Translations under genes and position numbers: made by a program | Shown here: positions 1 through 61,760 of the stretch, piece by piece | How positions within the stretch are numbered: position 1 is the stretch's first letter | How the letters are laid out: each line of letters begins with the position of its first letter | Source of the DNA: a virus | Length of the DNA: 61,760 bases | Reading direction: 5' to 3' (one strand) | Virus record (IMG/VR): IMGVR_UViG_3300009610_000010 | Location: 1-61,760 of that record | Notes under the pieces: generated by a model | The model's input: the letters and a program-made list of their open reading frames with translations, nothing else | The model's database searches: none | Told to the model about the DNA's origin: nothing

Positions 1-123
1 CGCAGCCAGGGACGCAGCCAGGGACGCAGCCGGGGCCGCAGCCGGGGTCGCAGCCGTGGACGCAGCCTGGGACGCAGCCGGGGACGCAGCCGTGGCTGCC
101 ACCGCTGGCAGCCCCGGGGCCCG
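1..123. repeat. Direct terminal overlap: 1..123 is identical to 61638..61760, so the contig closes into a circle of 61,637 bp
   Basis: Base-by-base comparison of both ends. The overlap extends past the 12-nt tandem repeats into sequence unique in this orientation. Confidence 0.9.
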
Positions 124-343
124 GCGCCTGTTGGGCAGCCTGACCGAGGCCGCCGGGGCCGCAGCCGGGGCCGCAGCCAGGGACGCAGCGCTGATGGCGC
201 GGCTCATGGTCGTAGCCGATTTGCCGGTTGATCCGAAGCACTTCATCCACGCCGCCGCGCGCTGGCAGGTCTGGCAGAAGGGATGGGGCTTGGTTTGTGA
301 CGTGAATGGAGTCTTATATGTCTACGCGCCGGAGGAGAAGTAA
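2..343 (+). CDS. 3' part of the DAA-tetrapeptide-repeat protein that starts at 61075 and wraps the circular junction (stop 341..343)
   Basis: Frame of track ORF 56..343 is continuous with the open frame from ATG 61075 once the 61,637 offset is applied. TAATG overlap with the next gene. Confidence 0.7.
   Translation, partial: AARDAARDAAGAAAGVAAVDAAWDAAGDAAVAATAGSPGARRLLGSLTEAAGAAAGAAARDAALMARLMVVADLPVDPKHFIHAAARWQVWQKGWGLVCDVNGVLYVYAPEEK
91..156 (+). repeat. 66-bp perfect inverted repeat, copy A (partner 37802..37867)
   Basis: The reverse complement of 91..156 equals 37802..37867 exactly. It encodes VAATAGSPGARRLLGSLTEAAG here. Confidence 0.95.
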
Positions 344-597
344 TGGACGCCCGCGCGCTGGCCGAGCAGCGGATGGCGGAGAAGATGCACGAGCGATGGA
401 CAACGCTGCGGCATGACAGCCAGCACGCCTACACCATCCCTGAGTTGCTTGGCGAAATGTCCAAGCTCGCCGCCGAGGAGATTGCGAAGGCGGCCGAATA
501 CATGCACCCCAAGCCCTGGCCGGAGCACGAGGAGATGGAACGAATGTGGGCGCGGGTCTGCGCCGACGCGGAGAGCGCCAAGCCGGAGGGCGGGTAA
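343..597 (+). CDS. Hypothetical early protein (84 aa)
   Basis: ATG in a TAATG overlap with the upstream stop. Shares KLAAEEI-KA and C-terminal KPEGG motifs with neighbouring genes. Confidence 0.6.
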   Translation: MDARALAEQRMAEKMHERWTTLRHDSQHAYTIPELLGEMSKLAAEEIAKAAEYMHPKPWPEHEEMERMWARVCADAESAKPEGG

Positions 598-782
598 TGG
601 GAATAATCGGCAATCCCGACCTGTCCCCGGAAGGTGTGGCCATCGTGCGCGCGTGGCAGGAGTTTTTCAGCAGCGAGCAGGGCGCACCATGGCGGAAGAT
701 GTGGGGTGAAATGCCGTTTTGGATGCATGACGAAATGGCGCGCATTGCCGTGGAGACGATCAAGCCGGAGGGCGGGGAGTGA
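597..782 (+). CDS. Hypothetical early protein (61 aa)
   Basis: TAATG overlap start. Ends in KPEGGE, like the upstream gene. Confidence 0.55.
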   Translation: MGIIGNPDLSPEGVAIVRAWQEFFSSEQGAPWRKMWGEMPFWMHDEMARIAVETIKPEGGE

Positions 783-1081
783 GCGGTGGAGGCTGTTTCA
801 CTTTTGGTGGCGCCATTGTGTGCCGGCCACGGTTTGAGCGCGTTGAAGCCCGGATCATGGCGTGCCCAACCTGTAAGCGGCGGCGCCGGATGGTTGCCAA
901 GTTACAGGACTGGTACGGCTGGCTCGTCACCTGTACCGGGTGCGGTGACTCATGGAACGATGGCGAACGCTTAATGCGCCCGTGTTATCGCGCCTGGCGA
1001 AGGGACGTAGCAGCCAAGGCCATGACCGAATGGCGGAAGGCCGTCAAGCGCGCGATGGCGCGGGATAGGGGGGATGGGTGA
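779..1081 (+). CDS. Hypothetical Cys-rich (CxxC...CxxC) zinc-ribbon-like protein
   Basis: GTGA overlap start. CPTCKRR...CTGCGD motifs. An internal ATG at 857 is an alternative start. Confidence 0.55.
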   Translation: MSGGGCFTFGGAIVCRPRFERVEARIMACPTCKRRRRMVAKLQDWYGWLVTCTGCGDSWNDGERLMRPCYRAWRRDVAAKAMTEWRKAVKRAMARDRGDG

Positions 1082-1377
1082 CGCGCGAAGAGTGGATCGC
1101 ACTGTGGGACAAAGTGGCCGGTGACTACCAGGACAGCGACCCCTACGAGGGTAACCTACTCTGCGCGCTTGCGCTCGCATGGTTTGCCGCCCGCGGGGAG
1201 AAGGCTCGACCGGCAGATGATTGGGACGATGCAATCGAACGTAACGGCGCCTTGATCCCGCGGCTTCCTGTCAATGATGAACAGGATCCGGTGCTGCTCG
1301 TGATCGACGCTCACGGCCATACGCTGGACAGCGTGCGGCAGAGCCGATGCAAGATGAGCGGAGCGCAGTGCCAATGA
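1078..1377 (+). CDS. Hypothetical early protein (99 aa)
   Basis: GTGA overlap start; part of the operon chain. Confidence 0.55.
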   Translation: MTREEWIALWDKVAGDYQDSDPYEGNLLCALALAWFAARGEKARPADDWDDAIERNGALIPRLPVNDEQDPVLLVIDAHGHTLDSVRQSRCKMSGAQCQ

Positions 1378-1613
1378 CCGCCGACCCACGCGCCGCAGCG
1401 GTTATGTGGCTTAAAGAGCAGTTTTTAGACGCCGGCCTGGATAGGCATTACGCGGGTTATGGCGAAGGTGGCGACATCGACAAGTGCGCCCGCATCGCCG
1501 CCGACTTCGCGGAGCGGTTGCTACAGGCCTATGCCGACCAAGCTGGCAGCCGGTTCGACGAAGGCACGGTTATAGCGCGCGCCTGGGCCGAGGCGACGAA
1601 GGAGGATCCATGA
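1374..1613 (+). CDS. Hypothetical early protein (79 aa) carrying the ARIAADFAERL motif
   Basis: ATGA overlap start. The motif is repeated in 2306..2629. Confidence 0.6.
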   Translation: MTADPRAAAVMWLKEQFLDAGLDRHYAGYGEGGDIDKCARIAADFAERLLQAYADQAGSRFDEGTVIARAWAEATKEDP

Positions 1614-1870
1614 CCGACCCCAAGCGGCTGGCGGCGGAGCAGCTTGATCCGCGAGAGTCCGGCACTAAATGCCAAAATTGCCGCAAACGCTACCGCGCGG
1701 ACTGGAATATTCCTGATCCGCTCTGGAAGATCGTCAGCCACGGTGGTGGACTACCGCTACTCGGCGTGCCGGGTGACAACTTGCTCTGCGGAGTGTGCAT
1801 CGTCAAGCGGATCGAATACTGGCTCGAAAGAACGGAGAGGTTCGCCGCCTACGAGGTGCAAGAGCTATGA
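1610..1870 (+). CDS. Hypothetical Cys-containing protein (86 aa)
   Basis: ATGA overlap start; CQNC...CGVC pairs. Confidence 0.6.
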   Translation: MTDPKRLAAEQLDPRESGTKCQNCRKRYRADWNIPDPLWKIVSHGGGLPLLGVPGDNLLCGVCIVKRIEYWLERTERFAAYEVQEL

Positions 1871-2136
1871 GCGATCAAGCTAGAGCACAGGCTGAGGAGC
1901 GGTTGGCGACAGCCATACTTAAGGCTGTCTATGGCAAATGGCATGTGATTGCACATCCTAGCGGCATCGAGGCCTCGCGTAAGGCAGCCAAGCTCGCCGC
2001 CGAGGAGATTGTGAAGGCGGTGCGGTACCGGGACGCACAGTGGCAGGGGCAGTATCAATACGCCACGCCTTTGGTGGCGCCGCCACCCTGGCACCTGGTC
2101 TGCGCCGAAGTGGATGCAGCGGAGGAGGGGAAGTGA
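1867..2136 (+). CDS. Hypothetical early protein (89 aa)
   Basis: ATGA overlap start. KLAAEEIVKA motif shared with 343..597. Confidence 0.6.
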   Translation: MSDQARAQAEERLATAILKAVYGKWHVIAHPSGIEASRKAAKLAAEEIVKAVRYRDAQWQGQYQYATPLVAPPPWHLVCAEVDAAEEGK

Positions 2137-2309
2137 TGACATACCGAGAAGCATTGATGGCTGCATTGCGCGCTGTTTGGCACCATAGCGGGGCTGACGT
2201 TGTTCGGTTCGAGGGCGAGGATGCCGTGTACGAAGATCCCACGGATGAATTGCTATTGGGCATGGTGCCGGCCGAGGCCCTCAGTATATTGCTGCGTGAG
2301 GAGCCATGA
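2136..2309 (+). CDS. Hypothetical early protein (57 aa)
   Basis: ATG overlaps the upstream TGA by 1 nt (TGATG). Confidence 0.5.
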   Translation: MTYREALMAALRAVWHHSGADVVRFEGEDAVYEDPTDELLLGMVPAEALSILLREEP

Positions 2310-2629
2310 CCACCAACCCCGCGCGGCAGAAGGCGGAAAACTACCTTGCCAGGGAAATGGTGCGCGCTAAGACATGGGTAGAGCGCGCCCGCATCGCCGC
2401 AGACTTTGCGGAGCGGCTGGCGATGGCCGATCGCGCCATCCTGCGTGAAGCCGTGGACAACACCGGCAAGGACAAGGCATTCCTGCGCGCCGTTAAGCAG
2501 CTCTCAGTTGCCGACTACCATGCCCGCGTTCCGCTTCCCTGGGCCGAGGCGATGCAAGAGGGCGCCATTGATGAGGCTGAGCGCAAGCTGCACGCCGAGG
2601 TGCGCGCCTACCTGGCTGGCGAGCCGTGA
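2306..2629 (+). CDS. Hypothetical early protein (107 aa) carrying the ARIAADFAERL motif
   Basis: ATGA overlap start; paralogous motif with 1374..1613. Confidence 0.6.
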   Translation: MTTNPARQKAENYLAREMVRAKTWVERARIAADFAERLAMADRAILREAVDNTGKDKAFLRAVKQLSVADYHARVPLPWAEAMQEGAIDEAERKLHAEVRAYLAGEP

Positions 2630-3165
2630 AGCTGATCCTGGGTGTGGACCCCGGCATGAGCGGTGCCGTGGTGATGCTGCGCGACGGTGAGATGCAACCC
2701 TGGTTGCTGCACCAGGACTACATCATGACCGCCGGCAAGGCCAAAACCTACGACGCCGCTGCCATGGCTGCGGCACTGCGAGCCAGGCCGTGGTCGTACC
2801 GTCGAGTGGACCAGCCGATGATCGTGCTCGAAGATGTGCAGGGCCGCGCGGGGTGGAGCGCCAGCACCGCCGTGAGCCTAGCCAAGTGCCACGGCATGTA
2901 CGTGGGCTGGGCCAGCGCCTGGGGCTGGGAGCTGGTTGTGGTGCAGGCCAGCACCTGGCACCGCGCGCTGCGGCTGGGCAAGCCATCGGGCAAGGTCACG
3001 GCCAAGCAGCTGGCCCTGCAGTACGTGAGCCAGCGGTTGCCGGGTTTCGACCCGCGCATGGCGGGTCGCTTTAAGAAGCCGCACGATGGCCTGGTAGATG
3101 CCGCCTGCCTGGCCGCCTACGGCGCGGCTGCCGTGCTGATCGAGGACTCTCTGCTTTCGCGATGA
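2626..3165 (+). CDS. ruvC: RuvC-like Holliday-junction resolvase
   Basis: N-terminal KLILGVDPGMSGA (RuvC catalytic Asp motif), C-terminal GLVDAACLAAYG; ~180 aa; GTGA overlap start. Confidence 0.7.
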   Translation: MKLILGVDPGMSGAVVMLRDGEMQPWLLHQDYIMTAGKAKTYDAAAMAAALRARPWSYRRVDQPMIVLEDVQGRAGWSASTAVSLAKCHGMYVGWASAWGWELVVVQASTWHRALRLGKPSGKVTAKQLALQYVSQRLPGFDPRMAGRFKKPHDGLVDAACLAAYGAAAVLIEDSLLSR

Positions 3166-3386
3166 ACAACCTGTCACGCCAGCGCCGATGGCAACTCGAC
3201 AAGCAGCGCGCCGGCCTGTGCACGCTGTGCGGCCACGGCCGCCTGACGCACTACGCGGCGCGCTGTGACCGATGCACCATTGAGCAACGAGTGGAGCGCC
3301 GCAAACGCTTGGGCACACGCACCATGCATGCGTGCATAGTCAATGACAATGGCCGTCCCGGCGGCCGAAAGCCCCCAACCACATGA
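3162..3386 (+). CDS. Hypothetical Cys-rich protein (74 aa)
   Basis: ATGA overlap start; CTLCGH...CDRC. Confidence 0.55.
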   Translation: MNNLSRQRRWQLDKQRAGLCTLCGHGRLTHYAARCDRCTIEQRVERRKRLGTRTMHACIVNDNGRPGGRKPPTT

Positions 3387-3817
3387 ATCGCTTTTTCGAC
3401 ACCACCCCGCGTGACCGCTACGTGGCGCACTGCGAGCGCTGCCACCTGCGCATGATGCTCGACGGCAAGGACCCCAGCAAGGCCATCGAAGCATTTGACC
3501 ACTCGTTCTGCCTGGGGGCGGGCAACTTCACCGTGCAACGCGTCATGTGGCGCAAAAAGGTGCGCGCCAAGGACACCTGCCGCATGGCCGAGCGCATCTA
3601 CAGCCCGCGGCTGCCCGACCCCAGGCCAGGCGAGTGCAGCTGGATGTGCCGCGGCAGCCTGTCGCCCATTTGCGTGTGCGATGGCTGCCAGGGGGCCCAA
3701 CATGGCGCCGTGCAGGTCATCGACCCGCTGGCCCCACCTGCGAACATCACCGCGCTGGCCGAGCGCATTCAGCGGGCACGGCCCCGCGGTGACTGGCCCG
3801 GGAGGAAGAGCACATGA
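3383..3817 (+). CDS. Hypothetical Cys-rich protein (144 aa)
   Basis: ATGA overlap start. Confidence 0.55.
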   Translation: MNRFFDTTPRDRYVAHCERCHLRMMLDGKDPSKAIEAFDHSFCLGAGNFTVQRVMWRKKVRAKDTCRMAERIYSPRLPDPRPGECSWMCRGSLSPICVCDGCQGAQHGAVQVIDPLAPPANITALAERIQRARPRGDWPGRKST

Positions 3818-4272
3818 CCAGTGAACACAACTGGCGCGCTGAGCGTGACCTGGCGCTATGCCGCGCGGTGGAGGAGGTTGTCTATTCGATGTATGACCCG
3901 CATCCGGAAGGACCGGGCGGTGGATTGTCCGTTGACAGGCTGCGCAGCATCATCGCCAAGGTCGATGCTTCGCTCGGGCAGGACTCGCCGAGCCCTGCCG
4001 GCGCTACGGGTGCTAGCGCCGCACCGAAGCCAGACGTGGCTGCACCCACCTCCTTGTCGGCGCAAGCGGAAGAGTTAGGCGGCATCATCGGTCAGGTCGT
4101 ATGGCAGGCCAAGCGCGCCGAGCAGCAGCGCGCGGTGGACATCATCAAGGCCCTCCGAGGATTCTGCTGGTGTGAGCATGGGGTCGGCAATCCGATGGTG
4201 CACGGCCACTCACGCGCCTGCCTGGCCGCTGGTGCCTACATCGCCGAGTTCCACGAGTTGGCCAAAAAATGA
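3814..4272 (+). CDS. Hypothetical protein (152 aa)
   Basis: ATGA overlap start. Confidence 0.55.
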   Translation: MTSEHNWRAERDLALCRAVEEVVYSMYDPHPEGPGGGLSVDRLRSIIAKVDASLGQDSPSPAGATGASAAPKPDVAAPTSLSAQAEELGGIIGQVVWQAKRAEQQRAVDIIKALRGFCWCEHGVGNPMVHGHSRACLAAGAYIAEFHELAKK

Positions 4273-4583
4273 CGCAGCGAACTGACAGCCAGCTCGACCT
4301 GCTCACGCCCGACTTTGACGGGCGCACCTATGCGCGCCCGCTCGATCATGCCCGCCTGAGCACATCGCTCGCCCGTGTGTACAGCGCCCTTTCCAGCGGC
4401 CTCCCCTGGACGCTGCCCGACCTGGCGGCCGTGGTCGGATGCTCTGAGGCTGGGGCATCGGCCAGGATTCGCGACTTGCGCAAACTCAAGTTCAAGCGGC
4501 TGTATCCCAACGGCGGCATTGTCTCCTCGCGATTGGCCGGCGGCCTGTGGACGTATCGGATGGTGCCGCCACTCGCGCCCTGA
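4269..4583 (+). CDS. Hypothetical protein, possible winged-helix DNA binder (104 aa)
   Basis: ATGA overlap start. The LPDLAAVVGCSEAGASARIRDLRK segment looks HTH-like. Last gene of the rightward operon. Confidence 0.5.
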   Translation: MTQRTDSQLDLLTPDFDGRTYARPLDHARLSTSLARVYSALSSGLPWTLPDLAAVVGCSEAGASARIRDLRKLKFKRLYPNGGIVSSRLAGGLWTYRMVPPLAP

Positions 4584-4636
4584 GCCGTCGCCACGCGCGC
4601 TGCTCATCGGACGCGGGCAGTGCGTGCAGGCGCAGC

Positions 4637-4675
4637 AAGGCCCCCGGAGTGCCCCCCGGGGGCCTTTGCTTTTGC
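4637..4675. terminator. Rho-independent terminator between convergent operons
   Basis: Hairpin aaggcccccgg-N-ccgggggcctt followed by tgcttttgc. Sits between the end of the + operon and the end of the - operon. Confidence 0.7.
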
Positions 4676-4747
4676 TGGGTGCGGGAGCCAGAGTCGAACT
4701 GGCCGCGCCTGGGTTATGGGCCCGGGCCACCCCCACGGGTTCCCGCA
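4676..4747 (-). tRNA. tRNA-like element, anticodon CAU, with a truncated D-arm (possible pseudo-tRNA or unusual tRNA)
   Basis: Perfect 7-bp acceptor stem (UGCGGGA/UCCCGCA) with encoded CCA; T-arm GCCAG-UUCGACU-CUGGC; anticodon loop CCCAUAA on a stem with three G-C pairs and one C-A mismatch. Only ~15 nt where the D-arm should be. Confidence 0.4.
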
Positions 4748-4757
4748 GCAGTGCAGT

Positions 4758-5318
4758 TTACCAGTACAGGCCCACCGCCACCCCCAGCTCGCCGTTCCAT
4801 GGGTACACCGCATCGTCGTCGTCCACCCACGTGTCGCGCACCGTGTAGCGCAGCCCGGCGTACAGCGGGTCCACGTCGAACTCGAAGCCCGCTTCCACCC
4901 CCAGCGCCAGCTTGTCCGGGCCCGTGGGCACGGCCAGCACCACCGCCGCGTGGATGTACGTGGGCACCGACCCGAGGTTGCCCAGGCCGCCCTGGTACAG
5001 CCCCAGCTTGGCGAACGCCGTACCGTCCCACGGCACCACCTCCCGCTCGGCCAGGATGTCGTGCAGCGTGTACCCCAGGCCGAGCCACAGCGGATCGGTG
5101 GCCAGCTCGACCCCGGCGGTCACGCCGTTGGTCCATGCGGCATGGTCGCCCGACGTGCGATCCGAGTTGAACTCGATGTACGGATGCGTGGCCACGCCCC
5201 ACAGCTCACGCTGCGGGCGCCCGCGCTCGTCTACCTCGTCGGCCTTGTGGTCGGCCTGGGCCACGCGGGGCCCCATGAGCACCGCCAGTAGAGTGGCGGC
5301 CATGATCCAGCTTCGCAT
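4758..5318 (-). CDS. Small outer-membrane beta-barrel protein (Lom/Ail/OmpW-like moron)
   Basis: Signal peptide MRSWIMAATLLAVLMGPRVAQA; alternating beta-strand pattern; C-terminal ...VAVGLYW aromatic end; strong SD GGGAGG; flanked by terminators. Confidence 0.6.
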   Translation of the reverse strand: MRSWIMAATLLAVLMGPRVAQADHKADEVDERGRPQRELWGVATHPYIEFNSDRTSGDHAAWTNGVTAGVELATDPLWLGLGYTLHDILAEREVVPWDGTAFAKLGLYQGGLGNLGSVPTYIHAAVVLAVPTGPDKLALGVEAGFEFDVDPLYAGLRYTVRDTWVDDDDAVYPWNGELGVAVGLYW

Positions 5319-5333
5319 CGTTACCTCCCATCT

Positions 5334-5367
5334 GTGAAAAAATGGCGCCGCCCGTATTTAGCGGGCG
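5334..5367 (-). terminator. Rho-independent terminator overlapping the stop of the membrane-protein gene
   Basis: On the - strand: CGCCCG-ctaaata-CGGGCG followed by ATTTTTTCA. Confidence 0.5.
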
Positions 5368-5867
5368 CGCAACGAGCCCTCGCGAGCACGACCGAACCAG
5401 CGCGTGAGCGTGGCACCGACAAAGGCCAGGATTTGCGCCACGATGAAACTGCGCATGCCGGGGAAAATCGTGTCGCTCGTGGCCTGCAGGTCGGGCACCG
5501 GAATGGGCACCCCCGCGCCCAGGCTGTCCACCTGGGCCCATGCGGCCCGTGCCGCCAGGGCCAGCCCCACTACCGCCCCCATGATGAGCACGCTGCGCAC
5601 CGCCACGGCGCTGGGGCGCAGCGGGGGCTTCACCAGGTTGCTCATGGCCCAGCCGCTGGTCAGCGCTGCATACACCAGCGCCAGCTGCAGGTTGAAGGCA
5701 TCCCAGTCGAGCGGCGTGATAAGAACCACCGCCAGCACGATGCCAAACGCCACCCCCCACAGCAGCACCGGGCGCAGGCGCTCGGGCACCCACCGATTGA
5801 TGAACTCCTGCACCGGGCTGCCCAAGCCAAACAGCAGGAACACCCAGCCGGGAATGTACTCATTCAT
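5358..5867 (-). CDS. Multi-pass membrane protein (169 aa), function unknown
   Basis: Several hydrophobic helices. ATGA overlap with the upstream methyltransferase gene. Confidence 0.6.
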   Translation of the reverse strand: MNEYIPGWVFLLFGLGSPVQEFINRWVPERLRPVLLWGVAFGIVLAVVLITPLDWDAFNLQLALVYAALTSGWAMSNLVKPPLRPSAVAVRSVLIMGAVVGLALAARAAWAQVDSLGAGVPIPVPDLQATSDTIFPGMRSFIVAQILAFVGATLTRWFGRAREGSLRAR

Positions 5868-6502
5868 ATGACCTCCACACGGGGCCTCCGAAACAGAATC
5901 GCATTGCCCCATTGCTGGTGCAACTCGTAGCCGGCACCCTCCTGCGCCCACGCGCTCTGCACCCCAGGGCCAAACTGTGGCCACCAGTCGTCGAGCAACA
6001 ACCACGTGGGCTGCAACGCCCGCGCCAGGCGCAGGTCACTAGCCACCGTGTCGTGATCGTGACCACCGTCGATGAACATGAGGTCGGGCCCGGCGCCCAG
6101 GGCCATCGCAACGGCCGTCGCCGACAACTGGCGCGAGTCGGTGTTGATGAAAAAGAACCGCCCCGGGTGCCGCCGCTGCACCACCGTGACACCAGCCAAG
6201 GCCGATGGATTGGCTGTCCAATCGACCGACACCACCCGGCGAATGCCCGGCGCCAGCCCCAACAACATGCTGGCACTGCACCCCGCGCCGAAGCCGATTT
6301 CAACAACGTGCTCGGGCTGGGCCATGGCCAGCACCGCCTTGAAAAAGAACAGGCTGTGCGCCTCGCTGCCATACATGGCATCGCGCGGCAGGCCGTAGGT
6401 CAGCTGGGCATACTCCTCGGCATCGGCGACCGAGTGCCGGCGGTACTCAGCCACCTGCTCGTCGGTGGCCGTGGGCTGGCTGTCGTAGTCTCGCGCGCTC
6501 AT
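5864..6502 (-). CDS. Class I SAM-dependent methyltransferase
   Basis: Motif I VVEIGFGAGCS; MFIDGGHDHD (CmcI/O-MT-like); ATGA overlap with the upstream gene. Confidence 0.65.
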   Translation of the reverse strand: MSARDYDSQPTATDEQVAEYRRHSVADAEEYAQLTYGLPRDAMYGSEAHSLFFFKAVLAMAQPEHVVEIGFGAGCSASMLLGLAPGIRRVVSVDWTANPSALAGVTVVQRRHPGRFFFINTDSRQLSATAVAMALGAGPDLMFIDGGHDHDTVASDLRLARALQPTWLLLDDWWPQFGPGVQSAWAQEGAGYELHQQWGNAILFRRPRVEVI

Positions 6503-7095
6503 GGGTGCTGCAGCACCATGCCCGAGTGCACCGGGTCCACCGTGGCCCGCACCGGCTGGGGATGGCACGTGGCCAGGAACTCGGCCGTGGCCTCGGTGGC
6601 CCCCCGGCACCCGGGACTGCCGGGGTCGTCCAGCACCAACACCCCACCTGGTGAAAGCAGCCCCCAAAACCTGGGGAGCGCCAGCCAGTACGATCGGTAG
6701 GTATCGGCGTCGATGTGCACCGCGGCCAGCGGCACGGCCGGCACCATGGCCGGGTCGAACTCGCCCACGTGATACACCACGGCGTGGCCCACCAGCAGCG
6801 CCTGCACGGCCTCCAGGCTGGTGTCGCCAAAGTCGCCCGCCTGGTGGGCGTCGATGGACTCAACGGCGCTCGCCGGGATGCCCGCAAACGTGTCGTACAG
6901 GTGCAGCGTGCGGCCCTGCGCCAGGGCCAGGTGCGCCAGCAGGCGGGCCGAGCCGCCCCGCCACACCCCAAACTCGGCCAAGTCGCCCGGCACCGCCACC
7001 AGGGCCTGCACCTCGTCCCACAGGCGCTGCAGCTTGGGCCAGGGCGATGCCGCCACCACCGGGCTGGCGGCCAGCACCTCGTCAAACGTCGCCAC
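6499..7095 (-). CDS. TylF/MycF-like sugar O-methyltransferase
   Basis: LAEFGVWRGGSARLL motif and HIDADTYRS, typical of the macrocin-O-methyltransferase family. GTG start. Confidence 0.6.
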   Translation of the reverse strand: MATFDEVLAASPVVAASPWPKLQRLWDEVQALVAVPGDLAEFGVWRGGSARLLAHLALAQGRTLHLYDTFAGIPASAVESIDAHQAGDFGDTSLEAVQALLVGHAVVYHVGEFDPAMVPAVPLAAVHIDADTYRSYWLALPRFWGLLSPGGVLVLDDPGSPGCRGATEATAEFLATCHPQPVRATVDPVHSGMVLQHP

Positions 7096-7876
7096 GGGGC
7101 TCCGCCAGGGCCAGCCACCCCGCGGCTGCCGCGGGGTGGGGCATGGGCAGTGGGCTCAGCTCCTGGGGCGGGATGATGTCGTACGGCCTGAAACCCGTGC
7201 CCGCCTGCTGCATGTGCACCACCCTTTGGTCGGGCACGCTGTGCGGCCCCCAAAACCAGCTTTGCATTTCGATCGCCTTGGTGATCAGCGCCTGCCCACT
7301 GCGCACAAATCCATAGTGGAACAGAGTCACCCGGTCAACCATGCGGCGGTCGGGCCCGTGCGGCTCCACGATGCTTTCGGCATCGCCGCCTGCGGGCACC
7401 CCCTGCAGCCCGATGCGCGTGGGCTCGTCTGAGCAGGGTTTGAGCCGCGAGCCCAGGCTAATGTGATGGTCCAAGTCGCCATACAGGTTCAATCGCCGAA
7501 CCCTGAACGCTTGCTGTCCCCAGCCATCGGCCGCCACCAGGGCGCGCAGCGCTGTGTAGCTCGACTCGTGCAGCACCTCGTCGGCCTGAATCATAAAGTG
7601 CCACCGGGCGCGCACGAGTTCGCGCGCGGCGTTGGCCAGGATCATCAAGCGCTCGTAGTTGCCGGCCTGCTCCCACGGCACGTTGGGAAACACTCGCACA
7701 TTGCTGTGCCGTGTTTCGATCGTGCGCAACAGCGCCAGCGTGTCATCGGTCGAGTGACAGTCGAGCACCACCACGTCGTCGCACACGGGCACCAACGATT
7801 CGATCGCCGCCTCGACACAGTAATCCAGGCGCACGGCGTCACGCACAAACAGCGAGCCGCCAAGCCCCGTGCTCAT
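7082..7876 (-). CDS. GT2-like (GT-A fold) glycosyltransferase
   Basis: VVVLDCHSTDDTLALL nucleotide-sugar binding motif. ATGA overlap with the upstream gene. Confidence 0.55.
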   Translation of the reverse strand: MSTGLGGSLFVRDAVRLDYCVEAAIESLVPVCDDVVVLDCHSTDDTLALLRTIETRHSNVRVFPNVPWEQAGNYERLMILANAARELVRARWHFMIQADEVLHESSYTALRALVAADGWGQQAFRVRRLNLYGDLDHHISLGSRLKPCSDEPTRIGLQGVPAGGDAESIVEPHGPDRRMVDRVTLFHYGFVRSGQALITKAIEMQSWFWGPHSVPDQRVVHMQQAGTGFRPYDIIPPQELSPLPMPHPAAAAGWLALAEPRGDV

Positions 7877-9918
7877 GTTGGCTTCCTGGCAATAATGAGA
7901 AAGCTGTACCGCTCGGTCTGGTAGTGTCGCTCGGGCCGTTCAGCCAGTGGCACGTCGTCCACGTCCAGAACATTAACCAGGATTTCCGCATCGAAGGCAT
8001 CGGCCAGCACCTCGGCAATCATGTCCTGGGTGAAAGCGTGCTTGTGGTCGGCGTTCCATGCGTTGTCGTAGTAGTCGCGATGCGGCAAGTACAGGCCCAG
8101 CACTCCACCGGGCTTGATCGCGAGCCACCACTGCAGCAGCACCGCGCGGAAATCGTGCAGGTGCTCAAGGCAGTGGCTCGACCACACCCAGTCTAGCGAC
8201 CCAGGGGCGAATGGGAAGTCGTAGTTTAGGTCCACCTCGACCTCGGCCCCACTACCCAGCGCATCGACGCCCGTGGCCGTGGGCGTGATTTTTTCGTAGG
8301 GCCCACATCCCACATCCACCCCACGGTAGCCTACCAGGTGTGGCAGCACATGGTGGCGCACCTTGCTGGTTTCGCTCACAACAAAGAGCCTCCCCAGGGC
8401 CGACCGCACACGGCCCAGTTCGAGCGTTTCCATGCAGGCCACGTCGCCGCGCTCACACCCGCACCACTCGTACCGCGGCGGGCTGTAGCGGTGATGGCAC
8501 CCAAGGCATGGCAGGTGCTCCTGCTGCACCACGGCTAGCGTTTCATGCAAGCAGCGCATGTTGGGATCAATGGCCCCAAAGAACACCACCGCGGGCTTTT
8601 TGTATGCCTGTGCCACGTGGAACGGAGCACTGTCGATGCCCACAAACGCGGCCGACCGTTCGATCACGTTGGCCAGCTGTGGCAGCGTCAGGTCGTGCAG
8701 GTTCATATCGGCATCCATGGGCGCCGCCGGCATGCCAATGCTGATGGGCCTGAACCCACGCGCCCGCACCAGGTCGGCAATGCCGGGCCACAGGCGGGCC
8801 GGCACGTTACGCCCCGGCCAGGCGGTGGGCTGCATGTGAATGGCCACGAATGGCTCATCGGGTAACCCGGCCACATGCTCCTGCGCGTACAGTTCGGGCA
8901 CGGTGCGCGAGCTGTCGATGCGCACCAGGCTGGCCGTGTTGATGCGCGCCACGTATGCCGCCCACGCACTGATTTGTGGGGTGCCCTCGTACACACCGTC
9001 CAAGTCGTACACGTAGTCACACTCGCCCGCTTGTTCGGGCGACAGCACGCCGGCCACGTGTGGGTTGCCGGCGAAGACCTCGCCATAGCGTGTGGCCACA
9101 AAAATGCGCGCCTCCGGCCACTCATCGTGAATCAACCTGGGCAGCGGGCTGGCCATGAGCACATCACCCAGGCTGCCAGTGCGGCGCAGGCACACGCGCG
9201 CATCAAACCGGCGCACTCGCAGGTAGTAGCCCCACCGGGTGCGCAGGTTGGCGTGGGCCAGCTCGCGCGCCGGTGTCAGGTCGTACGTCACGCCGTGGCC
9301 GTTGTTGGTGGGCTCGTTCACGTGTGTCAGCGGCACATCACGCACGGCCAGCCAGTAGCCCCGCTGCCGCAGCCGTAGAGAAAAGTCGGCGTCCTCGCAC
9401 CCAAACTGCCCGTAGAACGTCGGGTCGCACAGCCCGATGCGCTTGGCCACGTCGGTGCGCACCATGAAGCAACTACCGTCGATGTACTCCAGTGGCTCGC
9501 CCACATGGCCCACCCCGTCGTCACCCAGCCGGCCGTGGGTGCCCGAGCGCCCCACCTGCGCCACGCGCTCGTGGTCAAACCCCGCGCGCAGGCCCTCGAT
9601 CAGGCCTGGCCCGGGGGTGGCGTCGTTGTCCACCGACAAAAACCACGGCGCAGTGCAGTGCTCCAGGGCGATGTTTTTGCCCTCACTGATGCCCTTGTTC
9701 TCGGCGTGGTGCAGCACGCGCACCCCGGGGTGGCTGTCGGCGACCGTGGCCAGCCACTCGGCGGTGCCATCGGTCGATCCGTTGTTGGTGATGAGCAGCT
9801 CGGTACCGGCAGGGCGGTGCTCCAGCAGCGCCGTCACGCAGCGCTGGGTGCGATCGAGTCGGTTGTGGCACAGCACACTCACACAGTATTCCCACTCGCT
9901 CACGGCTTTGCTCTCCAT
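7873..9918 (-). CDS. Three-domain fusion: GT2 glycosyltransferase + GT9 (heptosyltransferase-type) + SAM methyltransferase
   Basis: N-terminal: VSVLCHNR...LITNNGSTDGTAEWL and SVDNDA (DxD). Middle: RRTGSLGDVLMASPLPRL plus the Cys cluster CLGCHH...CGCERGDVAC. C-terminal: GVDVGCGP...LEHL...KPGGVL. Start taken at ATG 9918. Confidence 0.65.
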   Translation of the reverse strand: MESKAVSEWEYCVSVLCHNRLDRTQRCVTALLEHRPAGTELLITNNGSTDGTAEWLATVADSHPGVRVLHHAENKGISEGKNIALEHCTAPWFLSVDNDATPGPGLIEGLRAGFDHERVAQVGRSGTHGRLGDDGVGHVGEPLEYIDGSCFMVRTDVAKRIGLCDPTFYGQFGCEDADFSLRLRQRGYWLAVRDVPLTHVNEPTNNGHGVTYDLTPARELAHANLRTRWGYYLRVRRFDARVCLRRTGSLGDVLMASPLPRLIHDEWPEARIFVATRYGEVFAGNPHVAGVLSPEQAGECDYVYDLDGVYEGTPQISAWAAYVARINTASLVRIDSSRTVPELYAQEHVAGLPDEPFVAIHMQPTAWPGRNVPARLWPGIADLVRARGFRPISIGMPAAPMDADMNLHDLTLPQLANVIERSAAFVGIDSAPFHVAQAYKKPAVVFFGAIDPNMRCLHETLAVVQQEHLPCLGCHHRYSPPRYEWCGCERGDVACMETLELGRVRSALGRLFVVSETSKVRHHVLPHLVGYRGVDVGCGPYEKITPTATGVDALGSGAEVEVDLNYDFPFAPGSLDWVWSSHCLEHLHDFRAVLLQWWLAIKPGGVLGLYLPHRDYYDNAWNADHKHAFTQDMIAEVLADAFDAEILVNVLDVDDVPLAERPERHYQTERYSFLIIARKPT

Positions 9919-9976
9919 TTGAAAAGTGAGGGGGCGCAATGGCACCGCAGCACCGCTTTTTCTCTGCTCCACCACG

Positions 9977-10342
9977 TCATGGCCGAAACCACCTGAAATA
10001 GTTAAGAGCAATCGGCAGCGCGACGGCAAGGAAAACCGCCACCGCGGCAATCTTTTCCAGCGCAGCGATGCGCGTGTTCAGCTCCTTGAGGTCGGCGCTG
10101 TGCGTCTCCCTCGGCAGGTAGGCCGCCTTGTCCACCGTGGCCTGCGCGTGCGCGTGGTTCAGCTCGTCCAAACGGCGGGCCATCTCCATCGCCCGCTCGC
10201 GCTGCAGGTCGTTGTCCAGTCGGGCCGCCAGCTGCGTGGCCTTTTCCATGGCCGTGAAGCGCGCTTCGATGATCTTATCGAACGCCCCGAAGCGGAACTC
10301 CAGGATCTTCTCGAAGTATTCCTGCAACCCCACACGATTCAC
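9977..10342 (-). CDS. Coiled-coil protein with a C-terminal transmembrane anchor (holin/spanin-type lysis candidate)
   Basis: GTGA overlap start (alternative GTG at 10360). C-terminal AAVAVFLAVALPIALNYF. Positioned after the tail genes. Confidence 0.5.
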   Translation of the reverse strand: MNRVGLQEYFEKILEFRFGAFDKIIEARFTAMEKATQLAARLDNDLQRERAMEMARRLDELNHAHAQATVDKAAYLPRETHSADLKELNTRIAALEKIAAVAVFLAVALPIALNYFRWFRP

Positions 10343-10566
10343 TTTTGATTCTCCCACCACGTTGGGTCCACACGGTGGTCGATCGTGCCATCGCGCCGCA
10401 CCACAAAGTCACTCTCCGCTGGGTCACGGTTGGGCTTGTCCCGCCGGCCGATGTACCGCACCATGACATCCTTCGACTGGGCACATGCCACCCGCCACCC
10501 CAGCTCGCGCGCCCGCGGGAGGCACAACGCCACCTCGTCCAGCCCTTCGATCTGCCACCGCCCCAT
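10339..10566 (-). CDS. Hypothetical protein (75 aa)
   Basis: ATG start; operon context. Confidence 0.5.
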   Translation of the reverse strand: MGRWQIEGLDEVALCLPRARELGWRVACAQSKDVMVRYIGRRDKPNRDPAESDFVVRRDGTIDHRVDPTWWENQK

Positions 10567-10569
10567 GGC

Positions 10570-11049
10570 TCAGGTCACCGTTTCGCGGTCGATCGTTTCC
10601 TGCCCGGGGCGGCACTGCAAGTGGACATGGGGACCCGAAACATGATGGAACAGCGCCACCTGGTGCTGCTCGCCCGACTGGTAGCGCCACTTTTGGTTGA
10701 CCGCGGCCACCAGCTCGCGCACCACGCTGGGGGGCAGCGTGGGCCACGTGTCGTAGGGCTGCCCGGCGCGGTACATGCGCACGCTCAGGTCGGCGCCGCG
10801 GCACCCGCTCCACGGATCGCCCAGCACACGGGCCGCCTCATGCACGCTGCTGGCAGGCGGTGGCAGGCCAGCCTCGCGATAGATGCGTACCGTTTCGTCG
10901 TGGCTGCGCCACAGCTGGGTGACGTACACGTTTTCCTGGTGGGTGTACTCGGCCCACATCCAGTCGGCGATTTCACGCACTATGCTCCACAGCGTTGGGT
11001 GCAGGCTGGCCACGTCGTGGGCCACGTAGGAGCGTACGAACGTCAGCAT
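10570..11049 (-). CDS. Hypothetical protein; weak resemblance to LAS/M15-type zinc peptidase (endolysin candidate)
   Basis: WRSHDE..SVHEAARVLGD...GPHVHLQ could be the H..D...H metal triad, but the spacing is atypical. Positioned between the tail and lysis-like genes. Confidence 0.3.
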   Translation of the reverse strand: MLTFVRSYVAHDVASLHPTLWSIVREIADWMWAEYTHQENVYVTQLWRSHDETVRIYREAGLPPPASSVHEAARVLGDPWSGCRGADLSVRMYRAGQPYDTWPTLPPSVVRELVAAVNQKWRYQSGEQHQVALFHHVSGPHVHLQCRPGQETIDRETVT

Positions 11050-11525
11050 CAGAATGGCGTGTCCGTCGAGCGGTAGAGAAATCCGAATACCGCGCAGCTG
11101 AACGATTGCGATGCCGCCAGCAGGCTGTGACGAAGGCCGATCCACTGGAAGGTGGCTACCTGTACGCCGAGGTTCCAAGTCTCATCGTAAGTGAACCCGG
11201 TCAGCCCCGAAGCTGCGAGCGATGGAAACGCTCCGGTCCAGCTAGCACCGGTATCGAAGGAAAGTTCAAAGTCCGCTGCGGCGTTTACTCCATCCCTGGA
11301 CGAGAAGGCCGTGATCCACAACCGGTCGTACACGCTCTTTTGTGGGTTGTATGGATAATAGCCGAAGTATTGGGAGACGCCGAATATGGGCGTAGCCACG
11401 TCGAAAGCGAACTTGTAGCTCCAGATCGGCAAGGCCGGCGTGATATAGTCCGTGATCACCTGGTTCATCTTGCTCGATGCAACCGGGCGCTCCTGAAAAG
11501 CCCAAATCACCTTGGCCTTGGACAT
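11049..11525 (-). CDS. Hypothetical beta-rich virion or tail-associated protein (158 aa)
   Basis: TAATG overlap with the upstream large tail gene. Visibly lower GC than its neighbours. Ends in an aromatic residue. Confidence 0.55.
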   Translation of the reverse strand: MSKAKVIWAFQERPVASSKMNQVITDYITPALPIWSYKFAFDVATPIFGVSQYFGYYPYNPQKSVYDRLWITAFSSRDGVNAAADFELSFDTGASWTGAFPSLAASGLTGFTYDETWNLGVQVATFQWIGLRHSLLAASQSFSCAVFGFLYRSTDTPF

Positions 11526-14392
11526 TAAAACACCCCCCAGCAGTCATCATCCAGTCCGGTCTGATCGGTGTCAAGCCCGAGGTAGCCGCCGCACTCGCCA
11601 CTCACAATTTCCGAGTCCACTTCGACTAACTCCATGGCCGCCGTCAGGTCGCCCGTGATGTTGCGGTCGATCGAAACGGGCTCCGTGTAGCGTGGCCCCA
11701 CGGTGGGCACCAGGCTGTCGATGCGGAACACATCGCCCATGTCCGCTGCCAGCCGCTCGACCTTGGCTCGCACCGTGTAAATGCGCCGCGGGTCCTTGTA
11801 CCGGTCGTAAAGCGCCAGCGCAATCGACTGCATCCAGGGCAGGTTCGAACCATCGTACCCGCGGAACTGCATGGTGCTCGGGGCCGGGAAAATCTTGTCA
11901 TACTTGGCGAAGCTGTCATTGTCGGCCGCCGATGGCGAAGCAAACCCGGCGGTGAACTTATTGTTTGACTCGCTGAACGCGTGCTCCACGCTGTACTCGT
12001 TGTAAATCGGCAGGTGCGCGATCGCCAGCTCCATTAGGTCGTCCGAGCTGCAAAGCACCGGGGGCTCGTCGATCACCCGGGGCATAAACGACGCCACGCC
12101 GATGTTGCCGTTGGCCTTTTCGATGAACGAGCACCCCAGGTGCAGGGCCAGCGCTTGCACCGCGGCCAGCAGGTTGAGCGTTTCGTCAAAGGACATGCGG
12201 GCGATCGTGGGGATGAACTCTGCCGCCGGCAGCACCTGGTCGGCCGCGGTGCCCACCAGCGCGTCCAGCGAGGAGTCGATTTCCGGCGCGGTCAGGTTGG
12301 CCCCGCGCCAGTCGAGCAGCAGCTGGCGCATGGCCTGCACGGCCGTGGAGCCCGCCGCCGGTCGCCACACCGTGCGCAGGCTCGTGGTGCTGTTCTTGGG
12401 GGCGGTGCGCTCGGCCGGCGGTAGGGCCCGGGGGTCCTCCCGGATGTCCCCCGGGCGGGTGGTGTCGATCGCGATTTGCCCGCTCGTGCTGGTAAAGCTC
12501 CCGGGCACGCCGTATTGGCCTTCGCCATCGAAGCCCGTGACACTCCCAGTAATGAAAAAGCTGGGCAGCGTGATGCCATCCGGGATGGCGTCGCTGGTAA
12601 AGGTGAGCGTCCAGGTTTGGCACTTGGTGGCCAGGTTGCGCGTGCCTGGCGACTGGTTGAGCAGCGTCAGGTTGCCCAGGAACCACCCAGTGGCCGGGGC
12701 GTTGGGCACGATGCCCAGCGCCGGGCCCAGCCCCACGGCTCCGCTGGTGCTGACGATACGCCCCACGCTGTTGGCCAGCAGCGGGCGATCGAACATGGCC
12801 TGAAACCGGTCGGCAATTTTCAGGTACCCACGCCCCCTGGTGCTCTGCTCTTCCAGCACCTGGCCGATGAATCGGGTGAGGACGGTTTCGCCCATGCGCA
12901 GCGCGATGAGCACCCGCTTGCCCAGCCAGCTGGGTTCGCCAGTGGCCGGATCGCGCAGAAAGCTGTTGGGGTTGGTTTCAATGAACAGCTCGTCGGTGTC
13001 GGCAAACTCCAGGTCCGCGTCCGAAGCACGATAGTCGCGGAGCAAAATGTCCCGCTCCTGGCGCAGCGGCCGCGCCAGCGTGAGCCGACCCGAAAGGTCG
13101 AACTCCTGCGTGCCACCAGGATCGAAGATGATCGACGCGCAAAACCGGTCGAAAGGGGTGGGCGCGGGCTCACTGCCCCCGCCACTGGGTAGGCTATCGC
13201 CGCCGCTGGGTGTGGGTGGAGGTGGTGGCTCGAAGTCCACCTGGGGCCAGAGCGTGGTCACGCGCAGGATCGAGCCGCCGGCAAGGGTGCGCCCGCGCAC
13301 CCCGATAACCATGCTGCTAATTTCAAGCAGCGTCCACGGGTTGCCGGTAAACGGATTCAACTGCTCCATCGAAGCGTAAAAGTTTTGCGCGGAGTTGATA
13401 TTTGCAGCTTCCGCTGTTAGGTCCTGGAAGTTCACACATGGCGTACCACCACAGCCCACATCGCTCGACTCGGCCACGATGCGAAATCGTGCACTGAGGC
13501 CAGGGGCCGCGGGCTGCTGAGAAATCGCACAAAACTGTACGCCATTTACGATGGATGCCGCGTCGATACCGGCGTCCGCCGTGGGCTCCAGCAAAATAGA
13601 CTGGCACCGCGCCACCCCACCGGCCCCCGAAATGGCAATGTCCGTGGTGGCTCCGTCGAAGGGCCTGGCCAGTGCCTGCCAAGCGGTCGCCGCGCCGGCC
13701 ACCGCCCACACACCATCGCATGCGCCATCGAGGCTGCCGTCCACCGCCACCACGTGCCCCGGCGCCGGATAATCGACCGAGGCCACCACGGCCGCGCCTT
13801 CGAGGGCAATGTCGTCAACGGCCAGCGTGTGTGTGCCGGCGTTGTCTGTTTTGCCGATGAGCAACCTCAGCACTGGGTTGGCCGATGCGGTCGTCACGTT
13901 GGTGAACTCCTGCGTGCGCACCGCGGCACCATCGGCCCGCAGTTGCACACTAATCGTGCCGCCCGCGGCCGAATTGTAAATACCTGTGATTTCGTTCCAC
14001 GTGTTCAGTGCCAGTGGCGTGCTGCCTGCCGTGCCATCCACCGTGAGCACGCCAGTGGTGCTCATCGTGAACGTGGAAATTGTTGTGAGGCCCGCCAGAC
14101 GCATCACCATCCGACCATTGATGTCGGGGTAGGCCAGCACTTTCAGCCAAACGCGGAAGGACGCCGCGGCGAACGTGAGCGTGGTGGATGATTTGCCGTC
14201 CGCATCGAAAGCCCATGCGAGGCTGATATTGGCTGCCGTCACGCCACCATTGGTGATCACGCAGCCGTAGTCGCCGCTGCGCTTTTCGGCAGCCGCAGTG
14301 GAAAACGCCACCGCCCCGGCCACACTATCCCCGTTAAGGGAAATCAGCGCGCCGGCTTCGAACCCCTCGATGCGTGTCAGGGTGTGGGCCAT
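11525..14392 (-). CDS. Large distal tail / host-specificity-type protein (955 aa)
   Basis: Size and position downstream of the tape measure and two small distal tail genes. Confidence 0.6.
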   Translation of the reverse strand: MAHTLTRIEGFEAGALISLNGDSVAGAVAFSTAAAEKRSGDYGCVITNGGVTAANISLAWAFDADGKSSTTLTFAAASFRVWLKVLAYPDINGRMVMRLAGLTTISTFTMSTTGVLTVDGTAGSTPLALNTWNEITGIYNSAAGGTISVQLRADGAAVRTQEFTNVTTASANPVLRLLIGKTDNAGTHTLAVDDIALEGAAVVASVDYPAPGHVVAVDGSLDGACDGVWAVAGAATAWQALARPFDGATTDIAISGAGGVARCQSILLEPTADAGIDAASIVNGVQFCAISQQPAAPGLSARFRIVAESSDVGCGGTPCVNFQDLTAEAANINSAQNFYASMEQLNPFTGNPWTLLEISSMVIGVRGRTLAGGSILRVTTLWPQVDFEPPPPPTPSGGDSLPSGGGSEPAPTPFDRFCASIIFDPGGTQEFDLSGRLTLARPLRQERDILLRDYRASDADLEFADTDELFIETNPNSFLRDPATGEPSWLGKRVLIALRMGETVLTRFIGQVLEEQSTRGRGYLKIADRFQAMFDRPLLANSVGRIVSTSGAVGLGPALGIVPNAPATGWFLGNLTLLNQSPGTRNLATKCQTWTLTFTSDAIPDGITLPSFFITGSVTGFDGEGQYGVPGSFTSTSGQIAIDTTRPGDIREDPRALPPAERTAPKNSTTSLRTVWRPAAGSTAVQAMRQLLLDWRGANLTAPEIDSSLDALVGTAADQVLPAAEFIPTIARMSFDETLNLLAAVQALALHLGCSFIEKANGNIGVASFMPRVIDEPPVLCSSDDLMELAIAHLPIYNEYSVEHAFSESNNKFTAGFASPSAADNDSFAKYDKIFPAPSTMQFRGYDGSNLPWMQSIALALYDRYKDPRRIYTVRAKVERLAADMGDVFRIDSLVPTVGPRYTEPVSIDRNITGDLTAAMELVEVDSEIVSGECGGYLGLDTDQTGLDDDCWGVF

Positions 14393-14404
14393 CGCGATGA
14401 GCGC

Positions 14405-14950
14405 CTACGGCGGGTCCATGGTGATCATGCCGAGCGGATCAAACGGGTGGCCCACCGTGTCGGGCAGCGTGATAAACACAAACCGATGCACAGTTTGCTC
14501 GTCCTGGCTGAACGTGTACGTGAATGGACTGTCCATATAGGCTCGCCACAAGTGCAGATTGATCATGCGGGGCGATGGGCAGTCGTCCGCTGTCGCCGGA
14601 AACTCTCTCTCAAACCGTAGCTGGTACACGGGGGCCACGCGCACCGTGCGCAGGCTGATTAGCCGCGTGCCGTCAATCTGCGAGTCTAGGTTCTCGTTGA
14701 GCAGCCGCGCAAGGTTCTCCTCCGAAAAGCTGTCCCCCGCCAGCTCCAGCCGGTAGGCCGCCGTGGCCACCAGTGGGCTGGCCACCTCGTCCGCCCCCAG
14801 GAACACGCGGCGCGTCTCGCTGTCGCCGATGTAGTCCACCAGCGAGAAGTTCCCCGCGTCGTGCTCGTCCGTACCCACGGTGATGAACAGCCGGCCGGTA
14901 CCAAACAATACCGGCGGCAGGCACCCGTCGAAGGGATTGATAATAGCCAC
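14405..14950 (-). CDS. Minor tail protein (181 aa)
   Basis: GTG start 9 nt after GGGGAG, just past the upstream stop. Positional call. Confidence 0.5.
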   Translation of the reverse strand: MAIINPFDGCLPPVLFGTGRLFITVGTDEHDAGNFSLVDYIGDSETRRVFLGADEVASPLVATAAYRLELAGDSFSEENLARLLNENLDSQIDGTRLISLRTVRVAPVYQLRFEREFPATADDCPSPRMINLHLWRAYMDSPFTYTFSQDEQTVHRFVFITLPDTVGHPFDPLGMITMDPP

Positions 14951-14955
14951 GGCGA

Positions 14956-15375
14956 CTAGCTCCCCTCCGGGGGCTGGCAGATGATTTCGCGCGTTTCCTT
15001 CCACGTCACCGACTTGTCCCACTGGGCAAAGCGGCGCCCCCGCACCCAGCGCTCGGTCATGGTGGGTTGCTCGGGCCAGAATACGGTGAAGCTGCTCGCG
15101 GGCTCTTCCAGGTAAAAGGGCATCAGAGTGAAGCTGGCGCGCAGTAGGCGCACCATTTCCAGCTTCTGCAGGGTCGATTGCTGGTAAATGTTGAACAGGA
15201 AGTCGAACTCGTAGCGCACCTCGCCCACGTACACGAACGACAGGTTTCCGGCCTGGGCCATTTGCTCGACCACGATTTGCTCGTGCCGCACCTCCAGCTC
15301 CACCACGTCGTCATCCGTGAACCACAGCTCCCCCGCGGGCAGCAGGTCATGGGCGACGCGCACCACATTGCTCAC
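14956..15375 (-). CDS. Minor/distal tail protein (139 aa)
   Basis: GTGA overlap with the tape-measure stop. Positional call. Confidence 0.5.
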   Translation of the reverse strand: MSNVVRVAHDLLPAGELWFTDDDVVELEVRHEQIVVEQMAQAGNLSFVYVGEVRYEFDFLFNIYQQSTLQKLEMVRLLRASFTLMPFYLEEPASSFTVFWPEQPTMTERWVRGRRFAQWDKSVTWKETREIICQPPEGS

Positions 15376-17402
15376 AGCGATTGCTCGTTAAGTTTGCGCT
15401 GGCGCTCGCGCAGCCGGGGTAGCACCTTGCGGTCGGTGGCCTCGGCCCAGGTGAAGGGCCCCGGCTCGTGGATTTGCACCGTCACACCTGGGGCCGCCGC
15501 CGCGGCGGCCACCGGAGCCACGCCCACTCCGGCCGATAGGCTGCTGGCCTGAGCGGCCCGCCCCAGGATCGAACTCTCACGGTCCTGGAAGCCCACAAAC
15601 CCCAGCGACTGCTGCACCGCCTTGCCAATCTTGGCCAGGCTAAAGCCACCCGAGAACACCGCCAGGATGGCCTGCAAAATGGTGGCGCGGATGATGGCGC
15701 GCGCCAGGTCCTTGAGCAGTTGCTTGAAAAAGCCCTGGAAGGCCAGCTTGGCCCCCAGTGCCGTGTCGAGCAGCGCATCGCCAAAGCCGCTGGCAATGGT
15801 GGTCAGCCCGTTGAGGATGGCGTTGCCCTGGCCCAGCGTGGTGTTCATTTCTTCGGCCGCAAGATCGGCGGCTAACAGGGCAGCGCTTAGCTTTTCGGCT
15901 GAAGTGGCCGTTTCCTCCACCAGGGCTGGGGCCTCCTGCAAGGGCTCGGTTTCGATGCCACCACTAGCGCGCAGCGGATCGCCAATGCCCGCCGCCTGCT
16001 CCTGCGTTAGCGGGCCCTGCACGCCACCCTGCCGTAGCTCACCGCGGCGTCGGGGCAGTGCATCCACCGAGCCCGTGAGGTCGCGGAAGGACTGCGCCAG
16101 TTCGTTCGAAAGTTCCAGCTGAGCCTGCGCCGCCACAGCCAGCACTTCCTGCAGGGCCTTGGCCGCCTCGGGTCCGGTGTCGGCAATGCCGCGCAGCCCG
16201 GTGACCAGCTCCTGAAAGCGCGGGCTGAGTTCGGGCATCGTGCCCGCGAGGTCCCGAGCCAAAGCCACGACCGGCCCAATGGCCTTGTCCACTTCGCTGA
16301 ACGAATCCACCAGCGCGTCCAGCGCCTCGGTGGCCGTGAGGGCCGCTTTGCCAGTGCCCTTGATTTCCTCCTCGGGTGAGGCCTGGCGCATTTCCAGCCA
16401 CTCCTCGCGAGTGGTTTGCAGCGCCTCGGTGTAGCCACCAAGCTCTTGCTTTGCCTGGGCGATGGCCTTCTTGTCGTTGACCATTTGGGCAAAGAACAGC
16501 TTGGCCGCGGCCGTGGCCACACCCAGCACCCCCGCCAGCTTGAACGTGGCAAACCCAAGGTCCTGGAACAGCAGCACCGTGCCCCGGAGCACCACCTTGC
16601 CCGCCTTGATAAAGGCTTCGAGCAGGGCGTTGATGCCCGGCAGCAGCTCGCTGGCAATGGCCTGACCAAACCCCACGGTCAGGCCGCTGAGCTTTTGCAG
16701 GTTGTCGCCGAAGTCATCGGCATCGCGCGCAAACTTGGGCCCGATCACGATGCCCAGCTCGGCGGCTTCCTTGCCAAACGCATCCAGCCCGGCGGTGCCT
16801 TGCGTTAGCAACGGCACCAGGGCGGGGCCCGCCTGGCGCCCCAGCACACCGGCCGCCGCCGCGGCCTTGAGCGTGGGGTCCTGGATGCTGGCCACGCCAT
16901 CGGCCACTTCACGGAACAGCTGCTCGCTGCTCTTTAGGCCACCGTTGGCATTGCGGATGTCGATATTGAGCTTCTTAAACGCCGCACCCGCAGCCTTGTT
17001 GCCGTTGGCCGCCGCTGCCGTGGTGCGGGTGAGCGCGCGCAGCCCGGACTGCACCTCACCGAAGGAAACGTTCGACTGTTCGGCCGCAAACTTGAGCACC
17101 GACAGCGACTCGACCGACTGGCCCGTGCGCTGGCTCACCACGGTGAGCGCATCGGCCAGGGCGATGGCTTGCTTGCTTGCGGCCACCGCTGCCGTGGTCA
17201 TTGCGGCCAGGCCACCGGCAGCCAGCAGCGCCGCGGGGTTGGTGCCAGCGACTTTCTTGATGAAGTTCTCGACCAGCTGGCCAGCGGTTTTGTTGTTGTC
17301 GATAAACTGCTTGAACCCGGCGCTGTACTTGTCGATCGACGCGCGGGCACCAGCCAGGTCGAGCACCAGCTTGGTGCTGATGATGTTTTCGAAAACGGTC
17401 AT
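15372..17402 (-). CDS. Tail tape measure protein (676 aa)
   Basis: Long Ala/Gly/Leu-rich helical protein immediately after the G/GT chaperone pair. N-terminus typical of TMPs. Confidence 0.8.
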   Translation of the reverse strand: MTVFENIISTKLVLDLAGARASIDKYSAGFKQFIDNNKTAGQLVENFIKKVAGTNPAALLAAGGLAAMTTAAVAASKQAIALADALTVVSQRTGQSVESLSVLKFAAEQSNVSFGEVQSGLRALTRTTAAAANGNKAAGAAFKKLNIDIRNANGGLKSSEQLFREVADGVASIQDPTLKAAAAAGVLGRQAGPALVPLLTQGTAGLDAFGKEAAELGIVIGPKFARDADDFGDNLQKLSGLTVGFGQAIASELLPGINALLEAFIKAGKVVLRGTVLLFQDLGFATFKLAGVLGVATAAAKLFFAQMVNDKKAIAQAKQELGGYTEALQTTREEWLEMRQASPEEEIKGTGKAALTATEALDALVDSFSEVDKAIGPVVALARDLAGTMPELSPRFQELVTGLRGIADTGPEAAKALQEVLAVAAQAQLELSNELAQSFRDLTGSVDALPRRRGELRQGGVQGPLTQEQAAGIGDPLRASGGIETEPLQEAPALVEETATSAEKLSAALLAADLAAEEMNTTLGQGNAILNGLTTIASGFGDALLDTALGAKLAFQGFFKQLLKDLARAIIRATILQAILAVFSGGFSLAKIGKAVQQSLGFVGFQDRESSILGRAAQASSLSAGVGVAPVAAAAAAPGVTVQIHEPGPFTWAEATDRKVLPRLRERQRKLNEQSL

Positions 17403-18183
17403 CGCTGCCCGGGCCCGCGCGGCAGCCGCTTGGCCGCCAGCTCTTCAGGGGTAACCGTGACCTGGCGAATGGGAAGGCGGGCATCGGTCAGTTGCTTCAT
17501 CGTGATGCCCTGCTGCACCGGTACCGGCCGGCCGCCCACGTCGCCCCGCTCAAGCCGGGAGAGTTCACCACGCAGCGTACTAAACAGCCGCTTGGCGCTG
17601 GCTTCGTCCTTGGAGTAGGGGTTGTGTACGGCACTCAGCATGAACAGGCTTTCAACCACCGCGCGGTGTTGGGCTGCCCGCGCAAACAGTACGATTTGGC
17701 TCCATGTTAGGCGCTTGGTAACGGTGTCGTAGTCGAATCCGGCGGCGACGAGGCCGCCGACGAGCTGGGCACTACGGAACTCCCATTGCTGCTCCCGCCG
17801 CTGCTGCTGCTGGGCGCCAGCAACCCCGCCGCCTGCTGGCGCAGGTGAAAAAAAGCCTTCACCATCGGCTCCTGCGCCTTGAGCACCAAACTGGCCAGCT
17901 CGAAAAACACGCTCCCCGGTAGCTGCTGGATCTCCGCCGGCTGCAGCGTGGTGCTCTCGGACATGATCGAAATGACCTCATCGGCATAGTTGTCGATCAG
18001 CCCCAGCATCATCGTGGCCTGCTGGTCGCTGGTGGCCTGCTCGGCCTGGGCGGCAAAGCTGCCCAGGATGCCCACCAGGTCGCGCAGGTGCAGACGCAGG
18101 CTGCCGGCCGCCAGCTCGCGCACGATAAACTGCCGCCCCTGAATGGCGACGGGCGGCGGGGCGTTCCACACGGGGTCGTTCAT
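17399..18183 (-). CDS. Tail assembly chaperone G-T fusion made by a -1 programmed frameshift at 17848..17854
   Basis: The -1 frame is open, by my hand translation, from the U7 slippery run to the stop at 17399 (ATGA overlap with the TMP start). It reads as plausible protein: ...GFDYDTVTKRLTWSQIVLFARAAQHR... Confidence 0.7.
17707..18183 (-). CDS. Tail assembly chaperone (gpG-like, 0-frame product) with a Ser/Thr-rich C-terminal tail
   Basis: Positioned between the major tail gene and TMP. ATG 18183 preceded by GGTGGAGAG. Confidence 0.7.
   Translation of the reverse strand: MNDPVWNAPPPVAIQGRQFIVRELAAGSLRLHLRDLVGILGSFAAQAEQATSDQQATMMLGLIDNYADEVISIMSESTTLQPAEIQQLPGSVFFELASLVLKAQEPMVKAFFHLRQQAAGLLAPSSSSGGSSNGSSVVPSSSAASSPPDSTTTPLPSA
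17848..17854 (-). promoter_or_regulatory. -1 ribosomal frameshift slippery heptamer U UUU UUU (0-frame GCU UUU UUU CAC)
   Basis: Run of 7 A on the + strand, in the correct phase in the chaperone gene. The downstream -1 frame is open to the TMP start. Confidence 0.7.
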
Positions 18184-18293
18184 CTTTGGGCTCTCCACCT
18201 TTCCATGGTTTGTTGGTACCCGCGGCCGGCTGCCGATAGGCACCGGTTGGGCGGCACCACCAGCTGTGTCCAGCCGCGGGTGTCCGGCTGTGT

Positions 18294-18839
18294 TTACGAT
18301 GCCGGGCAGGTCCCCGACAGGATGGCGTACCCGAATGGATCGTTCGGGTTGGCGCTCTCGCACTTCAACGAGCGGATGATACCGGGCATCGTGGCCGGTG
18401 TTTCGCGCTCGAAGTTGAGCGTGAATTCGCTGAGAATGGCTGCTCGGTGGAACACGATTTCCAACGTGCGGGTACCGCATGGGAAAAAGTGCAGCAGCCG
18501 AGCGCCATACGTGCGCACACAGCGGCTGCCGGTGAACGGGATTTTGCATCCCTCGGCCACGTTGATCGTGTCCTCGTTGAGCAGGGCGGCGATGTTGTAC
18601 GCGTTGATGGTGTCGGTGGTGAAGTTGATGAAGTAGTCCTTGCCCAGCACGAACAGAGCGTCGAGCGAGTTGGTCTTACCGTCGCGATGCTCTAGCGTGT
18701 TGGGCGTAAACTGGAACCCACCGGCGTCGATGTTGCCCACCAGCTGCTCGGCCGCGTTCGCGGGCTGGATGTACAGATCGAACGTACCGATCGTGAACGA
18801 AGGGTCCAGGCTTTCGGTGCACAGTGCCGGATTCGGCAT
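18294..18839 (-). CDS. Major tail (tube) protein (181 aa)
   Basis: Very strong SD GGGGAGGAGA. Positioned directly upstream of the chaperone pair. Confidence 0.6.
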   Translation of the reverse strand: MPNPALCTESLDPSFTIGTFDLYIQPANAAEQLVGNIDAGGFQFTPNTLEHRDGKTNSLDALFVLGKDYFINFTTDTINAYNIAALLNEDTINVAEGCKIPFTGSRCVRTYGARLLHFFPCGTRTLEIVFHRAAILSEFTLNFERETPATMPGIIRSLKCESANPNDPFGYAILSGTCPAS

Positions 18840-18860
18840 GGCTTCAGTTCTCCTCCCCTG

Positions 18861-19451
18861 TTATGGCGTGCCGCATGGGTGGCACGGCACCGTAGTCAAG
18901 CCGCGCGCAACCACCAGCCAGTTGAATCGCGAAGCGATTTGCCAGTAGTGGTGCTCGTTGTTAAACTCAAGCGGCTGCACGTCTCCGCCGTGCACTCGCC
19001 TCATCACGAGCAGGTTGCCATCGCACGCCAGGGGTAGCGCGCCGGTGTTCGTTCCTTGAATCCACCCCAGGATTCTCCGCACGTGGTCGTAAATGTCCAG
19101 CGCCCACAGGTCGCCCGCGCCGGCCACCGTGCCGTCCTCCAGGCGGATGGTTTCGCGCGCGAACACGCTCACCACAAAACTCCATCGCTCAACCCACGGC
19201 GGCGTGGTGCCAAAGGCTGGTGCCGTGCTAAACCGACCATAGGTGACTATGGCGCGATGGAAGTCACTGGGCCAGCCCATTTGCTCGCGCCGGATGGGGC
19301 GCCCCGGGTGGCTGTTGGTGGGCTCGTCGCAAAAGGCATCCGTGCCGTGCGTCTCGTCCCGGTCGGCATCCAGCAGCGGCAGCAGGCACGCATCGGCCCA
19401 CAGGCTATCGCCAACGTACGTGGCCAGGTCGCGTGCCGGGGTGCCGCTCAT
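18861..19451 (-). CDS. Tail terminator / neck protein (positional call)
   Basis: ATGA overlap with the gp10-like gene. Lies between the head-completion and major tail genes. Confidence 0.5.
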   Translation of the reverse strand: MSGTPARDLATYVGDSLWADACLLPLLDADRDETHGTDAFCDEPTNSHPGRPIRREQMGWPSDFHRAIVTYGRFSTAPAFGTTPPWVERWSFVVSVFARETIRLEDGTVAGAGDLWALDIYDHVRRILGWIQGTNTGALPLACDGNLLVMRRVHGGDVQPLEFNNEHHYWQIASRFNWLVVARGLTTVPCHPCGTP

Positions 19452-19849
19452 GGGCGCTCCCACTGGACATAGGCCGGGCGGATTCCATTCTCATAGATGT
19501 AGCGGTTCACGATGCCCACGGACTGCTCGGTGGCAGGAAACAAGTAGCCCCCGTCGGGCAGGTTCTCGATCTTGCGGGCATAGATCACCCACGTGCCAAC
19601 GATCGACTCCACGCGCCGCGCGCTCACTTCGCCCAGCTGTGTGTTGATGCTGCGGCGCAGGTTGCCCGTGACCACATGGCCCTTTTCGGTGAGGATTTCC
19701 TGCGCGCGCGCCTGCACGATTTGCCCCGCCCCGAGCATGGTGCGGGGAGCGCCGTCCCGCACATCGGCCAGGATCTTGATGGTCTTTTTCTGGATCATGC
19801 GCAGCTTGCTGTTGGTTTCGGCCAGCGTGTGCGCGGTGTACTTAGCCAC
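19448..19849 (-). CDS. HK97 gp10-family head-tail joining protein
   Basis: VTGNLRRSI motif and size (~133 aa) typical of the HK97 gp10 family. Confidence 0.6.
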   Translation of the reverse strand: MAKYTAHTLAETNSKLRMIQKKTIKILADVRDGAPRTMLGAGQIVQARAQEILTEKGHVVTGNLRRSINTQLGEVSARRVESIVGTWVIYARKIENLPDGGYLFPATEQSVGIVNRYIYENGIRPAYVQWERP

Positions 19850-21329
19850 TCGGAAACCCCCTTGCCGCTAGCAGCGCCGCCACCTCGGCATAGGCCGTTT
19901 CGCGGTTGGCGATGCCCCCGGCACTGTCGTCGTCCGTGAAACCAATCCATCCACCATTTTCCTGCCAGTGGGCGATGGCCTCCGGCACGCCCTGGACCGC
20001 GTTCGGAACATCATGGCACTTGATCGAGAGGATGTTCCGCGGGTCCGTGAGGAACCCCGCCTTGGCATTGGCCCAGCGCTCGGGCTGGGTGCTGCCATCG
20101 GCGTTGTTGTTCCAAGCGTTCTCAAAAAGCCAGGGCTTGGGGATCGAATCCCCACTGACCGCCACGTGCTCCCCGTTCTTAATCGCATAGCGTGTCGCAC
20201 CGAGCGCCGTGGCCACCCCGGTGTAGAGTGCCATCAGACCGGCTCGGTGGGTCGCCCACGTGCCACCCTCGCCAAAGGCGGCCTCGGTAGCGGCATAGTC
20301 GAGCGCCGTCAGCTTGGGGCTGCCCTCCTTGACGTTGCCGTGGCCGGACTCGTTGAGCGGATTCGACTCGACAAAGAACGACGGCAGGTTGAGCCACGCC
20401 TGGTCGAGGAATACCCCGCTGGCCGGCGCCAGCAGGCCCCCGGGCGCCAGCGCCAGCGCCACCATTTGCGCCACCAGCGCCGCGCGCTCATCGGCAATGA
20501 TAAGCCCATGGGGGATCAGCTCGCGCTGCTCGGGCTGGGGCCCGGCTGGTGTGGCATTGAACAGCGCCACCGTGTTGCCCACCCGAAAGCGCCGGTGTGA
20601 GGTCGAGCCCGAGAACTGCACGTTATCGCGCAGGTAGTTGAACCACGTGGCCAGGGGTGGCGTCGTGCCCCCGAAAAGCGTGCCCGAGAACGGGTAATCG
20701 AGGATGGTGTAGTAGCGCCACCAGCGGCGCCCTGCGGCCACCAGGGCCGCGATTTCGGCCAGCTGCAGCGGATCGTCAAACTGAAGGTTGTAAATCAAGC
20801 CATCGAAGTAGGGGAGCGCTTGCCACCCGAAGATTTCGTTGTTGGCCAGGGGCCGCATGATGAAGTGGGTTTGCGTGGCCCCTGCGCCCCCCGCCCCGCC
20901 CGGGGGGGCCGTGGTTTCGTACGGCACCGTTGCCGGCGGCGGGCAGCCGTCCTTCACAATGGTCAGGCCGTACTGGATCATGGCCCCATAGGTGAGGCCA
21001 GCTCTCGGGCGGGGCGCGGCCACTACGTCGTAGCACTCGTTGTTCTTTACGTCGTGGAACACGTCTCCGATCATCACGGTCTTTCCGTTGTGGCTCGGGT
21101 TGGCCAGCGCCTTGTACGCGTTGCCCCGCTGCTGCTCACCCAGGGGCACGCGCTCGCGCAGCTGGTGCTGGTCGGGATAGATGCGCACCTTGTACCGCTC
21201 GATAATGGTCTGGAACGCTTGGTATGTGCCGTAGGCGCCATCATTCACGCGCAGCCGGCGGTACACCCGCACCCAGCGGTCGGGCAGGTGGCTGCGGCTC
21301 GTCAGCGTGTACGGGCTCGGGTTGGCCAT
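19842..21329 (-). CDS. Head-tail adaptor-like N-terminal domain fused to a glycoside-hydrolase-like TIM-barrel-type domain
   Basis: The C-terminal ~330 aa are paralogous to 44569..45525: FLDQAW/WLDLTY, PWLFENAW/PCFFERADW, ENGGWIGFTDDD/SGGWIAFTGDE. Sits among the connector genes. Confidence 0.45.
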   Translation of the reverse strand: MANPSPYTLTSRSHLPDRWVRVYRRLRVNDGAYGTYQAFQTIIERYKVRIYPDQHQLRERVPLGEQQRGNAYKALANPSHNGKTVMIGDVFHDVKNNECYDVVAAPRPRAGLTYGAMIQYGLTIVKDGCPPPATVPYETTAPPGGAGGAGATQTHFIMRPLANNEIFGWQALPYFDGLIYNLQFDDPLQLAEIAALVAAGRRWWRYYTILDYPFSGTLFGGTTPPLATWFNYLRDNVQFSGSTSHRRFRVGNTVALFNATPAGPQPEQRELIPHGLIIADERAALVAQMVALALAPGGLLAPASGVFLDQAWLNLPSFFVESNPLNESGHGNVKEGSPKLTALDYAATEAAFGEGGTWATHRAGLMALYTGVATALGATRYAIKNGEHVAVSGDSIPKPWLFENAWNNNADGSTQPERWANAKAGFLTDPRNILSIKCHDVPNAVQGVPEAIAHWQENGGWIGFTDDDSAGGIANRETAYAEVAALLAARGFPSG

Positions 21330-21341
21330 GGCGCGCGTGCT

Positions 21342-22346
21342 TTACACCACTCCCACGATGACCCCGGCGTTGAACCGGCTGAGGATGGCATCGACCTCGG
21401 GGAACCCGGTGCCGTTGCTGGTGCGGGCCTGTGTCCAAATCTTGCGCAGCGTGTAGCTGCGATCCCCGGCGATGCTTTCCGACTCGTACGGCGTGTCCAT
21501 CGGGCCCGTGGGGCATTCGCACACCGCAGCGTGGGCGATGAGCAGCCCCACGGCCTGCTGGATTTGCAGCGGCACCTGGGCAAAGGCGCCCCAGGTGCCC
21601 GTGATGGCGATGTTCATAAAGCCCTCGGGCCACACCCCGCAGCCCACCCCCAGGCCGTGCCACGGGGGCACGCCGGCCAGGGCGTTGCCCAGGCGCCGGC
21701 CAAAGCGCTGCATGTTGCCCAGGCCAAGGATGGTGCGCCCTCGCCCGATGCGCACGCTGGCGGGGTCGATGGTGCCGGTGGCATCGCTGCCGCCGTTGCA
21801 CCCCAGGACTTCGATCGACGTGATGGACTGAATGGGCCGGTAGACGTTTTGCGCCGGCTTGCCGCTGCCGTTGAACGTGCGCGTTTCGAACACGGGGAGG
21901 AACACCTGGCCGGCGATCCACTCGATGGTTTCCTGCGCCAGCAGGATCATCGTGGCCAGCTGGGCATCGGTCAGCTCGGTGGCCTCGGGCAAGAACTGCC
22001 GGGCAAAGCCTACCGTGACGTACGGCGTGCCGGCGGTGGATGTGTCCACGGTGAGCACCTGGAACGCGTTGGTGAACACCTCCTCGGTGCCGCCGCTGCT
22101 TGCCGTGGCGTACCACCGGTCGTAGTGCACGGTCGGCGGCTCGTCAGCGGGCACGGGCCACTCGACATGGAACAGGCCCACGCCGTCGTGCACTGTGCTG
22201 GTGAACGTGGCGATCACGGCAAAGTTGGCGTCCAGGATCTCCACCTGGCGAATCTCAAACGGGTCAACGGCCGACCCGCCGAGCGTGAATCGCATGCCCA
22301 AGCGCACGCTTTGGCCCTGCTGGGCGTGCCCGCGGTCAACGGCCAT
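21342..22346 (-). CDS. Head-tail connector (gp6-like) protein with an extra N-terminal domain
   Basis: Position; the ...TDAQLATMILLAQETIEWIAGQ... segment resembles gp6-type connector proteins. Confidence 0.5.
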   Translation of the reverse strand: MAVDRGHAQQGQSVRLGMRFTLGGSAVDPFEIRQVEILDANFAVIATFTSTVHDGVGLFHVEWPVPADEPPTVHYDRWYATASSGGTEEVFTNAFQVLTVDTSTAGTPYVTVGFARQFLPEATELTDAQLATMILLAQETIEWIAGQVFLPVFETRTFNGSGKPAQNVYRPIQSITSIEVLGCNGGSDATGTIDPASVRIGRGRTILGLGNMQRFGRRLGNALAGVPPWHGLGVGCGVWPEGFMNIAITGTWGAFAQVPLQIQQAVGLLIAHAAVCECPTGPMDTPYESESIAGDRSYTLRKIWTQARTSNGTGFPEVDAILSRFNAGVIVGVV

Positions 22347-22349
22347 GCT

Positions 22350-22505
22350 TCACCGTCCTCTTGGCCCGCGGCTTTTCACGGGCTGCGCGGGCTGCCGATA
22401 CAGTGGAAACCGATCATCGTTGCTGCCAGCGCACAGCGCTGCCGCCACTATGCCGGCGAAAAAGCCCAGGAACAGGCCGATCAACAACGCCACCCATGGA
22501 GTCAT
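22350..22505 (-). CDS. Small single-pass membrane protein (51 aa)
   Basis: ATGA overlap with the fibre-gene stop. MTPWVALLIGLFLGFFAGIVAAAL. Confidence 0.45.
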   Translation of the reverse strand: MTPWVALLIGLFLGFFAGIVAAALCAGSNDDRFPLYRQPAQPVKSRGPRGR

Positions 22506-25500
22506 AGGGGCACCCCCTCGAAAGTGTCCACCACTGCGCCACTGCCACCGCCACCGGTGGGCGTGCAGGGCGGGTCGCACGCTTCGACGTGGCTGCGCAT
22601 GCGTCCACCGTTGAGCGTGGCGGGCAGGCGCGTTTGCAGGTTGTCCAGGTCGGCCTGGGCCACCGCCATAGCCGCGAGGATGTCGTCGATTAGGTTCTGG
22701 TTGGCCCCCGCCGAGCCAGCAACCAGGTGCCCGGCCAGCCCCTCGTCCCACACTGCAGCAGCAATCACCGCGGCCGATGCCCCACTGCCGGCGTTGTTCA
22801 GGGCCTCACCGGTCGAGCCCACCGCGAGGTGCCCGGCGAGCGGCTCGTTCCACGTTTGGTCTACGATCTCATCCACGGCATCAGTAGCGATCGCATCGGC
22901 GTCAATCGCCCCCGTGGCAATCACTGCCGCGGTGATCGTTCCAGCGTCCATCGCTTCCACGTGCGAGCGCATGCGCCCGCCCACGAGAGACGCCGGTAGC
23001 CTGGTCTGAATGTTGTCCGTGTCGGCCTGGACCCCGGCGATTGCCGTTTCGAGCGTGCCCGTGCCAGTAGTCGGAGCGACCGATCCGGTGACGCCGAGCG
23101 CCTGCCGAATCTGATCCCGCTCGCCTGCCGTCCAATCGGTTGCCCCCGAAGCTGCGGCCGTTCCGATTGCCGTCCGGAGAATCGAGTAATCATTCGTCGA
23201 GATCGCCTGCGTGAAGGCGGGATCGACCGTGAGCGTATCGGTCCCGGGATTGAAGTCCGTGATCCGCCGGATCTGACCCGAAGTCGAGCCAGAGCGGATG
23301 TAGAGGAGCGATCCCTCCCAATAGTCGGCGTCCGCCTGCGTGAGAGCGGCATCGACGAGTGTGGTAGTCGAGCCTGAATCGGCGGTTCCGGTGAAGGCCG
23401 AAATGATTTCGACCGCCGCGTCTTCGGCGAGCGCGTCGGCATCGATGGCGCCGGTGGCAATCGATGCCGACGTGATCCCGCCGGCTGCGACCGAGCCGAC
23501 CGACCCGTTGACGTTGCCGTTGACATTGCCGCCGACGTTGCCGGTCACGCTCCCGACCGAACCGCTGAGGCTCCCCTGAATGTCGGCGTTTAGGTCGAAC
23601 CCGGCACCGGCACCGACCAGCTCCATGCCGTCGCCAGCCGTCGGAGCGATCGCATGGATGCCATCGCCACTGGTTGCCCCGCCGACCGCATCGAGCCCGT
23701 GGCCGGTGGCGCCGGCTTCGAGCCGCATCCCGGCGCCAACGCCGTCGCCGAACCCGTAGATGCCGTGTCCGCTGACGCCCGACTGCCCCACGATGCCCGA
23801 GTTGCCAGCCGTGCCCCCGCCGATCGCCTGGAAGCCGTGCCCGTTGGCGTTGGCCTGGACCCGGAAGCCGTCGCCGGACGTGGCGCCCGCGAAGCCGTGG
23901 AACCCGTGCCCCGTGGGCCCACCGTTCCCCCGCACGCCAGAGCCGGTCCCGGTGCCGACCCCGAGAAGTCCATGCCCGTTGGGAGCCCCGCCCGTGCCGA
24001 CGATGCCGGCCCCTGACGTGGTCCCGCCCGTGCCGGCGATTCCGGCCTGAGTCCCGGCACCGATCGCCGAGAAGCCGGAGGCATTCCCCCCACCAGCGTT
24101 GGCAACGATGCCGGTCCCGGAGGTCGGCCCGCCCGTCGCCACGATGCCAAAGCCCGTGTCGATGCCGACGGCCTGGAAACCATGCCCGGTTGAGCCGCCG
24201 ACCGTCCCGCCTTGGGCTCGGATGCCCGCGCCGGTCCCGGTCCCCTCGGCGTAGATACCGCGCCCGTTCCCGCCGGCCGTGACGGCCTCGACCGCGTCGC
24301 CCGTAGCCGTGCGGGCACTGATGGCCGGCCCAGCGGAGTTGTCGATGTCGATCGCCCCGGCGGCCGTGGTCGAGTTGATCCTGAGCTGCTCCAGGGTCAG
24401 CTTGTTGCCACCCGTGCCGTCGAGCATCGTCTCGAAGGCATCCGCCGCCGCGGCATCGCCGGAGACGCGGACCATATCAGCCAGCACGTATTCCCCGAAG
24501 CTGCCGGCAATAACATGGCCTGCGCGTAGCTCATCCCACACCGCGTCGGCTACCTGGCCGGCGGTTGGAGCGCTGCCGGCCGCTGATCCTACCCCCGTCC
24601 GCAAGATCAAGTAATTGTTGGTGCTGATCGCCTGGGTGAAAGCCGGGTCTACAGTGATCGTGTCGGTGCCCGGGTCGAACGCCGTGATCCGCCGGATCTG
24701 ACCGACCGTACTACCGCTCGTGATGAGGACCAAGGAGTTGACCCAGTAGTCCGTGTCGGCCTCGGTGCGGGCGGCATCGACAATCGTGGTCGTCGAGCCC
24801 GAATCTGCGGTGCCCGACACGGCAGCAATGATCTCGTCGGCCGCGTCCGAGGCCAGCGCCGAGGCCGTAATTGAGTTGGCGGCAAAGCTCGCCGCGGTGA
24901 TCCCACCGGCGGCAATCGAGCCCACCGAGCCGACCACATTGCCTCCGACATTTCCAGAGAGCGAGCCCTGAATGTCGGCGTTGATGTCGAAACCACCACC
25001 AGCGCCGACGGCCTCGATCCCGTCGCCCACGTTAGTTGCAATGGCATGGATCCCATCGCCAGACGTAACCCCGCCAGCAGCGTTGATCCCGTGGCCGGTG
25101 GTCCCGCCCTGCGCTTCGATGCCGTGGCCTACGCCATTGCCGAGCGCGCGTATGCCCGATGCGCCGCCCTGACCGAGCGCGCGCATGCCTTCGCCGCCTC
25201 CCACCGCTCCTGTGGCGAGGATCCCAACGGCCGTTCCGACGCCTCCAGCAATGGCATTGATCCCGTTGCCCGAGCTAGCGTCGGCGCGGATTCCGTCGCC
25301 CGACGTGGCGCCGGCCGAGGCCCGAATCCCGTTCCCGTCATCGCCACCTATGGCGTTGATCCCATCGCCAGTCCCGTTTCCGAACGCAATGATACCGGCG
25401 GTGCTGAGCCCGCCACCCTCGGCTTGGATGCCGTTGCCTGCGGATCCACCGATCGCGCGAAGGCCGGGGAAGTTCACGTTTCCGATGGCGGCTATCCCGC

Positions 25501-26419
25501 AGCCAGTCGTCCCTCCATCGCGTCCCTGAGCGCGAATCCCGTCGCCGTCCCCGGTGGTCGAGAACATGGCTCCATGCCCGCTCAACACGCCCCCGGTCCC
25601 GTTGAGGCCATGCCCGGTCGCTCCTGCGGCGGCATTGATACCGCTTCCGGATCCGTCGCCAACGGCACTGATGCCATGACCACCGCCCGCGGCGATGAAG
25701 CTCGCACCATTCCCCGTGGCGCCTCCAGTCCCGAGGACTCCGGCTCCGGAGCCCGCCCCGGCGGCGGCGATCCCTCGGCCGTTGGTCGCGCCGCCCGCGG
25801 CGTTGATCCCGTCGCCGTTGGTCGCGCCGCCCGTCGCGATGAGCCCGTGACCGGAGCCCTGGCCCGTGACCGCGAGCCCGCTGCCACTACCCCCGGTCGA
25901 GACGAACTCGCCCGCGACCCCGCTGGATGTGCGCGCCGAGAAGGCAGGCCCGGTTGAGTTGTCGATGTCGATGGCGCCGCCCGCGGCCGACGAGTTGACG
26001 CGCAGCTGTGCCACCGTGAGCACGTTGCCGCCCGTGCCGTCGAGCATCGTTTCGAGCGCATCGGCGGCTGGCGCGTCGCCCGAGATTTGCACCACGTTCG
26101 AGGCGACAGCCGACAAGCCAAGGCTTACGCCGTCGTGCGGATTTGAATTCGTCGTAACGAAATTGGCGCCGACCGGAATGGACCCGATAGCCGTGAAGAT
26201 ATAGCCTACGTGGTCGCCGTTGGTGTCGGCAGCACTCGGGTCGAACCTATACTGACCGAGGCCCATTTCGGTCACGGTGCCCGTGGCCGCGGCCTGCGCT
26301 CCGCCGTCGATCGAGCGATTCACGTTGGGGCTCAAGCCTGTGACGCCGGCACCCGTCGTGGTGCTGATCATCACGAAGAATACGCGCTGACCGGCGACGT
26401 TCTGGCGCAGTGTGCTCAT
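22502..26419 (-). CDS. Giant Gly-rich repeat fibre/decoration protein (1305 aa) with two duplicated ~430-500 aa modules
   Basis: Dozens of ~10-aa GGxTxGxGIxA-type units. Module 1 is roughly aa 111-608 and module 2 roughly aa 651-1083. The C-terminus has a duplicated D-N-I/L-QTRLPA..GGRMRSHVEA motif. Confidence 0.75.
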   Translation of the reverse strand: MSTLRQNVAGQRVFFVMISTTTGAGVTGLSPNVNRSIDGGAQAAATGTVTEMGLGQYRFDPSAADTNGDHVGYIFTAIGSIPVGANFVTTNSNPHDGVSLGLSAVASNVVQISGDAPAADALETMLDGTGGNVLTVAQLRVNSSAAGGAIDIDNSTGPAFSARTSSGVAGEFVSTGGSGSGLAVTGQGSGHGLIATGGATNGDGINAAGGATNGRGIAAAGAGSGAGVLGTGGATGNGASFIAAGGGHGISAVGDGSGSGINAAAGATGHGLNGTGGVLSGHGAMFSTTGDGDGIRAQGRDGGTTGCGIAAIGNVNFPGLRAIGGSAGNGIQAEGGGLSTAGIIAFGNGTGDGINAIGGDDGNGIRASAGATSGDGIRADASSGNGINAIAGGVGTAVGILATGAVGGGEGMRALGQGGASGIRALGNGVGHGIEAQGGTTGHGINAAGGVTSGDGIHAIATNVGDGIEAVGAGGGFDINADIQGSLSGNVGGNVVGSVGSIAAGGITAASFAANSITASALASDAADEIIAAVSGTADSGSTTTIVDAARTEADTDYWVNSLVLITSGSTVGQIRRITAFDPGTDTITVDPAFTQAISTNNYLILRTGVGSAAGSAPTAGQVADAVWDELRAGHVIAGSFGEYVLADMVRVSGDAAAADAFETMLDGTGGNKLTLEQLRINSTTAAGAIDIDNSAGPAISARTATGDAVEAVTAGGNGRGIYAEGTGTGAGIRAQGGTVGGSTGHGFQAVGIDTGFGIVATGGPTSGTGIVANAGGGNASGFSAIGAGTQAGIAGTGGTTSGAGIVGTGGAPNGHGLLGVGTGTGSGVRGNGGPTGHGFHGFAGATSGDGFRVQANANGHGFQAIGGGTAGNSGIVGQSGVSGHGIYGFGDGVGAGMRLEAGATGHGLDAVGGATSGDGIHAIAPTAGDGMELVGAGAGFDLNADIQGSLSGSVGSVTGNVGGNVNGNVNGSVGSVAAGGITSASIATGAIDADALAEDAAVEIISAFTGTADSGSTTTLVDAALTQADADYWEGSLLYIRSGSTSGQIRRITDFNPGTDTLTVDPAFTQAISTNDYSILRTAIGTAAASGATDWTAGERDQIRQALGVTGSVAPTTGTGTLETAIAGVQADTDNIQTRLPASLVGGRMRSHVEAMDAGTITAAVIATGAIDADAIATDAVDEIVDQTWNEPLAGHLAVGSTGEALNNAGSGASAAVIAAAVWDEGLAGHLVAGSAGANQNLIDDILAAMAVAQADLDNLQTRLPATLNGGRMRSHVEACDPPCTPTGGGGSGAVVDTFEGVPL

Positions 26420-26790
26420 TGCACGTCAAACCCCGTGCCCATGTTGACCTTGGCACCCCACGCGGGCGAAAAAGTCACAGCCGCTGCCATCGCTTCGAAT
26501 TGCTGCTTATGGCGCCAAGTGGTCGGAGCAAAATAGGCGTATTGCTGCGTCACGCTCGGCGTCGTCACGACCGAGCCGGTGAGGGCATACGTCTCATGCG
26601 CTGAGGCGTAGCGCATCCGAAACTCGTTCGCCGGTTGACCGAGCACGTCGAATCCGTCGTAGCAACCACCACCGAGAAGGGCACCCCAATATTTCCCGAT
26701 GACCCTTGCGTTGGTCGCGGTGAACGCTCCTTCTTGGTCGGCCATGAATTGCCAGCCGCGCGTCGTAGCCGCGATTCGGAAGAACGACAT
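26416..26790 (-). CDS. Hypothetical structural-module protein (124 aa)
   Basis: TAATG overlap with paralog 3; ATGA overlap with the fibre gene. Confidence 0.55.
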   Translation of the reverse strand: MSFFRIAATTRGWQFMADQEGAFTATNARVIGKYWGALLGGGCYDGFDVLGQPANEFRMRYASAHETYALTGSVVTTPSVTQQYAYFAPTTWRHKQQFEAMAAAVTFSPAWGAKVNMGTGFDVQ

Positions 26791-27269
26791 TAGAAGTCCA
26801 TCCAGTCCTCCAACCATGTGACACTAATGTCCATGATCGGAGTGATTACGGCCGCAACCTGGATCATCGCGACGCCCGCCCCCGGGCCGATCTCGATTCC
26901 ACCGGGGATCGGGTAGACCATCCCCCCTCCCTGGATGTTGTGGTAAGACACTCGCGGACCTAGATCGACTGACGAAGCCAAGAGCGTTGGTTGGACCGAA
27001 TAGGCTGACATGTCGAGAAGCGCTCCCGATACCGGTGCCACCCCGAGCATCGAGTGGTTGGAGCTATTCGGGGTCACAGTTGACCCGGGTGTCCCGCGCG
27101 CCGAGATCCTTCGCAAGCGCCACGACGTTCCCGCGGTCGGCGTTCCCTGCGCGAACATGGACCAACGCAGCAACTTGATCCTCTGGGTCGAGTGCGGATT
27201 CCACAGCGCCCACACCGCATGGTCGGCGTTGTTGCCACTAGCTGCCGTTCGCCCAGCGCACGAGTACAT
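26790..27269 (-). CDS. Tandem paralog 3 of a 159-aa family (unknown function)
   Basis: Shares ADHAVWALWNPHSTQRI..WSMFAQ...RLRRISARGT.GSTVTPNSSNHS.LGVAP...AYSVQPTLLAS...GAGVAMIQ...WLEDW with the two upstream genes. Confidence 0.7.
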   Translation of the reverse strand: MYSCAGRTAASGNNADHAVWALWNPHSTQRIKLLRWSMFAQGTPTAGTSWRLRRISARGTPGSTVTPNSSNHSMLGVAPVSGALLDMSAYSVQPTLLASSVDLGPRVSYHNIQGGGMVYPIPGGIEIGPGAGVAMIQVAAVITPIMDISVTWLEDWMDF

Positions 27270-27273
27270 TCTC

Positions 27274-27750
27274 TTACATCCAATCCTCTAGCCACGTCAC
27301 CCCAATGTCGAACACGACTGAGATGGTGGCCGGGACCTGGATCATCGCGACTCCGGCTCCAGGTCCAATCTCAAGGCCGCCTGGGATCGGGTAGATGATT
27401 CCCGAGCCTTGAACGGCTGAGAACACGAACCGCGGCCCCAAGTCAACCGACGATGCAAGCAACGTCGGTTGCACCGAGTAGGCCGCTAGATCGAGTAGCA
27501 CGCCGGATACCGGCGCGACCCCGAGCGTCGAGTGGTTCGAGCTGTTCGGCGTGACCGTAGAGCCCGCCGTGCCTCGGGCCGAGATTCGACGTAGCCGGCA
27601 AGCCCACCCGGCGGCTGGCGCCGCACTCTGAGCGAACATCGACCAGTTGATGACCTTGATCCGCTGCGTCGAGTGCGGATTCCAAAATCCCCACACGGCA
27701 TGGTCGGCGGTCCCTGCGGTCGCCGCGTTTCGTCCGGTGACGGTGTACAT
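27274..27750 (-). CDS. Tandem paralog 2 of the 159-aa family
   Basis: Same family as paralog 3. TAATG junction with paralog 1. Confidence 0.7.
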   Translation of the reverse strand: MYTVTGRNAATAGTADHAVWGFWNPHSTQRIKVINWSMFAQSAAPAAGWACRLRRISARGTAGSTVTPNSSNHSTLGVAPVSGVLLDLAAYSVQPTLLASSVDLGPRFVFSAVQGSGIIYPIPGGLEIGPGAGVAMIQVPATISVVFDIGVTWLEDWM

Positions 27751-28229
27751 TAGATCCAGTCCTCCAACCAAACCACCGTGTTGTCGTAGGCCACCGAGGC
27801 CGCGGCATTGAGCTGAATCATCGCGATCCCCGCCCCGGGAGGGATTTCGATGGCACTATCGAAGTCCAGGACCACGCCGCATCCTTGAAGCGTAGCCATA
27901 ATCCATGGCTCTCCTATGTCCACCGCGCTCGCGAGCAGCGTGGGTTGAACCGTATAGGCACCCAGGTCGAAGAGCGCGCCCGATGGCGGGGCCACTCCTA
28001 GCAGTGAGTGGTTCGAGCTATTCGGCGTCACCGTCGATCCCGCCGTGCCTCGGGCCGAGATTCGGCGCAGGCGACAGCTCCACCCACCGAGGGGGTTTCC
28101 GCCTTGCGCGAACATCGACCACTGGATGAGGCGAATCCGCTGGGTCGAGTGCGGATTCCACAGCGCCCACACCGCATGGTCGGCGGTTGCTGCGGTCGCT
28201 GTGCTTCTTCCTGATGCCGAGTAGGACAT
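27750..28229 (-). CDS. Tandem paralog 1 of the 159-aa family
   Basis: Same family as paralogs 2 and 3. TAATG junction with the upstream small gene. Confidence 0.7.
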   Translation of the reverse strand: MSYSASGRSTATAATADHAVWALWNPHSTQRIRLIQWSMFAQGGNPLGGWSCRLRRISARGTAGSTVTPNSSNHSLLGVAPPSGALFDLGAYTVQPTLLASAVDIGEPWIMATLQGCGVVLDFDSAIEIPPGAGIAMIQLNAAASVAYDNTVVWLEDWI

Positions 28230-28477
28230 TAGCCATCCGTTGTGTCATCGATCGGCGGCGTCGAAGCCACCGGCGCCGTTACATACCCTTGTGGCAAGAC
28301 CGGCACCCACTCGTCATCCTCGGTCTCGCGCCAGAACACCTTAAGGTTCGGCGGCACGCTTTGTGTGTCGGCCGCCACCATGAGGAAAGGCCCGTCCTCC
28401 TGGTCCGAGCTGTTTACTAGGTCGGCGATCAACTCGAAGGCTTCTGCCCAGGTCACCATGTGCTTTGCTCCCTTCAT
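28229..28477 (-). CDS. Hypothetical acidic protein (82 aa)
   Basis: TAATG overlaps at both ends. Confidence 0.5.
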   Translation of the reverse strand: MKGAKHMVTWAEAFELIADLVNSSDQEDGPFLMVAADTQSVPPNLKVFWRETEDDEWVPVLPQGYVTAPVASTPPIDDTTDG

Positions 28478-29616
28478 TAATTGGCCTCTGCCAGGGCGCC
28501 AAACTGCACCGGCTGCCATGCCGGCGCATCGGCTGGTGCGGCCAGCGCCGCCCGGTAGTGGTAGGGCGGTGAATGCTGGGCCATCCATTCGATCTCTTCC
28601 CACACGCGGGTGGGGGTCACGGCCACTGCGCACTTGGTTTCACCCGGTGGCAGGCCACACGTCGGCGCGTGGTAGCACGGGGCACAAGGCACACCGGCAT
28701 ACAGCGTGCGCACGTGGGTGTAGTGCACGGCCCGGGCCTCGGGCACCACCGTCGTGAAGTAGCCCACCGTGCGCACGCGCAGTGCTTCGGCCAGGTGCAC
28801 CACGCCCGTATCGGGCGTCACCAGGAAGTCCAGGCTCGACACCACTGCGATCAGGGCCGGCACGGTCAGATGCCCGGCCAAGCTGCGCACCCCGGCAGCG
28901 GCCAGGCGCGGCGTCAGCTGGTGGGCCACGTCGTCCAGCAGCACAGCGCGCATGCCGTGGTCAAAGGCCAGCTCGGCCAGGTGCTCGACGTGGCGCAGTG
29001 GCCAGTTGCGCATGCCCGACTGGCTGTGGCTGCCCACCGCGATACCCACCACCGGGCGCCCATGCTCCAGGGCGCCCGTGATGCTGCTCCCACGCAGCAC
29101 CTCGTCGGGGTGGGGCACCATCGGATACGCCCAGGCGTCGGGGGCCACGCCGTTGAGCAGGTACTTGGCGAACACCGCCAGGCGGTCGTATCGCTCGCGC
29201 CCGTCGCGCTCGCTGTAGCCGCGCAGGTCGATGCACCACTGAAAGCGCCCGTGCAGGTCGCTCAGGGGCACGGTGCGGTGCAGGAACGTGGCGTCGCGCA
29301 TCAGGGGCACAAACTCGTGGCTCGTGGCGTAGGTGAACCGCAGCGCTGGGTACCGCTGGGCCAGGGCGCGCAGCCCGGGCAGCACCATGAGCACGTCGCC
29401 CAGGCCGCCGGTGCGAATGACCGGCACCTCGGTGCCGGCGGGAGCGCGGGCCAGCCGGCTGGGGTGCGCCATTTGCAGCTCGTGGTTGGGGTCCTCGAAA
29501 CCCTGCGTCAGCAGGAACAGGTAGTCGCCATCGGGCACCACCTGCGGCTCACCCCGGCGGAAATGCCGCCCATTGTGCTGAAAGGTTAGGCTGCGGCGCA
29601 GCACGATCTCAGGCAC
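28477..29616 (-). CDS. GT9-family (heptosyltransferase-type) glycosyltransferase inside the capsid module
   Basis: VPVIRTGGLGDVLMVLPGLRAL, VVGIAVGS, LVTPDTGVVHLAEAL, and C-terminal Cys cluster CAPCYHAPTCGLPPGETKC. The start is uncertain: GTG 29616 chosen, and the open frame extends to 29718. Confidence 0.65.
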   Translation of the reverse strand: MPEIVLRRSLTFQHNGRHFRRGEPQVVPDGDYLFLLTQGFEDPNHELQMAHPSRLARAPAGTEVPVIRTGGLGDVLMVLPGLRALAQRYPALRFTYATSHEFVPLMRDATFLHRTVPLSDLHGRFQWCIDLRGYSERDGRERYDRLAVFAKYLLNGVAPDAWAYPMVPHPDEVLRGSSITGALEHGRPVVGIAVGSHSQSGMRNWPLRHVEHLAELAFDHGMRAVLLDDVAHQLTPRLAAAGVRSLAGHLTVPALIAVVSSLDFLVTPDTGVVHLAEALRVRTVGYFTTVVPEARAVHYTHVRTLYAGVPCAPCYHAPTCGLPPGETKCAVAVTPTRVWEEIEWMAQHSPPYHYRAALAAPADAPAWQPVQFGALAEAN

Positions 29617-29845
29617 GGGTGGGGTGGTCCTTTCGGTTGTTCGGTCGCCCCTTTGGGAGGCTGGGGCTGGGCAGGTGTGTTGCCCCCGCTTTGGGGCTTG
29701 GCAGGGTGCGCGGCCCACGGAGGTGGCGCCCCAGGGTCGCGCCGGCCCGGAGAGCCCCTAAGCGACCGACTCTTGCCCGGGACGCACCCACGTGGGCCGC
29801 GCACCCTGCCATCCCGCGAAACGGGTCGAAGCGGTTGGCACTGCC

Positions 29846-29884
29846 CCCGGGCGGCGCCCCCATCCCTGGGAGCCACCGCCCGGG
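29846..29884 (-). other. Strong GC stem-loop just downstream of the capsid gene
   Basis: cccgggcgg ... ccgcccggg (9 bp), with no U-tract. Possible RNA stabiliser or attenuator. Confidence 0.35.
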
Positions 29885-29909
29885 CGTGCGTGAGTTACGT
29901 CAGCGGGCT

Positions 29910-31022
29910 TTATGAGCCCAGGTTCAGGCACGTGTTGCAGCGCCCAGCCCCCAGGGCAGGAGCGGTGCAGCTGGTGGCGCAAGCGTCGAGCTGAGCGCAA
30001 TCCAGCAGTGCGGTTTGGTCCTCGTTGAAAATCAGCGCATCCATGCGGAACGTCCAAATGAGCCACGTCAGGTGGCGGGGGGCATCGCGCCACCGCTCGA
30101 AAGTGATGTTCTTTTCGATGCCCACCACGAAGTTGGCCGGATCGCTCGCCACAGCGAACGTCCCGGTGGCCGTGGACAACGACTCGCACCCGCAAGCACG
30201 CAGGTCGGTGGGAATGAGCGCAATAGGCACAATGGGCGACAGCATGTGCTCGCGCGGCGCCGGGCCCAGCAGCGAGCGATCGCCCAGCACGGTTTCGCGG
30301 CCCTGGTGCAGCTCGGCAAAGTCGTGCCACATGTCGGTGGGCATGAAAATGTTGATTTGCTCGGGGTTGCGCCGGTACTTGGTCGGTATGGCTCGCAGCA
30401 GGCAGTTCAGCTTGTGGAACGTGATAGTGCGGTCGCCAGCGTCGGCCCCGGAGAAGCCCCCGGCGTTAAGGATGTGGCCCTGCTGCAGCTGGCGGTACCA
30501 CATGTCGCTGGAGTGCATCACGCTGCCGTTTAGCTTGGTGTCGGCGTTGTAGCTGTTGTTGGTGTTGCCCATCCAGGCCAGCAGCTCACCCTCTTTGGCC
30601 ATCGTCTCACCGGTCATGCGTATGAGCTGCTGCTCTAGCTGGGGGCCGGTGATGCCGTCCTGCAGGTCGTCATCGCAGAGAAAGAACTTCACATCGAGGC
30701 TGATGGTCTTCAAACACTTGTTTGTGTTCGAAATGGTGACCGACTCCTCGGGCGTGGCGTTGCAGGTGGCCAGCCGCATGATGCCACCGTTCATCGACAG
30801 GAACCGAATGTCCTGCTCGTTGGTGGACATTCGCTCGATCGTGGCCAGGCGAAACATCTGCGATTCGTCTTGTACGTAGTCGATCAGCCGATCGGCTTCC
30901 TCGGGCTGGATAATGGCGGGCGCTACGCTGCGGAGCAGAAACTTGGCCTGCTCGTGCTTCGTAAGGCGTCGCCCTTCGGCAACCCGCGGGTGCGCCAGCA
31001 GCGCATGCCCTTGTGACAGCAT
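29910..31022 (-). CDS. Major capsid protein (HK97-fold type) with a Cys-rich C-terminal tail
   Basis: 370 aa with the strongest SD of the region (GGGGGAGGA). Follows protease and scaffold. The last ~30 aa contain 6 Cys. Confidence 0.7.
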   Translation of the reverse strand: MLSQGHALLAHPRVAEGRRLTKHEQAKFLLRSVAPAIIQPEEADRLIDYVQDESQMFRLATIERMSTNEQDIRFLSMNGGIMRLATCNATPEESVTISNTNKCLKTISLDVKFFLCDDDLQDGITGPQLEQQLIRMTGETMAKEGELLAWMGNTNNSYNADTKLNGSVMHSSDMWYRQLQQGHILNAGGFSGADAGDRTITFHKLNCLLRAIPTKYRRNPEQINIFMPTDMWHDFAELHQGRETVLGDRSLLGPAPREHMLSPIVPIALIPTDLRACGCESLSTATGTFAVASDPANFVVGIEKNITFERWRDAPRHLTWLIWTFRMDALIFNEDQTALLDCAQLDACATSCTAPALGAGRCNTCLNLGS

Positions 31023-31089
31023 CTTGTGGTCCTCCCCCTCTATTGCGTTTCGGGCCGGCAGTTAGTCGGGGCTCTCTCGCATTTCATTT

Positions 31090-31488
31090 CTAAAGCTGGG
31101 CCTGCTGGCGCCGCCGCCGCAGGTGCAGGCACACGTCTGGTGCCGCCTTGGTCAAAAAGGAACAGCCTTCGAGCTTCTTGATCGAGTGCGGCAGGCTGTC
31201 GGCCCACGCCGGAATGGTCAGCTCGCTGTCCACGGCCTTGCAGTGGGCATCGAGGTCCACCCCGAGCGCCGCGAGGTAGGCGCCGAGCTTCTTTTCCGAG
31301 AAGATGGGCCATGGGTTTTGGTTCTCGCTGGCGGTGTGCTGCTGCGCATAGCACTTGGCCAACCAGCCGATCGTATCCGTGTCGCGCGCCAGCAGCTGGT
31401 CAGCCCCGCTCAGGCGCGTGTCATTGCCAAAGCGCGGTGGGCCCTTGGGGCTGGGGACCGACCGCGTGGACTTGAAAAGCATGCTCAT
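31090..31488 (-). CDS. Hypothetical head-module protein (132 aa)
   Basis: ATG after GGGAG. Lies between the scaffold and capsid genes. Confidence 0.5.
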   Translation of the reverse strand: MSMLFKSTRSVPSPKGPPRFGNDTRLSGADQLLARDTDTIGWLAKCYAQQHTASENQNPWPIFSEKKLGAYLAALGVDLDAHCKAVDSELTIPAWADSLPHSIKKLEGCSFLTKAAPDVCLHLRRRRQQAQL

Positions 31489-31504
31489 CGGCGGGTTGCT
31501 CCCT

Positions 31505-33124
31505 TTAGCGCCGTGCGAACCGCGGCAGGCCGCCGCCGTTCGACGCCGCGGCATCGCGCTCGGTGCGGCTCACCGGCACCCCGAGGATGGTCGAATGCAC
31601 CACGTCGCCCGCTGCGCCGGGGGCGGCCTTGGTGGCGGCAAACCGGCTGACCATGCCAGACTTGATCAGCGGGGCCGTGGGCACGCTCACGCGCTTGGGC
31701 GTGGCTGCCACGGGCGCTGCCGCCGGGGTGGCACCCACGAGGTCGGGCATGTCCTCGTCCTCTTCCTCTTCGGCCGGGGCGGGCGCCCCGGCCCCGAGCG
31801 CTGCCAGCACCTGGGCCAGTGTGGCCTCGAACGCGGCCATGCGCTCCTCCAGCGTGGGGGCGGGGGCCACGGGGGCACCGGCTGCGGCGCCGTCCTTTTG
31901 GCTCTTGCCACTGCCCAGGTCGCCCCAGGCCGGGTTGCCAGCCGGTGCGGCGGCGGGGTCACCAGCGGGGGCGGGCGTGGGCTCAGACGTTGCCGTAGCC
32001 GCGCCGGCACCCGGCAGCTCCACGCCGATCGCCCCCGCCAGTAGCGTGATCAGTTGGTCCATCCGGCGGTCGGTGTCCTGCCGGCTCTTCGTCTGCTCAG
32101 CCATGAATGCCTCCACGCGGGCGTCGCGCGCCTGCAGGTATGCCGCCAGCTTTTGGCCGGGGCGTGGTTCATGCCGTCCGATGAACTTGTTGAACATGCG
32201 GCCCCAGTAATTGCGGCCCGTCAACTTCACGGCCGGCGCACCCGCGGGCGGCGGGTTCTTCAACGACTTGCTCACACCCAGCTTCAGCGCTGCCGCGTTG
32301 ATCAGGCCCTCGACCGTGGTGCCTTCGGGCACCAGTAGCCTCGACTCGTCTTCCGGGTCGCCGTAGTCCAGGCGCACGGCCTCGCACACTTCGGCGGCCA
32401 TGTGCTCGGGCAGGCCCATTTCTTCCTGCGCCTGGGTGATGCACGCGCCCAGCATTAGCTCGGTGGGCTTGCTGGGTATTTCGATCGTCTCGGGCTCATC
32501 GGGCAGGGCGTCTTCGGGCAGCAGGTCTTCGGGCATCGGGGGCGGTGGTGCCTCGGCCAGGGCGGCAGCGTCCTTGCCAGCCACCGGGGTCGGGCACTTT
32601 TGGCCTCGCGTAATCATCGACTTCTCCTCCTGCGGACCACCCGGTTTGGTGGCACAAATGGCGCGGGCCGAATCCTCGGGCGACCGATCGCCCTGGGGCT
32701 CGAACCCCGGCTTGCTCAGCACGGCTTGCACACACTCTTCGAAGGTGGCGTCCTTGATCTGCAGCGCCTCCTCCACGTCCCGCAGCATCTTGGCGTCGGC
32801 CAGCGTGGCGTCGTGCCCGGCCATGTCGGCCGCCATCACGGCGCGGGTGTCGCCGGGGGCATCGGGCTCGCCACCGGCCGACTCGCACAGGGTGGGTGTG
32901 GCGGTGGGCTCCTGCTCCAGGCAGGTGCGGTAGTTGACTAAGCCCGCTGGCTGCGGAATGGGCCCATCGCCCACGGCCTTGAAAAAGCGCCACTCGCGGC
33001 CCGTGGCAGGGCGATCAACGGCGGCCACTTCGCCCACGTCGGACTCCACGATTTCTCCGACGGTTTGCGCGGCGAGGTAGGCCGCCATTTCGTCAGCGCT
33101 GATCTTGCGTCGCCGTCGTGCCAT
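31505..33124 (-). CDS. Scaffolding-like acidic, Ala/Pro-rich protein (539 aa)
   Basis: Position between the protease and capsid genes; low-complexity acidic composition. Confidence 0.5.
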   Translation of the reverse strand: MARRRRKISADEMAAYLAAQTVGEIVESDVGEVAAVDRPATGREWRFFKAVGDGPIPQPAGLVNYRTCLEQEPTATPTLCESAGGEPDAPGDTRAVMAADMAGHDATLADAKMLRDVEEALQIKDATFEECVQAVLSKPGFEPQGDRSPEDSARAICATKPGGPQEEKSMITRGQKCPTPVAGKDAAALAEAPPPPMPEDLLPEDALPDEPETIEIPSKPTELMLGACITQAQEEMGLPEHMAAEVCEAVRLDYGDPEDESRLLVPEGTTVEGLINAAALKLGVSKSLKNPPPAGAPAVKLTGRNYWGRMFNKFIGRHEPRPGQKLAAYLQARDARVEAFMAEQTKSRQDTDRRMDQLITLLAGAIGVELPGAGAATATSEPTPAPAGDPAAAPAGNPAWGDLGSGKSQKDGAAAGAPVAPAPTLEERMAAFEATLAQVLAALGAGAPAPAEEEEDEDMPDLVGATPAAAPVAATPKRVSVPTAPLIKSGMVSRFAATKAAPGAAGDVVHSTILGVPVSRTERDAAASNGGGLPRFARR

Positions 33125-33127
33125 GGG

Positions 33128-34696
33128 TTACGCCACCTCCTGTGGGCTGGGCACCAGGTGCAGCGGCACGACGCCCCATTGGCCCTCGATCGAGTAGCCG
33201 CGCAGCGTGCCCGCCTTGATTTGCTCCCACGCTTCGGGGTGCCAGCGCACGCCCATGACCCATGAGCCACGCGGAAAGTCAGGATCACCGGGCCGCGCGA
33301 TGAACGATTCCACCACGTGCCCGGATGGAGCCCCGTCTTTCATGCGCAGCCCGGTAATGTGCATTAGGTTGGTGCCACCCTTGCGGGCGTTGAACTCGTG
33401 CGCCATCTTGCGCACCTCAGTTTCGGTGGCGTACTGGCCTTGTAGATCGACTTCCCAAGGGGCGTACACCACGTCGTAGGTGATGCGGTCGGTGGCTTCC
33501 TCGGGGCGGTGCACAAACTTGCACTGCACGTGCAGCTTCACGGTGGGGGGCTCGGCAAAGCGCTTGATGATGCTGCGCCGGATCAGCCCGCCGGGGGCGA
33601 TGTCGGCCTTGGCGATGGCGAAAATGAGCGACCAGTTGTTGCGCACCCACTGCGCGGCACCCACCCCACCGGGCATGCTGTCGAGCACGCGCTTGGGGAT
33701 GTGCACGTCGATGATGTTCTTGTGGTTGCCCGGGCGGCCCAGCCCCACGCGCACAAAAGCGCCGCCCGAGTCGGGGATCTCGCGCTCCTGGATGTCGTCG
33801 TACCACTTGTCGGCATCGCGCCACCGGCTGATGCCCACGATGATGGTGCCCCCGGCTGAGGAGGTGACGACGCTCGGTGGGATGCCCTTGGTTTGCACGG
33901 TGCGCTGGGCCGCCGGGGCGCGCAGGTCGATGCGCTTGGCCGGGGCGGCCGGCGCCGGGGCCTGGGGCTCGGCCGGCTGCAGGTCGTACGCTTGGGCCAC
34001 GCCGCGCCAGGCAATCCCCTGGGCGTAGCGCTCGCTGTCGGGGTTGCCCGCCTTGCCAAAGATCGACAGGGTGCTCGTGTACATGCGGTCGTACACCTCG
34101 CGCCCGTACGCTGGCAGCCCGTCCAGGCTGCGCAGGGCCAGGGCAGTGGCGGCGGCAGTGCGCTCGTCCACGGGGGTGACCTCCTTGGTGGCCGGGGCGG
34201 CTTTGCCGGCGGCGGCCTCGGCGGCCAGGCGCTCGTTCACGCGCCCGAGCCGGTGGGCAATGCTTTCAAGCTGCCTGGGGTCGGCACGGCGTGCGGCGCC
34301 GCTCAGGTTCGCCAGCTCACGCACGGCGGGGTGGCTGCTGCCCAGGGTTTCGCGCGCGCGGGCGGCCGCCTGATCCACCAGGCCCCCCAGGCGGCGGCGC
34401 CCGGCTTCGGCCTCGGCCGGGGCCTTGGCACTGGCTACGGCCAACGCCACGGTCCGGGCCTCAAGGGCGGTGTTCGCAGCGCCGCCCGCGCCGTCGGTGG
34501 CAAAGCGACCCGTCTCGTCGCGCACGTACTCGCGCTTCAGCCCCTTGGGCACGGGCACGTTGGGCACGGGCACATCGGGTGGGGGCGGCATGGCGGGGGC
34601 CGCTTCTTCTTCCATGGCGGGCTCGCCAAGGGGCGGCCCCGTGTTGACGATGGTTCCGTCGGGCAGTGCCAGCTCGTGGTAGTGCTCGTCGGCCAC
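33128..34696 (-). CDS. Prohead protease, XkdF-like C-terminal domain
   Basis: C-terminal ...YAPWEVDLQGQYATETEVRKMAHEFN..NLMH...VVESFI...GSWVMGVRW..EAWEQIKAGTLRGYSIEG matches my memory of the XkdF/S78-like family. GTG start. Confidence 0.6.
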   Translation of the reverse strand: MADEHYHELALPDGTIVNTGPPLGEPAMEEEAAPAMPPPPDVPVPNVPVPKGLKREYVRDETGRFATDGAGGAANTALEARTVALAVASAKAPAEAEAGRRRLGGLVDQAAARARETLGSSHPAVRELANLSGAARRADPRQLESIAHRLGRVNERLAAEAAAGKAAPATKEVTPVDERTAAATALALRSLDGLPAYGREVYDRMYTSTLSIFGKAGNPDSERYAQGIAWRGVAQAYDLQPAEPQAPAPAAPAKRIDLRAPAAQRTVQTKGIPPSVVTSSAGGTIIVGISRWRDADKWYDDIQEREIPDSGGAFVRVGLGRPGNHKNIIDVHIPKRVLDSMPGGVGAAQWVRNNWSLIFAIAKADIAPGGLIRRSIIKRFAEPPTVKLHVQCKFVHRPEEATDRITYDVVYAPWEVDLQGQYATETEVRKMAHEFNARKGGTNLMHITGLRMKDGAPSGHVVESFIARPGDPDFPRGSWVMGVRWHPEAWEQIKAGTLRGYSIEGQWGVVPLHLVPSPQEVA

Positions 34697-34713
34697 TTGT
34701 CTCCTCGCCTCTT

Positions 34714-34751
34714 AAACGAAAGCCCTGCCCGCCATCGCTGGCGAACAGGGC
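34714..34751 (-). terminator. Hairpin plus U-tract (terminator/attenuator) upstream of the protease gene
   Basis: On the - strand: GCCCTG-TT-CGCCA-GCGA-TGGCG-GG-CAGGGC followed by TTTCGTTT. Confidence 0.5.
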
Positions 34752-34828
34752 TGCGTGAGCCGCGCTCAGGAGGTACATCCCCGGGACGGGGGCGATGCCA
34801 TCCGTTTACGTGCCGCGCATGGGCCGTG

Positions 34829-35152
34829 TCAAGGGGTTTTTTCGTTGCCGTTGGTGGCGCCTGGGCCACCGGGCTGCTGGAGTATCCAGGCGCGGCGCTC
34901 GCGGCAGCGGCGGCAGTGGGCCACCACGGTGCCAGGGGGGTGCTGGGCAGCGCCGGTTTCGGGGTCTACGTCGGGGGGCAGGATGACCACGGTGGTGCCG
35001 GCGGGCACCTCTATCAGCAGGGCCCCGCACTTGAAGCACTCGACGCGGGCCAGGCCGGGCTCGCGGGTGGCGGGGGCAGCGGGCCAGCCCTCGCGCTCCA
35101 GCCGTTCGCGGCGACGGGCCAGGCGCTGTTCCAGTCGCTTGCGGCTGAGCAC
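34829..35152 (-). CDS. Small zinc-ribbon protein (~107 aa)
   Basis: CFKCG...HCRRC. GTG 35152 lies just after the MuF stop. Confidence 0.45.
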   Translation of the reverse strand: MLSRKRLEQRLARRRERLEREGWPAAPATREPGLARVECFKCGALLIEVPAGTTVVILPPDVDPETGAAQHPPGTVVAHCRRCRERRAWILQQPGGPGATNGNEKTP

Positions 35153-35157
35153 ACGCT

Positions 35158-37140
35158 TTACTCGTCCTCTGACTGCGCTGGGCCAGGGCCAAAGTGCCGC
35201 GCAAACCACTCGCCGAACGGGTGGCTCGCCACCACTTGCGTGGGGTCACGAATCTCCACCACCTCGGCGTAGCGCTTTTCGTCCTCGGGAAGCTGAAAGT
35301 CCAGGTCATCCACTTCACTCGGTGGCGGCGGGCGAATACCCGGTGGCAGGTCGGGGTCGCGCCGCTGGTCGCGCGCAAACTCGGCTGGGTCGTTGGCACC
35401 ATCCCACACGTCGGCATCGCTCAGGGCCTGCTCGGCGCTCAGCACCGGGATCTCGGTGCAGCGGCAGTTGCTACAGACAATGCCTTGTGCGACAATCCAC
35501 CCCAGCGGGGATTGGAGGTCGTAGACGTGACCAGAAAACTCGAACTGCCGCACCTCGGCGACTGGATCGAAGAATACCTGGCCGGCACCTCGCTCAAAAA
35601 GATTAGCCAGCAGCACGGCGTTTCCCGCCCCGTTCTTATTCGCCGGTTCAAAGCGTGTGGCGTCGAGATTCGCGGCCGGTCCGACGCGGAGGTACTGAAG
35701 TGGGCCGCCATGAAGCTGGACCGTGGTGCTGTCGAGCGCCAATGCAGCGGGGCCTGGGTTGGGCGCCGGGGCAGGGTCGATCCCATGGAGCGTCGCACCG
35801 CTCGTGCTGTAACCCGGTGCATGCGCCTGCTCAATGTTGGTAAGCATGAGGTCCAGGTGGCCACTGCCCTGCAATTGCTCGGCGAAAACGTGGCGAACCA
35901 ACACGCCATCGGTGCTTACAACGTCGATCTGGCCCTGTGCGAACCGCGCGTCGCCGTGGAGGTCATCAACCAAAACTTCTCGCGCGCGCAAATCTCCTGC
36001 AAACCGCAGCGCGTTGAATACATCCTCGATGCTGGCTGGCTGGTCGTGTTCGTAGTCCACGACGCCAAAACGCGCGACCTGCCGTTCGCTTACGGTCGAG
36101 TAGCAGGCCAGATTGTCGCCCTGGCGCAACTCGCACGCAGGGATAAAGCCGCGCTCGGTCAATACGGGGTGCTGCGGAGTGACGGTCAGCCGGCGCCCCG
36201 TCCGCGCGGTGGTTACCTCAAGCATCGGCCCTACATATTCGACTCGTAGGCCAGCCTCGACACGGCCCGACACCTGCACAAACCCCGGGAAGCAGTTGCA
36301 CACTTGCTTGGCACTGCCGGCGGGGTCCAGCGGGTGCATCAGCTGCTCGCCCCCCACGTCGAATGGCTCGTCAATCTCGCGGATCTGCCCGTGCGCCTCG
36401 AAGTGGTCCTCGCGTTCCCTCCCGTCTAAAGTTGTTAGCCAGCGCTTGAACGGCACGCCAGTGACGTAGTAGGTCAGCCACTGGCCCTCCTCCACCACGG
36501 CGCCGGTTTCGGTGCGGGCGATCAACTCGGCCCGGCTTTGGCTCAGCCAGTCGAACTCCTCGGTCAGCGACTTGGCGACCTCGAACGGCCCCCGGCCCTG
36601 GAAGTAAAACTCCTCGGCGATGACCGTCTTCAGCCGCTCAAACACGTCGGCCGCCACGTTGCCGCTGAGCTGGTTGGCCCGTTCGAGCAAGGCATCGGCC
36701 ACTGCGGGGCTGCGCAGGTTGAACGAGCCACGCACGCCCAGAGCACGGCGCGCCGCGGTGCCCCCGACCTCGAACAGCTCGGGGTAGGCTTCGGCCAGGG
36801 TGCCCTCCAGCTCCAGCCGAAACGCGTCCTCCAGGTCGTCGGTCAGGTTGGCCACCAGGCGAAAGTCGTCGAAGTCGAACACTTCCTCCAGCTCACGGCT
36901 GCGCGTCGGGCCCAGCGGGCCACCTCCACGGCCCACGGCCTGCTTGGTGGCCAGCCGGTGGGTGGCGTCGGTGTGCAGCCGGCTGAGCACCCCACCGCGG
37001 GCCAGCTCGCGCACCACGCGTCGGCCGATCGTGTCGAAGTCGGCGGTCAGCTGGGCGCGCAGCTTCTTAGCGCGGGGGGCCAGGTTCATGGGGCGGCGCA
37101 GCACGGGGCCGCGCTTCCAGTCGAGGGCGGGGGCGGTCAA
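35158..37140 (-). CDS. MuF / SPP1 gp7-type minor head protein interrupted by an intein
   Basis: ELIARTETGAV...WLTTLDGREREDHFEAHGQ...LMHP...VCN|intein|CRCTEIP is the canonical Mu F motif ending in NCRC. Start is TTG 37140 (TTGA overlap) or ATG 37089. Confidence 0.8.
   Translation of the reverse strand: MTAPALDWKRGPVLRRPMNLAPRAKKLRAQLTADFDTIGRRVVRELARGGVLSRLHTDATHRLATKQAVGRGGGPLGPTRSRELEEVFDFDDFRLVANLTDDLEDAFRLELEGTLAEAYPELFEVGGTAARRALGVRGSFNLRSPAVADALLERANQLSGNVAADVFERLKTVIAEEFYFQGRGPFEVAKSLTEEFDWLSQSRAELIARTETGAVVEEGQWLTYYVTGVPFKRWLTTLDGREREDHFEAHGQIREIDEPFDVGGEQLMHPLDPAGSAKQVCNCFPGFVQVSGRVEAGLRVEYVGPMLEVTTARTGRRLTVTPQHPVLTERGFIPACELRQGDNLACYSTVSERQVARFGVVDYEHDQPASIEDVFNALRFAGDLRAREVLVDDLHGDARFAQGQIDVVSTDGVLVRHVFAEQLQGSGHLDLMLTNIEQAHAPGYSTSGATLHGIDPAPAPNPGPAALALDSTTVQLHGGPLQYLRVGPAANLDATRFEPANKNGAGNAVLLANLFERGAGQVFFDPVAEVRQFEFSGHVYDLQSPLGWIVAQGIVCSNCRCTEIPVLSAEQALSDADVWDGANDPAEFARDQRRDPDLPPGIRPPPPSEVDDLDFQLPEDEKRYAEVVEIRDPTQVVASHPFGEWFARHFGPGPAQSEDE
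35467..36294 (-). mobile_element. Intein (276 codons) in the MuF NCRC motif
   Basis: Cys1 (CFPGFVQV), block B LTVTPQHP, block F/G GHVYDLQSPLGWIVAQGIVCSN, +1 Cys. In frame with both exteins. Confidence 0.75.
35527..36249 (+). CDS. Putative homing endonuclease (HTH + Vsr/DUF559-like PD-(D/E)xK core) encoded antisense inside the intein
   Basis: GGAGG 8 nt upstream of GTG 35527. HTH: LAGTSLKKISQQHGVSRPVLIRRFKACGVEIRGRS. Nuclease-like: EVQVATALQLLGENVANQHAIGAYNVDLALCEPRVAVEV...RVEYILDAGWLVVFV. Confidence 0.55.
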   Translation: MTRKLELPHLGDWIEEYLAGTSLKKISQQHGVSRPVLIRRFKACGVEIRGRSDAEVLKWAAMKLDRGAVERQCSGAWVGRRGRVDPMERRTARAVTRCMRLLNVGKHEVQVATALQLLGENVANQHAIGAYNVDLALCEPRVAVEVINQNFSRAQISCKPQRVEYILDAGWLVVFVVHDAKTRDLPFAYGRVAGQIVALAQLARRDKAALGQYGVLRSDGQPAPRPRGGYLKHRPYIFDS

Positions 37141-37670
37141 TTGCTGCCCGGCTCCTCGCGGGCGGTGTTGGCCGTGGCCAGGTACTCGACCTCCACGGGG
37201 TTGCCATCGGCGTCGCGCACGATGCGCACCAGGCCGCGGGCCTCCCAGTCCTGCCGCACTCGGCGGTAGCCCTCGCGCCGCAGGGGGCCCGGGTGCACGC
37301 GCTGGTGCGGGTGCACCTGCACCACCTCATCCCCGGGACTAAACCCGGTGCCCCGGTCAATCTTGCAGTCGATCACGGCGCTGACCTTGGCCCGGCGGTT
37401 GCGCGGGTAAAACGGCGGCTCGGCCATGAGCATCCAGCCGCAGCCGCGGTACTCGCCCACAAAGGGGGCCTCATCGGCCATGCACATCACGATCTTGTAC
37501 TCGCGGGGGCACGCACTGGCGTAGCCACACCGCGGGCATACCACGTCCATCAGCTGGCGGCGGCGCTCCTCGGCGGCCACCTGCTCGCGCACCCTAGGGG
37601 GGGCCCACAACTGGGCCGCTGGGCTGTAGTCGAGCCGGCGCCGCAGCCGGGGGTCAGGCCGCAGGTCCAC
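37137..37670 (-). CDS. Hypothetical protein with a zinc-ribbon motif (177 aa)
   Basis: GTG start overlapping the portal end; CPRCG...C...C. Confidence 0.5.
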   Translation of the reverse strand: MDLRPDPRLRRRLDYSPAAQLWAPPRVREQVAAEERRRQLMDVVCPRCGYASACPREYKIVMCMADEAPFVGEYRGCGWMLMAEPPFYPRNRRAKVSAVIDCKIDRGTGFSPGDEVVQVHPHQRVHPGPLRREGYRRVRQDWEARGLVRIVRDADGNPVEVEYLATANTAREEPGSN

Positions 37671-39552
37671 CGTTGGCTCCTACCGGTGGGGCCAGGCGGC
37701 GCCGATCGCTGCGCATGCGCTCGCTGATGGTGCCCACCCCGGCGCGCAGCTGCCCCAGCTGGTCGGCCGTGGTGCTGCGCTCGCGCGTGGCAGCGGCCCG
37801 GCCGGCGGCCTCGGTCAGGCTGCCCAACAGGCGCCGGGCCCCGGGGCTGCCAGCGGTGGCAGCCACGCCCACGCCCTGCTCGCTGCCATCGTCACCACCG
37901 GCCATGAGCACGGCGGCCTTGAGGTCCACCAGCTTGGTGGGCATGCTGGCCCACGGGTCGGGGTCGGGCGGGAAATCCTGGTTCTTGACGATGCGGCTGG
38001 CCGCTGCCCGTATGTCGTTGATGCTCAGGGCGCCGGTGCTGGCCAGCACGCTCACGATCTGCGCGTCGCGCAGCTCGTCCACGGTGTCGTACTCGTTGTA
38101 CTGGAACCGCACCATGGGCAGCAGGCGCAGGTCGAGGATGATGTTCCAAAAGGCTTCGAGCATTTCCTGCCGCGGCTCGATCTGGCTGCGCTTGTACGTC
38201 TCGTCCTGGGTTTCGCCGCTGCCCGTGCCCAGACTCGCCGTCTCGATGATGCCCAGCTTGCTGGGCAGCATGCGATAGACGTGGATGATGTTGTCGCGGT
38301 TGGTTTGCTGGTAGTCCGCCCACTCCTGGTCCTTGGGCTCACCGCCCAGCTTTTCGAAGACGATTTCCACCTGCTCGATCGGCACCTTCAGCGTCATGGT
38401 GCGCTGGTCGTCGCCCTCGATCATGTACCGCATGTGGTCCTCGATGGTGTGCTGGATGCCATCGAGGATGCTCTTGCTGTCGGGGTTGGCAAAGGCCGCC
38501 GTGGGGGCCTTGATGAACACCACGTAATCGGGCACCCCGCGGTTGATGAAGAACCGGATGTTGCGGTTCGAGGCCAGGATGTTGCCCACCAGGCTGTTGA
38601 GCGCGGCCACGATGGGCGGGATGCCGTAGTAGCGCTCGGCCGGGTGGTAGTGCTTGAAGTCCACCAGCTCGCGCTTCAGGTCGCCAAAGCGCTGGCCCTT
38701 TTGCAGCTGCGCCCCGTGGGGCAGCCCGGCTGCCACGGCGATGGCCTCCTCCCGGCTGATGTAGGCCCACGGCGTGTCGGTGTCGATGCGCCCCTGGGCC
38801 AGGGCCGAGGGATCGAGCGGGGCGACCTCGGCCCCGAAACGGCGGAAGAAGGCCGCGGGGCGCCCCAGCTCGTCCAACTGGGCAAACGTGGTGCCGTCGA
38901 AGCCCCGGCGCACCAGCCGTGCCAGCACGTGTATGAGCTGCGTGGGCAGGTCCGCGTCGTCGCGCACGATCTCGATGTGCGCCTGCCCCGTGCTGTCGTA
39001 GTCCTTGATCAGCAGCTGGCTGAACGTGCTCACGGGGATGTGCTGGTCGTCAAAGTCACGGGTCATGCTGTCGAGCAGGCGCTCGGCCTCGGCGCGCTGG
39101 GCGTCGGCGGCGGTGTCCTCCAGGGCGGTGGGGGCAATGTCGGTGCCCTCGGGGGCGCCCTCCTCGGTGTCCACCAGGCGCCACCCACTGGCCGCATCGA
39201 GGGCGAACTGATCGACCACGGCGAAGTAGGTGTGCGACTCGAACAGCAGCCCAGCCAGGGTGTCGAGGTCAAACGGGGGCTCGGCGTACAGCCCCATGAT
39301 GGCGGCGACTTCGCCGGGCGGCTCGGGCCGGCTCACGCGGCCGGGTGCGGGGTCGCCATCGGCCTTGGCCTGCTGCTGGCCGCGGTGGCGGTCGCGTACG
39401 GTGCCGGGGGTGCGCAGCCCGAGCAGGGGATAGTTGGTGGGCAACTCGTGGTAGCGCTCGGCGGTGGTGCTCTCGCGGATGACCACGCTGTGGGCCTCGG
39501 GCGGCTGCAGGGCGGGCGGGGCGGGCAGGGGCGGGGCGCCGCGGGTGATCAT
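37654..39552 (-). CDS. Portal protein
   Basis: ~630 aa. YYGIPPIVAALNSLVGNILASNRNIRFFINRGVPDYVVFI core motif. Start ATG 39552 after GGGGGAAA. Confidence 0.8.
   Translation of the reverse strand: MITRGAPPLPAPPALQPPEAHSVVIRESTTAERYHELPTNYPLLGLRTPGTVRDRHRGQQQAKADGDPAPGRVSRPEPPGEVAAIMGLYAEPPFDLDTLAGLLFESHTYFAVVDQFALDAASGWRLVDTEEGAPEGTDIAPTALEDTAADAQRAEAERLLDSMTRDFDDQHIPVSTFSQLLIKDYDSTGQAHIEIVRDDADLPTQLIHVLARLVRRGFDGTTFAQLDELGRPAAFFRRFGAEVAPLDPSALAQGRIDTDTPWAYISREEAIAVAAGLPHGAQLQKGQRFGDLKRELVDFKHYHPAERYYGIPPIVAALNSLVGNILASNRNIRFFINRGVPDYVVFIKAPTAAFANPDSKSILDGIQHTIEDHMRYMIEGDDQRTMTLKVPIEQVEIVFEKLGGEPKDQEWADYQQTNRDNIIHVYRMLPSKLGIIETASLGTGSGETQDETYKRSQIEPRQEMLEAFWNIILDLRLLPMVRFQYNEYDTVDELRDAQIVSVLASTGALSINDIRAAASRIVKNQDFPPDPDPWASMPTKLVDLKAAVLMAGGDDGSEQGVGVAATAGSPGARRLLGSLTEAAGRAAATRERSTTADQLGQLRAGVGTISERMRSDRRRLAPPVGANGGPAA
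37802..37867 (-). repeat. 66-bp perfect inverted repeat, copy B (partner 91..156), inside the portal C-terminal region
   Basis: Exact reverse complement of 91..156. Encodes the same 22 aa in the portal frame. Confidence 0.95.
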
Positions 39553-39794
39553 GGTTTCATTTCCCCCAGGCGGCGGCACCGGCCTGGCGGGGGCCCGGCA
39601 TCGACGCAAAACGCTTCGACCATGGCCCGTTGGCGCCACTCGGCGGCCACGTCCAGCACGTCACGCCGCAGGCGCGCGTCGCTCACCCGGGGCACGGCCG
39701 GCCTGCTCGGGCGCCCGTAGCCGTAAACGGCACGGTAGGCACGCATCAGCGCTGCCAGGCGCTTGTACGGGTTGGCCTCGGGCTCGTCACTCAT
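39549..39794 (-). CDS. Hypothetical protein (81 aa)
   Basis: ATGA overlaps at both ends. Confidence 0.5.
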   Translation of the reverse strand: MSDEPEANPYKRLAALMRAYRAVYGYGRPSRPAVPRVSDARLRRDVLDVAAEWRQRAMVEAFCVDAGPPPGRCRRLGEMKP

Positions 39795-40075
39795 TCGTGG
39801 CTGTCCCAACAGGGCGGGGCCCCCGGGCCAACGTGAACCAAAATCGTCACCAGGTCCAGCGGATTGGTGGGCGTGCCCAGGTGGTCGCGATCCAAGACGC
39901 GCACGTGCACGGCCGCGGTGCCACCCCAAATAGGGGTGAAGCCGTCGGGCACTTGGTCGAAGCCGGGCCGCGCGGTGGCCACCATCACCTCAAAGGCGCG
40001 GCCCAGGCGCATCAGGCCAGCACCCGCCGCACCAGCGGGCCCCGCCCCGGTGGCAGGGGTTGTGGCCCCCCTCAC
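39791..40075 (-). CDS. Hypothetical protein (94 aa)
   Basis: GTGA overlap start. Confidence 0.45.
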   Translation of the reverse strand: MRGATTPATGAGPAGAAGAGLMRLGRAFEVMVATARPGFDQVPDGFTPIWGGTAAVHVRVLDRDHLGTPTNPLDLVTILVHVGPGAPPCWDSHE

Positions 40076-40551
40076 CGTGGGGCCACGGGGTCGGGCCGGC
40101 GCTCGCCCGGGGTGGGTGTCGTGCCGGCATAGGTGTAGGGCTCGGGCCCGGGGGCCATGGGCACCTTTGCCAGCCCCTGCTGCTCGTTCATGCGGGCCAG
40201 GGCAGCGGTGATCGCGGCGAGCTGCGATTCGAGCGTGGCCATCTTGGCGTCGGCCGGCGCCATCGCCCCGGTGCCGTAGTTGCTGGTTTGGGGCAGCAGC
40301 TCGGTGCGCTGCGTGGGCGCAGCCCCGGTGGGCAGGCGGGCCTCGGCTGCATCGGCGTAGGCCAGCATCTCGCGCCCCAGGCTGCGGATGGTGCGCACCT
40401 CGTCGGGGCCCGAGTCGGCCGCCGCAGGCATGAGCACCACGGCGGGGGGGGTGTCGGAAAAGCGCAGCACCAGGCCCAGGGCCCGCAGCGCGGCGTGCTG
40501 CCGATGGTACTCCATGGCCTGGTCCTCAAGCGACAACTGATCGGGATTCAT
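40072..40551 (-). CDS. Hypothetical protein (159 aa)
   Basis: ATG start; overlaps the upstream gene end by 26 nt. Confidence 0.5.
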   Translation of the reverse strand: MNPDQLSLEDQAMEYHRQHAALRALGLVLRFSDTPPAVVLMPAAADSGPDEVRTIRSLGREMLAYADAAEARLPTGAAPTQRTELLPQTSNYGTGAMAPADAKMATLESQLAAITAALARMNEQQGLAKVPMAPGPEPYTYAGTTPTPGERRPDPVAPR

Positions 40552-41335
40552 GGCTCTCCTTTCGTTTGCGCGTGTCGCGCAGGCGCAGGTCGTATGCTAC
40601 GGACTTCTTGCTGGTCACTACCCGGCACAGCCCGGGGTACATGCGGGCCATTTCCAGGCACCGGTCCCGGATGGCTTCCGGGGTGCGCGTTTCCTGTAGT
40701 CCACCAGGCTCCTTCCAGTAGGCCGTTTTGGCGGTGATCCAGTTGACTCGCACCAAGGCACCATCCGCAAGGTAGCACTGGATGCTGCGCTCGAAGTCGT
40801 CCTTTGGGTCGCCCGCCTCTAGACCCGTGAGTTGGCGTGCCGGGTCGGTGCCCCAGTTAATGCAGCCGTAGAAGCACCCAACGATGTAGCACAAGCCGAA
40901 TGTGATCGTTGGTGACATATAGAAGGGATTGGCAGCGGCGTACCCACCCCATAGCTTCGCCCTTGTGCGGTGACAGGCCAGGAAGGCCGAAGCCACCAGG
41001 TCCTGCCAGGTCGTGGCGTCGATGCTTTCCAGCTTTCCGGCCCGCACGATGCGAATGTCCTCCACGTCATCATCGAACGACATGAGCTGCACGCCGGGCG
41101 GGTACGCTGCATGCAGAGCATTCCGGTTGCGGGCACAGCCCAGCGCCCCCGCACGCACCTCGACTTCGCCGTAGCCAGCGGCGTCCAGTGACGAGCGGTA
41201 GCCAGCGACCTCATCGGGTGCCGTGAAGACACTAATGGTTGAGCGGGCTGCGCCCAGCCGGTCGAGCAAGGGAAGCGTTTTCCGGGTGACCGTTTCGGCG
41301 CGCTTGTGGCTCGGAATGGCCACGGGCGGATGCAA
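40526..41335 (-). CDS. GT-A fold glycosyltransferase adjacent to the TET/JBP gene (candidate DNA-base glycosyltransferase)
   Basis: N-terminal VAIPSHKR beta1 motif and SFDDDVED (DxD). Immediately downstream of the dioxygenase. TTG/GTG start is ambiguous. Confidence 0.55.
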   Translation of the reverse strand: MHPPVAIPSHKRAETVTRKTLPLLDRLGAARSTISVFTAPDEVAGYRSSLDAAGYGEVEVRAGALGCARNRNALHAAYPPGVQLMSFDDDVEDIRIVRAGKLESIDATTWQDLVASAFLACHRTRAKLWGGYAAANPFYMSPTITFGLCYIVGCFYGCINWGTDPARQLTGLEAGDPKDDFERSIQCYLADGALVRVNWITAKTAYWKEPGGLQETRTPEAIRDRCLEMARMYPGLCRVVTSKKSVAYDLRLRDTRKRKESHESRSVVA

Positions 41336-41337
41336 TG

Positions 41338-42306
41338 CTACTCGCCCCGGCCAAAGTCGGCCTGCTTGGCCACGGCAGCACCACGCTGCCGCTCCTCAGC
41401 CGGCGTACCGCACTCGGCCATCTTCGTGCGGTAGTAGAGCACCAGCGTCATGCGCTCGAAGCGCTTGTGGAGGCCATCGTATGGGCTGGTACCGTGCCAC
41501 TCGTGCGGGTCGAAGAACAGGGCGTCACCCGTGTTGAGTTCGATGGCCAGGCGGTACTTGGGTAGCACCAGGTGGCCACCGGTGAACTGCCCGGATCGGA
41601 TCATCACCAGGTTCGAGAACCCCGGCTTGTAGTCACCGTCGTCCTGATGGGTGCCGCACTGAAAGTTACGATTCACGGTGATGGTGGAGAAGCACGTGCC
41701 GCCCACCAGCCACTGCGGGCAGGTCCGGTTGGCGATCTCCCGCTGTGCTGCCCAGCGATCAGGCACGGCATAGGCCATCAGCTGCTCGACTTCCCTTGCC
41801 AGGGGCACGACCGACTTTAAGCACTCCTGATTAACACCATTTGCCGAGGCGGCACGGCAGTATGGCCGGCGATCATCGCGGTCAAGGCAGCCAACCACAT
41901 CAGATGAGCCAAGGCGAAGATGGCGTGAAACGTGATTTGGGATTCTATTTGTTTTGCTGCGCACGACGGTGCCGTTGCGGTTAACTGCCGGGTAGCCCTT
42001 TAGTGTTCGCCCATTGCCATCACGCCCAGCCGCGCTACCACGGTTTAGTGGTGCATGGGATAGGCCACGCAGCCCACTCCAGGCCATGCCCAACGCACCG
42101 GCTGAGAGCGCGCCGCGCAGCACCACGAACAGCGTGCTGCCGTCGATCCGCAGCCCCCGGATCGAATCGCCATCCATGCCCAACACCTCGTCGTACCAAC
42201 TGGGCTCGGGCCGGAAGCCGCGCAGCGCTTTGGCTTCCTTTTCATCCAAGGCGGCGGTCACGCCCATTTCACGCACCCGCCCGGGGGCAAAGCTGGGGGC
42301 CAGCAT
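41338..42306 (-). CDS. TET/JBP-family 2OG-Fe(II) dioxygenase
   Basis: HxD in CGTHQDDGD; LVLPKY; EWHGTSP followed 10 aa later by RMTLVLYYR. This parallels the ELHATTP...RISLVFYQH arrangement of TET enzymes as I remember it. Confidence 0.7.
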   Translation of the reverse strand: MLAPSFAPGRVREMGVTAALDEKEAKALRGFRPEPSWYDEVLGMDGDSIRGLRIDGSTLFVVLRGALSAGALGMAWSGLRGLSHAPLNRGSAAGRDGNGRTLKGYPAVNRNGTVVRSKTNRIPNHVSRHLRLGSSDVVGCLDRDDRRPYCRAASANGVNQECLKSVVPLAREVEQLMAYAVPDRWAAQREIANRTCPQWLVGGTCFSTITVNRNFQCGTHQDDGDYKPGFSNLVMIRSGQFTGGHLVLPKYRLAIELNTGDALFFDPHEWHGTSPYDGLHKRFERMTLVLYYRTKMAECGTPAEERQRGAAVAKQADFGRGE

Positions 42307-42308
42307 TG

Positions 42309-43097
42309 CTATGGGCTCCGTGGATCGTCTGGCATGCCATCGGCCGCGAAGCCCAGCGCGGCCAGCACAATGTCAGTGGGGTTTTCGAGGCCAGCAGCGT
42401 TACCAACCTGTCGCATCAGCCCTTTGAACTCGGCCAGCTGGTTGTCATCCATGATCAAACGCACGCTGCGCACGTTGCTGTCCACCGGGGGCTCAAAGTC
42501 CCCCGCCCCCTGCTCCACTCCGTAGTCGCGCGCCGCCCCGGGAACAAACTCCAGCACCTTGCCAGGGTAGAAGATGTCCTCGAAGCGCAGCGCTGCAAAC
42601 AGCGTCTCGGGCATGCTGTCGCGCGCTGCCATCAGAAGCTCGGTCGTGCGCTCGTTGAACGTGCCCATCAGGGCGTCGTTGTTCAGGGTCAGGTTCAGGG
42701 CCTTTTCCCGGCCCTCGTCCATGTCCACCACCGTCACCACGCACAGCTCGGTGCCGGCGGCCTGCATGGCCTTGAGCCGCTGGTGGCCACCCACCACCCG
42801 CTGGGTGCGGCGGTTCCATACGATCGGCTCCACCAGGCCAAACTCCTGCAGGCTGCGGCGCAGCCCGGCCAGGGCCTCGGGCGTGATGGTGCGCGGGTTG
42901 TACTCGCTGGGGCGCAGGTCGGCCACCCGGCGCACTTCGAGCCGCATGCCCGCGAGGTCCACCGCGCTGGGGCCCTGGGGCTCGGTCAGTACTTGGGCGG
43001 CGACTTCTTCGGGCCCTTGGGCTTGGGGGGCTTCTTGGGGGCTGGCTTTTTCTTGGGCGTGGCCATGGATCGGTCCTCCTCCTGTAATGGGGCTCAT
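42309..43097 (-). CDS. ParB/Srx-like N-terminal domain protein
   Basis: LRPSEYNPR...GLVEPIVWN...VVGGHQRLKA motifs. ATGA overlap start. Confidence 0.6.
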   Translation of the reverse strand: MSPITGGGPIHGHAQEKASPQEAPQAQGPEEVAAQVLTEPQGPSAVDLAGMRLEVRRVADLRPSEYNPRTITPEALAGLRRSLQEFGLVEPIVWNRRTQRVVGGHQRLKAMQAAGTELCVVTVVDMDEGREKALNLTLNNDALMGTFNERTTELLMAARDSMPETLFAALRFEDIFYPGKVLEFVPGAARDYGVEQGAGDFEPPVDSNVRSVRLIMDDNQLAEFKGLMRQVGNAAGLENPTDIVLAALGFAADGMPDDPRSP

Positions 43098-43345
43098 GGG
43101 CGCAGCTCCTGCACGGTTTGCTCGGCCCAAAACTCGCCATGTGCGCACCGCACACACGGCGTGCCCAGCGGCTGCCCGTGCTCGCACTTGAGCGGCAGCG
43201 TGGGGGGCACGGTCAGCGAGCCGCCGTCGGCATCGGCCACGGCAGCCGAGTTGTAGCTGGCCACAAACCGCTCGTGCAGCAGTTGCAGCACACGTGCCCG
43301 GGCGGAAGGCGGCAGTGGCTGCAACAGCTTCAGCATGCGATTCAT
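43094..43345 (-). CDS. Hypothetical protein (83 aa)
   Basis: ATG 43345; C..H...C..C pattern near the C-terminus. Confidence 0.4.
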   Translation of the reverse strand: MNRMLKLLQPLPPSARARVLQLLHERFVASYNSAAVADADGGSLTVPPTLPLKCEHGQPLGTPCVRCAHGEFWAEQTVQELRP

Positions 43346-43394
43346 GGCCAGCACCTCGGCATCGAACTTTGGGCTCACCGTGGCTTTTTCTCCG

Positions 43395-44558
43395 TCAGTC
43401 AGTCGTCCACACCAGGTTGCGGAACGCAATCTCCGGTGTGCCGCCGTAGTCGCTCAGGTGGTCCATGTTGCCGCAGCTCACCGAGTAAGGATTGACCGTT
43501 TGCGGGTGCACCGTGACCACGCGCTCGGTCGCCTGCCCGCTGGCCGAAAAGCGCATCCACATTTTGCTGGCCTCACGGCGCTCCCACTGCAGGGAGAATG
43601 GTATCCACTTGCCCACGCCGGCATGGGCGATACTCGTGTTCCAGATGTCCACCACGGCATCGAGCTGGCCGTTGCGCAGGTACCAGCGGTTGCCGTTGCC
43701 GTCGAGGTTGTAGGTGTGGATCTTCCAAATGCTTTGCGAGCTGATGATGTCAGGCCGGAACCACCCCTGCAGGTATTGGGGGTTGAGCGCCCGCTCGCCC
43801 GACTGCGCGGTGAACAGATGCCCACCGCCGCCGTCCTGCGGGATCTGCGCCGTGCGGTAGTAAACCTCGATCGCCGCGCGGCCCCGCACCACTGGGCTCG
43901 CGGCCATGCGCTTGTAGGCATTGGCGTTGGTGCCCATCACGCCCACGGTGTTGTTCGACTCGCTCTTGAACTTGGGGGGCTCGTCGATGCACCAGTTTTG
44001 CCAGAACCCCGCGCCCGCCAAAAAGCCCGCCAGGCAGATGCCCGTGGGCGGCGGCGGATCGGGCGGCACGATCGAGCCAGCCCTCGTCGCCTTGAACTCA
44101 ATGACCTTGGGGCTCCCCTGGACTGGACTCCCCTCATGCGTCCCCCTGATCACCACCCGGGCCGTCTTCGTCGTCTCCACCCCGACGGGGAACGATCCGC
44201 TCCAGAAGGGATTCAGGGAAACAACCGCGTCCCCCGTTCCAACGGTCCCCGACACCGGCGGTTCGATCTCGTACCAGTCGGCCGGAGCTTCCTTCTCCGC
44301 CGACCAAGCGATCGGCAGGGAAGCGTTGCCGACATTCTTTACCCGGATGATCCCCGGCTCCTCGGGGTGGATGATCTCGACGAGTGCTGGCGTCGCGTCT
44401 AACACCGGCCCATCCGGCGGCGGGCCCGAGCCCTCGACGAAGGTCTGAGAGAAGCAATCGCTGATCGAGTCCAGTTGCTCGGGGGTGAATTGGTGCGAAT
44501 CCGTCAAGCATTGCTGGAACTCACCGAATGACACGATCGTGATCGGCTTGAATCCCAT
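43395..44558 (-). CDS. Hypothetical protein with a beta-sandwich/lectin-like (LamG/ConA-like?) C-terminal half (387 aa)
   Basis: ATG 44558 after GGGAGGG. Composition and W/Y-rich beta pattern only. Confidence 0.4.
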   Translation of the reverse strand: MGFKPITIVSFGEFQQCLTDSHQFTPEQLDSISDCFSQTFVEGSGPPPDGPVLDATPALVEIIHPEEPGIIRVKNVGNASLPIAWSAEKEAPADWYEIEPPVSGTVGTGDAVVSLNPFWSGSFPVGVETTKTARVVIRGTHEGSPVQGSPKVIEFKATRAGSIVPPDPPPPTGICLAGFLAGAGFWQNWCIDEPPKFKSESNNTVGVMGTNANAYKRMAASPVVRGRAAIEVYYRTAQIPQDGGGGHLFTAQSGERALNPQYLQGWFRPDIISSQSIWKIHTYNLDGNGNRWYLRNGQLDAVVDIWNTSIAHAGVGKWIPFSLQWERREASKMWMRFSASGQATERVVTVHPQTVNPYSVSCGNMDHLSDYGGTPEIAFRNLVWTTD

Positions 44559-44568
44559 CTCGCCCTCC

Positions 44569-45525
44569 CTAGACGACGGCCCCTTGGGCATGAACGCCGG
44601 AGCACATATTCCAGAGGCCGATGCGCCCCGATACGGAAAGCGATTCGTCGGCGATCGCGGTCAACACGGACGGAACGTCCGGGTCAATCACCTCTTGCTT
44701 TGCCGCTAGCGCTTGCGCGTAGGCTTGCCGCACCTCGGGCTCGTCCCCCGTGAAAGCGATCCATCCGCCCGAGCGCTTCCACTCGGCGATCAGGTCCGGC
44801 ACCCGGCTTGACGTGGCAAACACGGCCAGCACGTTGTCCGGGTGCTGCTTCCATAGGGCCACGTGCTCGTCCCAGGTGGCCTCGATCGTCCAGTCGGCCC
44901 GCTCGAAGAAGCACGGTTGCGGCGCGAGATTGTCGCCGTTACAGAGGACCTTCCGGCCGTCGAGCGTCCGCAGCTCGGCAAGGAAGGCCGTGATGTTCCG
45001 CTGCCATGCGGTCCAGAGGATCTCGTTGAAATCAGAGTATGCAGCGCCCTGCGCGGAAAACGCCCAATAGGGGGGCTGCCGATAGGTGAGATCGAGCCAC
45101 AGGCCATCGCCCGCGGGCACGAGGTCGTTGATGCGACGGCGCAGCTGGTCACGCTTGGCGTTGGCCAGCTTGTGCCAGGTCCAAAGCGTGGGCTGCCCGA
45201 ACCACGGGTAAATGGCGGGCACCCCGTCGCTGTTGGCCAGGGGGCCGGCTGATCGAAAGTCCCACAGGTACTTGAACCATGGGCTGCCGGCGACCCAGCC
45301 TTCGAGCGGGCGAGTAAGGATGTTGATGTACCGGAAGATTTTGATGCCACGGGCGCGCAGGGCCTGCAGCTTGGGGTGGTCCATCGAGGGCACGGTTTGC
45401 GAAATGGAGTACGCGTCGAGCGCGGCCTGCGCTGGGTCGAGCGCTTCGAGGTTCGCCAGCTCCATGTGGCCAAACAGCCTGAGTGGCCGGGGGGCGGCGG
45501 TAGGCGCGTCGAGCGGGTCGGTCAT
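44569..45525 (-). CDS. Glycoside-hydrolase-like TIM-barrel-type protein (paralog of the C-terminal domain of 19842..21329)
   Basis: Shares motifs with 19842..21329. ATGA overlap start. Confidence 0.45.
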   Translation of the reverse strand: MTDPLDAPTAAPRPLRLFGHMELANLEALDPAQAALDAYSISQTVPSMDHPKLQALRARGIKIFRYINILTRPLEGWVAGSPWFKYLWDFRSAGPLANSDGVPAIYPWFGQPTLWTWHKLANAKRDQLRRRINDLVPAGDGLWLDLTYRQPPYWAFSAQGAAYSDFNEILWTAWQRNITAFLAELRTLDGRKVLCNGDNLAPQPCFFERADWTIEATWDEHVALWKQHPDNVLAVFATSSRVPDLIAEWKRSGGWIAFTGDEPEVRQAYAQALAAKQEVIDPDVPSVLTAIADESLSVSGRIGLWNMCSGVHAQGAVV

Positions 45526-45950
45526 GGCCCCTCGGACTGTGGCCCCATGGGTGGGTTGCGCAGTCGGTTGCGCCCCCCGCGAATGGGCAGCGGCGGCGGG
45601 GGCTGCTGGCCGTTGGCACTGGGCGCCTCGGCGGCGGCCTCGTCGGCCTCGGCCTCAGCGGCAGGCACAGGCGCCGGCTGCGGCTGGCCGTAGTTGGGGT
45701 CCTCGCTCATGGCGATGATGAGGAACCGCGGCTGGCTGCCGCCCGTGGGCGCCCCACCGGGGCCCACGATGCCGGGGGCGGGCTGCTCGCCTGCGTACAC
45801 AAACTGCACGGCAAAAGGGCGGCGCAGCGCCCGGGCCAGGCTCATAACGCCATCTGGTAAACTGGTCCAGCCCACCACGCGCGTAGTGTGCACGGTCATG
45901 CCGGGGTGATAGATCCACGGATCGGCGGCTTGCTGCACTTGATGGAGCAT
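45522..45950 (-). CDS. Hypothetical protein with a Pro/Ala/Glu-rich C-terminus
   Basis: ATG 45950 (alternative TTG 45959). First gene after TerL. Confidence 0.45.
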   Translation of the reverse strand: MLHQVQQAADPWIYHPGMTVHTTRVVGWTSLPDGVMSLARALRRPFAVQFVYAGEQPAPGIVGPGGAPTGGSQPRFLIIAMSEDPNYGQPQPAPVPAAEAEADEAAAEAPSANGQQPPPPLPIRGGRNRLRNPPMGPQSEGP

Positions 45951-45994
45951 GTGCGCCAACGTAAGCGCGCCACGCGGTGGGAGTCAAGTGGCGA

Positions 45995-47515
45995 CTAGCG
46001 GCTGGTGGCTTCGAGGTACATCAGGGCGCCCAGGCCCTTCAGCCGGCAGTCGGCCAGCCACAGGGCCATCAGGCGGTCGCCGGTGTGGTCCCGCAGGTTG
46101 TAGCGCCGGGCCTCGGCGATCAGCTCCTCCACCTCGCGGCGCTGCTGGGGCAGGCGCCAGCGCAGGGCATCGAAGTCGGCGCCCATCCCCCGGATGGCCC
46201 AGTGCTCCTCGCCGCGCTTGGCCGAGGCCGTGGTGTACTGCCCAAAAACGCGGATGGTCGCCGCTTCCTGCTTGGTCGCCCCCAGGGCCCCCAGCAGCTC
46301 GGCGTCCTGCGCGAGGTGGGCGATGTGCAGCTGGGCGGCGTTGGTTTCGACCAGCCACTCGTTAGGGCGCATCTGGCGCTGCACGGCCAGGATCTCCTGC
46401 AGCAGGGCCTTGCCCACCCACATGCCACTGCGCAAGTGCAGCAGGTGTTTGTGGGTGGCCGTCTCGCCCACCACGGCGATGGCGGTGAGGTTGCTGCCGG
46501 CGCGCTCGCTGGCGCCCAGGTCTACCCCGGCGGTGATCCATCGAAAGGCGCCATCGTGGTACTGGCCGCCCCACCACTCGGGCGGGTCGGTGCACAGCTC
46601 CTGGCACCGGCGGATCGACTCGTAGGGCAGCAGGTTGGTGGCTTCGCCGATGGGCACATTCAGCATCTGCCGGGCGTACTCCTGGTCGCCCAGCTCGTTG
46701 CGGCGGGCCGCGAGGCGGGCATCGGGCCACACCTCGGGCCACTGGCAGTTGTGGTCACCGGCGTTGTACGTCTCGACGTGCCACACGTCGGGGTTTTCCT
46801 TGGCCAGCACGTGGTAGGCATCCAGCTCGTGCCACGTGTTGTTGATGGCCAGGATGCGCCCCTGCTCGGTCAAGCGGCCGATGAGGGTGCGTTTGATCCA
46901 GTCGTAAATCTTCTCCCGCCCGGCCCGGGTGAACGCGTTGCGCTCGGTGATCACGTCGTCGAGGATGGCCAGGTCGATGCGCGATCCCATGATGCTGCCA
47001 CCCACACCCATGGCCTCGATCGAGTAGTCCTTTTCGCGCAGGCTGGTCATGCGGTCGCGCTCGACCGTGATGGCGTTGTTCAGCCACGACACCAACATGC
47101 CGCCGTTGCGGGTGGCCGGGCGCAGGTTGGGCCACACCTGGCGCACGGCGGGGTTGAACTGGATGTTGTCCTTGATTCGGGCGAGCCACTTGCGGGCCTG
47201 GGTGGCCGTTTCGCTGATGATGGCGATACGCAGGTTGGGGTCGCGGCCCAGCTCGCCCATGGGGCGCATGAGAAGCAGCTGCGACGACTTGCCGAACTCC
47301 GGGGGGGCATAAAGAATCAGCCGCGGATGGGTGTCCGCGGCTAGCTGCCATGCCAGGTGAAACGCTTTGGGATTAAGGCGCAGCGCGTGCTGGCCCAGGA
47401 AGGCCGGGCTGGCGCGTGCGAGCGCGATCGAAGATTGCTCTAATACCGGCGATCCCTTCGCCGACCGCCAGCTGCTCCTCCGGCGTGAGCCGTTCGACAA
47501 GCGCGGCGAGTTCAT
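45995..47515 (-). CDS. terL: Terminase large subunit
   Basis: Walker A LYAPPEFGKSS, Walker B-like IDLAILDDV, and a C-terminal nuclease-type region. Follows TerS. Start is ambiguous (ATG 47515 or 47548), and either overlaps TerS by more than 140 nt. Confidence 0.8.
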   Translation of the reverse strand: MNSPRLSNGSRRRSSWRSAKGSPVLEQSSIALARASPAFLGQHALRLNPKAFHLAWQLAADTHPRLILYAPPEFGKSSQLLLMRPMGELGRDPNLRIAIISETATQARKWLARIKDNIQFNPAVRQVWPNLRPATRNGGMLVSWLNNAITVERDRMTSLREKDYSIEAMGVGGSIMGSRIDLAILDDVITERNAFTRAGREKIYDWIKRTLIGRLTEQGRILAINNTWHELDAYHVLAKENPDVWHVETYNAGDHNCQWPEVWPDARLAARRNELGDQEYARQMLNVPIGEATNLLPYESIRRCQELCTDPPEWWGGQYHDGAFRWITAGVDLGASERAGSNLTAIAVVGETATHKHLLHLRSGMWVGKALLQEILAVQRQMRPNEWLVETNAAQLHIAHLAQDAELLGALGATKQEAATIRVFGQYTTASAKRGEEHWAIRGMGADFDALRWRLPQQRREVEELIAEARRYNLRDHTGDRLMALWLADCRLKGLGALMYLEATSR

Positions 47516-48116
47516 CGTCGAGCCCGCCGCTTCCGCGGGACTTGCCATTGCCGCCGGAAACTACCACACCCGGGCCCAGGTCACCGTGCTGGGCACCCCA
47601 GCGGGCCATGTCGGCGGTGAAGCCCCCCCGCGCGGCCAGGATGCCCCGCAGGCACAGGTCGGCCTGGCGGGCAGCAGCGAGCTGAAAGTGCGCCCGGCGG
47701 CGGCGGGCCACGCGGCGGCGCAGGTGCAGGGCGGGGTCGGCCTGGCACTGGGCGTCGCTCAGGTCGCAGTCCTCCTTCTCGTAGTTGGCAGCTGCGGCCA
47801 TGACCATGCTGTATTGCACGAGGTAGCGCTCGGCCACGCCGGTGCGCACCGCGGCGTAGTCGGTGCGCTGGCTTTCGCGGGTGTTCCAGGCGCGTTCGTC
47901 GCGGGCGGCCGTCTCGTGGCTGACTCCCAGTTCCTCGGCGATGGCGCGGATGGGCACGCCCTGAGCGCGCAGCTGGATGACCCGCGCGCGACGTTCCCAC
48001 AGCGAGTTACCGTTGTCGGCTCGGCGGGAAGGTGGGTGCTGCATCTTCTTGGCGGTACCGGGCTGTGATGCAGGCGGATCGGGGCTTGATGCTTGATTAG
48101 ACGTGGCCTTATCCAT
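47373..48116 (-). CDS. terS: Terminase small subunit (HTH)
   Basis: IQLRAQGVPIRAIAEELGVSHETAARD HTH. Immediately upstream of TerL. ATG 48116 (alternative TTG 48128). Confidence 0.65.
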   Translation of the reverse strand: MDKATSNQASSPDPPASQPGTAKKMQHPPSRRADNGNSLWERRARVIQLRAQGVPIRAIAEELGVSHETAARDERAWNTRESQRTDYAAVRTGVAERYLVQYSMVMAAAANYEKEDCDLSDAQCQADPALHLRRRVARRRRAHFQLAAARQADLCLRGILAARGGFTADMARWGAQHGDLGPGVVVSGGNGKSRGSGGLDDELAALVERLTPEEQLAVGEGIAGIRAIFDRARTRQPGLPGPARAAP

Positions 48117-48143
48117 GGCGTACGTCAACGTAGCATGTAGGTA

Positions 48144-48218
48144 TGGCTGGAGGACCAGGATTCGAACCTGGGACGGGCCGGTTAACAGCCGGCTGGTCTA
48201 CCGCTGAGCTATCCCGCA
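48144..48218 (-). tRNA. tRNA-Asn (anticodon GUU) with one acceptor-stem and one D-stem mismatch; CCA encoded
   Basis: Hand fold: UGCGGGA-UA-GCUC-AGCGGUA-GACC-A-GCCGG-CUGUUAA-CCGGC-CCGUC-CCAGG-UUCGAAU-CCUGG-UCCUCCA-G-CCA. There are C3-C70 and C11-C24 mismatches. Confidence 0.7.
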
Positions 48219-48380
48219 GTGAATCGGCCGCCAGGGGTGCTAGGTGGTGGCTCGACCGGGCCGTAGTGTCGCAGGGGGCCGTGCTCCTGAGCGCGGCTCA
48301 TCCACACGAGGTAGCGCACGGCGTGCTCGAAGGTTTCGAACTCGGCTGGCTCGTGGTCGGCGATCTGAATGCGGATCATG
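48209..48380 (-). CDS. Hypothetical small protein (56 aa)
   Basis: ATG after GGAGAAAG. Its 3' end overlaps the tRNA by 10 nt, so the true end is doubtful. Confidence 0.35.
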
Positions 48381-48401
48381 GCTTTCTCCAATCCTAGCGC
48401 G

Positions 48402-48995
48402 TCAGGCGGGCACCAGCTCGGGCTCGGGCTGGGGTTGGTTGCCGGTCGGTGGAAACAGGCAAGTGACCACTTCTCCACACTGGCTTGGGTCGAGCGGTGT
48501 GATGGCCATGGTGATGACCTCGGGGGTGGGGGCGATGGTGGAGGGTAGCTGCACATCGAGCTGGGCGCCGGCGATGGCCCGATCGAACAGCGCCAGGATG
48601 TCGGCATGGGTGGTGCGGGCCATGTCGTTGTAGCTGACGATCGTGGTGTCGATGTCGTCAGTGTGGATGCCTGCGAGGCCAGGCAGCGCCTCGCGCAAGT
48701 GCTGAGCTGCCGCCTCGTAGTCCTGAGCTGCCGCCTCGTAGTCCTGTTCCCAGAATAAAAGGGGTGCTTTGCCCCACATCGGGCGCCATGGTTTCGCGTT
48801 CTCCCGATGTGAATTGTAATCACCTTGGCAGGTCACACGGATCAGGGCACCCACGGCGCACAGCTGGTTGGCCGTGGGGTCGAAGAAGTCCACCCGCCGG
48901 CCGGCTGCGTTGCGGGCAAGGGCTCCCTTGGTCCAGCCGCGCTCGATCAGGGCGCGGGCCTGCGTGAGAATGGCGACTATCGTGGTCGGTGTCAT
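48402..48995 (-). CDS. Hypothetical early protein (197 aa) carrying an in-frame repeat insertion
   Basis: ATGA overlap start. Contains the 45-bp repeat element and a 21-nt tandem duplication (DYEAAAQ x2). Confidence 0.55.
   Translation of the reverse strand: MTPTTIVAILTQARALIERGWTKGALARNAAGRRVDFFDPTANQLCAVGALIRVTCQGDYNSHRENAKPWRPMWGKAPLLFWEQDYEAAAQDYEAAAQHLREALPGLAGIHTDDIDTTIVSYNDMARTTHADILALFDRAIAGAQLDVQLPSTIAPTPEVITMAITPLDPSQCGEVVTCLFPPTGNQPQPEPELVPA
48702..48743 (-). repeat. 21-nt perfect tandem duplication (2 copies) inside a CDS
   Basis: ctgagctgccgcctcgtagtc x2 on the + strand. Encodes DYEAAAQ-DYEAAAQ. Confidence 0.9.
48743..48787 (-). repeat. 45-bp inverted repeat, copy 1 (partner 52147..52191, 1 mismatch)
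   Basis: The reverse complement matches ggcgcccgRtgtggggcaaagcaccccttttattctgggaacagg. Confidence 0.9.
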
Positions 48996-49174
48996 TGGCT
49001 CTCCTTTGGTTTGGTCGCTTCACGGGCCGCACGTTGCATGGCCTCGACGGTGTGCCGCTGCTGCTGAGCGGTCCACTGCTCGGCCGGGGGCGTGGGCATG
49101 CACTGCTGCGCGAGGCCCCACAGGCCGGCCAGGAGCAGCAGTGCGCAGCCCGCCATGAACAACAACACGGGCAT
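48992..49174 (-). CDS. Small membrane protein (60 aa)
   Basis: MPVLLFMAGCALLLLAGLWGL. ATGA overlap with the downstream gene. Confidence 0.45.
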   Translation of the reverse strand: MPVLLFMAGCALLLLAGLWGLAQQCMPTPPAEQWTAQQQRHTVEAMQRAAREATKPKESQ

Positions 49175-49182
49175 GGGGGCGT

Positions 49183-49677
49183 TTAGTCGTCTAGGGGCAC
49201 GGGCTCGCCCTTGGTCAGCAACATCAGCACGCCCAGGGTTTCGGCCGTGTTGCGTTTGTGGCTGCTCGCCGTTATGGGCGTGCCTTCGTACCAGCCGGCC
49301 ATGCTGTAATCCCACTGGGCGAACTTTGTGGACATCTCCTCCCAAACGCTCTGCTGCAGTCGGAGCACCCGATCGGCCACGTGATAGGCCAGGCCCATCA
49401 TGCAAAACCGCACGGCGGTGGCGTCCTGGGCGAGCACGTCGCGGCCAGCGGCATCCCGGGCCACGGGCCCATGCATCATGCACCCAGGGTGGTCCAGGAT
49501 GTACTGTGCCATGGCATGCGCCAGCAGCTGGTACGGCTGGGCATCGGGCGGGGGTGGTGGCAGCTGCAGCGGCACTGCCGTGTTGGGCTCGGGCTCGGCC
49601 ACGTGGGCCTCGGGCTCGGGCTCAACCGGCGGGAGGGCAAGCCGGGTGATGACGGCATCTGCCATCTGTTCTTCCAT
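49183..49677 (-). CDS. Hypothetical early protein (164 aa)
   Basis: ATG 49677 (alternative 49665). Confidence 0.5.
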   Translation of the reverse strand: MEEQMADAVITRLALPPVEPEPEAHVAEPEPNTAVPLQLPPPPPDAQPYQLLAHAMAQYILDHPGCMMHGPVARDAAGRDVLAQDATAVRFCMMGLAYHVADRVLRLQQSVWEEMSTKFAQWDYSMAGWYEGTPITASSHKRNTAETLGVLMLLTKGEPVPLDD

Positions 49678-49711
49678 TAGGCTCACTTTGTCTCTCCGTG
49701 TTTTTGGGTTG

Positions 49712-49882
49712 TTACCAGGCGGCCCACCACATGGCCGCCCCACACACCAGGCTGAACAGCGTGGGGACGGCCGCTTCACGGTCGGTCATTGACCGCTCAA
49801 CCAGCCAGGCCCCGGTGAACATCAGCCCACCGGCACCCAGCAGAAACACCACCACCCGCACCACCCCCTCGTACGGATTCAT
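49712..49882 (-). CDS. Small two-helix membrane protein (56 aa)
   Basis: ATGA overlap start; hydrophobic. Confidence 0.45.
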   Translation of the reverse strand: MNPYEGVVRVVVFLLGAGGLMFTGAWLVERSMTDREAAVPTLFSLVCGAAMWWAAW

Positions 49883-50082
49883 GCGACCACAAGCTGCAAC
49901 GCGGGACGGGGCTGCGGCAGCCGCACCGTGAGCGCATGCCCTAGGCACAGAAACCACACCCGCGTGGCCTGCATGCCCACGGTTTGGTACTCCAGCCCCC
50001 TGGCGGCCGCCCGCTGGCACCCGTCGAACTGGCACATGCCGCGGGCCCGATCGGTCCAGTGGCGCAGTGTGTACTCGGTCAT
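49879..50082 (-). CDS. Hypothetical protein (67 aa)
   Basis: ATGA overlaps at both ends. Confidence 0.45.
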   Translation of the reverse strand: MTEYTLRHWTDRARGMCQFDGCQRAAARGLEYQTVGMQATRVWFLCLGHALTVRLPQPRPALQLVVA

Positions 50083-50666
50083 GGGTCCTCCTTGGGCGGC
50101 TTGGTCGAGGCCGCCGCTTTGCGGTCGTAGTAGCGCACCCTGGCACGCCACTTGGCGAGCAGTCGTGCTGTGCGCAGGGCCTGGGCTTCGAGCCGAGCGA
50201 CGTGGCGCCTGGCTCGGGCCTCGCGCTGCACAGCAGCCGTGGCCTGCTGGTGGGTGGGCTTGGGCGGGGGCGGGCACCACGCCACGGCGTAGCCCTCGGC
50301 CCAGGGCACGGGCAGCGACCAGTGGGGCACCATGTCGCGGTGCTTCCACCCGCGGGTGTGCATCAGCTCGTGCTCGATCACCTGCGCCAACTGGACCACG
50401 CTCAGCGACTCGTCCACGCGGGGCAAGTAGAGCTGCACGTTGATGGCCTCGTGCACGACTACCGCCCCGTCATGCCATGGAGTTTGCCGCCCCACGGCGG
50501 CCTCCCCATGTGAGCATCCGGGAGTGCGACGCGTGCGGTACTCGATGGTGAAGTGCTTGGGTCCGGTCACGCCCACATGGTTCATGCCGGCGGTGATGAG
50601 CGTGCGCAGGCTTCGTGTGCTCCACCGCGTGTGGTTGGTAATGCGCAAGCGCCGCTTCTTTATCAT
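50079..50666 (-). CDS. HExxH metalloprotease-motif protein (SprT-like?)
   Basis: VIEHELMHTRGW motif. ATGA overlap start. Confidence 0.45.
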   Translation of the reverse strand: MIKKRRLRITNHTRWSTRSLRTLITAGMNHVGVTGPKHFTIEYRTRRTPGCSHGEAAVGRQTPWHDGAVVVHEAINVQLYLPRVDESLSVVQLAQVIEHELMHTRGWKHRDMVPHWSLPVPWAEGYAVAWCPPPPKPTHQQATAAVQREARARRHVARLEAQALRTARLLAKWRARVRYYDRKAAASTKPPKEDP

Positions 50667-50854
50667 GCGGTCAACATCTCGCCGCATCCATCGCACACAC
50701 AACCAGGCGGGATTTCGGCGGGGTCCAAGAGAACGAAATCTTCGGCGGTCGGTTGATCAAGCTCCGGGACGGGCGGGCTCGTGATCGTTTCCAAGTGGCA
50801 AGCCTCGCACGCGTAACCCCAACCGCCGCCGATCGGGAACGCCCACGCTTTCAT
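50663..50854 (-). CDS. Hypothetical Cys-rich protein (63 aa)
   Basis: CEAC...CVCDGC. Confidence 0.45.
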   Translation of the reverse strand: MKAWAFPIGGGWGYACEACHLETITSPPVPELDQPTAEDFVLLDPAEIPPGCVCDGCGEMLTA

Positions 50855-51240
50855 GGCTCCCCCCCCGCTAAGCCGCGCTTGGCTGTCGGCCAGGCCGCTG
50901 CACCTGGCACCATGATGTAGTCCTCGAAGGTGTGCGAGCGTGGCGGCGAACCGCCAAACGTCACGATGGCCGCATCGCAGTCCACGATCAGCTCGGGGTG
51001 GTTGCTGTCCATCGGCTGGCTGTCGATGCCGAAGCCCGTTTCCTCGCCGTGGGCGCCCTCGGTCATGGCGTCAAAGATGATGCGCGCCAGGTAGGGCGCA
51101 TCGGTCCAGCGCTGGCGGCGGGCCAGCGCCTGGCGCAGTTTTTCGGGCAGCTCGGTGCCCTCCCAGTGCGTGTACAGGAACACGCTGGTACGCTTGTTTT
51201 TGATTTGCACGTTCGCTCGGTCGCCCATGGTGTTATGCAC
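50851..51240 (-). CDS. Hypothetical protein (129 aa)
   Basis: Operon context. Confidence 0.5.
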   Translation of the reverse strand: MHNTMGDRANVQIKNKRTSVFLYTHWEGTELPEKLRQALARRQRWTDAPYLARIIFDAMTEGAHGEETGFGIDSQPMDSNHPELIVDCDAAIVTFGGSPPRSHTFEDYIMVPGAAAWPTAKRGLAGGEP

Positions 51241-51562
51241 CCCTCACTGCCGGGTTGATGCGCTCGTCCTCGACCATGGCCAGCAGCATGTCGATCAGCG
51301 GCTGGCGGTTTTCGGGGCGGTGCAGCCACGAGGCCGCGCGGGTCTCGGGGTCGGTCCACGTGCGCTCGATCGTCATTGCCCACCCACCGCCGGTGCTGGT
51401 GGTTACGCCGCCAGGCATGCGACCGGCGGCCGTGGTGCGGTTTTGCAGGTACACGGCCAGGGGCCGTGTGGCGGGGTTTTGCCACTGCACCGTGGCCCGG
51501 ATGAACAGGCCCGGGTTGCCATGCTCGTGCTTGAAGTCGATGATGACGTAATCGGGGAACAT
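51233..51562 (-). CDS. Hypothetical protein (109 aa)
   Basis: ATG 51562, after the upstream stop. Confidence 0.5.
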   Translation of the reverse strand: MFPDYVIIDFKHEHGNPGLFIRATVQWQNPATRPLAVYLQNRTTAAGRMPGGVTTSTGGGWAMTIERTWTDPETRAASWLHRPENRQPLIDMLLAMVEDERINPAVRGA

Positions 51563-51567
51563 GGGGG

Positions 51568-51768
51568 TCACGCGGCCTCCCGCAGCTGCTCGGGCAGCAG
51601 CTCGTGTTCGAGCGTGTACATGAGGTACGCGGCGGCGGCGGCTTCTAGGTCGCCAACGGCTTCGAGCGCCGCGGCGGCCTGGCGCCACTGCGTGGTGGGC
51701 AGGATGCCCTCGGCCTGGCGGTTGGCGGCACGGTGCGCGCGGTGCATGGCGGTCATGGGGTTGCTCAT
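51568..51768 (-). CDS. Hypothetical protein (66 aa)
   Basis: ATG 51768. Confidence 0.45.
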   Translation of the reverse strand: MSNPMTAMHRAHRAANRQAEGILPTTQWRQAAAALEAVGDLEAAAAAYLMYTLEHELLPEQLREAA

Positions 51769-51773
51769 GGCGA

Positions 51774-52013
51774 CTAGCCGTCCTCGCCGTCGATCGCTTC
51801 GAGGTCGGCAACGAGTGCGGTGATGGTGTTGCCCATGCCGGCCCCGGTCACGCGCTCCTGTTGGCGCAGCACCGCGCACACCAGGCGGGCCAGGTGCTCG
51901 CGCCGGAAGCCCGCGTCGCCCCAGTTGTCGAACAACAGCTCGGCCTCGCGCATGGCCTCGCGCAGGTCGCGGGCCGCTGGAGTGCTGGTTGCTTGCCGAA
52001 TCTTGCTTGCCAT
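51774..52013 (-). CDS. Hypothetical protein (79 aa)
   Basis: ATG 52013 after AGGAGCAAG. Preceded by conserved element A. Confidence 0.55.
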   Translation of the reverse strand: MASKIRQATSTPAARDLREAMREAELLFDNWGDAGFRREHLARLVCAVLRQQERVTGAGMGNTITALVADLEAIDGEDG

Positions 52014-52035
52014 CGTTGCTTGCTCCTGTTGCCGG

Positions 52036-52110
52036 GCGCGACCCCCATGGCCGCGCACACCCCATACACATCGCAAAAGCGGGGCCAACGCTAAGTGATG
52101 CACTGGCCGT
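52036..52110 (-). promoter_or_regulatory. Conserved intergenic element, copy A (promoter/operator or 5'-UTR structure)
   Basis: On the - strand: GCTTTTGCGATGTG core, then the hairpin GCGCGGCC-ATGGG-GGTCGCGC, then the RBS. Near-identical to copy B. Confidence 0.5.
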
Positions 52111-52146
52111 GCCCCAGCCGAGGCCCCCGGGCAACTTGCGCGGGCG

Positions 52147-52191
52147 GGTTGCCCGGGGCGCCCGGTGTGGGGCAAAGCACCCCTTTTATTC
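52147..52191 (+). repeat. 45-bp inverted repeat, copy 2 (partner 48743..48787)
   Basis: Overlaps the stop codon and last 5 codons of 52186..52476. Confidence 0.9.
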
Positions 52192-52476
52192 TGGGAACAG
52201 GCCGGTGCGCACGATCGGGCCATTGTCGCGCAGGCTGTCGCAGGCGAAGTCGTGGTCATCGGTGGCCGGGCGGTTGGCCAGCACCTCAGCCACGCGGGCC
52301 CGCAGGGCCCCCTCGTCCAGCTGGGCCACCACGGAGCGCGCGGCCACCACCTCGGCCCGGGTGCGCTCCACCTGGCGCAGAGCCCGGTCGTGCTGAGCCA
52401 GGGCCTGCCCCAGGCGATAGGTCGCCACCTGCAGCGCGCGCAGCGCTTCGAGCATTTTGTCGTTAGGGGTCGTCAT
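52186..52476 (-). CDS. Hypothetical coiled-coil protein (96 aa)
   Basis: ATG 52476. Confidence 0.5.
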   Translation of the reverse strand: MTTPNDKMLEALRALQVATYRLGQALAQHDRALRQVERTRAEVVAARSVVAQLDEGALRARVAEVLANRPATDDHDFACDSLRDNGPIVRTGLFPE

Positions 52477-52482
52477 GGCGTG

Positions 52483-52578
52483 TTACCAGCCTTTTTGTAT
52501 GTAAGCGTGTGTCAGGTGGCCCAGCCAGCAACAGCCAGCGAGCCACAGCGATGTGAACACCAGGGCAAACCAACGCAT
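52483..52578 (-). CDS. Possible hydrophobic micro-protein (31 aa)
   Basis: MRWFALVFTSLWLAGCCWLGHL...; fits exactly between two genes. Confidence 0.3.
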   Translation of the reverse strand: MRWFALVFTSLWLAGCCWLGHLTHAYIQKGW

Positions 52579-52580
52579 GG

Positions 52581-52724
52581 CTAGAAAACCTCCACGTACT
52601 CCCAGCACAGTGCGAGCACGTCGTCGTAGGGCTGCCCGGCGCGCTTGAGCGTGCGCGACACCGTGCCGATGATGGCGAACACATTGCCGTCGGTGCCCAC
52701 CAGCTTGCAGTTTGGCTTGGTCAT
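52581..52724 (-). CDS. Hypothetical small protein (47 aa)
   Basis: ATG 52724, directly after the upstream stop. Confidence 0.4.
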   Translation of the reverse strand: MTKPNCKLVGTDGNVFAIIGTVSRTLKRAGQPYDDVLALCWEYVEVF

Positions 52725-52725
52725 G

Positions 52726-52959
52726 TTACTTGGCCTCCGCCTGGGAGAAGTAATTGCGGCTGTGAGCCTGCCGCTCGGCGTGCGTCGGGCACTGCCCGCA
52801 GGGGCACGCATAGTCGCGGTGATCACAGGTGCCACAGTTTGGGCAGTCGGTGTACTCGGGCTGCGACGTGGCACACTTCGAGCACACCACCGGGGTTTCA
52901 GTCTGGAGATAAACCCGCTCCACCAGTCGGTTGCACATGCTGCACGGCGTGAGCCACAT
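52726..52959 (-). CDS. Cys-rich zinc-finger-like protein (77 aa)
   Basis: 12 Cys in CxxC-type pairs. Preceded by conserved element B. Confidence 0.55.
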   Translation of the reverse strand: MWLTPCSMCNRLVERVYLQTETPVVCSKCATSQPEYTDCPNCGTCDHRDYACPCGQCPTHAERQAHSRNYFSQAEAK

Positions 52960-52978
52960 CGCCCTTGCTCCTCGTTGC

Positions 52979-53050
52979 GGCGCGACCCCCATGGCCGCGC
53001 ACACCCACACCACATTGCAAAGCCTGGGCCAATGCGTGGCCCCGCGCCAG
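52979..53050 (-). promoter_or_regulatory. Conserved intergenic element, copy B
   Basis: Same hairpin (GCGCGGCCATGGGGGTCGCGC) and a GCTTTGCAATGTG core, in the same position relative to the RBS as copy A. Confidence 0.5.
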
Positions 53051-53145
53051 GGCGTCACTTACGGGCCCACGGGGAGCCCACTGCGGGCAAAGCGCCCGCG
53101 CGGGGCTGGCAACACGCCCGCCCCCGGTTGGGTGGGTTGACCCGC

Positions 53146-53661
53146 TTAGCGGGGGAGGACGTAGCGGCCGGTCTTTTTGCCCACCTCGTGCGGGTGCAGC
53201 TTGCCGTGGGCCGCCAGGTAGGCGCACGTGCGGCCGACTGCCATGTGCACCCGTGACTTGCGCGTGCCGCGCAGCCCTGGGAACATGGCGCTCGACACGT
53301 AGCCCACGTGCATCACGCGGCCCGGGTGGCGCTTGAAAAAGCGGATCACTTCGGCGTTCAGCCCGTTGCGCCCCGGCTTGCCGATGCGATCGAGCAGCAG
53401 CGCAGGGTCCTGCGTGTAGCGGCCCAGGCCCACACCGTTGCCGGCGGCCTCGTGTGCTGTGGCTCGGGCCACGACGGGCGACACTGCGCGCCGCGGTGCA
53501 CGAGCCACACGGGCCACCAGGTTGGGGTCATCGTCGCTCAGCTCGATCGCACCCAGCTGCTGCAAGGCCTTTTCGAGCTGGGCCACCTCGGCGCGCTTCT
53601 CCTTCAGTTGTTGTTGTAGCTGCTGGTACAGGGGCAGCAGCAGTTCATTCACGGCATTCAT
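53146..53661 (-). CDS. Hypothetical protein, N-terminal coiled coil plus a basic C-terminal domain (possible DNA binder)
   Basis: ATG after GGGAGAG. Confidence 0.5.
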   Translation of the reverse strand: MNAVNELLLPLYQQLQQQLKEKRAEVAQLEKALQQLGAIELSDDDPNLVARVARAPRRAVSPVVARATAHEAAGNGVGLGRYTQDPALLLDRIGKPGRNGLNAEVIRFFKRHPGRVMHVGYVSSAMFPGLRGTRKSRVHMAVGRTCAYLAAHGKLHPHEVGKKTGRYVLPR

Positions 53662-54019
53662 GGGGTTGCTCTCCCGGGTTTGGGTTTGGGGTCGTTTCGG
53701 TAGGGGTCAGGCCGCAACTGGCTGCTCGCACCAAGCAGGGAGGCACGCGGTGGGCGGAGCTGCCACAACCCCAGCCGCCAGGCTTGGGCTGCGCGCAACA
53801 CCCACCGCCCACCGCCGAGCCACGCACCACGGCAATCCGCCCCACCGGACTGACCCCCGTCAGGACCACGGGTGGGCTGCACGCGTTGCACCGGCTCACC
53901 TCCACGGCTGCATAACATCAAGCAGGCTGGCGAGCGCCGGTGTATCCCTGGGCGTCATCCCCAGGGTCCGGCATCTGGCAGCCGGAGCCACCGGCGCTCG
54001 CATCCCACCGCGCCCGCGG

Positions 54020-54301
54020 TCAGTCGATCTCTCGTGAGGGCTTGAAGAGCCCGACCAACGAGAATTGCGGGATGCTCGCCCGAATCCTTGCGATCCGCTC
54101 CTGCATCGACTCCCGCTTCCCGGCGAACCAGTTGGTGCCAGTTGCGCCCCCATTTCCCATGTCCTCGCACCACGTGCTTTCGCTGGCGCTTGCCCCCTGA
54201 TCGCAGTTTTCGAGCACCCACCCTGCATGGCACATATCCCAGGCGCTTGCCGTGCTCACGCAGAACGCAAGACCGACGAGTGCCAAGATGGTCGCTTTCA
54301 T
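54020..54301 (-). CDS. Secreted small protein (signal peptide)
   Basis: MKATILALVGLAFCVSTASA signal-like N-terminus. ATGA overlap start. Confidence 0.5.
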   Translation of the reverse strand: MKATILALVGLAFCVSTASAWDMCHAGWVLENCDQGASASESTWCEDMGNGGATGTNWFAGKRESMQERIARIRASIPQFSLVGLFKPSREID

Positions 54302-54846
54302 CGTTTTCTCCTGACTGCTATCGACATCGTTCCTTCCGCATTCACCACGCGGACGGAATCGGGAACCTCTCGCCCCACCCTTCCCACCACAGCATACGAC
54401 CGCTCACCCGCGGCGGGCTCGGGGATCTCGCCGAACCACGCCGTGTCCACGCCCGCCGCATGCGGCCACAGAATGCGATCGGGGCGCAAGTCGGTCGTCA
54501 GCAGGTCAACGATCACCACAGCCTGCTGGTACCCGGCGTGGCCACCAGCGGCGGGCACCACCAGCTCGCGCGCAATTTTCTGCGAGCGTTCGAGCGGCAT
54601 GATTGGCTTTCCGCGGTCGTACACGTACACCGATGCGTGCCGCTTGGGCGTCGCGCTCCTGGCGGTCAGGACTAAAATCGCGCACAGGCCACCGGCGATG
54701 ATGAGCGCGAGTGCAAACCGCATCCAATCGCGTCGGCGCACGCGCTCACGCTCAAGCTGCGCCCAGGCGGGCTGGTCGGCCTTGCGCACCGCCTGGCAGT
54801 ACGGACACTTGGCCGCTGCATAGTCGCAATCGTCAATCAGCCTCAT
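54298..54846 (-). CDS. Membrane-anchored protein (182 aa)
   Basis: One TM segment (WMRFALALIIAGGLCAILVL). ATGA overlap start. Confidence 0.5.
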   Translation of the reverse strand: MRLIDDCDYAAAKCPYCQAVRKADQPAWAQLERERVRRRDWMRFALALIIAGGLCAILVLTARSATPKRHASVYVYDRGKPIMPLERSQKIARELVVPAAGGHAGYQQAVVIVDLLTTDLRPDRILWPHAAGVDTAWFGEIPEPAAGERSYAVVGRVGREVPDSVRVVNAEGTMSIAVRRKR

Positions 54847-55730
54847 GGGGTAACCACCTGTTCTTTTGGCTTGAGCAGCGCCGCGTGCGCACACGCGCGC
54901 CCGACGATCAGCAGGATGGGCCCGGCACGGTACTGCCCATCGTGCACAAAGTTGACGATCTGCCCGCAGCCACAGTCGCTGCAGCAGCGGGCACACATGA
55001 TGTTGACCACCTCCACCCACCGGTGCCCACGGCGCCGGCACCAGAAGCCCTGCAGCCAGGCGATCATGTGGTGCCGGAGGCTGGGCCGGTTCACCGGGCC
55101 ACCTATCGCCAGCACGTCGGCAGGCAGGGCTTCCACGCTGGGCACCAGCCCCAGGTCGCGCACCCGTGGCGCGGGGATCGCCTTGGCCGCCGGAAAGTGC
55201 TCCACCTCCCGCCACACGGCCAACCCCGGGATGCGCACCCGGGGCTTGGGTGGGGGCGGCGATGGGTCCTGGGCCAGGCGGGCGGCCAGGTCGGGGCACC
55301 AGCCGCGCGGTGGCACGTGGTTTAGGCGCGTGCCTTCGCGCTCTTCCGCGGTGGGGTCCACCACGGGCACCCCGTCGAGCTGCAGCCAGTGGTGGATTTC
55401 GTGCAGGCACAGGCGCTGGAGCATTTGATACACCAACCACACCAGCGTGCGCTCGTCAACCAGCTCCTCGATGGGCATCACCTGCGTGCACTGGGGCCGG
55501 GCGGTGTGGCTGCCAGGCTGGCACGCATCGGGCACGGGCTGGGCCCAGTGCACTGTGATGCTGCACATTTGGCTGGGCAGGTCCCAGTCGATCCACATAC
55601 TGAACAGCCGCGGCGCGTCGGGCACGTGCTGGAAGGTCAGGTTGATGCGATCGCACAGGACACGCACCTGCTGGCTGGTCATCGGGGGCACGCAACTCGC
55701 ACCCACCTCGGCCCCCTCGGTGCGGATCAT
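54843..55730 (-). CDS. Hypothetical protein with an HEIHH motif and a Cys-rich C-terminus (295 aa)
   Basis: LCLHEIHHWL. ATGA overlap start. Confidence 0.5.
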   Translation of the reverse strand: MIRTEGAEVGASCVPPMTSQQVRVLCDRINLTFQHVPDAPRLFSMWIDWDLPSQMCSITVHWAQPVPDACQPGSHTARPQCTQVMPIEELVDERTLVWLVYQMLQRLCLHEIHHWLQLDGVPVVDPTAEEREGTRLNHVPPRGWCPDLAARLAQDPSPPPPKPRVRIPGLAVWREVEHFPAAKAIPAPRVRDLGLVPSVEALPADVLAIGGPVNRPSLRHHMIAWLQGFWCRRRGHRWVEVVNIMCARCCSDCGCGQIVNFVHDGQYRAGPILLIVGRACAHAALLKPKEQVVTP

Positions 55731-56098
55731 GCCTCGGCCACCCGGCGCAGCAGCGCGGCATAGTCGGCCGGTGTGGGCTCGGGCTTAGCCGTCTCCCACC
55801 AGGGGCCCAATTCGTCGGGCAGCAGGTCCCCCAGCATAAAAATCAGTCGTTGGGCCGTGTCTTTGGTCGTGGCGCCGGCAGCCGCCGCGCGGCGGATCAG
55901 GCCGCCGGCGCAAAAGCGCACCGCCCTGTGATGACGCGCGTCCACAGGAATACCATCGGCCGTCCTCGCTGTTGCCCAGTCGGTGCGCGCCATCAGGTGG
56001 GGATAGTTGGTCACCACGGTGGCCAGCACCCCGGCCAGCTCGCGCGCGGCGGTGATGGGCTCGGCCGGCTTGGGGATGTCACGCGTGCGTGTCAGCAT
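55727..56098 (-). CDS. Hypothetical early protein (123 aa)
   Basis: First sizeable gene of the leftward early operon. Confidence 0.55.
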   Translation of the reverse strand: MLTRTRDIPKPAEPITAARELAGVLATVVTNYPHLMARTDWATARTADGIPVDARHHRAVRFCAGGLIRRAAAAGATTKDTAQRLIFMLGDLLPDELGPWWETAKPEPTPADYAALLRRVAEA

Positions 56099-56196
56099 GG
56101 GGGCTCTCCCCTGGGTGGGGCGGGGGGGGCATGGGCGCCCCCCGCTCGCTGTTTGTTACGACACCGGTCAATGCCCTTGACGATCGAGTGAGCCAT
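56092..56196 (-). CDS. Possible leader micro-ORF (34 aa)
   Basis: GGAGGA 5 nt upstream of the ATG. The stop overlaps the next gene's start. Confidence 0.3.
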   Translation of the reverse strand: MAHSIVKGIDRCRNKQRAGGAHAPPAPPRGEPPC

Positions 56197-56289
56197 GGGG
56201 GTCCTCCGGTTGTTGGGGGGGTTGTGCGCGGCGGGCGAAAAGCCTGGGCAACCCGTGGGCTGCCGCTGTCGGGGCCTGCGTTACCGGCC

Positions 56290-56375
56290 ACCGGGGGCGA
56301 CGCCCGCCGCACACGACCAACCCACACTGCAAAAGCCGGCCCGGGCCTAAGTCGTTGCCCTGCACTGGCTGGGCC
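56290..56375 (-). promoter_or_regulatory. Conserved intergenic element, copy C (more diverged)
   Basis: GCTTTTGCAGTGTG core plus the shared CCAGTGCA...TTAGGC upstream segment also seen in copy A. Confidence 0.4.
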
Positions 56376-56518
56376 CGCCTGGTTGGGCGCTTTGCCCGTG
56401 CATGGCGGGCAAATGGCCCCGGCCACCGGCACCCCACCATTGTGCCGCAACGGCGCCGGCAAAGGGCAAAAAATTGCAGCCATAAGTCGCTGCCACTGGC
56501 CTGGTTAGAAAAAACATT

Positions 56519-56547
56519 TTGCGCTCACATGCCGCTTTTGGCATAAT
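56519..56547 (+). promoter_or_regulatory. Sigma70-like promoter for the rightward Erf/replication operon
   Basis: TTGCGC-N17-CATAAT in the most AT-rich patch of the divergent intergenic region. Confidence 0.45.
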
Positions 56548-56655
56548 TGGCCGTGCCTGGCAGCCGCCCATGGGTGGCAGCCAACGAGAGGCCCGCCACC
56601 GATGGCATCACTCGGCTGCCGGGCATCCCCCCAGCCCCGAAAGGCGCGCACCCCC

Positions 56656-57888
56656 ATGAACACCATTCAAGGCCTATTGGCGAGCCAGGCGAGCGTGGAG
56701 ACTCTGAGTGGTGCGCCGGCCGTGGTGGCAGAGCGCAGCGATCGCATCGACCAGGTGGTGGCGGCGCTGGCGCGGGCGCAGGCCAGGTTTCATGCCGTGA
56801 AGCGCAACGCCGCCAACCCGTTTTACAACTCGCGCTATGCCGACCTCGCCGCGGTGATGGACGTGGTGCGCGGCCCCATTGCCGATGAAGGGCTGGCGCT
56901 GTGGCAAACCTTTGAGCATGACCCCGCGCGGCCCGACTGGATCACCACGGTGACCACGCTGGCCCACGGGCCCAGCGGGCAGTGGATTTCGAACCGCATC
57001 CCGATGCGCGCGCTGCCCAAGCGGCGCAAGCGCCGCCCGGGTGACGAGGGCGGCGAGGAGGAGTTGATCATGCCGGGCGGGGCCCTGTCGGCGCAGGACC
57101 TGGCGTCGGGTGCGCAGTACGGGCGGCGCTACGGTGCGATGGCACTACTGGGCATCGTGGCCGAGGGCGAAGACGATGACGGCAACCGGGCGAGCGGCAA
57201 GCGCACCCAGGAGAGCAAGTGGGACACCTACCTGGCGGCGCGGCCCGACGTGGCCGAGGCCCTGCGGGTGGATCATCCGACTATCGCCGACATTGCCCAG
57301 CGGGCGCCGCGCTTTGGCAAATTGACCGACGCGCAGGAGGGCCTGGTGCTTCAGCTGGCGCGCGAGCACGGCGGGCAGCGGGGCGCCGTGGTTGCGGGGG
57401 TGGCTCGTGGCCCAGCCCCGGCTGGTGCCGGCCGGGGCAGTGATGGACCACTGGGGCCCGAGCCGCCCGTATCGGCCGAAGCGTTCATGCCCGACGCATG
57501 GCAGCTCGACCCGACGCAGGAGGCCGCCCTGGTGCGCCTGCTGGACGAGTGCCAAATACGGCACCACCGGCTCACGCCGGACGCCGCGCGCCATGTGGTG
57601 CTGCCGCCCAAGCTGGCGCGCGATGCCGGTGTGCCCAGCACCTTTGCCATGGCGAGCCTGAACCGCGAGGGGTGCCGCCGGCTGTACGATGCGCTGATGC
57701 AACTGCGCGCCACCAAGCAGCAAGGGCCGGGGACCGCGGGCGGTGGGCAACCACTGCCGGCGGCGGCGAAAACCTCCCCGGGCGATGCGGTCGTGCACCC
57801 CCACCAGGATGGTGCTGCGGCAGGTCGTTCGGGATCGTCCGCCGCAAGTGCGGTCACCGGCCCTCAGTCTAAGCCTTCCCATGGATAA
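56656..57888 (+). CDS. erf: ERF-family single-strand annealing recombinase
   Basis: VKRNAANPFYNSRYADLAAVMDVVRGPIADEGLAL is the ERF signature. Alternative start ATG 56602. Confidence 0.7.
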   Translation: MNTIQGLLASQASVETLSGAPAVVAERSDRIDQVVAALARAQARFHAVKRNAANPFYNSRYADLAAVMDVVRGPIADEGLALWQTFEHDPARPDWITTVTTLAHGPSGQWISNRIPMRALPKRRKRRPGDEGGEEELIMPGGALSAQDLASGAQYGRRYGAMALLGIVAEGEDDDGNRASGKRTQESKWDTYLAARPDVAEALRVDHPTIADIAQRAPRFGKLTDAQEGLVLQLAREHGGQRGAVVAGVARGPAPAGAGRGSDGPLGPEPPVSAEAFMPDAWQLDPTQEAALVRLLDECQIRHHRLTPDAARHVVLPPKLARDAGVPSTFAMASLNREGCRRLYDALMQLRATKQQGPGTAGGGQPLPAAAKTSPGDAVVHPHQDGAAAGRSGSSAASAVTGPQSKPSHG

Positions 57889-58126
57889 GCTCCACTGGGT
57901 CTGCTTGCCCTTCGCCACCCCGGAGTCCGCCGCGTGGTTCATTTCCAATCGCCTGGGGCCCGAGCGCCAGCGCGAAGCGCGCATGTTTACCAGCGGCGAA
58001 ACCCTGCCCACCCAAGTCCCCCCCGCCAAGCTCATCACCTGGACCAAGGATGGTGCTTGCATGACCAGCGCCGAGCGTGAAGATGAGCCACAGGAGAGCG
58101 GCCCCCACCCCACGGAAGGAGTGTGA
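57881..58126 (+). CDS. Hypothetical protein (81 aa)
   Basis: ATG overlaps the Erf end. Confidence 0.45.
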   Translation: MDKLHWVCLPFATPESAAWFISNRLGPERQREARMFTSGETLPTQVPPAKLITWTKDGACMTSAEREDEPQESGPHPTEGV

Positions 58127-58134
58127 GGTAATAG

Positions 58135-58352
58135 TGCTGAAACCTGGACGCCGGGGCAACGACCCCGACCTCAAGGCCGAGCGTGTGGTGATGAACGCCC
58201 TGCGCGGATGCAGCATGGACCAAGTGCGCATGATCGGGTTTCACATGATCATGCGCTACCCGCGGGCTTTCCAGGAGCTACGGCCCACCATCAGCCAGGA
58301 GCGCCTGGTGGGTGAGCCAGTGGAAATGGCCGTGGAAGAAAGCCCAATTTAA
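58135..58352 (+). CDS. Hypothetical protein (72 aa)
   Basis: GTG after GGAG..GAGG. Confidence 0.4.
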
Positions 58353-58426
58353 ACCCCAAAGGAGAGCTACGAGATGAGCACCAAGGCGGGCGTGGCGACG
58401 CAGGCCCAGCTGGGCGTCCTCCGGCG

Positions 58427-58606
58427 ATGACCCGTTGGCACCGTGGCAGCAACGAGGCCCACCTGGCCACGGTGCTGGCCGTGGTGGTGCTGGTGGCGGT
58501 GGCCGTGGGGGTGCTGTGTGTGGTGCTGGGCAGCTGGCGCCCGACCGCCACCGGTGGGAAACCGCTCGCCCAGCCAGCACCAGTGCGCCGTTTGACCGGT
58601 GGGTAG
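58427..58606 (+). CDS. Small single-pass membrane protein (59 aa)
   Basis: ATVLAVVVLVAVAVGVLCVVLG. Too short to appear in the supplied track. Confidence 0.35.
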   Translation: MTRWHRGSNEAHLATVLAVVVLVAVAVGVLCVVLGSWRPTATGGKPLAQPAPVRRLTGG

Positions 58607-58731
58607 ATGGTGGGTAACTTTGCTTTTGGCACTGCACCAGGGATGGCGCACCATGGGCAAAAGGTTCGGCCGGCACCCCCGCGAGGTGGCACCGGCCGTG
58701 TGGGTTGGTCCAGCCGTCAAGGAGGACCGCG

Positions 58732-59586
58732 TTGGAGTCTAGCACCGCCCCCCCCGCCCCGCGCAAGCGCAATGGCAAGCCCCCCGCCTTTCAGTTCTAC
58801 GCCAAGGACTGGCTCACCAGTGGCAAGGTGCGCGCCATGACGCTCGCTGGCCGCGGGCTGTTCATTGACCTCCTGGCCTTTGCCTGGGACAACCACGGCC
58901 TGCCCCTGGACGAGCAGACCATCCGCCGATCGGTCGGTTGCGATGTCCGCGAGTGGCGTCGAAACTGGCAGCAAGTCGTCACCGAGTTTGAGCCCAGGGG
59001 TGACCGACTTGTGAACCGCAAACAGGAGCTGGTGCGGGCCGCCATGGATGAGCTAAGTGCAAAGCGCGCACAGGCGGCGCGCATCGCGGTGGTGAACAAG
59101 CGGCACGCAAATGGCCCAGCAAATGGCCCAGCAAGTGGGCCAGCAAACGGCCAGCCTTCATCTGCATCTTCATCTTCACCTTCAAGGGGGGGCGGTGCGG
59201 GGTCTACCTCCGAGATGGTTTTAAAGCCTAAGCGAGCGCTTCGTCATCCGGGGGCGGATGACGCGGGGTTCACGGCCTTTTGGCTGCGTTATCCCCGGAA
59301 GGTTGGCAAGGGCGCGGCTGTGCGTGCCTGGGCAAAGATTCGCCCCGGGCCAGCGCTGGTGGCCGACATACTGGCCGCGGTGGATGGCCAGCGCGAGTCG
59401 TGGCAGTGGCGGCGCGACAACGGGCAGTACGTGCCGCACCCAGCCACGTGGCTAAACGAGCGCCGCTGGGAGGACGAGCCTGAGCCCGCCACCCCACCCA
59501 CCACCCGCCCCGAGGAGGACGAGTGGAAGCGCGAGAAGGCCCGGCTGCTGCGCGGCCTGGTGCCAGAGAAGGAGCCCCGCCGATGA
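58732..59586 (+). CDS. DUF1376 (YdaU-like) replication-associated protein
   Basis: PPAFQFYAKDWLTSGKVRAMTLAGRGLFIDLLAFAW and FWLRYPRKVGKGAAVRAW motifs. TTG start 5 nt after AAGGAGGA. Confidence 0.6.
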   Translation: MESSTAPPAPRKRNGKPPAFQFYAKDWLTSGKVRAMTLAGRGLFIDLLAFAWDNHGLPLDEQTIRRSVGCDVREWRRNWQQVVTEFEPRGDRLVNRKQELVRAAMDELSAKRAQAARIAVVNKRHANGPANGPASGPANGQPSSASSSSPSRGGGAGSTSEMVLKPKRALRHPGADDAGFTAFWLRYPRKVGKGAAVRAWAKIRPGPALVADILAAVDGQRESWQWRRDNGQYVPHPATWLNERRWEDEPEPATPPTTRPEEDEWKREKARLLRGLVPEKEPRR

Positions 59587-60107
59587 GCCGCTGCGTGGTG
59601 TGCCCCGAGACAACGATGCGCCTGGGCCGATCGAACCTGCGCCACGTGCTGCCCGAGCACCACGTGCAAGTCTACGCCAAGGCCGAGATTACAGAAACCG
59701 AGGCCGAGGAGTCGTTCCTGCGGCGCAACTGGCAGTGGTCGTACGCGCACCGGGAGTACGGGGCCTTTCGGATCGACCTTGGCCGGCGACAGCTGCGTGG
59801 CATGCCGGCAGACGAGGCCGCCGACCGCCTCGAAGCCAACCAGGCCACCTGGCCAACGCACGATTTCACTGCCGAAGTCGAGCACCTGCGCCGGGTGGCA
59901 GCGGGCATGCGGGTGTGCCCGGCCTGTGGCCAAAGCCTGAAGCCACCACCGCCGTGCGATTGTGGCTGCCTGAAGCCAGTGCGCCCCGTGGTGGGCTTTG
60001 CCACGCCGGGACAGGCGCTGGCACCAACCCCAGCCCAAAAGCCCGCCCAGGAGCCCCTGGCGAACGCACAGGCCGAGGAGGAGGACGACTATGCCAACCC
60101 GTTTTGA
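59583..60107 (+). CDS. Hypothetical protein (174 aa)
   Basis: ATGA overlap start. Confidence 0.5.
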   Translation: MSRCVVCPETTMRLGRSNLRHVLPEHHVQVYAKAEITETEAEESFLRRNWQWSYAHREYGAFRIDLGRRQLRGMPADEAADRLEANQATWPTHDFTAEVEHLRRVAAGMRVCPACGQSLKPPPPCDCGCLKPVRPVVGFATPGQALAPTPAQKPAQEPLANAQAEEEDDYANPF

Positions 60108-60294
60108 GGCCCCCGGGCGCGATCGGTGCCGGCTGCATGCGGTGTGCCACCCGCATGCCAGCGTGCAGGTGGTGTGGGAGCCCGAGGGCCCGGGCACCCT
60201 GCGCATCGAGTGCGCCTGCTGCAGCCGGCTGGTGCTGCAGGTGGGGCCACTGCCGCCGAGCACGATCGGCGAGCTGGTGCGGGCCGAGCCATGA
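60091..60294 (+). CDS. Hypothetical protein (67 aa)
   Basis: ATG after GGAGGAGGA. Confidence 0.45.
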   Translation: MPTRFEAPGRDRCRLHAVCHPHASVQVVWEPEGPGTLRIECACCSRLVLQVGPLPPSTIGELVRAEP

Positions 60295-60608
60295 CGGCGC
60301 CCAGCCAGCCACCCGAAAAGGAGGCCACGGCCGCCTTGCTCTGCCGCCGCGTGGGGTGTCAGGACCCGGTGCGCTACCGCGGGTTTTGCAGCCCCCTCTG
60401 CTACGCCGTGACCGAGGCCCTGTACGCCGGCCGGGCCGCCGGGCTGGCGGCTGCGCTCGGCATTGCCCGGGCTGTGGTGGACGAAACCGAGCGCTCGGTC
60501 GGCGGGGCGACGCCCATGGCCGTGCTGCTCGTGAGCGACGCCGTGCACCGCATCGTGCACCAGCTGCAGGCCCTGCGCCTGCAGTGGGACGAGGAGGCCC
60601 CGCGATGA
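60291..60608 (+). CDS. Hypothetical protein (105 aa)
   Basis: ATGA overlap start. Confidence 0.5.
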   Translation: MTAPSQPPEKEATAALLCRRVGCQDPVRYRGFCSPLCYAVTEALYAGRAAGLAAALGIARAVVDETERSVGGATPMAVLLVSDAVHRIVHQLQALRLQWDEEAPR

Positions 60609-61075
60609 ACGCCACGGGCTTCCGGGTGGCGGTGGCTGGTGGCCGAGCCTACCAGGTGACCGCGCAGGACGAGCACGCGCTCGACACGGTGCGGGCGCTG
60701 CTCAACGCCGCTGGCGGGTGGGCCGTGTTGTTGCACGGCGGGGCCACGGGAGCCGACACGGGTGCCGCCACCTGGGCCGCGGCGCGAGGTATCCCCTGTG
60801 TGTCGTTTCACGTCGAGGACGCCCTGTGGCGTGCCGCGGGCCCGGCGGCTGGGCCCATACGCAACCGCATGATGCTGCGCAACGCCGACATGCTGGTGAC
60901 CTTTCCTGGGGGCGGTGGCACGGCCAGCGCGGTGAAGGAGGCCAGGCGGCGCCGGCTGTTCATCGTGCACCTGCCCATGGAACTTAGCTGCACCAAGCTG
61001 GAGGACACCGCGCTGGAGGAGCTGGCGCCTGACGAGATCGCCGCAGCCGAGGCCGCGCAGAAGGGGGAGGAGTAA
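60605..61075 (+). CDS. SLOG/DUF2493-like protein
   Basis: VLLHGGATGADTGAATWAAARGIP motif. ATGA overlap start. Confidence 0.55.
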   Translation: MNATGFRVAVAGGRAYQVTAQDEHALDTVRALLNAAGGWAVLLHGGATGADTGAATWAAARGIPCVSFHVEDALWRAAGPAAGPIRNRMMLRNADMLVTFPGGGGTASAVKEARRRRLFIVHLPMELSCTKLEDTALEELAPDEIAAAEAAQKGEE

Positions 61076-61760
61076 TGGCCGCGCCGCTCTACAAGGTGCT
61101 TAAAGACGGCAAGTCGTGCAACGGCGGCACCATGCAATGGTCGTTGCCAGAGAACGGCACGCCCGGCGAGTGGCTACGCGTCGAGGGCGACTTGAAGATG
61201 TGCGAGCGTGGGATTCATCTCACGCGCGAGCCGTTCCGCTGGTGGGTATGGGGCGCTGATCTCTACGAGGCCGATGCGCCCGCGATCGTTGAAACGCGCG
61301 ATGACAAGGTGCTAGTGCGGGAGGCGCGGTTGCTGCGGCTACTGCCCAAGCCCGATTGGCTTTTGCGCACCGAGCGATTCGTGAGCGATGAGATTCCCTC
61401 AGTACCGTGGCTCAAGCCGGACGGCAATCCGCTTCCCGAATGGCGTATGCATCGGGGCAAAACTTGGGACGCAGCCGGGGACGCAGCCAGGGACGCAGCC
61501 AGGGACGCAGCCGGGGACGCAGCCAGGGACGCAGCCAGGGACGCAGCCGGGGACGCAGCCAGGGACGCAGCCGGGGTCGCAGCCGTGGACGCAGCCGGGG
61601 TCGCAGCCGGGGCCGCAGCCGGGGCCGCAGCCAGGGACGCAGCCAGGGACGCAGCCAGGGACGCAGCCGGGGCCGCAGCCGGGGTCGCAGCCGTGGACGC
61701 AGCCTGGGACGCAGCCGGGGACGCAGCCGTGGCTGCCACCGCTGGCAGCCCCGGGGCCCG
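61075..61760 (+). CDS. 5' part of the DAA-tetrapeptide-repeat protein (about 301 aa in total after wrapping to 343)
   Basis: TAATG start. Globular N-terminal domain, then ~25 in-frame x-D-A-A units. The frame stays open to the contig end. Confidence 0.7.
   Translation, partial: MAAPLYKVLKDGKSCNGGTMQWSLPENGTPGEWLRVEGDLKMCERGIHLTREPFRWWVWGADLYEADAPAIVETRDDKVLVREARLLRLLPKPDWLLRTERFVSDEIPSVPWLKPDGNPLPEWRMHRGKTWDAAGDAARDAARDAAGDAARDAARDAAGDAARDAAGVAAVDAAGVAAGAAAGAAARDAARDAARDAAGAAAGVAAVDAAWDAAGDAAVAATAGSPGA
61455..61730 (+). repeat. 12-nt tandem repeat array (gacgcagccRgg-type units; continues at 1..90 through the overlap)
   Basis: Visible periodicity. Encodes [W/G/R/V]DAA repeats. Confidence 0.9.
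61638..61760. repeat. Terminal overlap copy (identical to 1..123)
   Basis: See the 1..123 feature. Confidence 0.9.

Follow-up and report, generated by a model that had tools for sequence, protein, structure and literature searches.

We found that a segment of the C-terminal tail of a phage portal protein appears to have been copied, in one recent event, into the tandem repeat array of an unrelated gene of the same genome, where it seems to be tolerated and where no dedicated function is needed to account for it. We give this reading a probability of about 0.75. The DNA analysed, here called the window, is the stretch of 61,760 nucleotides that makes up IMG/VR virus record IMGVR_UViG_3300009610_000010. 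A preliminary description of the window had drawn attention to a perfect 66-bp inverted repeat that codes for the same 22-residue peptide in two genes, and had offered gene conversion or module transfer, a shared functional peptide, or a substrate for recombination as explanations. The repeat is as described, and the first of the three explanations is supported, now with a direction, from the portal gene to the array, and with an anatomy of the junctions.

In a comparison of the window with itself, positions 91-156 on the + strand matched the reverse complement of positions 37802-37867 at 66 of 66 positions, and not one further base matched on either side. Both copies encode the peptide VAATAGSPGARRLLGSLTEAAG in frame, one in the portal protein and the other in a repeat protein of 301 residues. 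The elements concerned are the following:

37654..39552, - strand: portal gene (632-aa form, P0139; PF04860).
37802..37867, - strand: donor copy of the tract, in the portal gene's 3' tail, with the codons for VAATAGSPGARRLLGSLTEAAG; invariant, together with its 30-nt flanks, in eight further portal loci from other samples.
61075..61760, + strand: 5' part of the recipient gene, with the DUF7666-type N-terminal domain and the start of the array; it continues at 124.
1..343, + strand: 3' part of the recipient gene, with array to 91, the block at 92-154, array again at 155-187, the C-terminal domain, and the stop codon at 341-343.
61465..61760 and on to window position 91, + strand: 12-nt tandem array (xDAA/xAAA), with 22 units upstream of the block.
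91..156, + strand: recipient copy of the tract, in frame inside the DUF7666 repeat-protein gene and identical to the portal tail.

The tract is the longest inverted match of the genome. The only other exact inverted matches of at least 30 nt come from a pair at 48.7/52.1 kb, and nothing else is at least 40 nt long; by our own estimate, the chance expectation of a 66-nt exact match in a 61.6-kb genome of 67% GC is about 1e-27. The genome has two copies of the tract, an apparent third and partial copy at 61728-61760 being the recipient locus again, seen through the redundancy of the contig ends. On the DNA the copies are inverted with respect to each other, since the portal gene and the recipient gene are coded on opposite strands. 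Avoidance of stop codons does not explain the sense orientation and the shared phase of the copies, given that the tract is open in five of its six frames.

The two ends of the window are identical (1-123 = 61638-61760), which indicates a circular or terminally redundant contig with a unit of 61,637 bp, and the recipient gene crosses the contig ends (61075..61760 plus 124..343; ATG at 61075, 301 aa). Its product consists of a DUF7666-type N-terminal domain, the xDAA/xAAA array coded by 12-nt units, and a conserved C-terminal domain. The DUF7666 profile (PF24703) scores 18.7 bits on the protein of the window, below the 27-bit cutoff; it matches at E≤0.001 in 67 of 116 aligned homologs, and the best viral fold matches of the AF2 model of the recipient are DUF7666 proteins, with a probability of 1.00. 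For the recipient protein, a PDB fold search, a PDB sequence search and PADLOC were all without result, and a literature search found no published work on DUF7666. The tract had been placed just after the repeat array. It lies inside it: positions 91-156 are made up of the last base of a GDAA unit (91), a foreign block of 63 nt or 21 codons (92-154) and the first two bases of a GAAA unit (155-156), and two and three-quarter units of array follow the block (155-187). Unit number is hypervariable even where genomes are about 99.99% identical elsewhere; this hypermutable VNTR is effectively the sole fast-evolving site of the population. Other odd units of the array, such as CGGGCCGCCGCC in the assembly designated L001, have no 20-mers in common with the rest of the genome, and no further portal-derived patches were seen in the array.

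The portal gene is recognised by PF04860 with E=1e-20 (74.6 bits against a cutoff of 39.1), and PHROG portal families also match. Among GenBank phages there is no close relative, the best portal identity being about 25%. In the 632-aa form the peptide spans residues 563-584 and lies C-terminal to the Pfam domain, in a tail that is poorly conserved and modelled with low pLDDT (below 50). A conserved basic C-terminal motif follows the peptide.

Every long insert-free allele of the recipient ends with the units GTGGACGCAGCC (VDAA), GGGGCCGCAGCC (GAAA), GGGGCCGCAGCC (GAAA) and AGGGACGCA (RDA). The block fills the slot of the terminal VDAA unit; it starts with GTGG and ends with GCC GCC, after which comes GG. 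If the block replaced that unit, the 66 bp would resolve into CGTGG (91-95), 56 copied nucleotides (96-151) and GCCGG (152-156), with a 5-nt microhomology common to the array and the portal gene at each junction and a net gain of 51 nt, or 17 codons. Alternatively, 63 nt could have been purely inserted at a site of the type found in the assembly L003, WDAA GDAA / GAAA GAAA, with overlaps of 1 + 2 nt. With that site, the agreement of the first four bases of the block with those of the usual resident unit would be fortuitous, and L003 is a small-k Logan assembly in which the array is possibly collapsed. Judging from the junction sequences, we favour replacement of the VDAA unit over pure insertion; the ancestor that it predicts, WDAA GDAA VDAA GAAA GAAA RDA, is not among the observed alleles, and in the observed insert-free alleles it is GAAA, not GDAA, that precedes the VDAA unit.

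The flanks of the two copies had been called unrelated. Exact identity does not extend beyond the tract, but the right flank of the donor agrees with the 3' end of the array at 31 of 39 positions (79%), a level reached by none of 1500 random genome windows. When 8162 genome windows were ranked for similarity to the array, the portal tail fell in the top 0.2% or so; two windows were more array-like, so that homeology alone does not single out the portal tail as donor. The resemblance arises because both sequences encode an Ala/Gly-rich peptide with the same GCN/GGN codons, and this shared codon structure accounts for the sense orientation and the same reading frame of the copy. Throughout, the donor was kept intact and identical to the copy.

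Folded as DNA, the tract is of ordinary overall stability (z = -0.07), and only a local hairpin stands out:

94..113, + strand: hairpin with a perfect 8-bp stem, GGCTGCCA-CCGC-TGGCAGCC, at the left edge of the copied tract.

The donor also carries the hairpin (37845-37864), and the homologous tract of the nearest relative is without it. Hairpins of this kind number 15 in the genome against about 9 in shuffles, and this one was noticed post hoc. That it abuts the left junction is suggestive, and fits with stalling of a polymerase at that point. No hallmarks of a transposon (terminal inverted repeats, target-site duplication, a transposase, multiple copies) were seen: the genome has just two copies of the tract, and at the site there is no duplication beyond a 3-nt GCC ambiguity. 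A transposon was rejected.

We genotyped the DNA around the recipient gene and its conserved neighbours from more than 12 contigs. The block is present in the window and in three other assemblies, L001 (JGI 3300011405), L025 (JGI 3300027533) and L029 (JGI 3300044497), whereas 8 of 12 assemblies of the same phage are insert-free (ERZ27267649, ERZ27267659, JGI 3300034114, 3300044789, 3300044257 and 3300011398, SRR6262646 and SRR10965824). All four insert-bearing alleles read WDAA GDAA / block / GAAA GAAA RDA, with the same junctions, and the number of units upstream of the block is 8 in some and 22 in others. The flanks differ by 0-2 SNPs in 20.5 kb, the two being private to the window; there are none between the insert-bearing L001 and the insert-free L002, and the first 1.3 kb downstream has no variable position in any of the 12 assemblies. 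With variation nearly absent, flanking SNPs are uninformative as to whether the insert-bearing genomes form a clade. Unit counts taken from short-read assemblies are unreliable, since small-k Logan assemblies especially may collapse the array; calls of the block as present or absent are robust, as both states connect to unique flanking sequence no more than about 110 nt away. The insert allele thus segregates with insert-free alleles in an otherwise clonal wild population. The near-clonality of this population (0-2 SNPs/20.5 kb) indicates that the insertion is very recent and of single origin, and we read the alleles as going back to a single event, very recent as measured by point mutations, after which the array gained and lost units in the ordinary way.

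In the AF2 model of the recipient (mean pLDDT 80.9), the N- and C-terminal domains are confident and the array forms long helices; the block appears as a 4-residue break at AGSP, followed by a helix that continues into the remaining units and the C-terminal domain. The insert allele is therefore predicted to add a helix break (AGSP) and about four extra helical turns to a helical spacer of variable length. It was found in four samples, from several sequencing projects and with differing numbers of upstream units, and so is at least not strongly deleterious; it could also be selected. We infer that the insert is tolerated or neutral in the recipient, and nothing suggests that the recipient needs the peptide.

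A role for the peptide is nevertheless the alternative that survives best. The portal tail could carry a docking or processing motif, for the terminase, a MuF-like head protein, a scaffold or a protease, which is shared with the DUF7666 protein and kept there by selection, so that this protein would mimic the portal tail or hitch-hike on its interaction. Among the eight closest portal relatives a motif, G-x-RRML-x-x-L, is semi-conserved, a helix is predicted for the second half of the segment in both the portal and the recipient, and the allele, with its 8 or 22 upstream units in four assemblies, has outlasted later changes of the array. However, the peptide is missing from 8 of the 12 near-clonal assemblies and from about 140 other DUF7666-array proteins. 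Moreover, no part of the portal tail is less conserved than the region of the peptide (among the eight closest relatives, 35% identity compared with 60% overall), perfect identity at the nucleotide level speaks for recency and not for constraint, and the junctions, on the favoured replacement model, coincide with microhomologies instead of domain boundaries. The shared docking or processing peptide suggested at the outset is thus unsupported, and we consider it unlikely. It is also conceivable, and somewhat less probable still, that DUF7666 arrays are capture sites that now and then take up in-frame snippets from other genes of the phage, and that the captured portal helix binds a partner of the portal tail (terminase, MuF-like head protein or scaffold), the two alleles being held as a balanced polymorphism. 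If this were true, capture of the portal helix would amount to a new regulatory or packaging interaction for the DUF7666 protein.

Perfect homology over 66 bp suffices for RecA- or Erf-type recombination. The in-phase inverted repeat could therefore be a crossover site, at which exchange would invert 37.6 kb and swap the C-terminal tails of the portal and the repeat protein. The homology is long enough for this, the exchange would be in frame, and the phage encodes Erf. Yet the inversion junctions that the preliminary description had proposed to look for were not seen: in the retrieved loci, 11 of 11 copies of the 66-mer have parental flank pairs, and a second complete genome (JGI 3300027533; 61,704 nt) has both copies on opposite strands and 37,645 nt apart, as in the window. 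No inversion isomer was found among these 11 copies and the two complete genomes, assemblies displaying the majority form only. The four chimeric proteins predicted from the exchange had no match in about 15 billion proteins, a search of low power, given that the window's own split gene is absent there too. Furthermore, most of the population's genomes lack one of the two arms, and inversion would strip the conserved basic C-terminal motif from the portal. No site-specific invertase was seen: in the approximately 45 kb with Pfam annotations there is no recombinase catalytic domain, and the sole hint is a sub-threshold match to a resolvase-type HTH (HTH_7; 22.7 bits against a cutoff of 23.8) in the protein of 47373-48128. 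Recombination at the repeat as a dedicated device is very improbable. The inverted repeat is a latent liability that could drive rearrangement, and in that sense, as a consequence of the copying and not as its purpose, the proposal of a recombination substrate stands.

Sequence identity by itself says nothing about direction, and the tract might have arisen in the repeat protein, or in some other phage, and been copied into the portal gene or into both genes. The relatives of the portal argue against this. The portal homolog at 79% identity has a diverged peptide, GARRMLAALTEAAG, at the homologous position, in the context …GYGSAGARRMLAALTEAAG…, and homologs at 53-58% identity have the diverged peptide GPRRMLQALGQMAG there. 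That all close portal relatives, themselves diverged, have diverged versions of the tract at the homologous position indicates that the portal tail is the native place of the peptide. The portal gene of the nearest distinct phage has 79.7% nucleotide identity, and its tract matches at 45 of 66 positions, whereas the array copy matches the resident portal gene at all 66. The tract thus drifts fast in the portal lineage, and the resident portal gene is the donor. The portal tract is also invariant in genomes without an array copy; in SRR6262646 the donor tract and its 30-nt flanks are unchanged at the portal locus, while the recipient allele assembled from the same sample (L003) is without the insert. 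As to which of the two families normally carries the peptide, a question raised in the preliminary description, it is the portal family, in diverged form, and the roughly 140 DUF7666 proteins lack it: the foreign block was found in none of about 120 arrays of other family members in the protein database and in none of about 22 in IMG/VR. The same description had allowed for a common low-complexity motif. A 5-residue word of the peptide is present in just 8 of 5.8 billion protein clusters, none of them with E≤10 (duplicated 44-aa query), and with words so rare we rejected such a motif. Comparison of the homologs shows that the transfer ran from the portal gene to the array, and an opposite or external origin is extremely unlikely.

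The possibility that the repeat is an artefact, with an assembler stitching the block into the array at contig ends, draws on the fact that the ends of the window fall inside the tandem array, where many sibling contigs also break. We found the block with identical left and right junctions in four independent assemblies from different samples, and in L001 (JGI 3300011405) the recipient gene lies in the interior of a contig of 61,592 nt. The overlap of the junctions with the portal context is just 5 nt, much shorter than the k-mer of any assembler, so that a k-mer assembler (de Bruijn graph) needs reads that contain them. A chimera of assembly or library, an option noted in the preliminary description, was accordingly rejected and deserves next to no credence. 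An exact scan of viral, metagenome and genome contig collections with the 31-nt core of the tract gave no match, the phage evidently not being in them, and thus yielded neither a host nor further alleles.

How might a piece of the portal gene have come to lie in the array? That the array is almost the only fast-evolving site points to frequent slippage, stalling or breakage there, and the starting lesion may have been a stalled fork or a break in this hypermutable sequence. The lesion would have been repaired from an ectopic, homeologous template, the portal tail. Possibly, the nascent strand switched template; it also seems possible that a single-strand-annealing protein of the Erf type paired that strand with the portal tail. 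By either route, the 56 nt between the two 5-nt microhomologies (equivalent to the block of 63 nt and 21 codons) would have been copied into the slot of the terminal VDAA unit, with the donor left unchanged. As the donor is 37.6 kb away and on the opposite strand, two molecules of the replicating pool were probably involved. The phage had been credited with both Erf and RuvC. RuvC was not found among the scanned ORFs; Erf was:

56602..57888, + strand: Erf-family single-strand-annealing recombinase (PF04404, E=7e-14).

Erf-type recombinases efficiently recombine short substrates and substrates that are about 78% identical, and frequent exchanges of about 100 bp within genes have been noted (De Paepe et al., 2014; PMC3945230). 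The Erf of the phage is thus a candidate catalyst. Overall, the event looks like an accident of repair or recombination, not like a functional device.

By analogy with known systems, the event would be akin to a templated insertion mediated by microhomology or to a short patch of ectopic gene conversion. It has in common with templated insertions of the FoSTeS-MMBIR type a copy-paste mode that leaves the donor intact, a short tract (56-63 nt), on the favoured model 5-nt microhomologies at the junctions, a recipient that is a tandem repeat difficult to replicate, and a hairpin at the edge. It differs in that the genome is that of a phage and not a eukaryotic chromosome, in that an enzyme of the Pol-theta type is not implied, in that the donor is 37.6 kb off and on the opposite strand, and in that the product is an in-frame coding chimera segregating in nature. 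The presence of Erf and of a donor flank with 79% identity to the array over 39 nt also fits low-fidelity recombination by phage Rad52-like recombinases, the relaxed recombination of the Redβ/RecT/Erf/Sak proteins (PMC3945230). There, however, related genes of different phages or prophages are exchanged, whereas here the genes are unrelated and belong to one genome, the insertion is non-reciprocal, and the left junction has microhomology only.

Other systems are more distant. The G segment of Mu with Gin, the Cin system of P1 and shufflons likewise have inverted repeats in coding sequence and permit an in-frame swap of C-termini; here no invertase gene was found in the annotated regions and no isomers among 11 copies and two complete genomes, one arm is mostly missing, and exchange would scramble 37.6 kb and truncate the conserved portal motif. 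Diversity-generating retroelements (TR/VR) resemble the present case in having two copies of a short tract, one of them in the C-terminal half of a variable protein. In contrast, the copies here are identical, without differences specific to adenines, the donor belongs to the ordinary coding sequence of an essential gene, and no reverse transcriptase was seen in the annotated regions; this reading was rejected. With coding VNTRs the array shares in-frame 12-nt units whose number varies among genomes about 99.99% identical, but what happened here was the capture of a foreign block and not a change in unit number. There are no additional copies of the tract. A CRISPR-like reading was dropped, and so was an antisense RNA, because both mRNAs carry the same strand of the tract and are not complementary. 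The event is of an ordinary kind, unusually well documented, and does not call for a new biological system.

As a rule, the origin of new internal segments in phage genes has to be deduced from mosaics that are old and eroded, and it is still debated how far illegitimate and how far homology-guided recombination contribute. Here one near-clonal natural population preserves the donor together with the site in its filled and its unfilled form, and the junctions are resolved to single bases. The phage would thus provide a clean natural case of a move, guided by microhomology or homeology, of a 21-residue segment in frame between unrelated genes, which may be of use as a case study and, in tests of Erf-type recombinases, as their substrate. 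The phage would also offer a natural example of a coding tandem repeat that acts as a fragile site and recruits ectopic templates.

The gene that received the portal-derived 66-bp tract encodes a member of a large phage family with more than 1000 homologs. Its members share a layout in which a DUF7666 N-terminal domain is followed by a helical array of tetrapeptides (xDAA), differing greatly in length from one member to another, and then by a conserved C-terminal domain (…RWxVWQKGYGLLCDVxGVLYVY). We found no fold relative of the recipient protein in the PDB and no match to it in PADLOC, and a literature search on the family returned nothing. The gene, its array, one aberrant array unit and a further gene discussed below are located as follows.

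Window 61075-343: recipient protein; more than 1000 homologs, including proteins P0019-P0138 and loci L033-L060.
Window 61465-61760 / 1-91 and 155-187: 12-nt coding array, compared with the fetched loci L001, L002, L013, L026 and L027.
L001 (JGI 3300011405) 10428-10439: aberrant array unit CGGGCCGCCGCC, the fourth unit, RAAA with a CGG codon.
Window 47373-48128 (-): 251-aa HTH protein; HTH_23 at 30.3 bits, HTH_7 slightly under the cutoff.

Positions 1-123 of the window are identical to 61638-61760 over all 123 nt, which marks the contig as circular or terminally redundant, with a unit of 61,637 bp. The end-to-end junction sits within the tandem array, and the recipient gene is therefore divided between the two window ends. 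Because of this split, its 301-aa product was not found in the protein collection.

The 12-nt coding array is nearly the sole variable site in this phage population. The number of units, of which there are nine types, ranges from about 5 to 26 among the assemblies, counts that were taken from short-read assemblies and may be partly collapsed, and 20.5 kb of array flanks carry only 0-2 SNPs between assemblies. The CGGGCCGCCGCC unit, which is unlike the other unit types at three positions, was present in a single assembly (L001) and shared no 20-mer with the rest of the genome.

No catalytic domain could be detected in the product of 47373-48128, which has a homeodomain-like or resolvase-type HTH. 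This protein may be a regulator or the small subunit of a terminase. A 45-nt inverted repeat (98%; 48743-48787 and 52157-52201) bounds a 3.4-kb segment, and a 57-nt direct repeat (84% identical; 52035-52091 and 52979-53035) lies close to it. This region is comparatively AT-rich, with a small hairpin, and its repeats could be terminators or operators, or could mark the boundaries of cassettes. Elsewhere, three paralogous ORFs, each about 159 aa long and arranged in tandem (26790-28229, -; period 476-481 nt, ~70% nucleotide identity), adjoin a repeat-rich ORF of 1305 aa (22502-26419); these ORFs probably mark a tail-fibre or receptor-binding region.

A Tet/JBP dioxygenase adjoins a ParB_N-domain protein (41338-43187, -), a TAGT-like gene is carried by a relative, and methyltransferases and glycosyltransferases cluster at about 5-10 kb of the window (L001 15153-20313). 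Taken together, these genes suggest a DNA hypermodification module.

In two assemblies (L027 and L031) a gene module that begins roughly 1.3 kb downstream of the array is replaced, and L003 (the SRR6262646 allele) and L029 (JGI 3300044497) have an additional small gene (100 aa). Amid near-clonal identity, such replaced modules and extra genes are cassette-type mosaicism within one population.

Follow-up and report, generated by a model that had tools for sequence, protein, structure and literature searches.

A GT2-GT9-methyltransferase fusion in a phage late operon: a cassette that may glycosylate and methylate virion proteins

Introduction

Near the end of a phage late operon, four consecutive genes encode sugar-modifying enzymes, which raises the question of what these enzymes modify. 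The stretch analysed (61,760 nucleotides, hereafter the window) is a complete 61.7-kb phage, and its host is a Gram-negative bacterium with two membranes, as follows from the predicted outer-membrane β-barrel encoded by the last gene of the operon. The answer that we prefer, while giving it slightly less than an even chance, is that soluble cytoplasmic enzymes glycosylate and O-methylate proteins, probably virion proteins, together with a GT9 enzyme encoded in the capsid module. If so, the glycan might shield or stabilise the particle or serve its adsorption.

Results and Discussion

Four overlapping genes encode six carbohydrate-type domains

The cluster occupies positions 5864-9918 on the minus strand, as do all its domains and motifs described below, and its four genes have a coding-type GC3 of 0.78-0.91. 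The six carbohydrate-type domains that the initial annotation had assigned to these overlapping genes were recovered by Pfam, family profiles, PDB matches and an AlphaFold model; every assignment held in domain-by-domain profile searches, those of GT9 and methyltransferase included. The calls of these genes and of the two that follow them (681, 264, 198, 212, 169 and 186 aa) are identical in 23 contigs from eight independent samples. Since independent assemblies yield the same calls, the fusion gene is not a sequencing artefact; full-length homologues at 95, 81, 73 and 64% identity likewise show the reading frame to be intact. The cluster genes are translationally coupled within the late operon, with no internal promoter-like site, which favours a virion protein as the acceptor.

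The fusion protein

Gene 1 (7873-9918) encodes a 681-aa protein in which a GT2, a GT9 and a class I SAM methyltransferase domain, each matched in Pfam above the cut-off, follow one another as originally proposed. A GTG at 9903, with a Shine-Dalgarno-like GGAGAG upstream, may be its true start. No hydrophobic or transmembrane segments were found in the protein, whose AlphaFold model has a mean pLDDT of 89.6, and all its catalytic motifs are invariant in an alignment of the 29-member fusion family (28-95% identity).

The GT-A (GT2) domain (about aa 11-235, 9214-9888) matches Glycos_transf_2 (PF00535; aa 13-122, E=2.7e-21, 76.7 bits against a cut-off of 23.3). The invariant residues of the 29-sequence alignment include its DxD-type motif (N98-D99) and its ED motif (D176, D178), and its relatives in the PDB are chondroitin and heparosan synthases, 6p61, polypeptide GalNAc-transferases and SunS. 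The C-terminal methyltransferase (about aa 516-681, 7876-8373) matches Methyltransf_11 (PF08241; aa 567-607, E=1e-5, 26.4 bits against 21.2); its motif I reads VDVGCG, and its closest phage matches are cyanophage type 11 methyltransferases.

Between them lies a GT-B domain of the heptosyltransferase type (GT9; about aa 241-512, 8383-9198), matching Glyco_transf_9 (PF01075; aa 410-477, E=4e-8, 33.3 bits against 22). Its invariant G251-D252 occupies the position of the catalytic Asp of WaaC and TibC, and D429/H434 of the sugar-nucleotide lobe are invariant too. A family profile covers both lobes of 3tov, WaaF and WaaC and aligns to TibC residues 214-386. TibC is the best Foldseek match (E=7e-11, target-normalised TM-score 0.55-0.59), with 3tov and 1psw similar.

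The Pfam and NCBIfam matches of this domain are lipopolysaccharide heptosyltransferases, as would suit an alternative that we consider unlikely, though deserving of serious attention: the enzymes would modify the host envelope at its cytoplasmic face (the lipopolysaccharide core, another lipid-linked glycan, or surface proteins such as flagellin, pilin and adhesins), the changed surface blocking superinfection or altering serotype. Characterised GT9 enzymes matched other than TibC act on lipopolysaccharide cores, and the fold scores of TibC exceed those of 3tov and WaaF only marginally; both points count against a protein acceptor. The domain resembles WaaC, WaaF and WaaQ (CAZy GT9) in PF01075, in both Rossmann lobes and in the alignable GD... 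and D..H motifs. It differs from them in its fusion partners, its phage structural context and its scores, since the lipopolysaccharide heptosyltransferase equivalogs give just 18-36 bits against cut-offs of 135-467, a shortfall that counts against envelope modification. No TibC/Aah model was among the NCBIfam matches.

The GT2 domain also has a weak, partial GtrB-like PHROG match (E=4e-5), and a phage-encoded GT2 enzyme close to where the late region ends recalls GtrABC-like seroconversion systems. Unlike in these systems, a GtrA flippase, a GtrC-type or other membrane-embedded transferase, a polymerase and an acetyltransferase were not found in the window, and none of the four cluster enzymes has a membrane segment. 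Nor was an integrase or repressor detected in the ORFs scanned, other called ORFs being too small for an integrase, so lasting conversion of a lysogen is not obviously available. The lack of membrane segments, together with the invariant catalytic motifs, favours a protein acceptor.

A putative metal finger in the GT9 domain

The C-lobe of the GT9 domain carries a family-conserved CxxC-13-C-6-C motif (C471, C474, H475, H476, C488, C495; 8434-8508), judged from its residues a putative metal finger. In the 29-sequence alignment C471, C488 and C495 are invariant and C474 is kept in at least 90%; with the stand-alone GT9 of the window added, C471 and C495 remain invariant. WaaC, WaaF and WaaQ have no extra Cys motif, and their alignments stop before it: among GT9-type structures only TibC aligns through this region (profile positions 119-279, against about 222 for WaaC/WaaF). 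TibC has an iron finger, formed by C339, C342, C358 and C370, on which substrate recognition and assembly depend (PMC4358343).

That both CxxC...C...C motifs are inserted in the same lobe argues for a protein acceptor. A search with a short profile built on the Cys region missed TibC, so the equivalence stays at the level of the lobe, and this result weighs on the other side. The fusion shares with TibC/Aah (PDB 4RAP, 4RB4; PMC4358343) the conserved catalytic Asp position and the top fold match; these enzymes act in the cytoplasm on protein, as we propose for the cluster. They differ in Cys spacing (15 and 11 in TibC, 13 and 6 here) and in the fusion of the GT9 domain to GT2 and methyltransferase. 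The N-terminal β-barrel domain of TibC is missing from the fusion, which speaks against a protein acceptor, and the phage has no autotransporter substrate.

The three companion enzymes

Gene 2 (7082-7876) begins in an ATGA that also holds the gene 1 stop codon and encodes a GT2-like (GT-A) protein of 264 aa. Its match to Glyco_tranf_2_4 (PF13704; E=2e-5, 25.4 bits) is below the cut-off of 27.5, and the stand-alone GT2-like assignment holds through a profile of 13 family sequences, which retrieved GmaR first from the PDB (E=2.6e-10), then the ThuS-like 7msk and SunS. GmaR, the Listeria flagellin O-GlcNAc transferase, acts on a host surface protein, a point for envelope modification. Taken together, most of the closest solved relatives of the cluster enzymes transfer sugars to proteins or peptides (TibC, GmaR, ThuS, SunS, polypeptide GalNAc-transferases), which favours a protein acceptor. 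Gene 2 homologues accompany the fusion more constantly than any other gene: counting the window, 22 of 55 loci have one nearby, mostly directly downstream.

Both separate methyltransferases were also borne out. Gene 3 (6499-7095, 198 aa), overlapping gene 2 by 14 nt, encodes a TylF/MycF-type sugar O-methyltransferase (TylF, PF05711, E=1.4e-17) with the previously noted GVWRGGS motif, the metal-site motif IDADTY and PDB matches to 5i10/4cdz, NovP and MycF; its type adjoins the fusion in 13 loci. Gene 4 (5864-6502, 212 aa) encodes a Methyltransf_24 SAM methyltransferase (PF13578, E=5.6e-8), its start, corrected from 6505 to 6502, overlapping the gene 3 stop codon (ATGA); homologues adjoin the fusion in 11 loci. 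The best-known TylF-type enzymes belong to antibiotic pathways, and the solved relatives NovP and MycF methylate antibiotic sugars, so one might think of a small molecule or free oligosaccharide being modified, for example a secondary-metabolite-like glycoside. We regard this as very improbable: genes for scaffold formation or sugar-nucleotide biosynthesis were not found in the window, and many phages embed the cassette in virion modules.

The end of the late operon

The cluster had been placed where the late operon ends. The operon stands; its end lies further downstream, past two more genes and a terminator. Gene 4 overlaps (ATGA) the gene for the multi-pass membrane protein already noted after the cluster (5358-5867, minus strand, 169 aa), which has strongly hydrophobic stretches (aa 30-58 and 85-111) and probably a further, weaker pair. 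A relative with a different cassette retains a 50% identical homologue, so this protein is a conserved flank rather than a member of the variable cassette. The last gene (4758-5318, minus strand) encodes a 186-aa signal-peptide protein predicted to be an eight-stranded outer-membrane β-barrel: its AlphaFold model (pLDDT 77) has eight long strands and a short one, and Foldseek matched NspA, the OmpA transmembrane domain, OmpX and OprF. Its late-operon position is comparable to that of lambda Lom. A strong GC-rich hairpin (4637-4666, 11-bp stem) between the convergent operons is the likely late-operon terminator.

Such a site, with an outer-membrane barrel and a conserved membrane protein alongside, is classical for host-directed accessory genes. 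It speaks for envelope modification, as does the presence of an outer membrane in the host, and against a virion acceptor.

A partner GT9 in the capsid module

The GT9 reported in the head module (28477-29616, minus strand) is real (PF01075, E=2.3e-12) and has a CxxC-5-C-8-C motif of its own. Relatives at 52% identity keep it immediately behind the major capsid gene, and in the metagenomic proteins P0075, P0076 and P0031 a GT9 of this type (shared CAPC motif, E=6e-21) is fused before a GT2-GT9 unit. These fusions support the idea that it works with the cluster; it is likely a partner of the cluster enzymes and possibly the initiating enzyme. Its fixed place after the capsid gene and the fusions favour a virion protein as the acceptor.

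Only three small paralogous genes separate it from the gene for a Gly/Ala/Thr/Ser-rich protein of 1305 aa (22502-26419, minus strand), which has two blocks of about 11-residue 'GG.T.G.GI.A' repeats and gave no match in a family search. This neighbourhood is conserved and recalls the TibC-TibA pairing, and by its composition and position the repeat protein is a candidate glycan acceptor.

Distribution of the fusion and its cassette

The fusion had been called an unusual architecture. This is true with respect to characterised proteins and to GenBank phages, among which the triple fusion is absent. It is not true of metagenomes, where at least 26 of the best 150 representative clusters (50% identity) share its domain order; the remainder are mostly GT2-GT9 double fusions, some with extra fused domains. 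Thus, the triple fusion is common in uncultured phages, though hitherto unstudied.

The core cassette (fusion, GT2-like gene and methyltransferases) recurs within structural and packaging modules of very different phages, which favours a virion acceptor. In SU10-like phages (L055, L004) the major capsid gene lies on one side of it and the head-tail adaptor gene on the other; it directly follows terminase and portal in L042 and comes after tail-fibre genes in L043 and L001. A terminase-like gene is found 1-3.5 kb from it in eight loci. Placement beside capsid, adaptor and portal genes is hard to match with envelope modification. In L004 the fusion adjoins a TPR + GT-B protein, an architecture typical of protein glycosyltransferases, and this argues for a protein acceptor. 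In a close relative of the window, this locus holds another set of sugar genes; this replacement leads us to view the locus as a variable "glyco-island", and such swapping recalls surface-antigen loci, as envelope modification would have it.

The window also encodes a TET/JBP dioxygenase (41338-42306, E=1.3e-18) and a TET-associated glycosyltransferase (TAGT; 40526-41335, E=2e-9). Conceivably, TET hydroxylates 5-methylcytosine, TAGT glycosylates it and the island adds further sugars and methyls; known phage glycosyltransferases do extend glycans on 5-hydroxymethylcytosine to di- and trisaccharides, heptose included (bioRxiv 10.1101/2023.12.21.572611). We consider this improbable. The island and the TET module are 30 kb apart, whereas pathways of this kind reportedly have clustered genes, and the DNA transferases described are TarP/JGT-like GT-A or T4 β-GT-like GT-B enzymes, not GT9 (bioRxiv 10.1101/2023.12.21.572611). 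No island protein matched the TAGT family, and a TET or TAGT homologue was found within 10 kb of the cassette in none of the 54 other loci.

Proposed pathway and precedents

The initial annotation held that sequence cannot decide between virion and host as the target. Context nevertheless leans towards a protein, probably of the virion: the relatives of the enzymes, the gene neighbourhoods and the absence of flippases, polymerases and membrane-bound transferases point to a protein acceptor rather than to classical seroconversion. This context is circumstantial, and late genes may also act on the host, which tempers the virion reading.

Under the preferred reading, modification of virion proteins, a GT9-type enzyme, either the stand-alone one or the domain of the fusion, would place the first sugar, probably host-supplied ADP-heptose, on Ser/Thr of a structural protein, as TibC/Aah heptosylate autotransporters. 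Further sugars would come from the fusion GT2 domain and the separate GT2-like enzyme, and sugar hydroxyls would be capped by the three methyltransferases (fused class I, TylF-type and Methyltransf_24).

Two precedents favour this reading. In mycobacteriophages Che8 and Corndog/cluster O, tandem glycosyltransferases and an O-methyltransferase are described as modifying capsid and tail-tube proteins (Freeman 2023, as cited in PMC11600133 and PMC12619734). As far as these citing papers describe them, the likeness is one of gene content: several phage-encoded glycosyltransferases with an O-methyltransferase, in an actinobacterial rather than an outer-membrane host, and with neither GT9 nor a multi-domain fusion mentioned (PMC11600133, PMC12619734). 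The glycans are reported there on C-terminal tails; the corresponding capsid and tail-tube tails of the window are Cys-rich and conserved, a difference that disfavours a virion acceptor.

The second is the chlorovirus PBCV-1 protein A064R (638 aa), the closest characterised analogue by architecture, which joins a β-L-rhamnosyltransferase, an α-L-rhamnosyltransferase and a 2-O-methyltransferase and both extends and methylates the glycan of the capsid protein (PMC7826918). The proposal that the phage could build a short methylated glycan fits this example. Like the fusion, A064R is a soluble single viral polypeptide of similar size with two glycosyltransferase domains and then a methyltransferase, encoded for the virus's own use within a larger set of sugar enzymes; such a chain couples successive steps in A064R and would do so in the fusion. 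A064R belongs to a eukaryotic giant virus, not a phage, and has a second domain other than GT9. The first domain of A064R, whose structure is solved, is outside the best 50 fold matches of the fusion, so the resemblance is one of design and does not imply homology.

Domain Structure of the Fusion Protein

The initial annotation proposed a sugar-modification cluster of four overlapping genes at positions 5864-9918; these genes, on the minus strand, are real and lie where it placed them, save for two details. The first (gene 1; 7873-9918, −) codes for a 681-aa protein that had been read as a fusion of GT2, GT9 and class I methyltransferase domains, and each assignment scores above its curated Pfam cut-off (Glycos_transf_2, Glyco_transf_9 and Methyltransf_11). 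The N-terminal domain matches GT2 (PF00535, 76.7 bits versus a cut-off of 23.3, E = 2.7e-21) in the nucleotide-binding half of the GT-A fold. The GT9 domain (PF01075, 33.3 bits versus 22) comes next, and the C-terminal class I SAM methyltransferase domain (PF08241, 26.4 bits versus 21.2) contains a SAM motif, VDVGCG, that is conserved among triple fusions. In an alignment of 29 family sequences, D99 of the metal/nucleotide (DxD-type) motif N98/D99 and both residues of the ED motif (D176 and D178) of the GT2 domain are invariant, with N98 nearly so; the catalytic G251-D252 in the N-lobe of the GT9 domain is invariant, and D429 and H434 in its sugar-nucleotide lobe are invariant or nearly so.

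The AlphaFold model of the fusion is confident throughout (mean pLDDT 89.6). Its GT-A domain matches polysaccharide synthases, a Leptospira GT2, polypeptide GalNAc-transferases and SunS. The family profile of the fusion matches both lobes of solved GT9 enzymes and aligns to residues 9-67 and 195-292 of 3tov, i.e., the two-lobe GT-B fold is complete; Foldseek aligned the GT9 domain to 3tov and 1psw over 300-356 columns. Translation may start at the GTG at 9903, upstream of which there is a Shine-Dalgarno-like GGAGAG.

The fusion is not a frameshift artefact, nor is its ORF split by a sequencing error, a doubt that accompanied the initial annotation, since independent assemblies give identical gene calls; full-length homologues with 64-95% identity likewise rule this out. 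The fusion and the cluster are real and better supported than could be known when they were first noted.

Companion Genes and Operon Layout

The product of gene 2 (7082-7876, −; 264 aa) falls just under the Pfam GT2_4 cut-off. When its family profile was compared with the PDB, the top three matches were GmaR (E = 2.6e-10, profile positions 12-195), the Listeria flagellin O-GlcNAc transferase, followed by the peptide S-glycosyltransferases ThuS-like 7msk (E = 6e-5) and SunS (E = 3e-3). Over its predicted GT-A core, the protein thus shows significant profile similarity to the group of GT2-like protein glycosyltransferases that includes GmaR, SunS and ThuS. Gene 3 (6499-7095, −) codes for a TylF-type methyltransferase (E = 1.4e-17; PF05711, 64.3 bits versus a cut-off of 23), in which GVWRGG (SAM) and IDADTY (metal-site Asp) align with the counterpart motifs of 5i10; among enzymes of solved structure, it is related to the sugar O-methyltransferases NovP and MycF. 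The Methyltransf_24 identity of gene 4 stands (PF13578, 34.1 bits versus 26.3), while its start had been misplaced: the true start is at 6502, giving a protein of 212 aa. No membrane segments were found in any of the island enzymes.

Gene pairs 1-2, 3-4 and 4-5 overlap by ATGA and genes 2 and 3 by 14 bases, and no promoter-like site is present inside the cluster. The cluster indeed belongs to the late operon, though not to its very end, as had been thought: two further genes, coding for a membrane protein (5358-5867, −) and a barrel protein (4758-5318, −), precede the strong hairpin (4637-4666) at which the operon ends.

Relatives of the Fusion in Uncultured Phages

A search of GenBank phages (50,697 records) with the fusion protein retrieved single-domain matches only, covering at most 26% of the fusion. 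A search of 5.8 billion clustered proteins yielded triple fusions (648-685 aa) as well as GT2-GT9 double fusions (ca. 504-546 aa), many of them on contigs of 42-63 kb. Among 1.84 billion representatives, each of the best 150 scored at least 429 bits (E ≤ 3.4e-123), and most aligned over essentially the full GT2-GT9 profile, a few being truncated or giant multi-GT2 proteins that match piecewise. The GT2-GT9 unit, or parts of it, is present in all of these best 150 representative clusters, and an HMM of the methyltransferase region identified 26 of the 150 as triple fusions. Relatives are encoded on at least 36 IMG/VR viral contigs. The survey of domain order suggested with the initial annotation thus shows that GT2-GT9-methyltransferase recurs in metagenomes and has no full-length match in GenBank phages; this architecture is found repeatedly among uncultured phages and is wholly uncharacterised.

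Some metagenomic homologues contain additional domains: a second methyltransferase (P0067), an extra GT2_4 domain (P0200), a GT1-like domain (P0096) or a radical-SAM/B12 module (P0159). P0076, a 1269-aa metagenomic GT9-GT2-GT9 fusion, is interrupted at aa 369-676 by an intein that includes a homing endonuclease domain of the LAGLIDADG type; an intein within a glycosyltransferase is unusual.

An Exchangeable Locus among Morphogenesis Genes

ORFs were clustered over 55 loci (54 related loci and the first 30 kb of the window). The gene-2 family is found near the fusion in 22 of these, mostly directly downstream; TylF accompanies it in 13, a second small methyltransferase-sized family in 12 and Methyltransf_24 in 11. 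The position of the cassette is variable, yet it is always within or at the edge of morphogenesis genes. It follows tail genes in the window and in loci L001 and L043, the latter with an added sugar-nucleotide epimerase/dehydratase; in the SU10-like phages L055 and L004 it lies between the major capsid protein and the head-tail adaptor genes, in L042 directly after terminase and portal, and in eight loci it is 1-3.5 kb from a terminase-like gene. In L004, the triple fusion is followed (11989-13092) by a gene for a 367-aa protein combining TPR with a GT9-like GT-B domain (motifs GGYGD and VDTAVAHLAG), an architecture typical of protein glycosyltransferases.

In one relative (contig_185984, L066), the flanks of the island are kept, namely the tail protein, three small genes, the membrane protein and the barrel. 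Between them (3697-9448), TylF is retained, while the place of the fusion, gene 2 and gene 4 is taken by a type 11 methyltransferase, a 638-aa protein of the Methyltransf_13/14 C-methyltransferase type and three further proteins, some of these resembling transferases on visual inspection; no GT2-GT9 fusion is present at this locus. Since the flanks are conserved and the content differs, the locus is a variable glyco-island with fixed borders, and the island is an interchangeable part of the late operon.

The Phage Genome and Its Host

The window, 61,760 bases in length, represents a complete phage genome, with a 123-base terminal direct repeat and one long minus-strand late operon with genes for the terminase large subunit (45995-47548, −), portal (37654-39639, −), a Mu-F-like head protein (−), a protease-like protein (−), capsid protein (29910-31022, −), head-tail adaptor (21342-22346, −), tape measure (15372-17402, −) and a 955-aa tail protein (11525-14392, −). 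Assemblies of at least eight independent samples (23 contigs, one of them 61,704 bases long) contain the same phage. With positions 5000-12000 as the query, no DNA-level relative was found among the 50,697 GenBank phage records. A genome scan for the host assigned none, as it matched only metagenome-assembled contigs of assorted phyla, which are probably binned phage DNA.

The last gene of the late operon (4758-5318, −) codes for a protein that has a signal peptide, ends in an aromatic residue and is predicted to form an eight-stranded outer-membrane barrel resembling NspA, OmpA, OmpX and OprF. It is ca. 70% identical among related phages; neither it nor the membrane protein matched anything in Pfam, PHROGs or NCBIfam. 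A predicted outer-membrane barrel at the end of the late operon means that the host is a bacterium with an outer membrane. The position of the gene is comparable to that of lambda Lom and suggests a host-directed accessory gene.

The GT9 Domains Compared with TibC and Lipopolysaccharide Heptosyltransferases

Searched as a single sequence, the GT9 domain retrieved only noise from the PDB, and a family profile was needed there. The best fold match of the GT-B domain of the fusion is TibC (Foldseek E = 7e-11, ca. 320 aligned columns, target-normalised TM-score 0.55-0.59), with 3tov (an uncharacterised GT9) and WaaF barely behind. The profile of the fusion GT9 family also matches TibC (E = 1.4e-10), and only this alignment runs through the cysteine-motif region (profile positions 119-279), those of WaaC and WaaF ending at ca. 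222. The motif, C471-x2-C474-H-H...C488...C495 (CxxC-13-C-6-C), is conserved across the family; a profile of the cysteine region by itself did not retrieve TibC.

TibC is an iron-containing heptosyltransferase that acts in the cytoplasm on serines of the TibA autotransporter, and its four-cysteine iron finger (C339, C342, C358 and C370), inserted in the C-lobe, is needed for assembly and substrate recognition (PMC4358343). The family-conserved CxxC...C...C of the fusion lies in the same lobe, within the stretch covered by the TibC profile alignment; it is a putative metal finger, and the cassette likely carries a TibC-like feature. With TibC and Aah (the BAHT enzymes), the fusion shares a GT-B catalytic domain with the catalytic Asp. 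BAHT enzymes form a dodecameric ring, contain iron and require an N-terminal flattened beta-barrel domain for activity. Unlike them, the fusion lacks such a barrel, its GT9 domain being preceded by the GT2 domain, and the stand-alone GT9 encoded in the capsid module (28477-29616, −), which has a CxxC-5-C-8-C motif of its own, carries just ca. 60 extra N-terminal residues and no beta-barrel domain. In the 2.23-2.28 Mb region of E. coli H10407, tibC was not found; only an IS-disrupted GT9 pseudogene, near-universal in E. coli, was present there.

Neither GT9 protein reaches the whole-protein cut-off of the NCBIfam lipopolysaccharide heptosyltransferase I/II/III equivalogs: the TIGR models give 24-36 bits for the fusion and 23-46 bits for the stand-alone GT9 (cut-offs 135-185), and the NF models of RfaC, RfaF and RfaQ give 18-31 bits (cut-offs 437-569). 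These sub-threshold scores speak against modification of the host envelope by the island, a reading we consider unlikely, even though GT9 enzymes usually act in lipopolysaccharide synthesis, the host has an outer membrane, the cassette is swapped between phages, and in the window it sits toward the operon end beside a membrane protein and an outer-membrane barrel. Also against it are the mid-morphogenesis position of the cassette in other phages and the lack of an integrase in any scanned ORF, the remaining called ORFs being too small for one. Gtr-type or other membrane components are absent as well: the seroconversion set of a GtrA flippase and a GtrC-type membrane transferase beside GtrB was not found, the sole Gtr-like signal in the island being a partial GtrB-like match (E = 4e-5). 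Unlike in a Gtr system, the island enzymes are free of membrane segments and the neighbouring membrane protein has no family match. Should the envelope be the target after all, the island would represent a new, non-Gtr path to surface conversion.

The Stand-Alone GT9 and a Candidate Acceptor

The stand-alone GT9 (PF01075, 47.2 bits versus a cut-off of 22) remains directly after the capsid gene in two relatives, L064 and L065 (ca. 52% identity). In L064 it is still followed by two small paralogous genes and one for a very large glycine-rich protein, while in L065 the downstream genes are replaced by others. A functional link between this gene and the island, which the initial annotation had proposed, is borne out by three metagenomic proteins (P0075, P0076 and P0031) in which an N-terminal GT9 of the stand-alone capsid-module type is fused on.

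Between the capsid module and the head-tail adaptor gene, a 1305-aa protein is encoded (22502-26419, −) that consists of 21% Gly, 16% Ala and 17% Ser+Thr. It is made of two copies of a ca. 500-aa unit, each with ca. 16-22 short repeats followed by a conserved globular part; the repeats, of ca. 11 residues (GG.T.G.GI.A), thus form two blocks. Its central part differs between relatives, and there was no significant match in Pfam, PHROGs or NCBIfam, with one sub-threshold Pfam match (STN). This protein, encoded near the stand-alone GT9, is a candidate acceptor, and the pair would recall TibC and its repetitive substrate.

Three tandem paralogues of 159-165 aa (ADHAVWALWNPHSTQRIKL...; 26790-27269, 27274-27771 and 27750-28229, all −) lie between the stand-alone GT9 and the 1305-aa gene; two copies are present in L064. 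They matched nothing in Pfam, PHROGs or NCBIfam and are possibly decoration or fibre-assembly proteins.

Three virion proteins (29910-31022, 18294-18839 and 18861-19463) have conserved Cys-rich C-terminal tails. The tail of the capsid protein, ...DCAQLDACATSCTAPALGAGRCNTCLNLGS, comprises ca. 30 residues past the PHROG capsid profile; the last residues of the 181-aa tail-tube-like protein are ...SGTCPAS and those of a 200-aa protein ...VPCHPCGTP. The tail cysteines are kept in L064 and L065 and may form disulfide or metal cross-links. S-glycosylation of the capsid tail, an idea derived from the likeness to SunS and ThuS, was not retained, being unsupported speculation: relatives with a different island have kept the cysteines too.

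A DNA Hypermodification Module

Three genes lying between those for terminase and portal make up a DNA hypermodification module (40526-43187, −). They encode a TET/JBP dioxygenase (41338-42306, −; PF12851, E = 1.3e-18), a TET-associated glycosyltransferase (TAGT; 40526-41335, −; PF20691, E = 2e-9) and a ParB-N-domain protein (42309-43187, −) that is also similar to phage DNA methyltransferases in their N-terminal part; a cytosine methylase was not identified. The TET gene is 60-64% identical in relatives L067 and L068. With these three genes in the window, it became a serious question whether the island extends a DNA-linked glycan, as phage enzymes are known to build oligosaccharides, heptose included, on 5-hydroxymethylcytosine. 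We nevertheless regard this as highly improbable. Such pathways are reported to be clustered, while the island is 30 kb from the TET module, and a TET or TAGT homologue lies within 10 kb in none of the 54 other cassette loci. The island enzymes are not TAGT-family members, do not cluster with a TET or cytosine methylase gene, and the known DNA transferases are of other fold groups. If DNA were the target, the island would add a new layer of DNA hypermodification.

A Putative Pathway for Glycosylation of Virion Proteins

We tentatively propose, with somewhat less than even confidence, that the island encodes a cytoplasmic pathway that puts a short methylated glycan on protein, the acceptor most probably being the particle's own proteins. 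This reading is favoured because the enzymes are soluble with intact motifs, their relatives mostly glycosylate proteins, the cassette sits in morphogenesis operons across unrelated phages, and the partner GT9 is fixed next to the capsid gene. A first sugar would be attached by a GT9-type enzyme, the chain would then be extended by the GT2 activities, and the sugars would finally be capped by the three methyltransferases, presumably in that order. The donor for the first step may be host-supplied ADP-heptose, the obvious choice in a Gram-negative cell; sugar-nucleotide genes are absent from the window. Scaffold genes were not found in the window either; the absence of scaffold and sugar-nucleotide biosynthesis genes makes a small-molecule product of the island unlikely.

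To our knowledge, virion glycosylation has been demonstrated only for a few actinobacteriophages and giant viruses; where demonstrated, it changes immune recognition and particle properties. As described in three papers that cite the original work, tandem glycosyltransferases and an O-methyltransferase of mycobacteriophages modify capsid and tail-tube subunits (PMC11600133, PMC12619734, PMC13313380). The chlorovirus PBCV-1 protein A064R (638 aa), with two glycosyltransferase domains and a methyltransferase domain, puts two rhamnoses on the capsid glycan and methylates the last (PMC7826918). As judged from Pfam and the AlphaFold model, the fusion has the same order of two glycosyltransferases and a methyltransferase within a single viral polypeptide, and A064R is the closest known design; the likeness is one of design, the solved A064R domain being outside the top 50 fold matches of the fusion. 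The system is a variant of virus-encoded glycan-building systems rather than categorically new.

The cassette marks a large, unannotated family that could carry virion glycosylation over to phages of Gram-negative bacteria. A bolder and rather doubtful version of the proposal is that phages of Gram-negative bacteria heptosylate and O-methylate their own particle proteins via a TibC-like metal-finger GT9, the island being a virion "serotype locus"; the heptosylated acceptor might be, for example, the long glycine-rich repeat protein near the capsid gene. If true, protein-heptosylation systems would for the first time extend beyond autotransporter adhesins, and a virion glycosylation system, spread across many uncultured lineages, would for the first time be described in phages with Gram-negative hosts. 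For glyco-engineering, the family provides soluble enzymes in which glycosyltransferases and methyltransferases are naturally fused, and a concrete test system would be a few structural proteins co-expressed with the enzymes.

Other Features of the Genome

No endolysin, holin or spanin was recognised across the whole window. Four small conserved genes (9977-11525, −), coding for proteins of 158, 202, 75 and 127 aa, lie between the tail protein gene and the island; none has a family match in Pfam, PHROGs or NCBIfam, and the last, the 127-aa protein, carries a membrane anchor at its C-terminus. A 12-base tandem array (consensus GGGACGCAGCCG, ca. 22 + 8 copies) occupies positions 1-92 and 61466-61729 and crosses the terminal-repeat junction; a small plus-strand ORF (56-343), which begins VDAAWDAAGDAA..., overlaps the leading end of the array.

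Follow-up and report, generated by a model that had tools for sequence, protein, structure and literature searches.

To our knowledge, a few mycobacteriophages are so far the only phages whose virions have been shown to be glycosylated by their own enzymes, a modification that alters antibody recognition, and we know of no GT9 enzyme among the virion glycosyltransferases of these phages. The only characterised protein-directed GT9 enzyme of which we are aware is TibC, an autotransporter heptosyltransferase. In mycobacteriophages, phage-encoded glycosyltransferases are described as glycosylating the capsid and tail-tube subunits, the glycans being located on the C-termini of these proteins (Freeman et al., 2023, Cell Host Microbe 31:1216). 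TibC possesses an N-terminal flattened 8-stranded beta-barrel (residues 1-97) and a beta-hairpin thumb in its C-lobe which is needed for the dodecamer, while its iron-finger Cys4 mediates oligomerisation and its sugar-binding residues are Lys230, Arg286 and Trp305 (and Pro/Ser300) (PMC4358343). Elsewhere, a YqbF-type protein follows the capsid gene. Bacillus phage 0105phi7-2 encodes gp6, an XkdG-type major capsid protein (MCP), and then gp7, which is YqbF-related. Phage RBClin15 has a stand-alone YqbF gene directly after its XkdG-type capsid gene (PMC11526630).

In the window examined here (the whole stretch of 61,760 nucleotides of viral DNA), a GT9-family gene is located behind a capsid gene. 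We regard it as an evenly balanced proposition that its product is a head-targeted glycosyltransferase which decorates a virion protein. The features of the locus are as follows:

29910..31022, minus strand: major capsid protein, 370 aa, XkdG/HK97-like (PHROG 1623 at 1.1e-33), a candidate acceptor
29617..29909, minus strand: structured spacer of 293 nt from the capsid gene to the GT9 gene (MFE -173 kcal/mol, z=-4.7)
28477..29616, minus strand: GT9-family glycosyltransferase gene, 379 aa with a GTG start (Pfam PF01075)
29473..29616, minus strand: predicted YqbF-like head-module domain of the GT9 protein, residues ~1-48, with a conserved extension to about residue 60
29062..29436, minus strand: short GT-B N-lobe, residues ~61-185, with the predicted catalytic Asp74 in RTGGLGDVLM
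28480..29061, minus strand: donor-binding C-lobe, residues ~186-379, with R203/W205 and PDTGxxHLAEA, which aligns to the donor-binding lobes of WaaF/WaaC
28630..28686, minus strand: Cys4 cluster C311-x2-C314-x5-C320-x8-C329, a putative metal finger, invariant in homologues
27750-28229, 27274-27750 and 26790-27269, minus strand: three tandem paralogues of 159, 158 and 159 aa, candidate acceptors
22502..26419, minus strand: Gly/Ala-rich repeat protein, 1305 aa, a candidate head/neck fibre and candidate acceptor

An earlier note on this DNA had placed the GT9 gene downstream of the capsid gene within the head module, and this is confirmed, the gene lying 293 nt after that of the MCP on the minus strand. 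The note had also put it upstream of three 159-aa paralogues and a fibre of Gly/Ser/Thr-rich repeats. The order is right, except that two small ORFs intervene: the GT9 gene is followed by an 82-aa ORF, the three paralogues, a 124-aa ORF and the 1305-aa protein. The paralogues are indeed three in number, although one of them has 158 aa; they share 64-73% pairwise identity, have no Pfam or PHROG matches and are present in only a subset of the GT9-bearing relatives. The short repeats of the 1305-aa protein are Gly-rich as claimed, but mainly Gly/Ala (G 21.5%, A 16%, T 9.6%, S 7.4%). The protein is internally duplicated, has 46 core motifs with a spacing of mostly 11-12 aa and is probably solenoid-like. 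Homologues of it were found in most GT9 loci, with the family shrunk to 164 aa without repeats in one of them (L065). The MCP, which by tblastn also matches annotated capsid proteins, contains 11 Cys and has a conserved Cys-rich C-terminal tail.

The 379-aa ORF matches PF01075 at E=2.3e-12 (47.2 bits against a cut-off of 22), and the same domain is present in 20 of 20 database homologues. The GTG start is supported by the N-terminus MPEIVLRRSLTF, which is kept across homologues. In the AF2 model (pLDDT 90) the protein adopts a GT-B fold; the best PDB fold matches are WaaF, a Veillonella GT9, WaaC and TibC, and all of the top 30 are GT9 enzymes. Among 18 GT9 homologues of 36-100% identity, D74, R203/W205 and P268-D269-T270-G271..H274 are invariant. 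On alignment D74 corresponds to WaaC D13, R203/W205 to the WaaC K192 region and D269-T270-G271..H274 to the WaaC D261 motif. On account of the invariant motifs and the high-scoring model the enzyme looks active, and the gene product is predicted to be a soluble, catalytically competent GT9. Its N-lobe has only four strands in the AF2 secondary structure (63-67, 93-98, 114-117 and 123-130), and 195 aa separate the catalytic Asp from the donor motif, as against ~190 aa in TibC and 248 aa in WaaC. In the phage protein a YqbF-like N-domain is joined to a GT9 core with a shortened four-stranded N-lobe and a putative Cys4 metal finger.

The N-domain was identified by both profile and structure comparison. 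A profile built from 28 N-domains had B. subtilis YqbF (2hjq) as its best PDB match (E=4.6e-4), and Pfam YqbF (PF14553) was the top family, with matches to 5 of the 28, each single member falling below the usual significance level. Comparison by hhalign with the 'YqbF-related head module protein' of Bacillus phage 0105phi7-2 gave E=1.4e-4; two unrelated small post-capsid proteins, taken as controls for the N-domain, gave E ~0.3. The AF2 model of the domain (62 aa) shows three short strands and a helix over ~45-60 aa, with 2hjq again as the top fold match (probability 1.0, TMq 0.63, E 0.06) and all other fold matches at E>1. With moderate confidence, the profiles and the model indicate that the N-terminus of the GT9 protein is a YqbF-like head-module domain. 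The phage GT9 and YqbF have in common the post-capsid slot, right after an XkdG-type capsid gene, and a sequence pattern and fold in the N-terminal ~45 residues. However, YqbF of the B. subtilis skin prophage (2HJQ) is a ~100-aa stand-alone protein, whereas here only an N-domain is found, fused to an enzyme.

Occupation of the YqbF slot by a protein carrying a YqbF-like domain would also be in keeping with a non-catalytic role, like that of YqbF, in assembling or completing the head, with the GT9 body as a binding or structural module, for example lectin-like or nucleotide-sugar-sensing. The Cys4 finger could be accommodated in such a role, as that of TibC mediates oligomerisation (PMC4358343). 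However, not one catalytic or donor-binding residue varies among homologues of 36-100% identity, extra glycosyltransferase and methyltransferase genes co-occur, and in one relative (L030) sugar-modifying genes lie beside the GT9 gene; a purely structural function is scarcely probable.

The adjacency of MCP and GT9 is retained in nearly every relative, with GT9 identities down to 27-36% and MCP identities to 36-38%. The GT9 gene directly follows that of the MCP in the window's contigs and in L001, L002, L008, L010, L011, L012-L029, L031 and L063-L066, and in the two exceptions (L030 and L033) it is still only 1.9-4.6 kb away. Dozens of independent metagenomic contigs show this order of genes, which is therefore not a product of chance. 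The spacer between the two genes contains inverted repeats at 29846-29884 (16-nt arms) and 29685-29825 (41-nt arms), and GC-rich hairpins occur in the same spacer of relatives. No Rfam match was found for it; it is likely to be a terminator/attenuator or to form mRNA-stabilising hairpins.

The GT9 homologues all come from metagenomic phage contigs. None was found at E<=1e-5 in 50,697 GenBank phage genomes, and a search of 185,579 species genomes returned one weak match only (26% identity). Together with the permuted phage contigs, these results indicate that the gene is not cellular, and the permuted assemblies, of about 61.6-61.7 kb, point to a free phage genome. The lineage to which the phage belongs is uncultured and consists of high-GC, siphovirus-like soil phages, and in it the GT9 gene forms a core part of the head module. 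Its nearest cultured relatives mostly infect Gram-positive actinobacteria, and the host may not even be Gram-negative. More widely, a large, hitherto unrecognised and apparently viral GT9 group was found, with 219 representative clusters at E<1e-30. Many of these clusters have tandem GT9 domains and some have inteins.

By sequence, the enzymes nearest to the catalytic core are WaaC (HepI) and WaaF (HepII), both of them LPS heptosyltransferases. A search of the PDB with the GT9 family profile (hmmsearch) matched WaaF and WaaC at ~1e-14, and hhalign against single sequences gave 97% (7e-11) for WaaC and 96.6% (6e-10) for WaaF, compared with 65% (E 6e-5) for TibC, the latter match being limited to the C-lobe. 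The best sequence and fold matches are 1psw, 2gt1 and 2h1h. Shared with WaaC and WaaF are the GT-B fold, the catalytic Asp in G-x-GD, a basic residue before W-P (Arg203 in the phage enzyme) and the D-T/S-G..H donor motif. The phage enzyme differs from them in its N-lobe, which is ~55 aa shorter and four-stranded (the WaaF alignment requires ~70 residues of insertion there), in the extra YqbF-like N-domain, in the Cys4 cluster, which E. coli WaaC and WaaF do not have, and in being encoded in a phage head operon rather than a waa cluster. A full-size Kdo2-lipid A acceptor lobe is ruled out by the four strands and by the 195 aa found where WaaC has 248. Membership of the WaaC, WaaF and WaaQ equivalogs was likewise rejected, the scores being far under every NCBIfam cut-off (46 against 185 bits for TIGR02193, 40 against 135 for TIGR02195 and 23 against 170 for TIGR02201). 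A gene of a cellular waa/rfa cluster is ruled out by the phage head operon present on all contigs.

Phages are known to carry glycosyltransferases which modify surface glycans, and the sugar acceptor of this enzyme might be a glycolipid or polysaccharide of the host (the LPS inner core or an analogous cell-wall glycan); such remodelling of the envelope could block superinfection or keep progeny from sticking to debris. This would fit WaaC and WaaF as the closest relatives of known function, the LPS-type D-T-G..H donor motif and the GtrB-like PHROG match of a 725-aa protein encoded in the same genome. It is nevertheless unlikely, given the low equivalog scores, the truncated acceptor-side N-lobe and the fusion to a head-module domain. 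Moreover, the gene keeps its place in the late head operon throughout a wide lineage, unlike a variable moron, no integrase was seen among the ~45 ORFs scanned, and the actinobacterial hosts of most of the nearest cultured relatives are without LPS.

The same comparisons bear on the proposal in the earlier note that the enzyme is an analogue of the autotransporter heptosyltransferases (TibC/Aah), to be compared with these and with WaaC/WaaF. Taken as family membership, this was not upheld: by hhalign and hmmsearch the protein is nearer in sequence to WaaC/WaaF, the TibC match being far weaker. TibC had no match at E<=10 when the PDB was searched with the family profile by hmmsearch, and among NCBIfam models at E<=1 only LPS heptosyltransferase models and a weak EboA-domain match were returned, with no model for bacterial autotransporter heptosyltransferases (BAHT). 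Neither a beta-barrel nor a beta-hairpin thumb is present in the AF2 model, in which the N-domain is small and alpha/beta instead of an 8-stranded barrel. The donor motif is of the WaaC type (D-T-G..H) where TibC has P-S-G..W, and hhalign sets D269 opposite P300 and H274 opposite W305. The basic residue is Arg203 and not a Lys as in TibC (Lys230). Both enzymes have an extra domain at the N-terminus and an N-lobe reduced to four strands, and their spacing from catalytic Asp to donor motif is nearly equal; in both TibC/Aah and the present phage the gene adjoins that of a candidate protein substrate, though no autotransporter was found in the window.

The C-terminal Cys cluster, earlier given as CxxC-x5-C-x9-C, does exist, with a last spacing of x8. 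Its four Cys are invariant in 18 of 18 family members and pair one-to-one with the iron-finger Cys339/342/358/370 of TibC, the phage loops being shorter. The accompanying caution that the cluster is not diagnostic proved sound, as P0020, a classical-looking cellular GT9 of LPS-type appearance whose N-lobe is complete, bears a similar Cys4 cluster in this position.

The short N-lobe, the extra N-terminal domain, the Cys4 alignment with the TibC iron finger and the long, probably solenoid-like repeat protein encoded downstream would together be consistent with hyper-heptosylation of the BAHT type, in which a ring-shaped oligomer processively heptosylates Ser residues of the 1305-aa fibre. We consider this rather improbable. 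The barrel is missing, as is the thumb that the TibC dodecamer requires, TibC W305 and P300 are not conserved, the profile search did not recover TibC at E<=10, and the Cys4 cluster is shared with P0020. The repeats themselves are Gly/Ala-rich and absent from several GT9-bearing relatives. The earlier suggestion that the fibre repeats are the target is also weakened, because some GT9-bearing relatives have only the 164-aa version.

Further genes for sugar modification are present at the distal end of the tail module, ~20 kb from the post-capsid GT9:

7873..10050, minus strand: tri-domain enzyme of 725 aa with GT2, a second GT9 and a SAM methyltransferase (Pfam)
7082..7876, minus strand: GT2-like protein of 264 aa (Glyco_tranf_2_4; Pfam 2e-5, just under the gathering score)
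6499..7095, minus strand: TylF-type (macrocin) O-methyltransferase of 198 aa (Pfam PF05711, 1.4e-17)

The 725-aa protein matches PF00535 (3e-21), PF01075 (4.5e-8) and Methyltransf_11 (1.2e-5); its GT9 domain shares 26% identity with the post-capsid enzyme and contains a Cys cluster of its own. It is a probable partner in the same glycan pathway, and sugar O-methylation is the probable function of the 198-aa enzyme. In a distant phage represented by a 145-kb contig of 37% GC (L036), a GT9 is fused to a homologue of the 725-aa protein (GT9-GT2-GT9), and homologues of the GT2_4 protein (46% identical to the 264-aa protein) and of TylF follow. In L030 the MCP and GT9 genes are separated by genes for an NAD epimerase/dehydratase, a GT2, a GT2_4 and a weakly matching sulfotransferase-like protein, the epimerase being a generic NDP-sugar SDR and not HldD-like.

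The genome of the window also encodes a TET/JBP dioxygenase and a TET-associated glycosyltransferase (TAGT), raising the alternative that the GT9 extends the TET/TAGT sugar on 5-hydroxymethylcytosine of the phage DNA. The phage TET/5hmC pathways of Pyle et al. use repurposed LPS-type glycosyltransferases and can add heptose, and phage DNA glycans with two to three sugars, heptose among them, have been reconstituted (bioRxiv 10.1101/2023.12.21.572611). However, such pathways are reported to be clustered, whereas the GT9 gene is 11 kb from the TET genes, and the DNA heptosyltransferase described is T4 beta-GT-like, as are the known GT-B enzymes acting on DNA, and not a GT9 (bioRxiv 10.1101/2023.12.21.572611). 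In the close relatives L047, L049, L050 and L054 the TET and TAGT genes are absent from the syntenic TerL-portal site (they may be present elsewhere). The L047 contig also bears the MCP-GT9 pair (L016), L050 has the MCP at its end, and the L049 and L054 contigs stop short of the capsid region. More distant relatives in which the TerL and portal genes are adjacent retain GT9 as well. The retention of GT9 in relatives lacking TET/TAGT at this site means that it is independent of these genes, and a role in DNA hypermodification is highly improbable.

The suggestion of virion glycosylation made in the earlier note has thus gained support, from the invariant catalytic motifs, the conserved MCP-GT9 synteny and the YqbF-like N-domain as well as from the further glycosyltransferase and O-methyltransferase genes and the independence from TET/TAGT. 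There is a parallel with mycobacteriophages such as Che8 and Rita: genes for several glycosyltransferases and methyltransferases are present here too, and the nearest cultured relatives of the present phage are actinobacteriophages. In the F1 mycobacteriophages the glycosyltransferase genes are described as lying near the right genome end and are not reported there as fused to a head-module domain. The capsid tail of the present phage is Cys-rich rather than Ser/Thr-rich, and no Ser/Thr-rich tail like that of the glycosylated mycobacteriophage capsids was found in the MCP.

In the head-targeted reading, the GT9 would be synthesised at a low level late in infection, its gene lying downstream of the hairpin-rich spacer that follows a very highly expressed capsid gene. 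The YqbF-like domain might then bring the enzyme to capsid or procapsid proteins, where Asp74 would act as the base and a sugar would be moved from a host nucleotide-sugar onto a hydroxyl of a virion protein. The donor may be ADP-heptose, which is the default of the GT9 family; heptose-synthesis genes were not seen in the phage. The most likely acceptor would be the MCP, with the head-proximal fibre or the paralogue proteins as the alternative. Extension and O-methylation of the glycan could fall to the GT2-GT9-methyltransferase together with the GT2-like and TylF proteins, giving the particle a glycan coat. More tentative is the narrower version, in which the YqbF-like domain docks on the capsid or procapsid and the MCP is glycosylated directly, possibly with heptose, so that an O-methylated coat is begun; in it the three other enzymes would complete the coat. 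This is possible, though less likely than not.

If the narrower version is true, the enzyme would extend protein-directed GT9 activity beyond the autotransporter heptosyltransferases for the first time and underlie the first GT9-based virion glycosylation system, the orphan YqbF domain would acquire a testable capsid-targeting function, and the 219-cluster viral GT9 group would be a family of virion or protein glycosylation enzymes. The capsid and enzyme form a compact pair which can be tested by co-expression without phage culture. Genes of viral metagenomes that are annotated as GT9 ('ADP-heptose:LPS heptosyltransferase') should not be taken for LPS genes or host contamination. If the head-targeted reading is right, a whole soil phage lineage would have a glycosyltransferase built into its head-assembly module, belonging to a family otherwise known from LPS cores and autotransporter adhesins and equipped with a ready-made candidate targeting domain, and phage particle glycans would prove more varied in chemistry and more widely distributed than is now known.

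The window covers essentially the whole genome of a phage (about 61.7 kb, 66% G+C), and the same sequence was assembled from several samples as different circular permutations. The phage is siphovirus-like with a tape-measure gene, possesses only one tRNA gene (Asn) and is just 24-26% identical to its nearest cultured phages. No lysis genes or integrase were recognised with Pfam and PHROGs. The earlier note had placed a GT9-family glycosyltransferase gene after the capsid gene and upstream of a set of paralogues and a repeat protein; this ORF was found to be real, with the major capsid protein (MCP) gene immediately upstream.

28477-29616, minus strand: GT9-family glycosyltransferase gene (GTG start, 379 aa; Pfam GT9 at 2.3e-12, above the curated threshold)
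29910-31022, minus strand: major capsid protein, XkdG/HK97-like (PHROG 1623 at 1.1e-33), immediately upstream of GT9 in transcription

A longer ORF reaching to 29718 is considered unused, since the N-terminus MPEIVLRRSLTF... is kept among homologues in their alignment. Upstream of the MCP gene lie a 132-aa ORF and genes for a 539-aa Ala/Pro-rich scaffold-like protein, an XkdF-type prohead protease fusion, a Mu-F-like protein and the portal. In the 522-aa protease fusion (33128-34696, minus strand), the protease domain spans just residues 397-506, and the long Ala/Pro-rich N-terminal region varies widely in length among relatives (305-535 aa). Of the 11 Cys in the MCP, many recur in relatives, among them those of a Cys-rich C-terminal tail (DC..L..C...C......RC..C). 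Such Cys richness is uncommon in capsid proteins of the HK97/XkdG type and suggests that the protein binds metal or is cross-linked by disulfides.

Downstream of GT9 are an 82-aa ORF, three paralogues, a 124-aa ORF, a 1305-aa protein and a head-tail adaptor (PHROG 442). The paralogues and repeat protein described previously are thus present, the former being 159, 158 and 159 aa long (64-73% identity), with the correction that the 11-12-residue repeats of the internally duplicated 1305-aa protein are mainly Gly/Ala-rich. No match in PHROG or Pfam was obtained for the paralogues, the 124-aa ORF or the 1305-aa protein. The paralogue region (26400-28230, minus strand) has a G+C content of 62%, against 66-69% in neighbouring genes, with GC3 also lower, and the gene occurs in 0 to 3 copies depending on the relative. 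The 1305-aa protein (22502-26419, minus strand) is built from an internally repeated module, present as a tandem duplicate and made up of a conserved leader, ~25 Gly-rich 11-12-aa repeats and a Thr/Ser-rich globular part, with the recurring motif W(D/N)E..AGH..(A/V)GS.G.

A search of 5.8 billion proteins returned only 18 clear GT9 homologues (35-100% identical), all with PF01075 and all metagenomic. Invariant in their alignment are D74 (within RTGGLGDVLM), R203, W205, a P-D-T-G..H-L-x-E-A motif and four Cys, and HMMER alignments equate D74, R203 and D269 with D13, K192 and D261 of the LPS heptosyltransferase WaaC. On the basis of these conserved residues, the enzyme should be catalytically active. 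An AlphaFold2 model (pLDDT 90, pTM 0.88) consists of an extra N-terminal domain (residues 1-60), a four-stranded N-lobe and a normal C-lobe, and its top Foldseek matches are GT9 enzymes only. Among deposited phage genomes (50,697), GT9 genes are nearly missing. Distant blastn of the 8 kb around GT9 found no match in GenBank phages, nor did tblastn of GT9 at 1e-5; at E<=10 tblastn gave only weak matches (Campylobacter phages, one huge uncultured phage and mislabelled Salmonella contigs). The outcome was similar for P0044, a representative of the tandem GT9 proteins.

When 1.84 billion representatives were searched exhaustively with a profile, 40,116 GT9 relatives were found, 219 of them at E<1e-30. 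The spacing from the catalytic Asp to the donor motif is short in the best 150 of these (median 197 aa), and a Cys4 motif occurs in 153 of the 197 motif-defined GT9 domains across all 167 proteins compared. Many members carry two or three GT9 domains in tandem (GT9-GT9(-GT9), 600-1000 aa), and some contain inteins; Hint/intein-like inserts were seen in several of the proteins P0026-P0167, e.g., P0051, P0056, P0062 and P0066. This short-N-lobe Cys4 group looks viral.

The earlier note had drawn an analogy between the enzyme and the TibC/Aah family of bacterial autotransporter heptosyltransferases (BAHT) and proposed comparing it with TibC/Aah and with WaaC and WaaF. By identical profile-to-sequence comparison (hhalign), with TibC from ETEC H10407 and WaaF and WaaC from a Salmonella contig, the GT9 family profile matched WaaC with 97% probability (E 7e-11; profile positions 66-294, the N-lobe and most of the C-lobe), WaaF with 96.6% (E 6e-10; both lobes) and TibC with 65% (E 6e-5; C-lobe only). 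The sequence is therefore closer to the LPS enzymes than to TibC. WaaF and WaaC are also its best relatives among solved structures, both at ~1e-14 when the PDB was searched with the family profile (hmmsearch), from which TibC was absent at E<=10. The donor motif is of the LPS type, with D269 opposite P300 and H274 opposite W305 of TibC. TibC possesses a beta-barrel (residues 1-97) and a beta-hairpin thumb (PMC4358343), both without counterpart in the GT9 model. NCBIfam gave matches only to LPS heptosyltransferase models, all scoring far under their cut-offs, and a weak EboA-domain match. Alignment with WaaF requires ~70 inserted residues.

Some likeness to TibC exists nevertheless. The N-lobe is short, with 195 aa between the catalytic Asp and the donor motif compared with ~190 in TibC and 248 in WaaC, and the four Cys pair one-to-one with those of the TibC iron-finger. 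The C-terminal cluster had been noted as CxxC-x5-C-x9-C; it is present, but its last spacing is x8 (C311-x2-C314-x5-C320-x8-C329). The accompanying caution that such a cluster is not diagnostic is borne out, as P0020, a classical-looking cellular GT9 with a full-size N-lobe, also carries one, and Cys4 was rejected as a BAHT marker. Fold comparison was likewise rejected as a discriminator: whole-model Foldseek TM-scores of ~0.5-0.6 were alike for WaaF, a Veillonella GT9, WaaC and TibC, so that fold alone cannot separate the LPS type from the TibC type. From the profile comparisons, NCBIfam scores, donor motif and missing barrel and thumb, it is concluded that GT9 is neither a BAHT member nor a WaaC/WaaF/WaaQ orthologue.

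Gene order was compared across metagenomic contig loci (L-numbers) gathered by exact-protein look-ups and by scanning IMG/VR with a profile of the GT9 family and an alignment of portal proteins, together with our own BLAST and HMM comparisons. GT9 directly follows the MCP gene in the window's own contigs and in L001, L002, L008, L010, L011, L012-L029, L031 and L063-L066, and this adjacency persists down to 27-36% identity for GT9 and 36-38% for MCP. Two tandem GT9 genes are present in L011 and L031. In the two exceptions, GT9 and the capsid gene lie 1.9 kb (L033) and 4.6 kb (L030) apart. The gap in the L030 region 5600-11083 is a glycosylation island within the head module: it encodes a GT2 and a GT2_4-like protein, an NAD-dependent sugar epimerase/dehydratase (acting on NDP-sugars), a weak sulfotransferase-like protein and a possible methyltransferase. 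The epimerase was rejected as evidence for heptose, being a generic NDP-sugar SDR 26% identical to HldD. The genes downstream are variable: L002/L026 and L010/L023 are without the 159-aa paralogues, and in L065 the large repeat protein is reduced to 164 aa with its repeats gone. The constant partners of GT9 are therefore the capsid and head-assembly proteins and not the Gly-rich repeats, which weakens the earlier proposal of the fibre repeats as target. The 164-aa protein (L065: 18259-18753) keeps only the N-domain and the W(D/N)E..AGH..(A/V)GS.G motif.

The N-terminal domain of the GT9 family follows the pattern MP.IVL.R.LTY...G..FRRG.P.EV....Y..LL..G.F.DP. With a profile built from an alignment of 28 family members, the best PDB match was Bacillus subtilis YqbF (2hjq; E=4.6e-4, residues 5-37 vs. 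5-37), and YqbF was also the Pfam family most often matched by single N-domains (5 of 28). A model of the domain alone (AlphaFold2, pLDDT 85) had 2hjq as its sole notable fold match (probability 1.0, TMq 0.63, 29% identity), the remaining matches having E>1. By hhalign, the domain matched gp7 of Bacillus phage 0105phi7-2, a 'YqbF-related head module protein', at E=1.4e-4. As controls, two unrelated small proteins encoded after the capsid gene in Clostridium phage Clo-PEP-1 and Stenotrophomonas phage Summit gave E ~0.3; neither is YqbF-like, so a YqbF does not fill this slot in every phage. The capsid protein of 0105phi7-2 is distantly homologous to the MCP, and its gene is directly followed by gp7; RBClin15 has the same order of capsid and YqbF-related gene (PMC11526630). 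Given this gene order and the likeness of the domain, GT9 takes the position of YqbF and has a YqbF-like domain at its N-terminus, which may serve as a capsid-docking module. No further proteins with such an N-domain were found at E<=0.01 in the 5.8-billion-protein set. YqbF itself has a Rho-N/SAP (HeH)-type domain at its C-terminus. In L067, a distant relative without GT9, the post-capsid gene (4033-4407) encodes a protein of 124 aa whose N-terminus, judged by eye, resembles a Rho-N/SAP (HeH) motif.

The 293-nt spacer between MCP and GT9 (29617-29909, minus strand) has exceptionally strong secondary structure (MFE -173 kcal/mol, z=-4.7). A hairpin with 16-nt arms lies just past the stop codon of the capsid gene, the spacer also holds an inverted repeat whose arms are 41 nt long, and strong GC-rich hairpins occur in the same spacer of relatives. 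No credible Rfam family was matched and a U-tract is absent. The spacer would fit high expression of the capsid message and a lower level of the enzyme encoded after it.

Its closeness in sequence to WaaC and WaaF could indicate that GT9 acts on a host glycolipid or polysaccharide such as the LPS core, thereby remodelling the host envelope. We regard this as improbable, as the acceptor lobe is truncated, the enzyme is fused to a head-module domain and its position is fixed in the late head operon. Moreover, only one weak match, a MAG, was found on scanning 185,579 cellular species genomes, no integrase is present among the window ORFs scanned, and the affinities of the terminase, portal and capsid proteins are mostly to actinobacteriophages (~24-26% identity).

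Between the terminase and portal genes, the window also carries a 5hmC-type DNA hypermodification module (40526-42306, minus strand).

41338-42306, minus strand: TET/JBP-family dioxygenase (PF12851, 1.3e-18)
40526-41335, minus strand: TET-associated glycosyltransferase, TAGT (PF20691, 2e-9)

As phage 5hmC can bear multi-sugar glycans, heptose included (bioRxiv 10.1101/2023.12.21.572611), GT9 might extend the sugar added by the TET/TAGT system. This is very unlikely, however: in the close relatives L047, L049, L050 and L054 the ParB-like gene is followed directly by the 159-aa gene, with neither TET nor TAGT at that exact site, marking the pair as an indel cassette, and the contig of L047 (60.9 kb, a near-complete genome) also holds the MCP-GT9 pair (L016). 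L050 reaches MCP at its contig end. In GT9-bearing relatives that are more distant, the terminase gene lies next to the portal gene. Judged at this syntenic site, GT9 is independent of the TET/TAGT system.

A glycan-tailoring cluster is located at the far end of the tail module.

7873-10050, minus strand: GT2 + GT9 + methyltransferase protein, 725 aa
7082-7876, minus strand: GT2_4-like protein
6499-7095, minus strand: TylF-type O-methyltransferase

An unrelated 145-kb phage contig of 37% GC (L036; 9806-14478) encodes a 909-aa GT9-GT2-GT9 fusion, followed by GT2_4-like and TylF homologues and a sulfotransferase; its GT9 domain is only 24% identical to GT9 of the window. This fusion and clustering link the enzyme types into one pathway. 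The L036 cluster adjoins a Volactin-family gene.

Virion glycosylation is known in mycobacteriophages (Freeman et al., 2023, as cited in other papers), and autotransporters are known to be heptosylated by GT9 enzymes (PMC4358343). No published case was found of a GT9 that belongs to a phage head module and bears a fused YqbF-like domain. The most likely reading, held with even confidence, is that GT9 is a head-targeted glycosyltransferase that decorates some virion protein; the foremost candidate acceptor is the capsid protein. So read, it would somewhat resemble TibC in being protein-directed with an accessory N-domain and a short N-lobe, yet it stands outside the TibC family.
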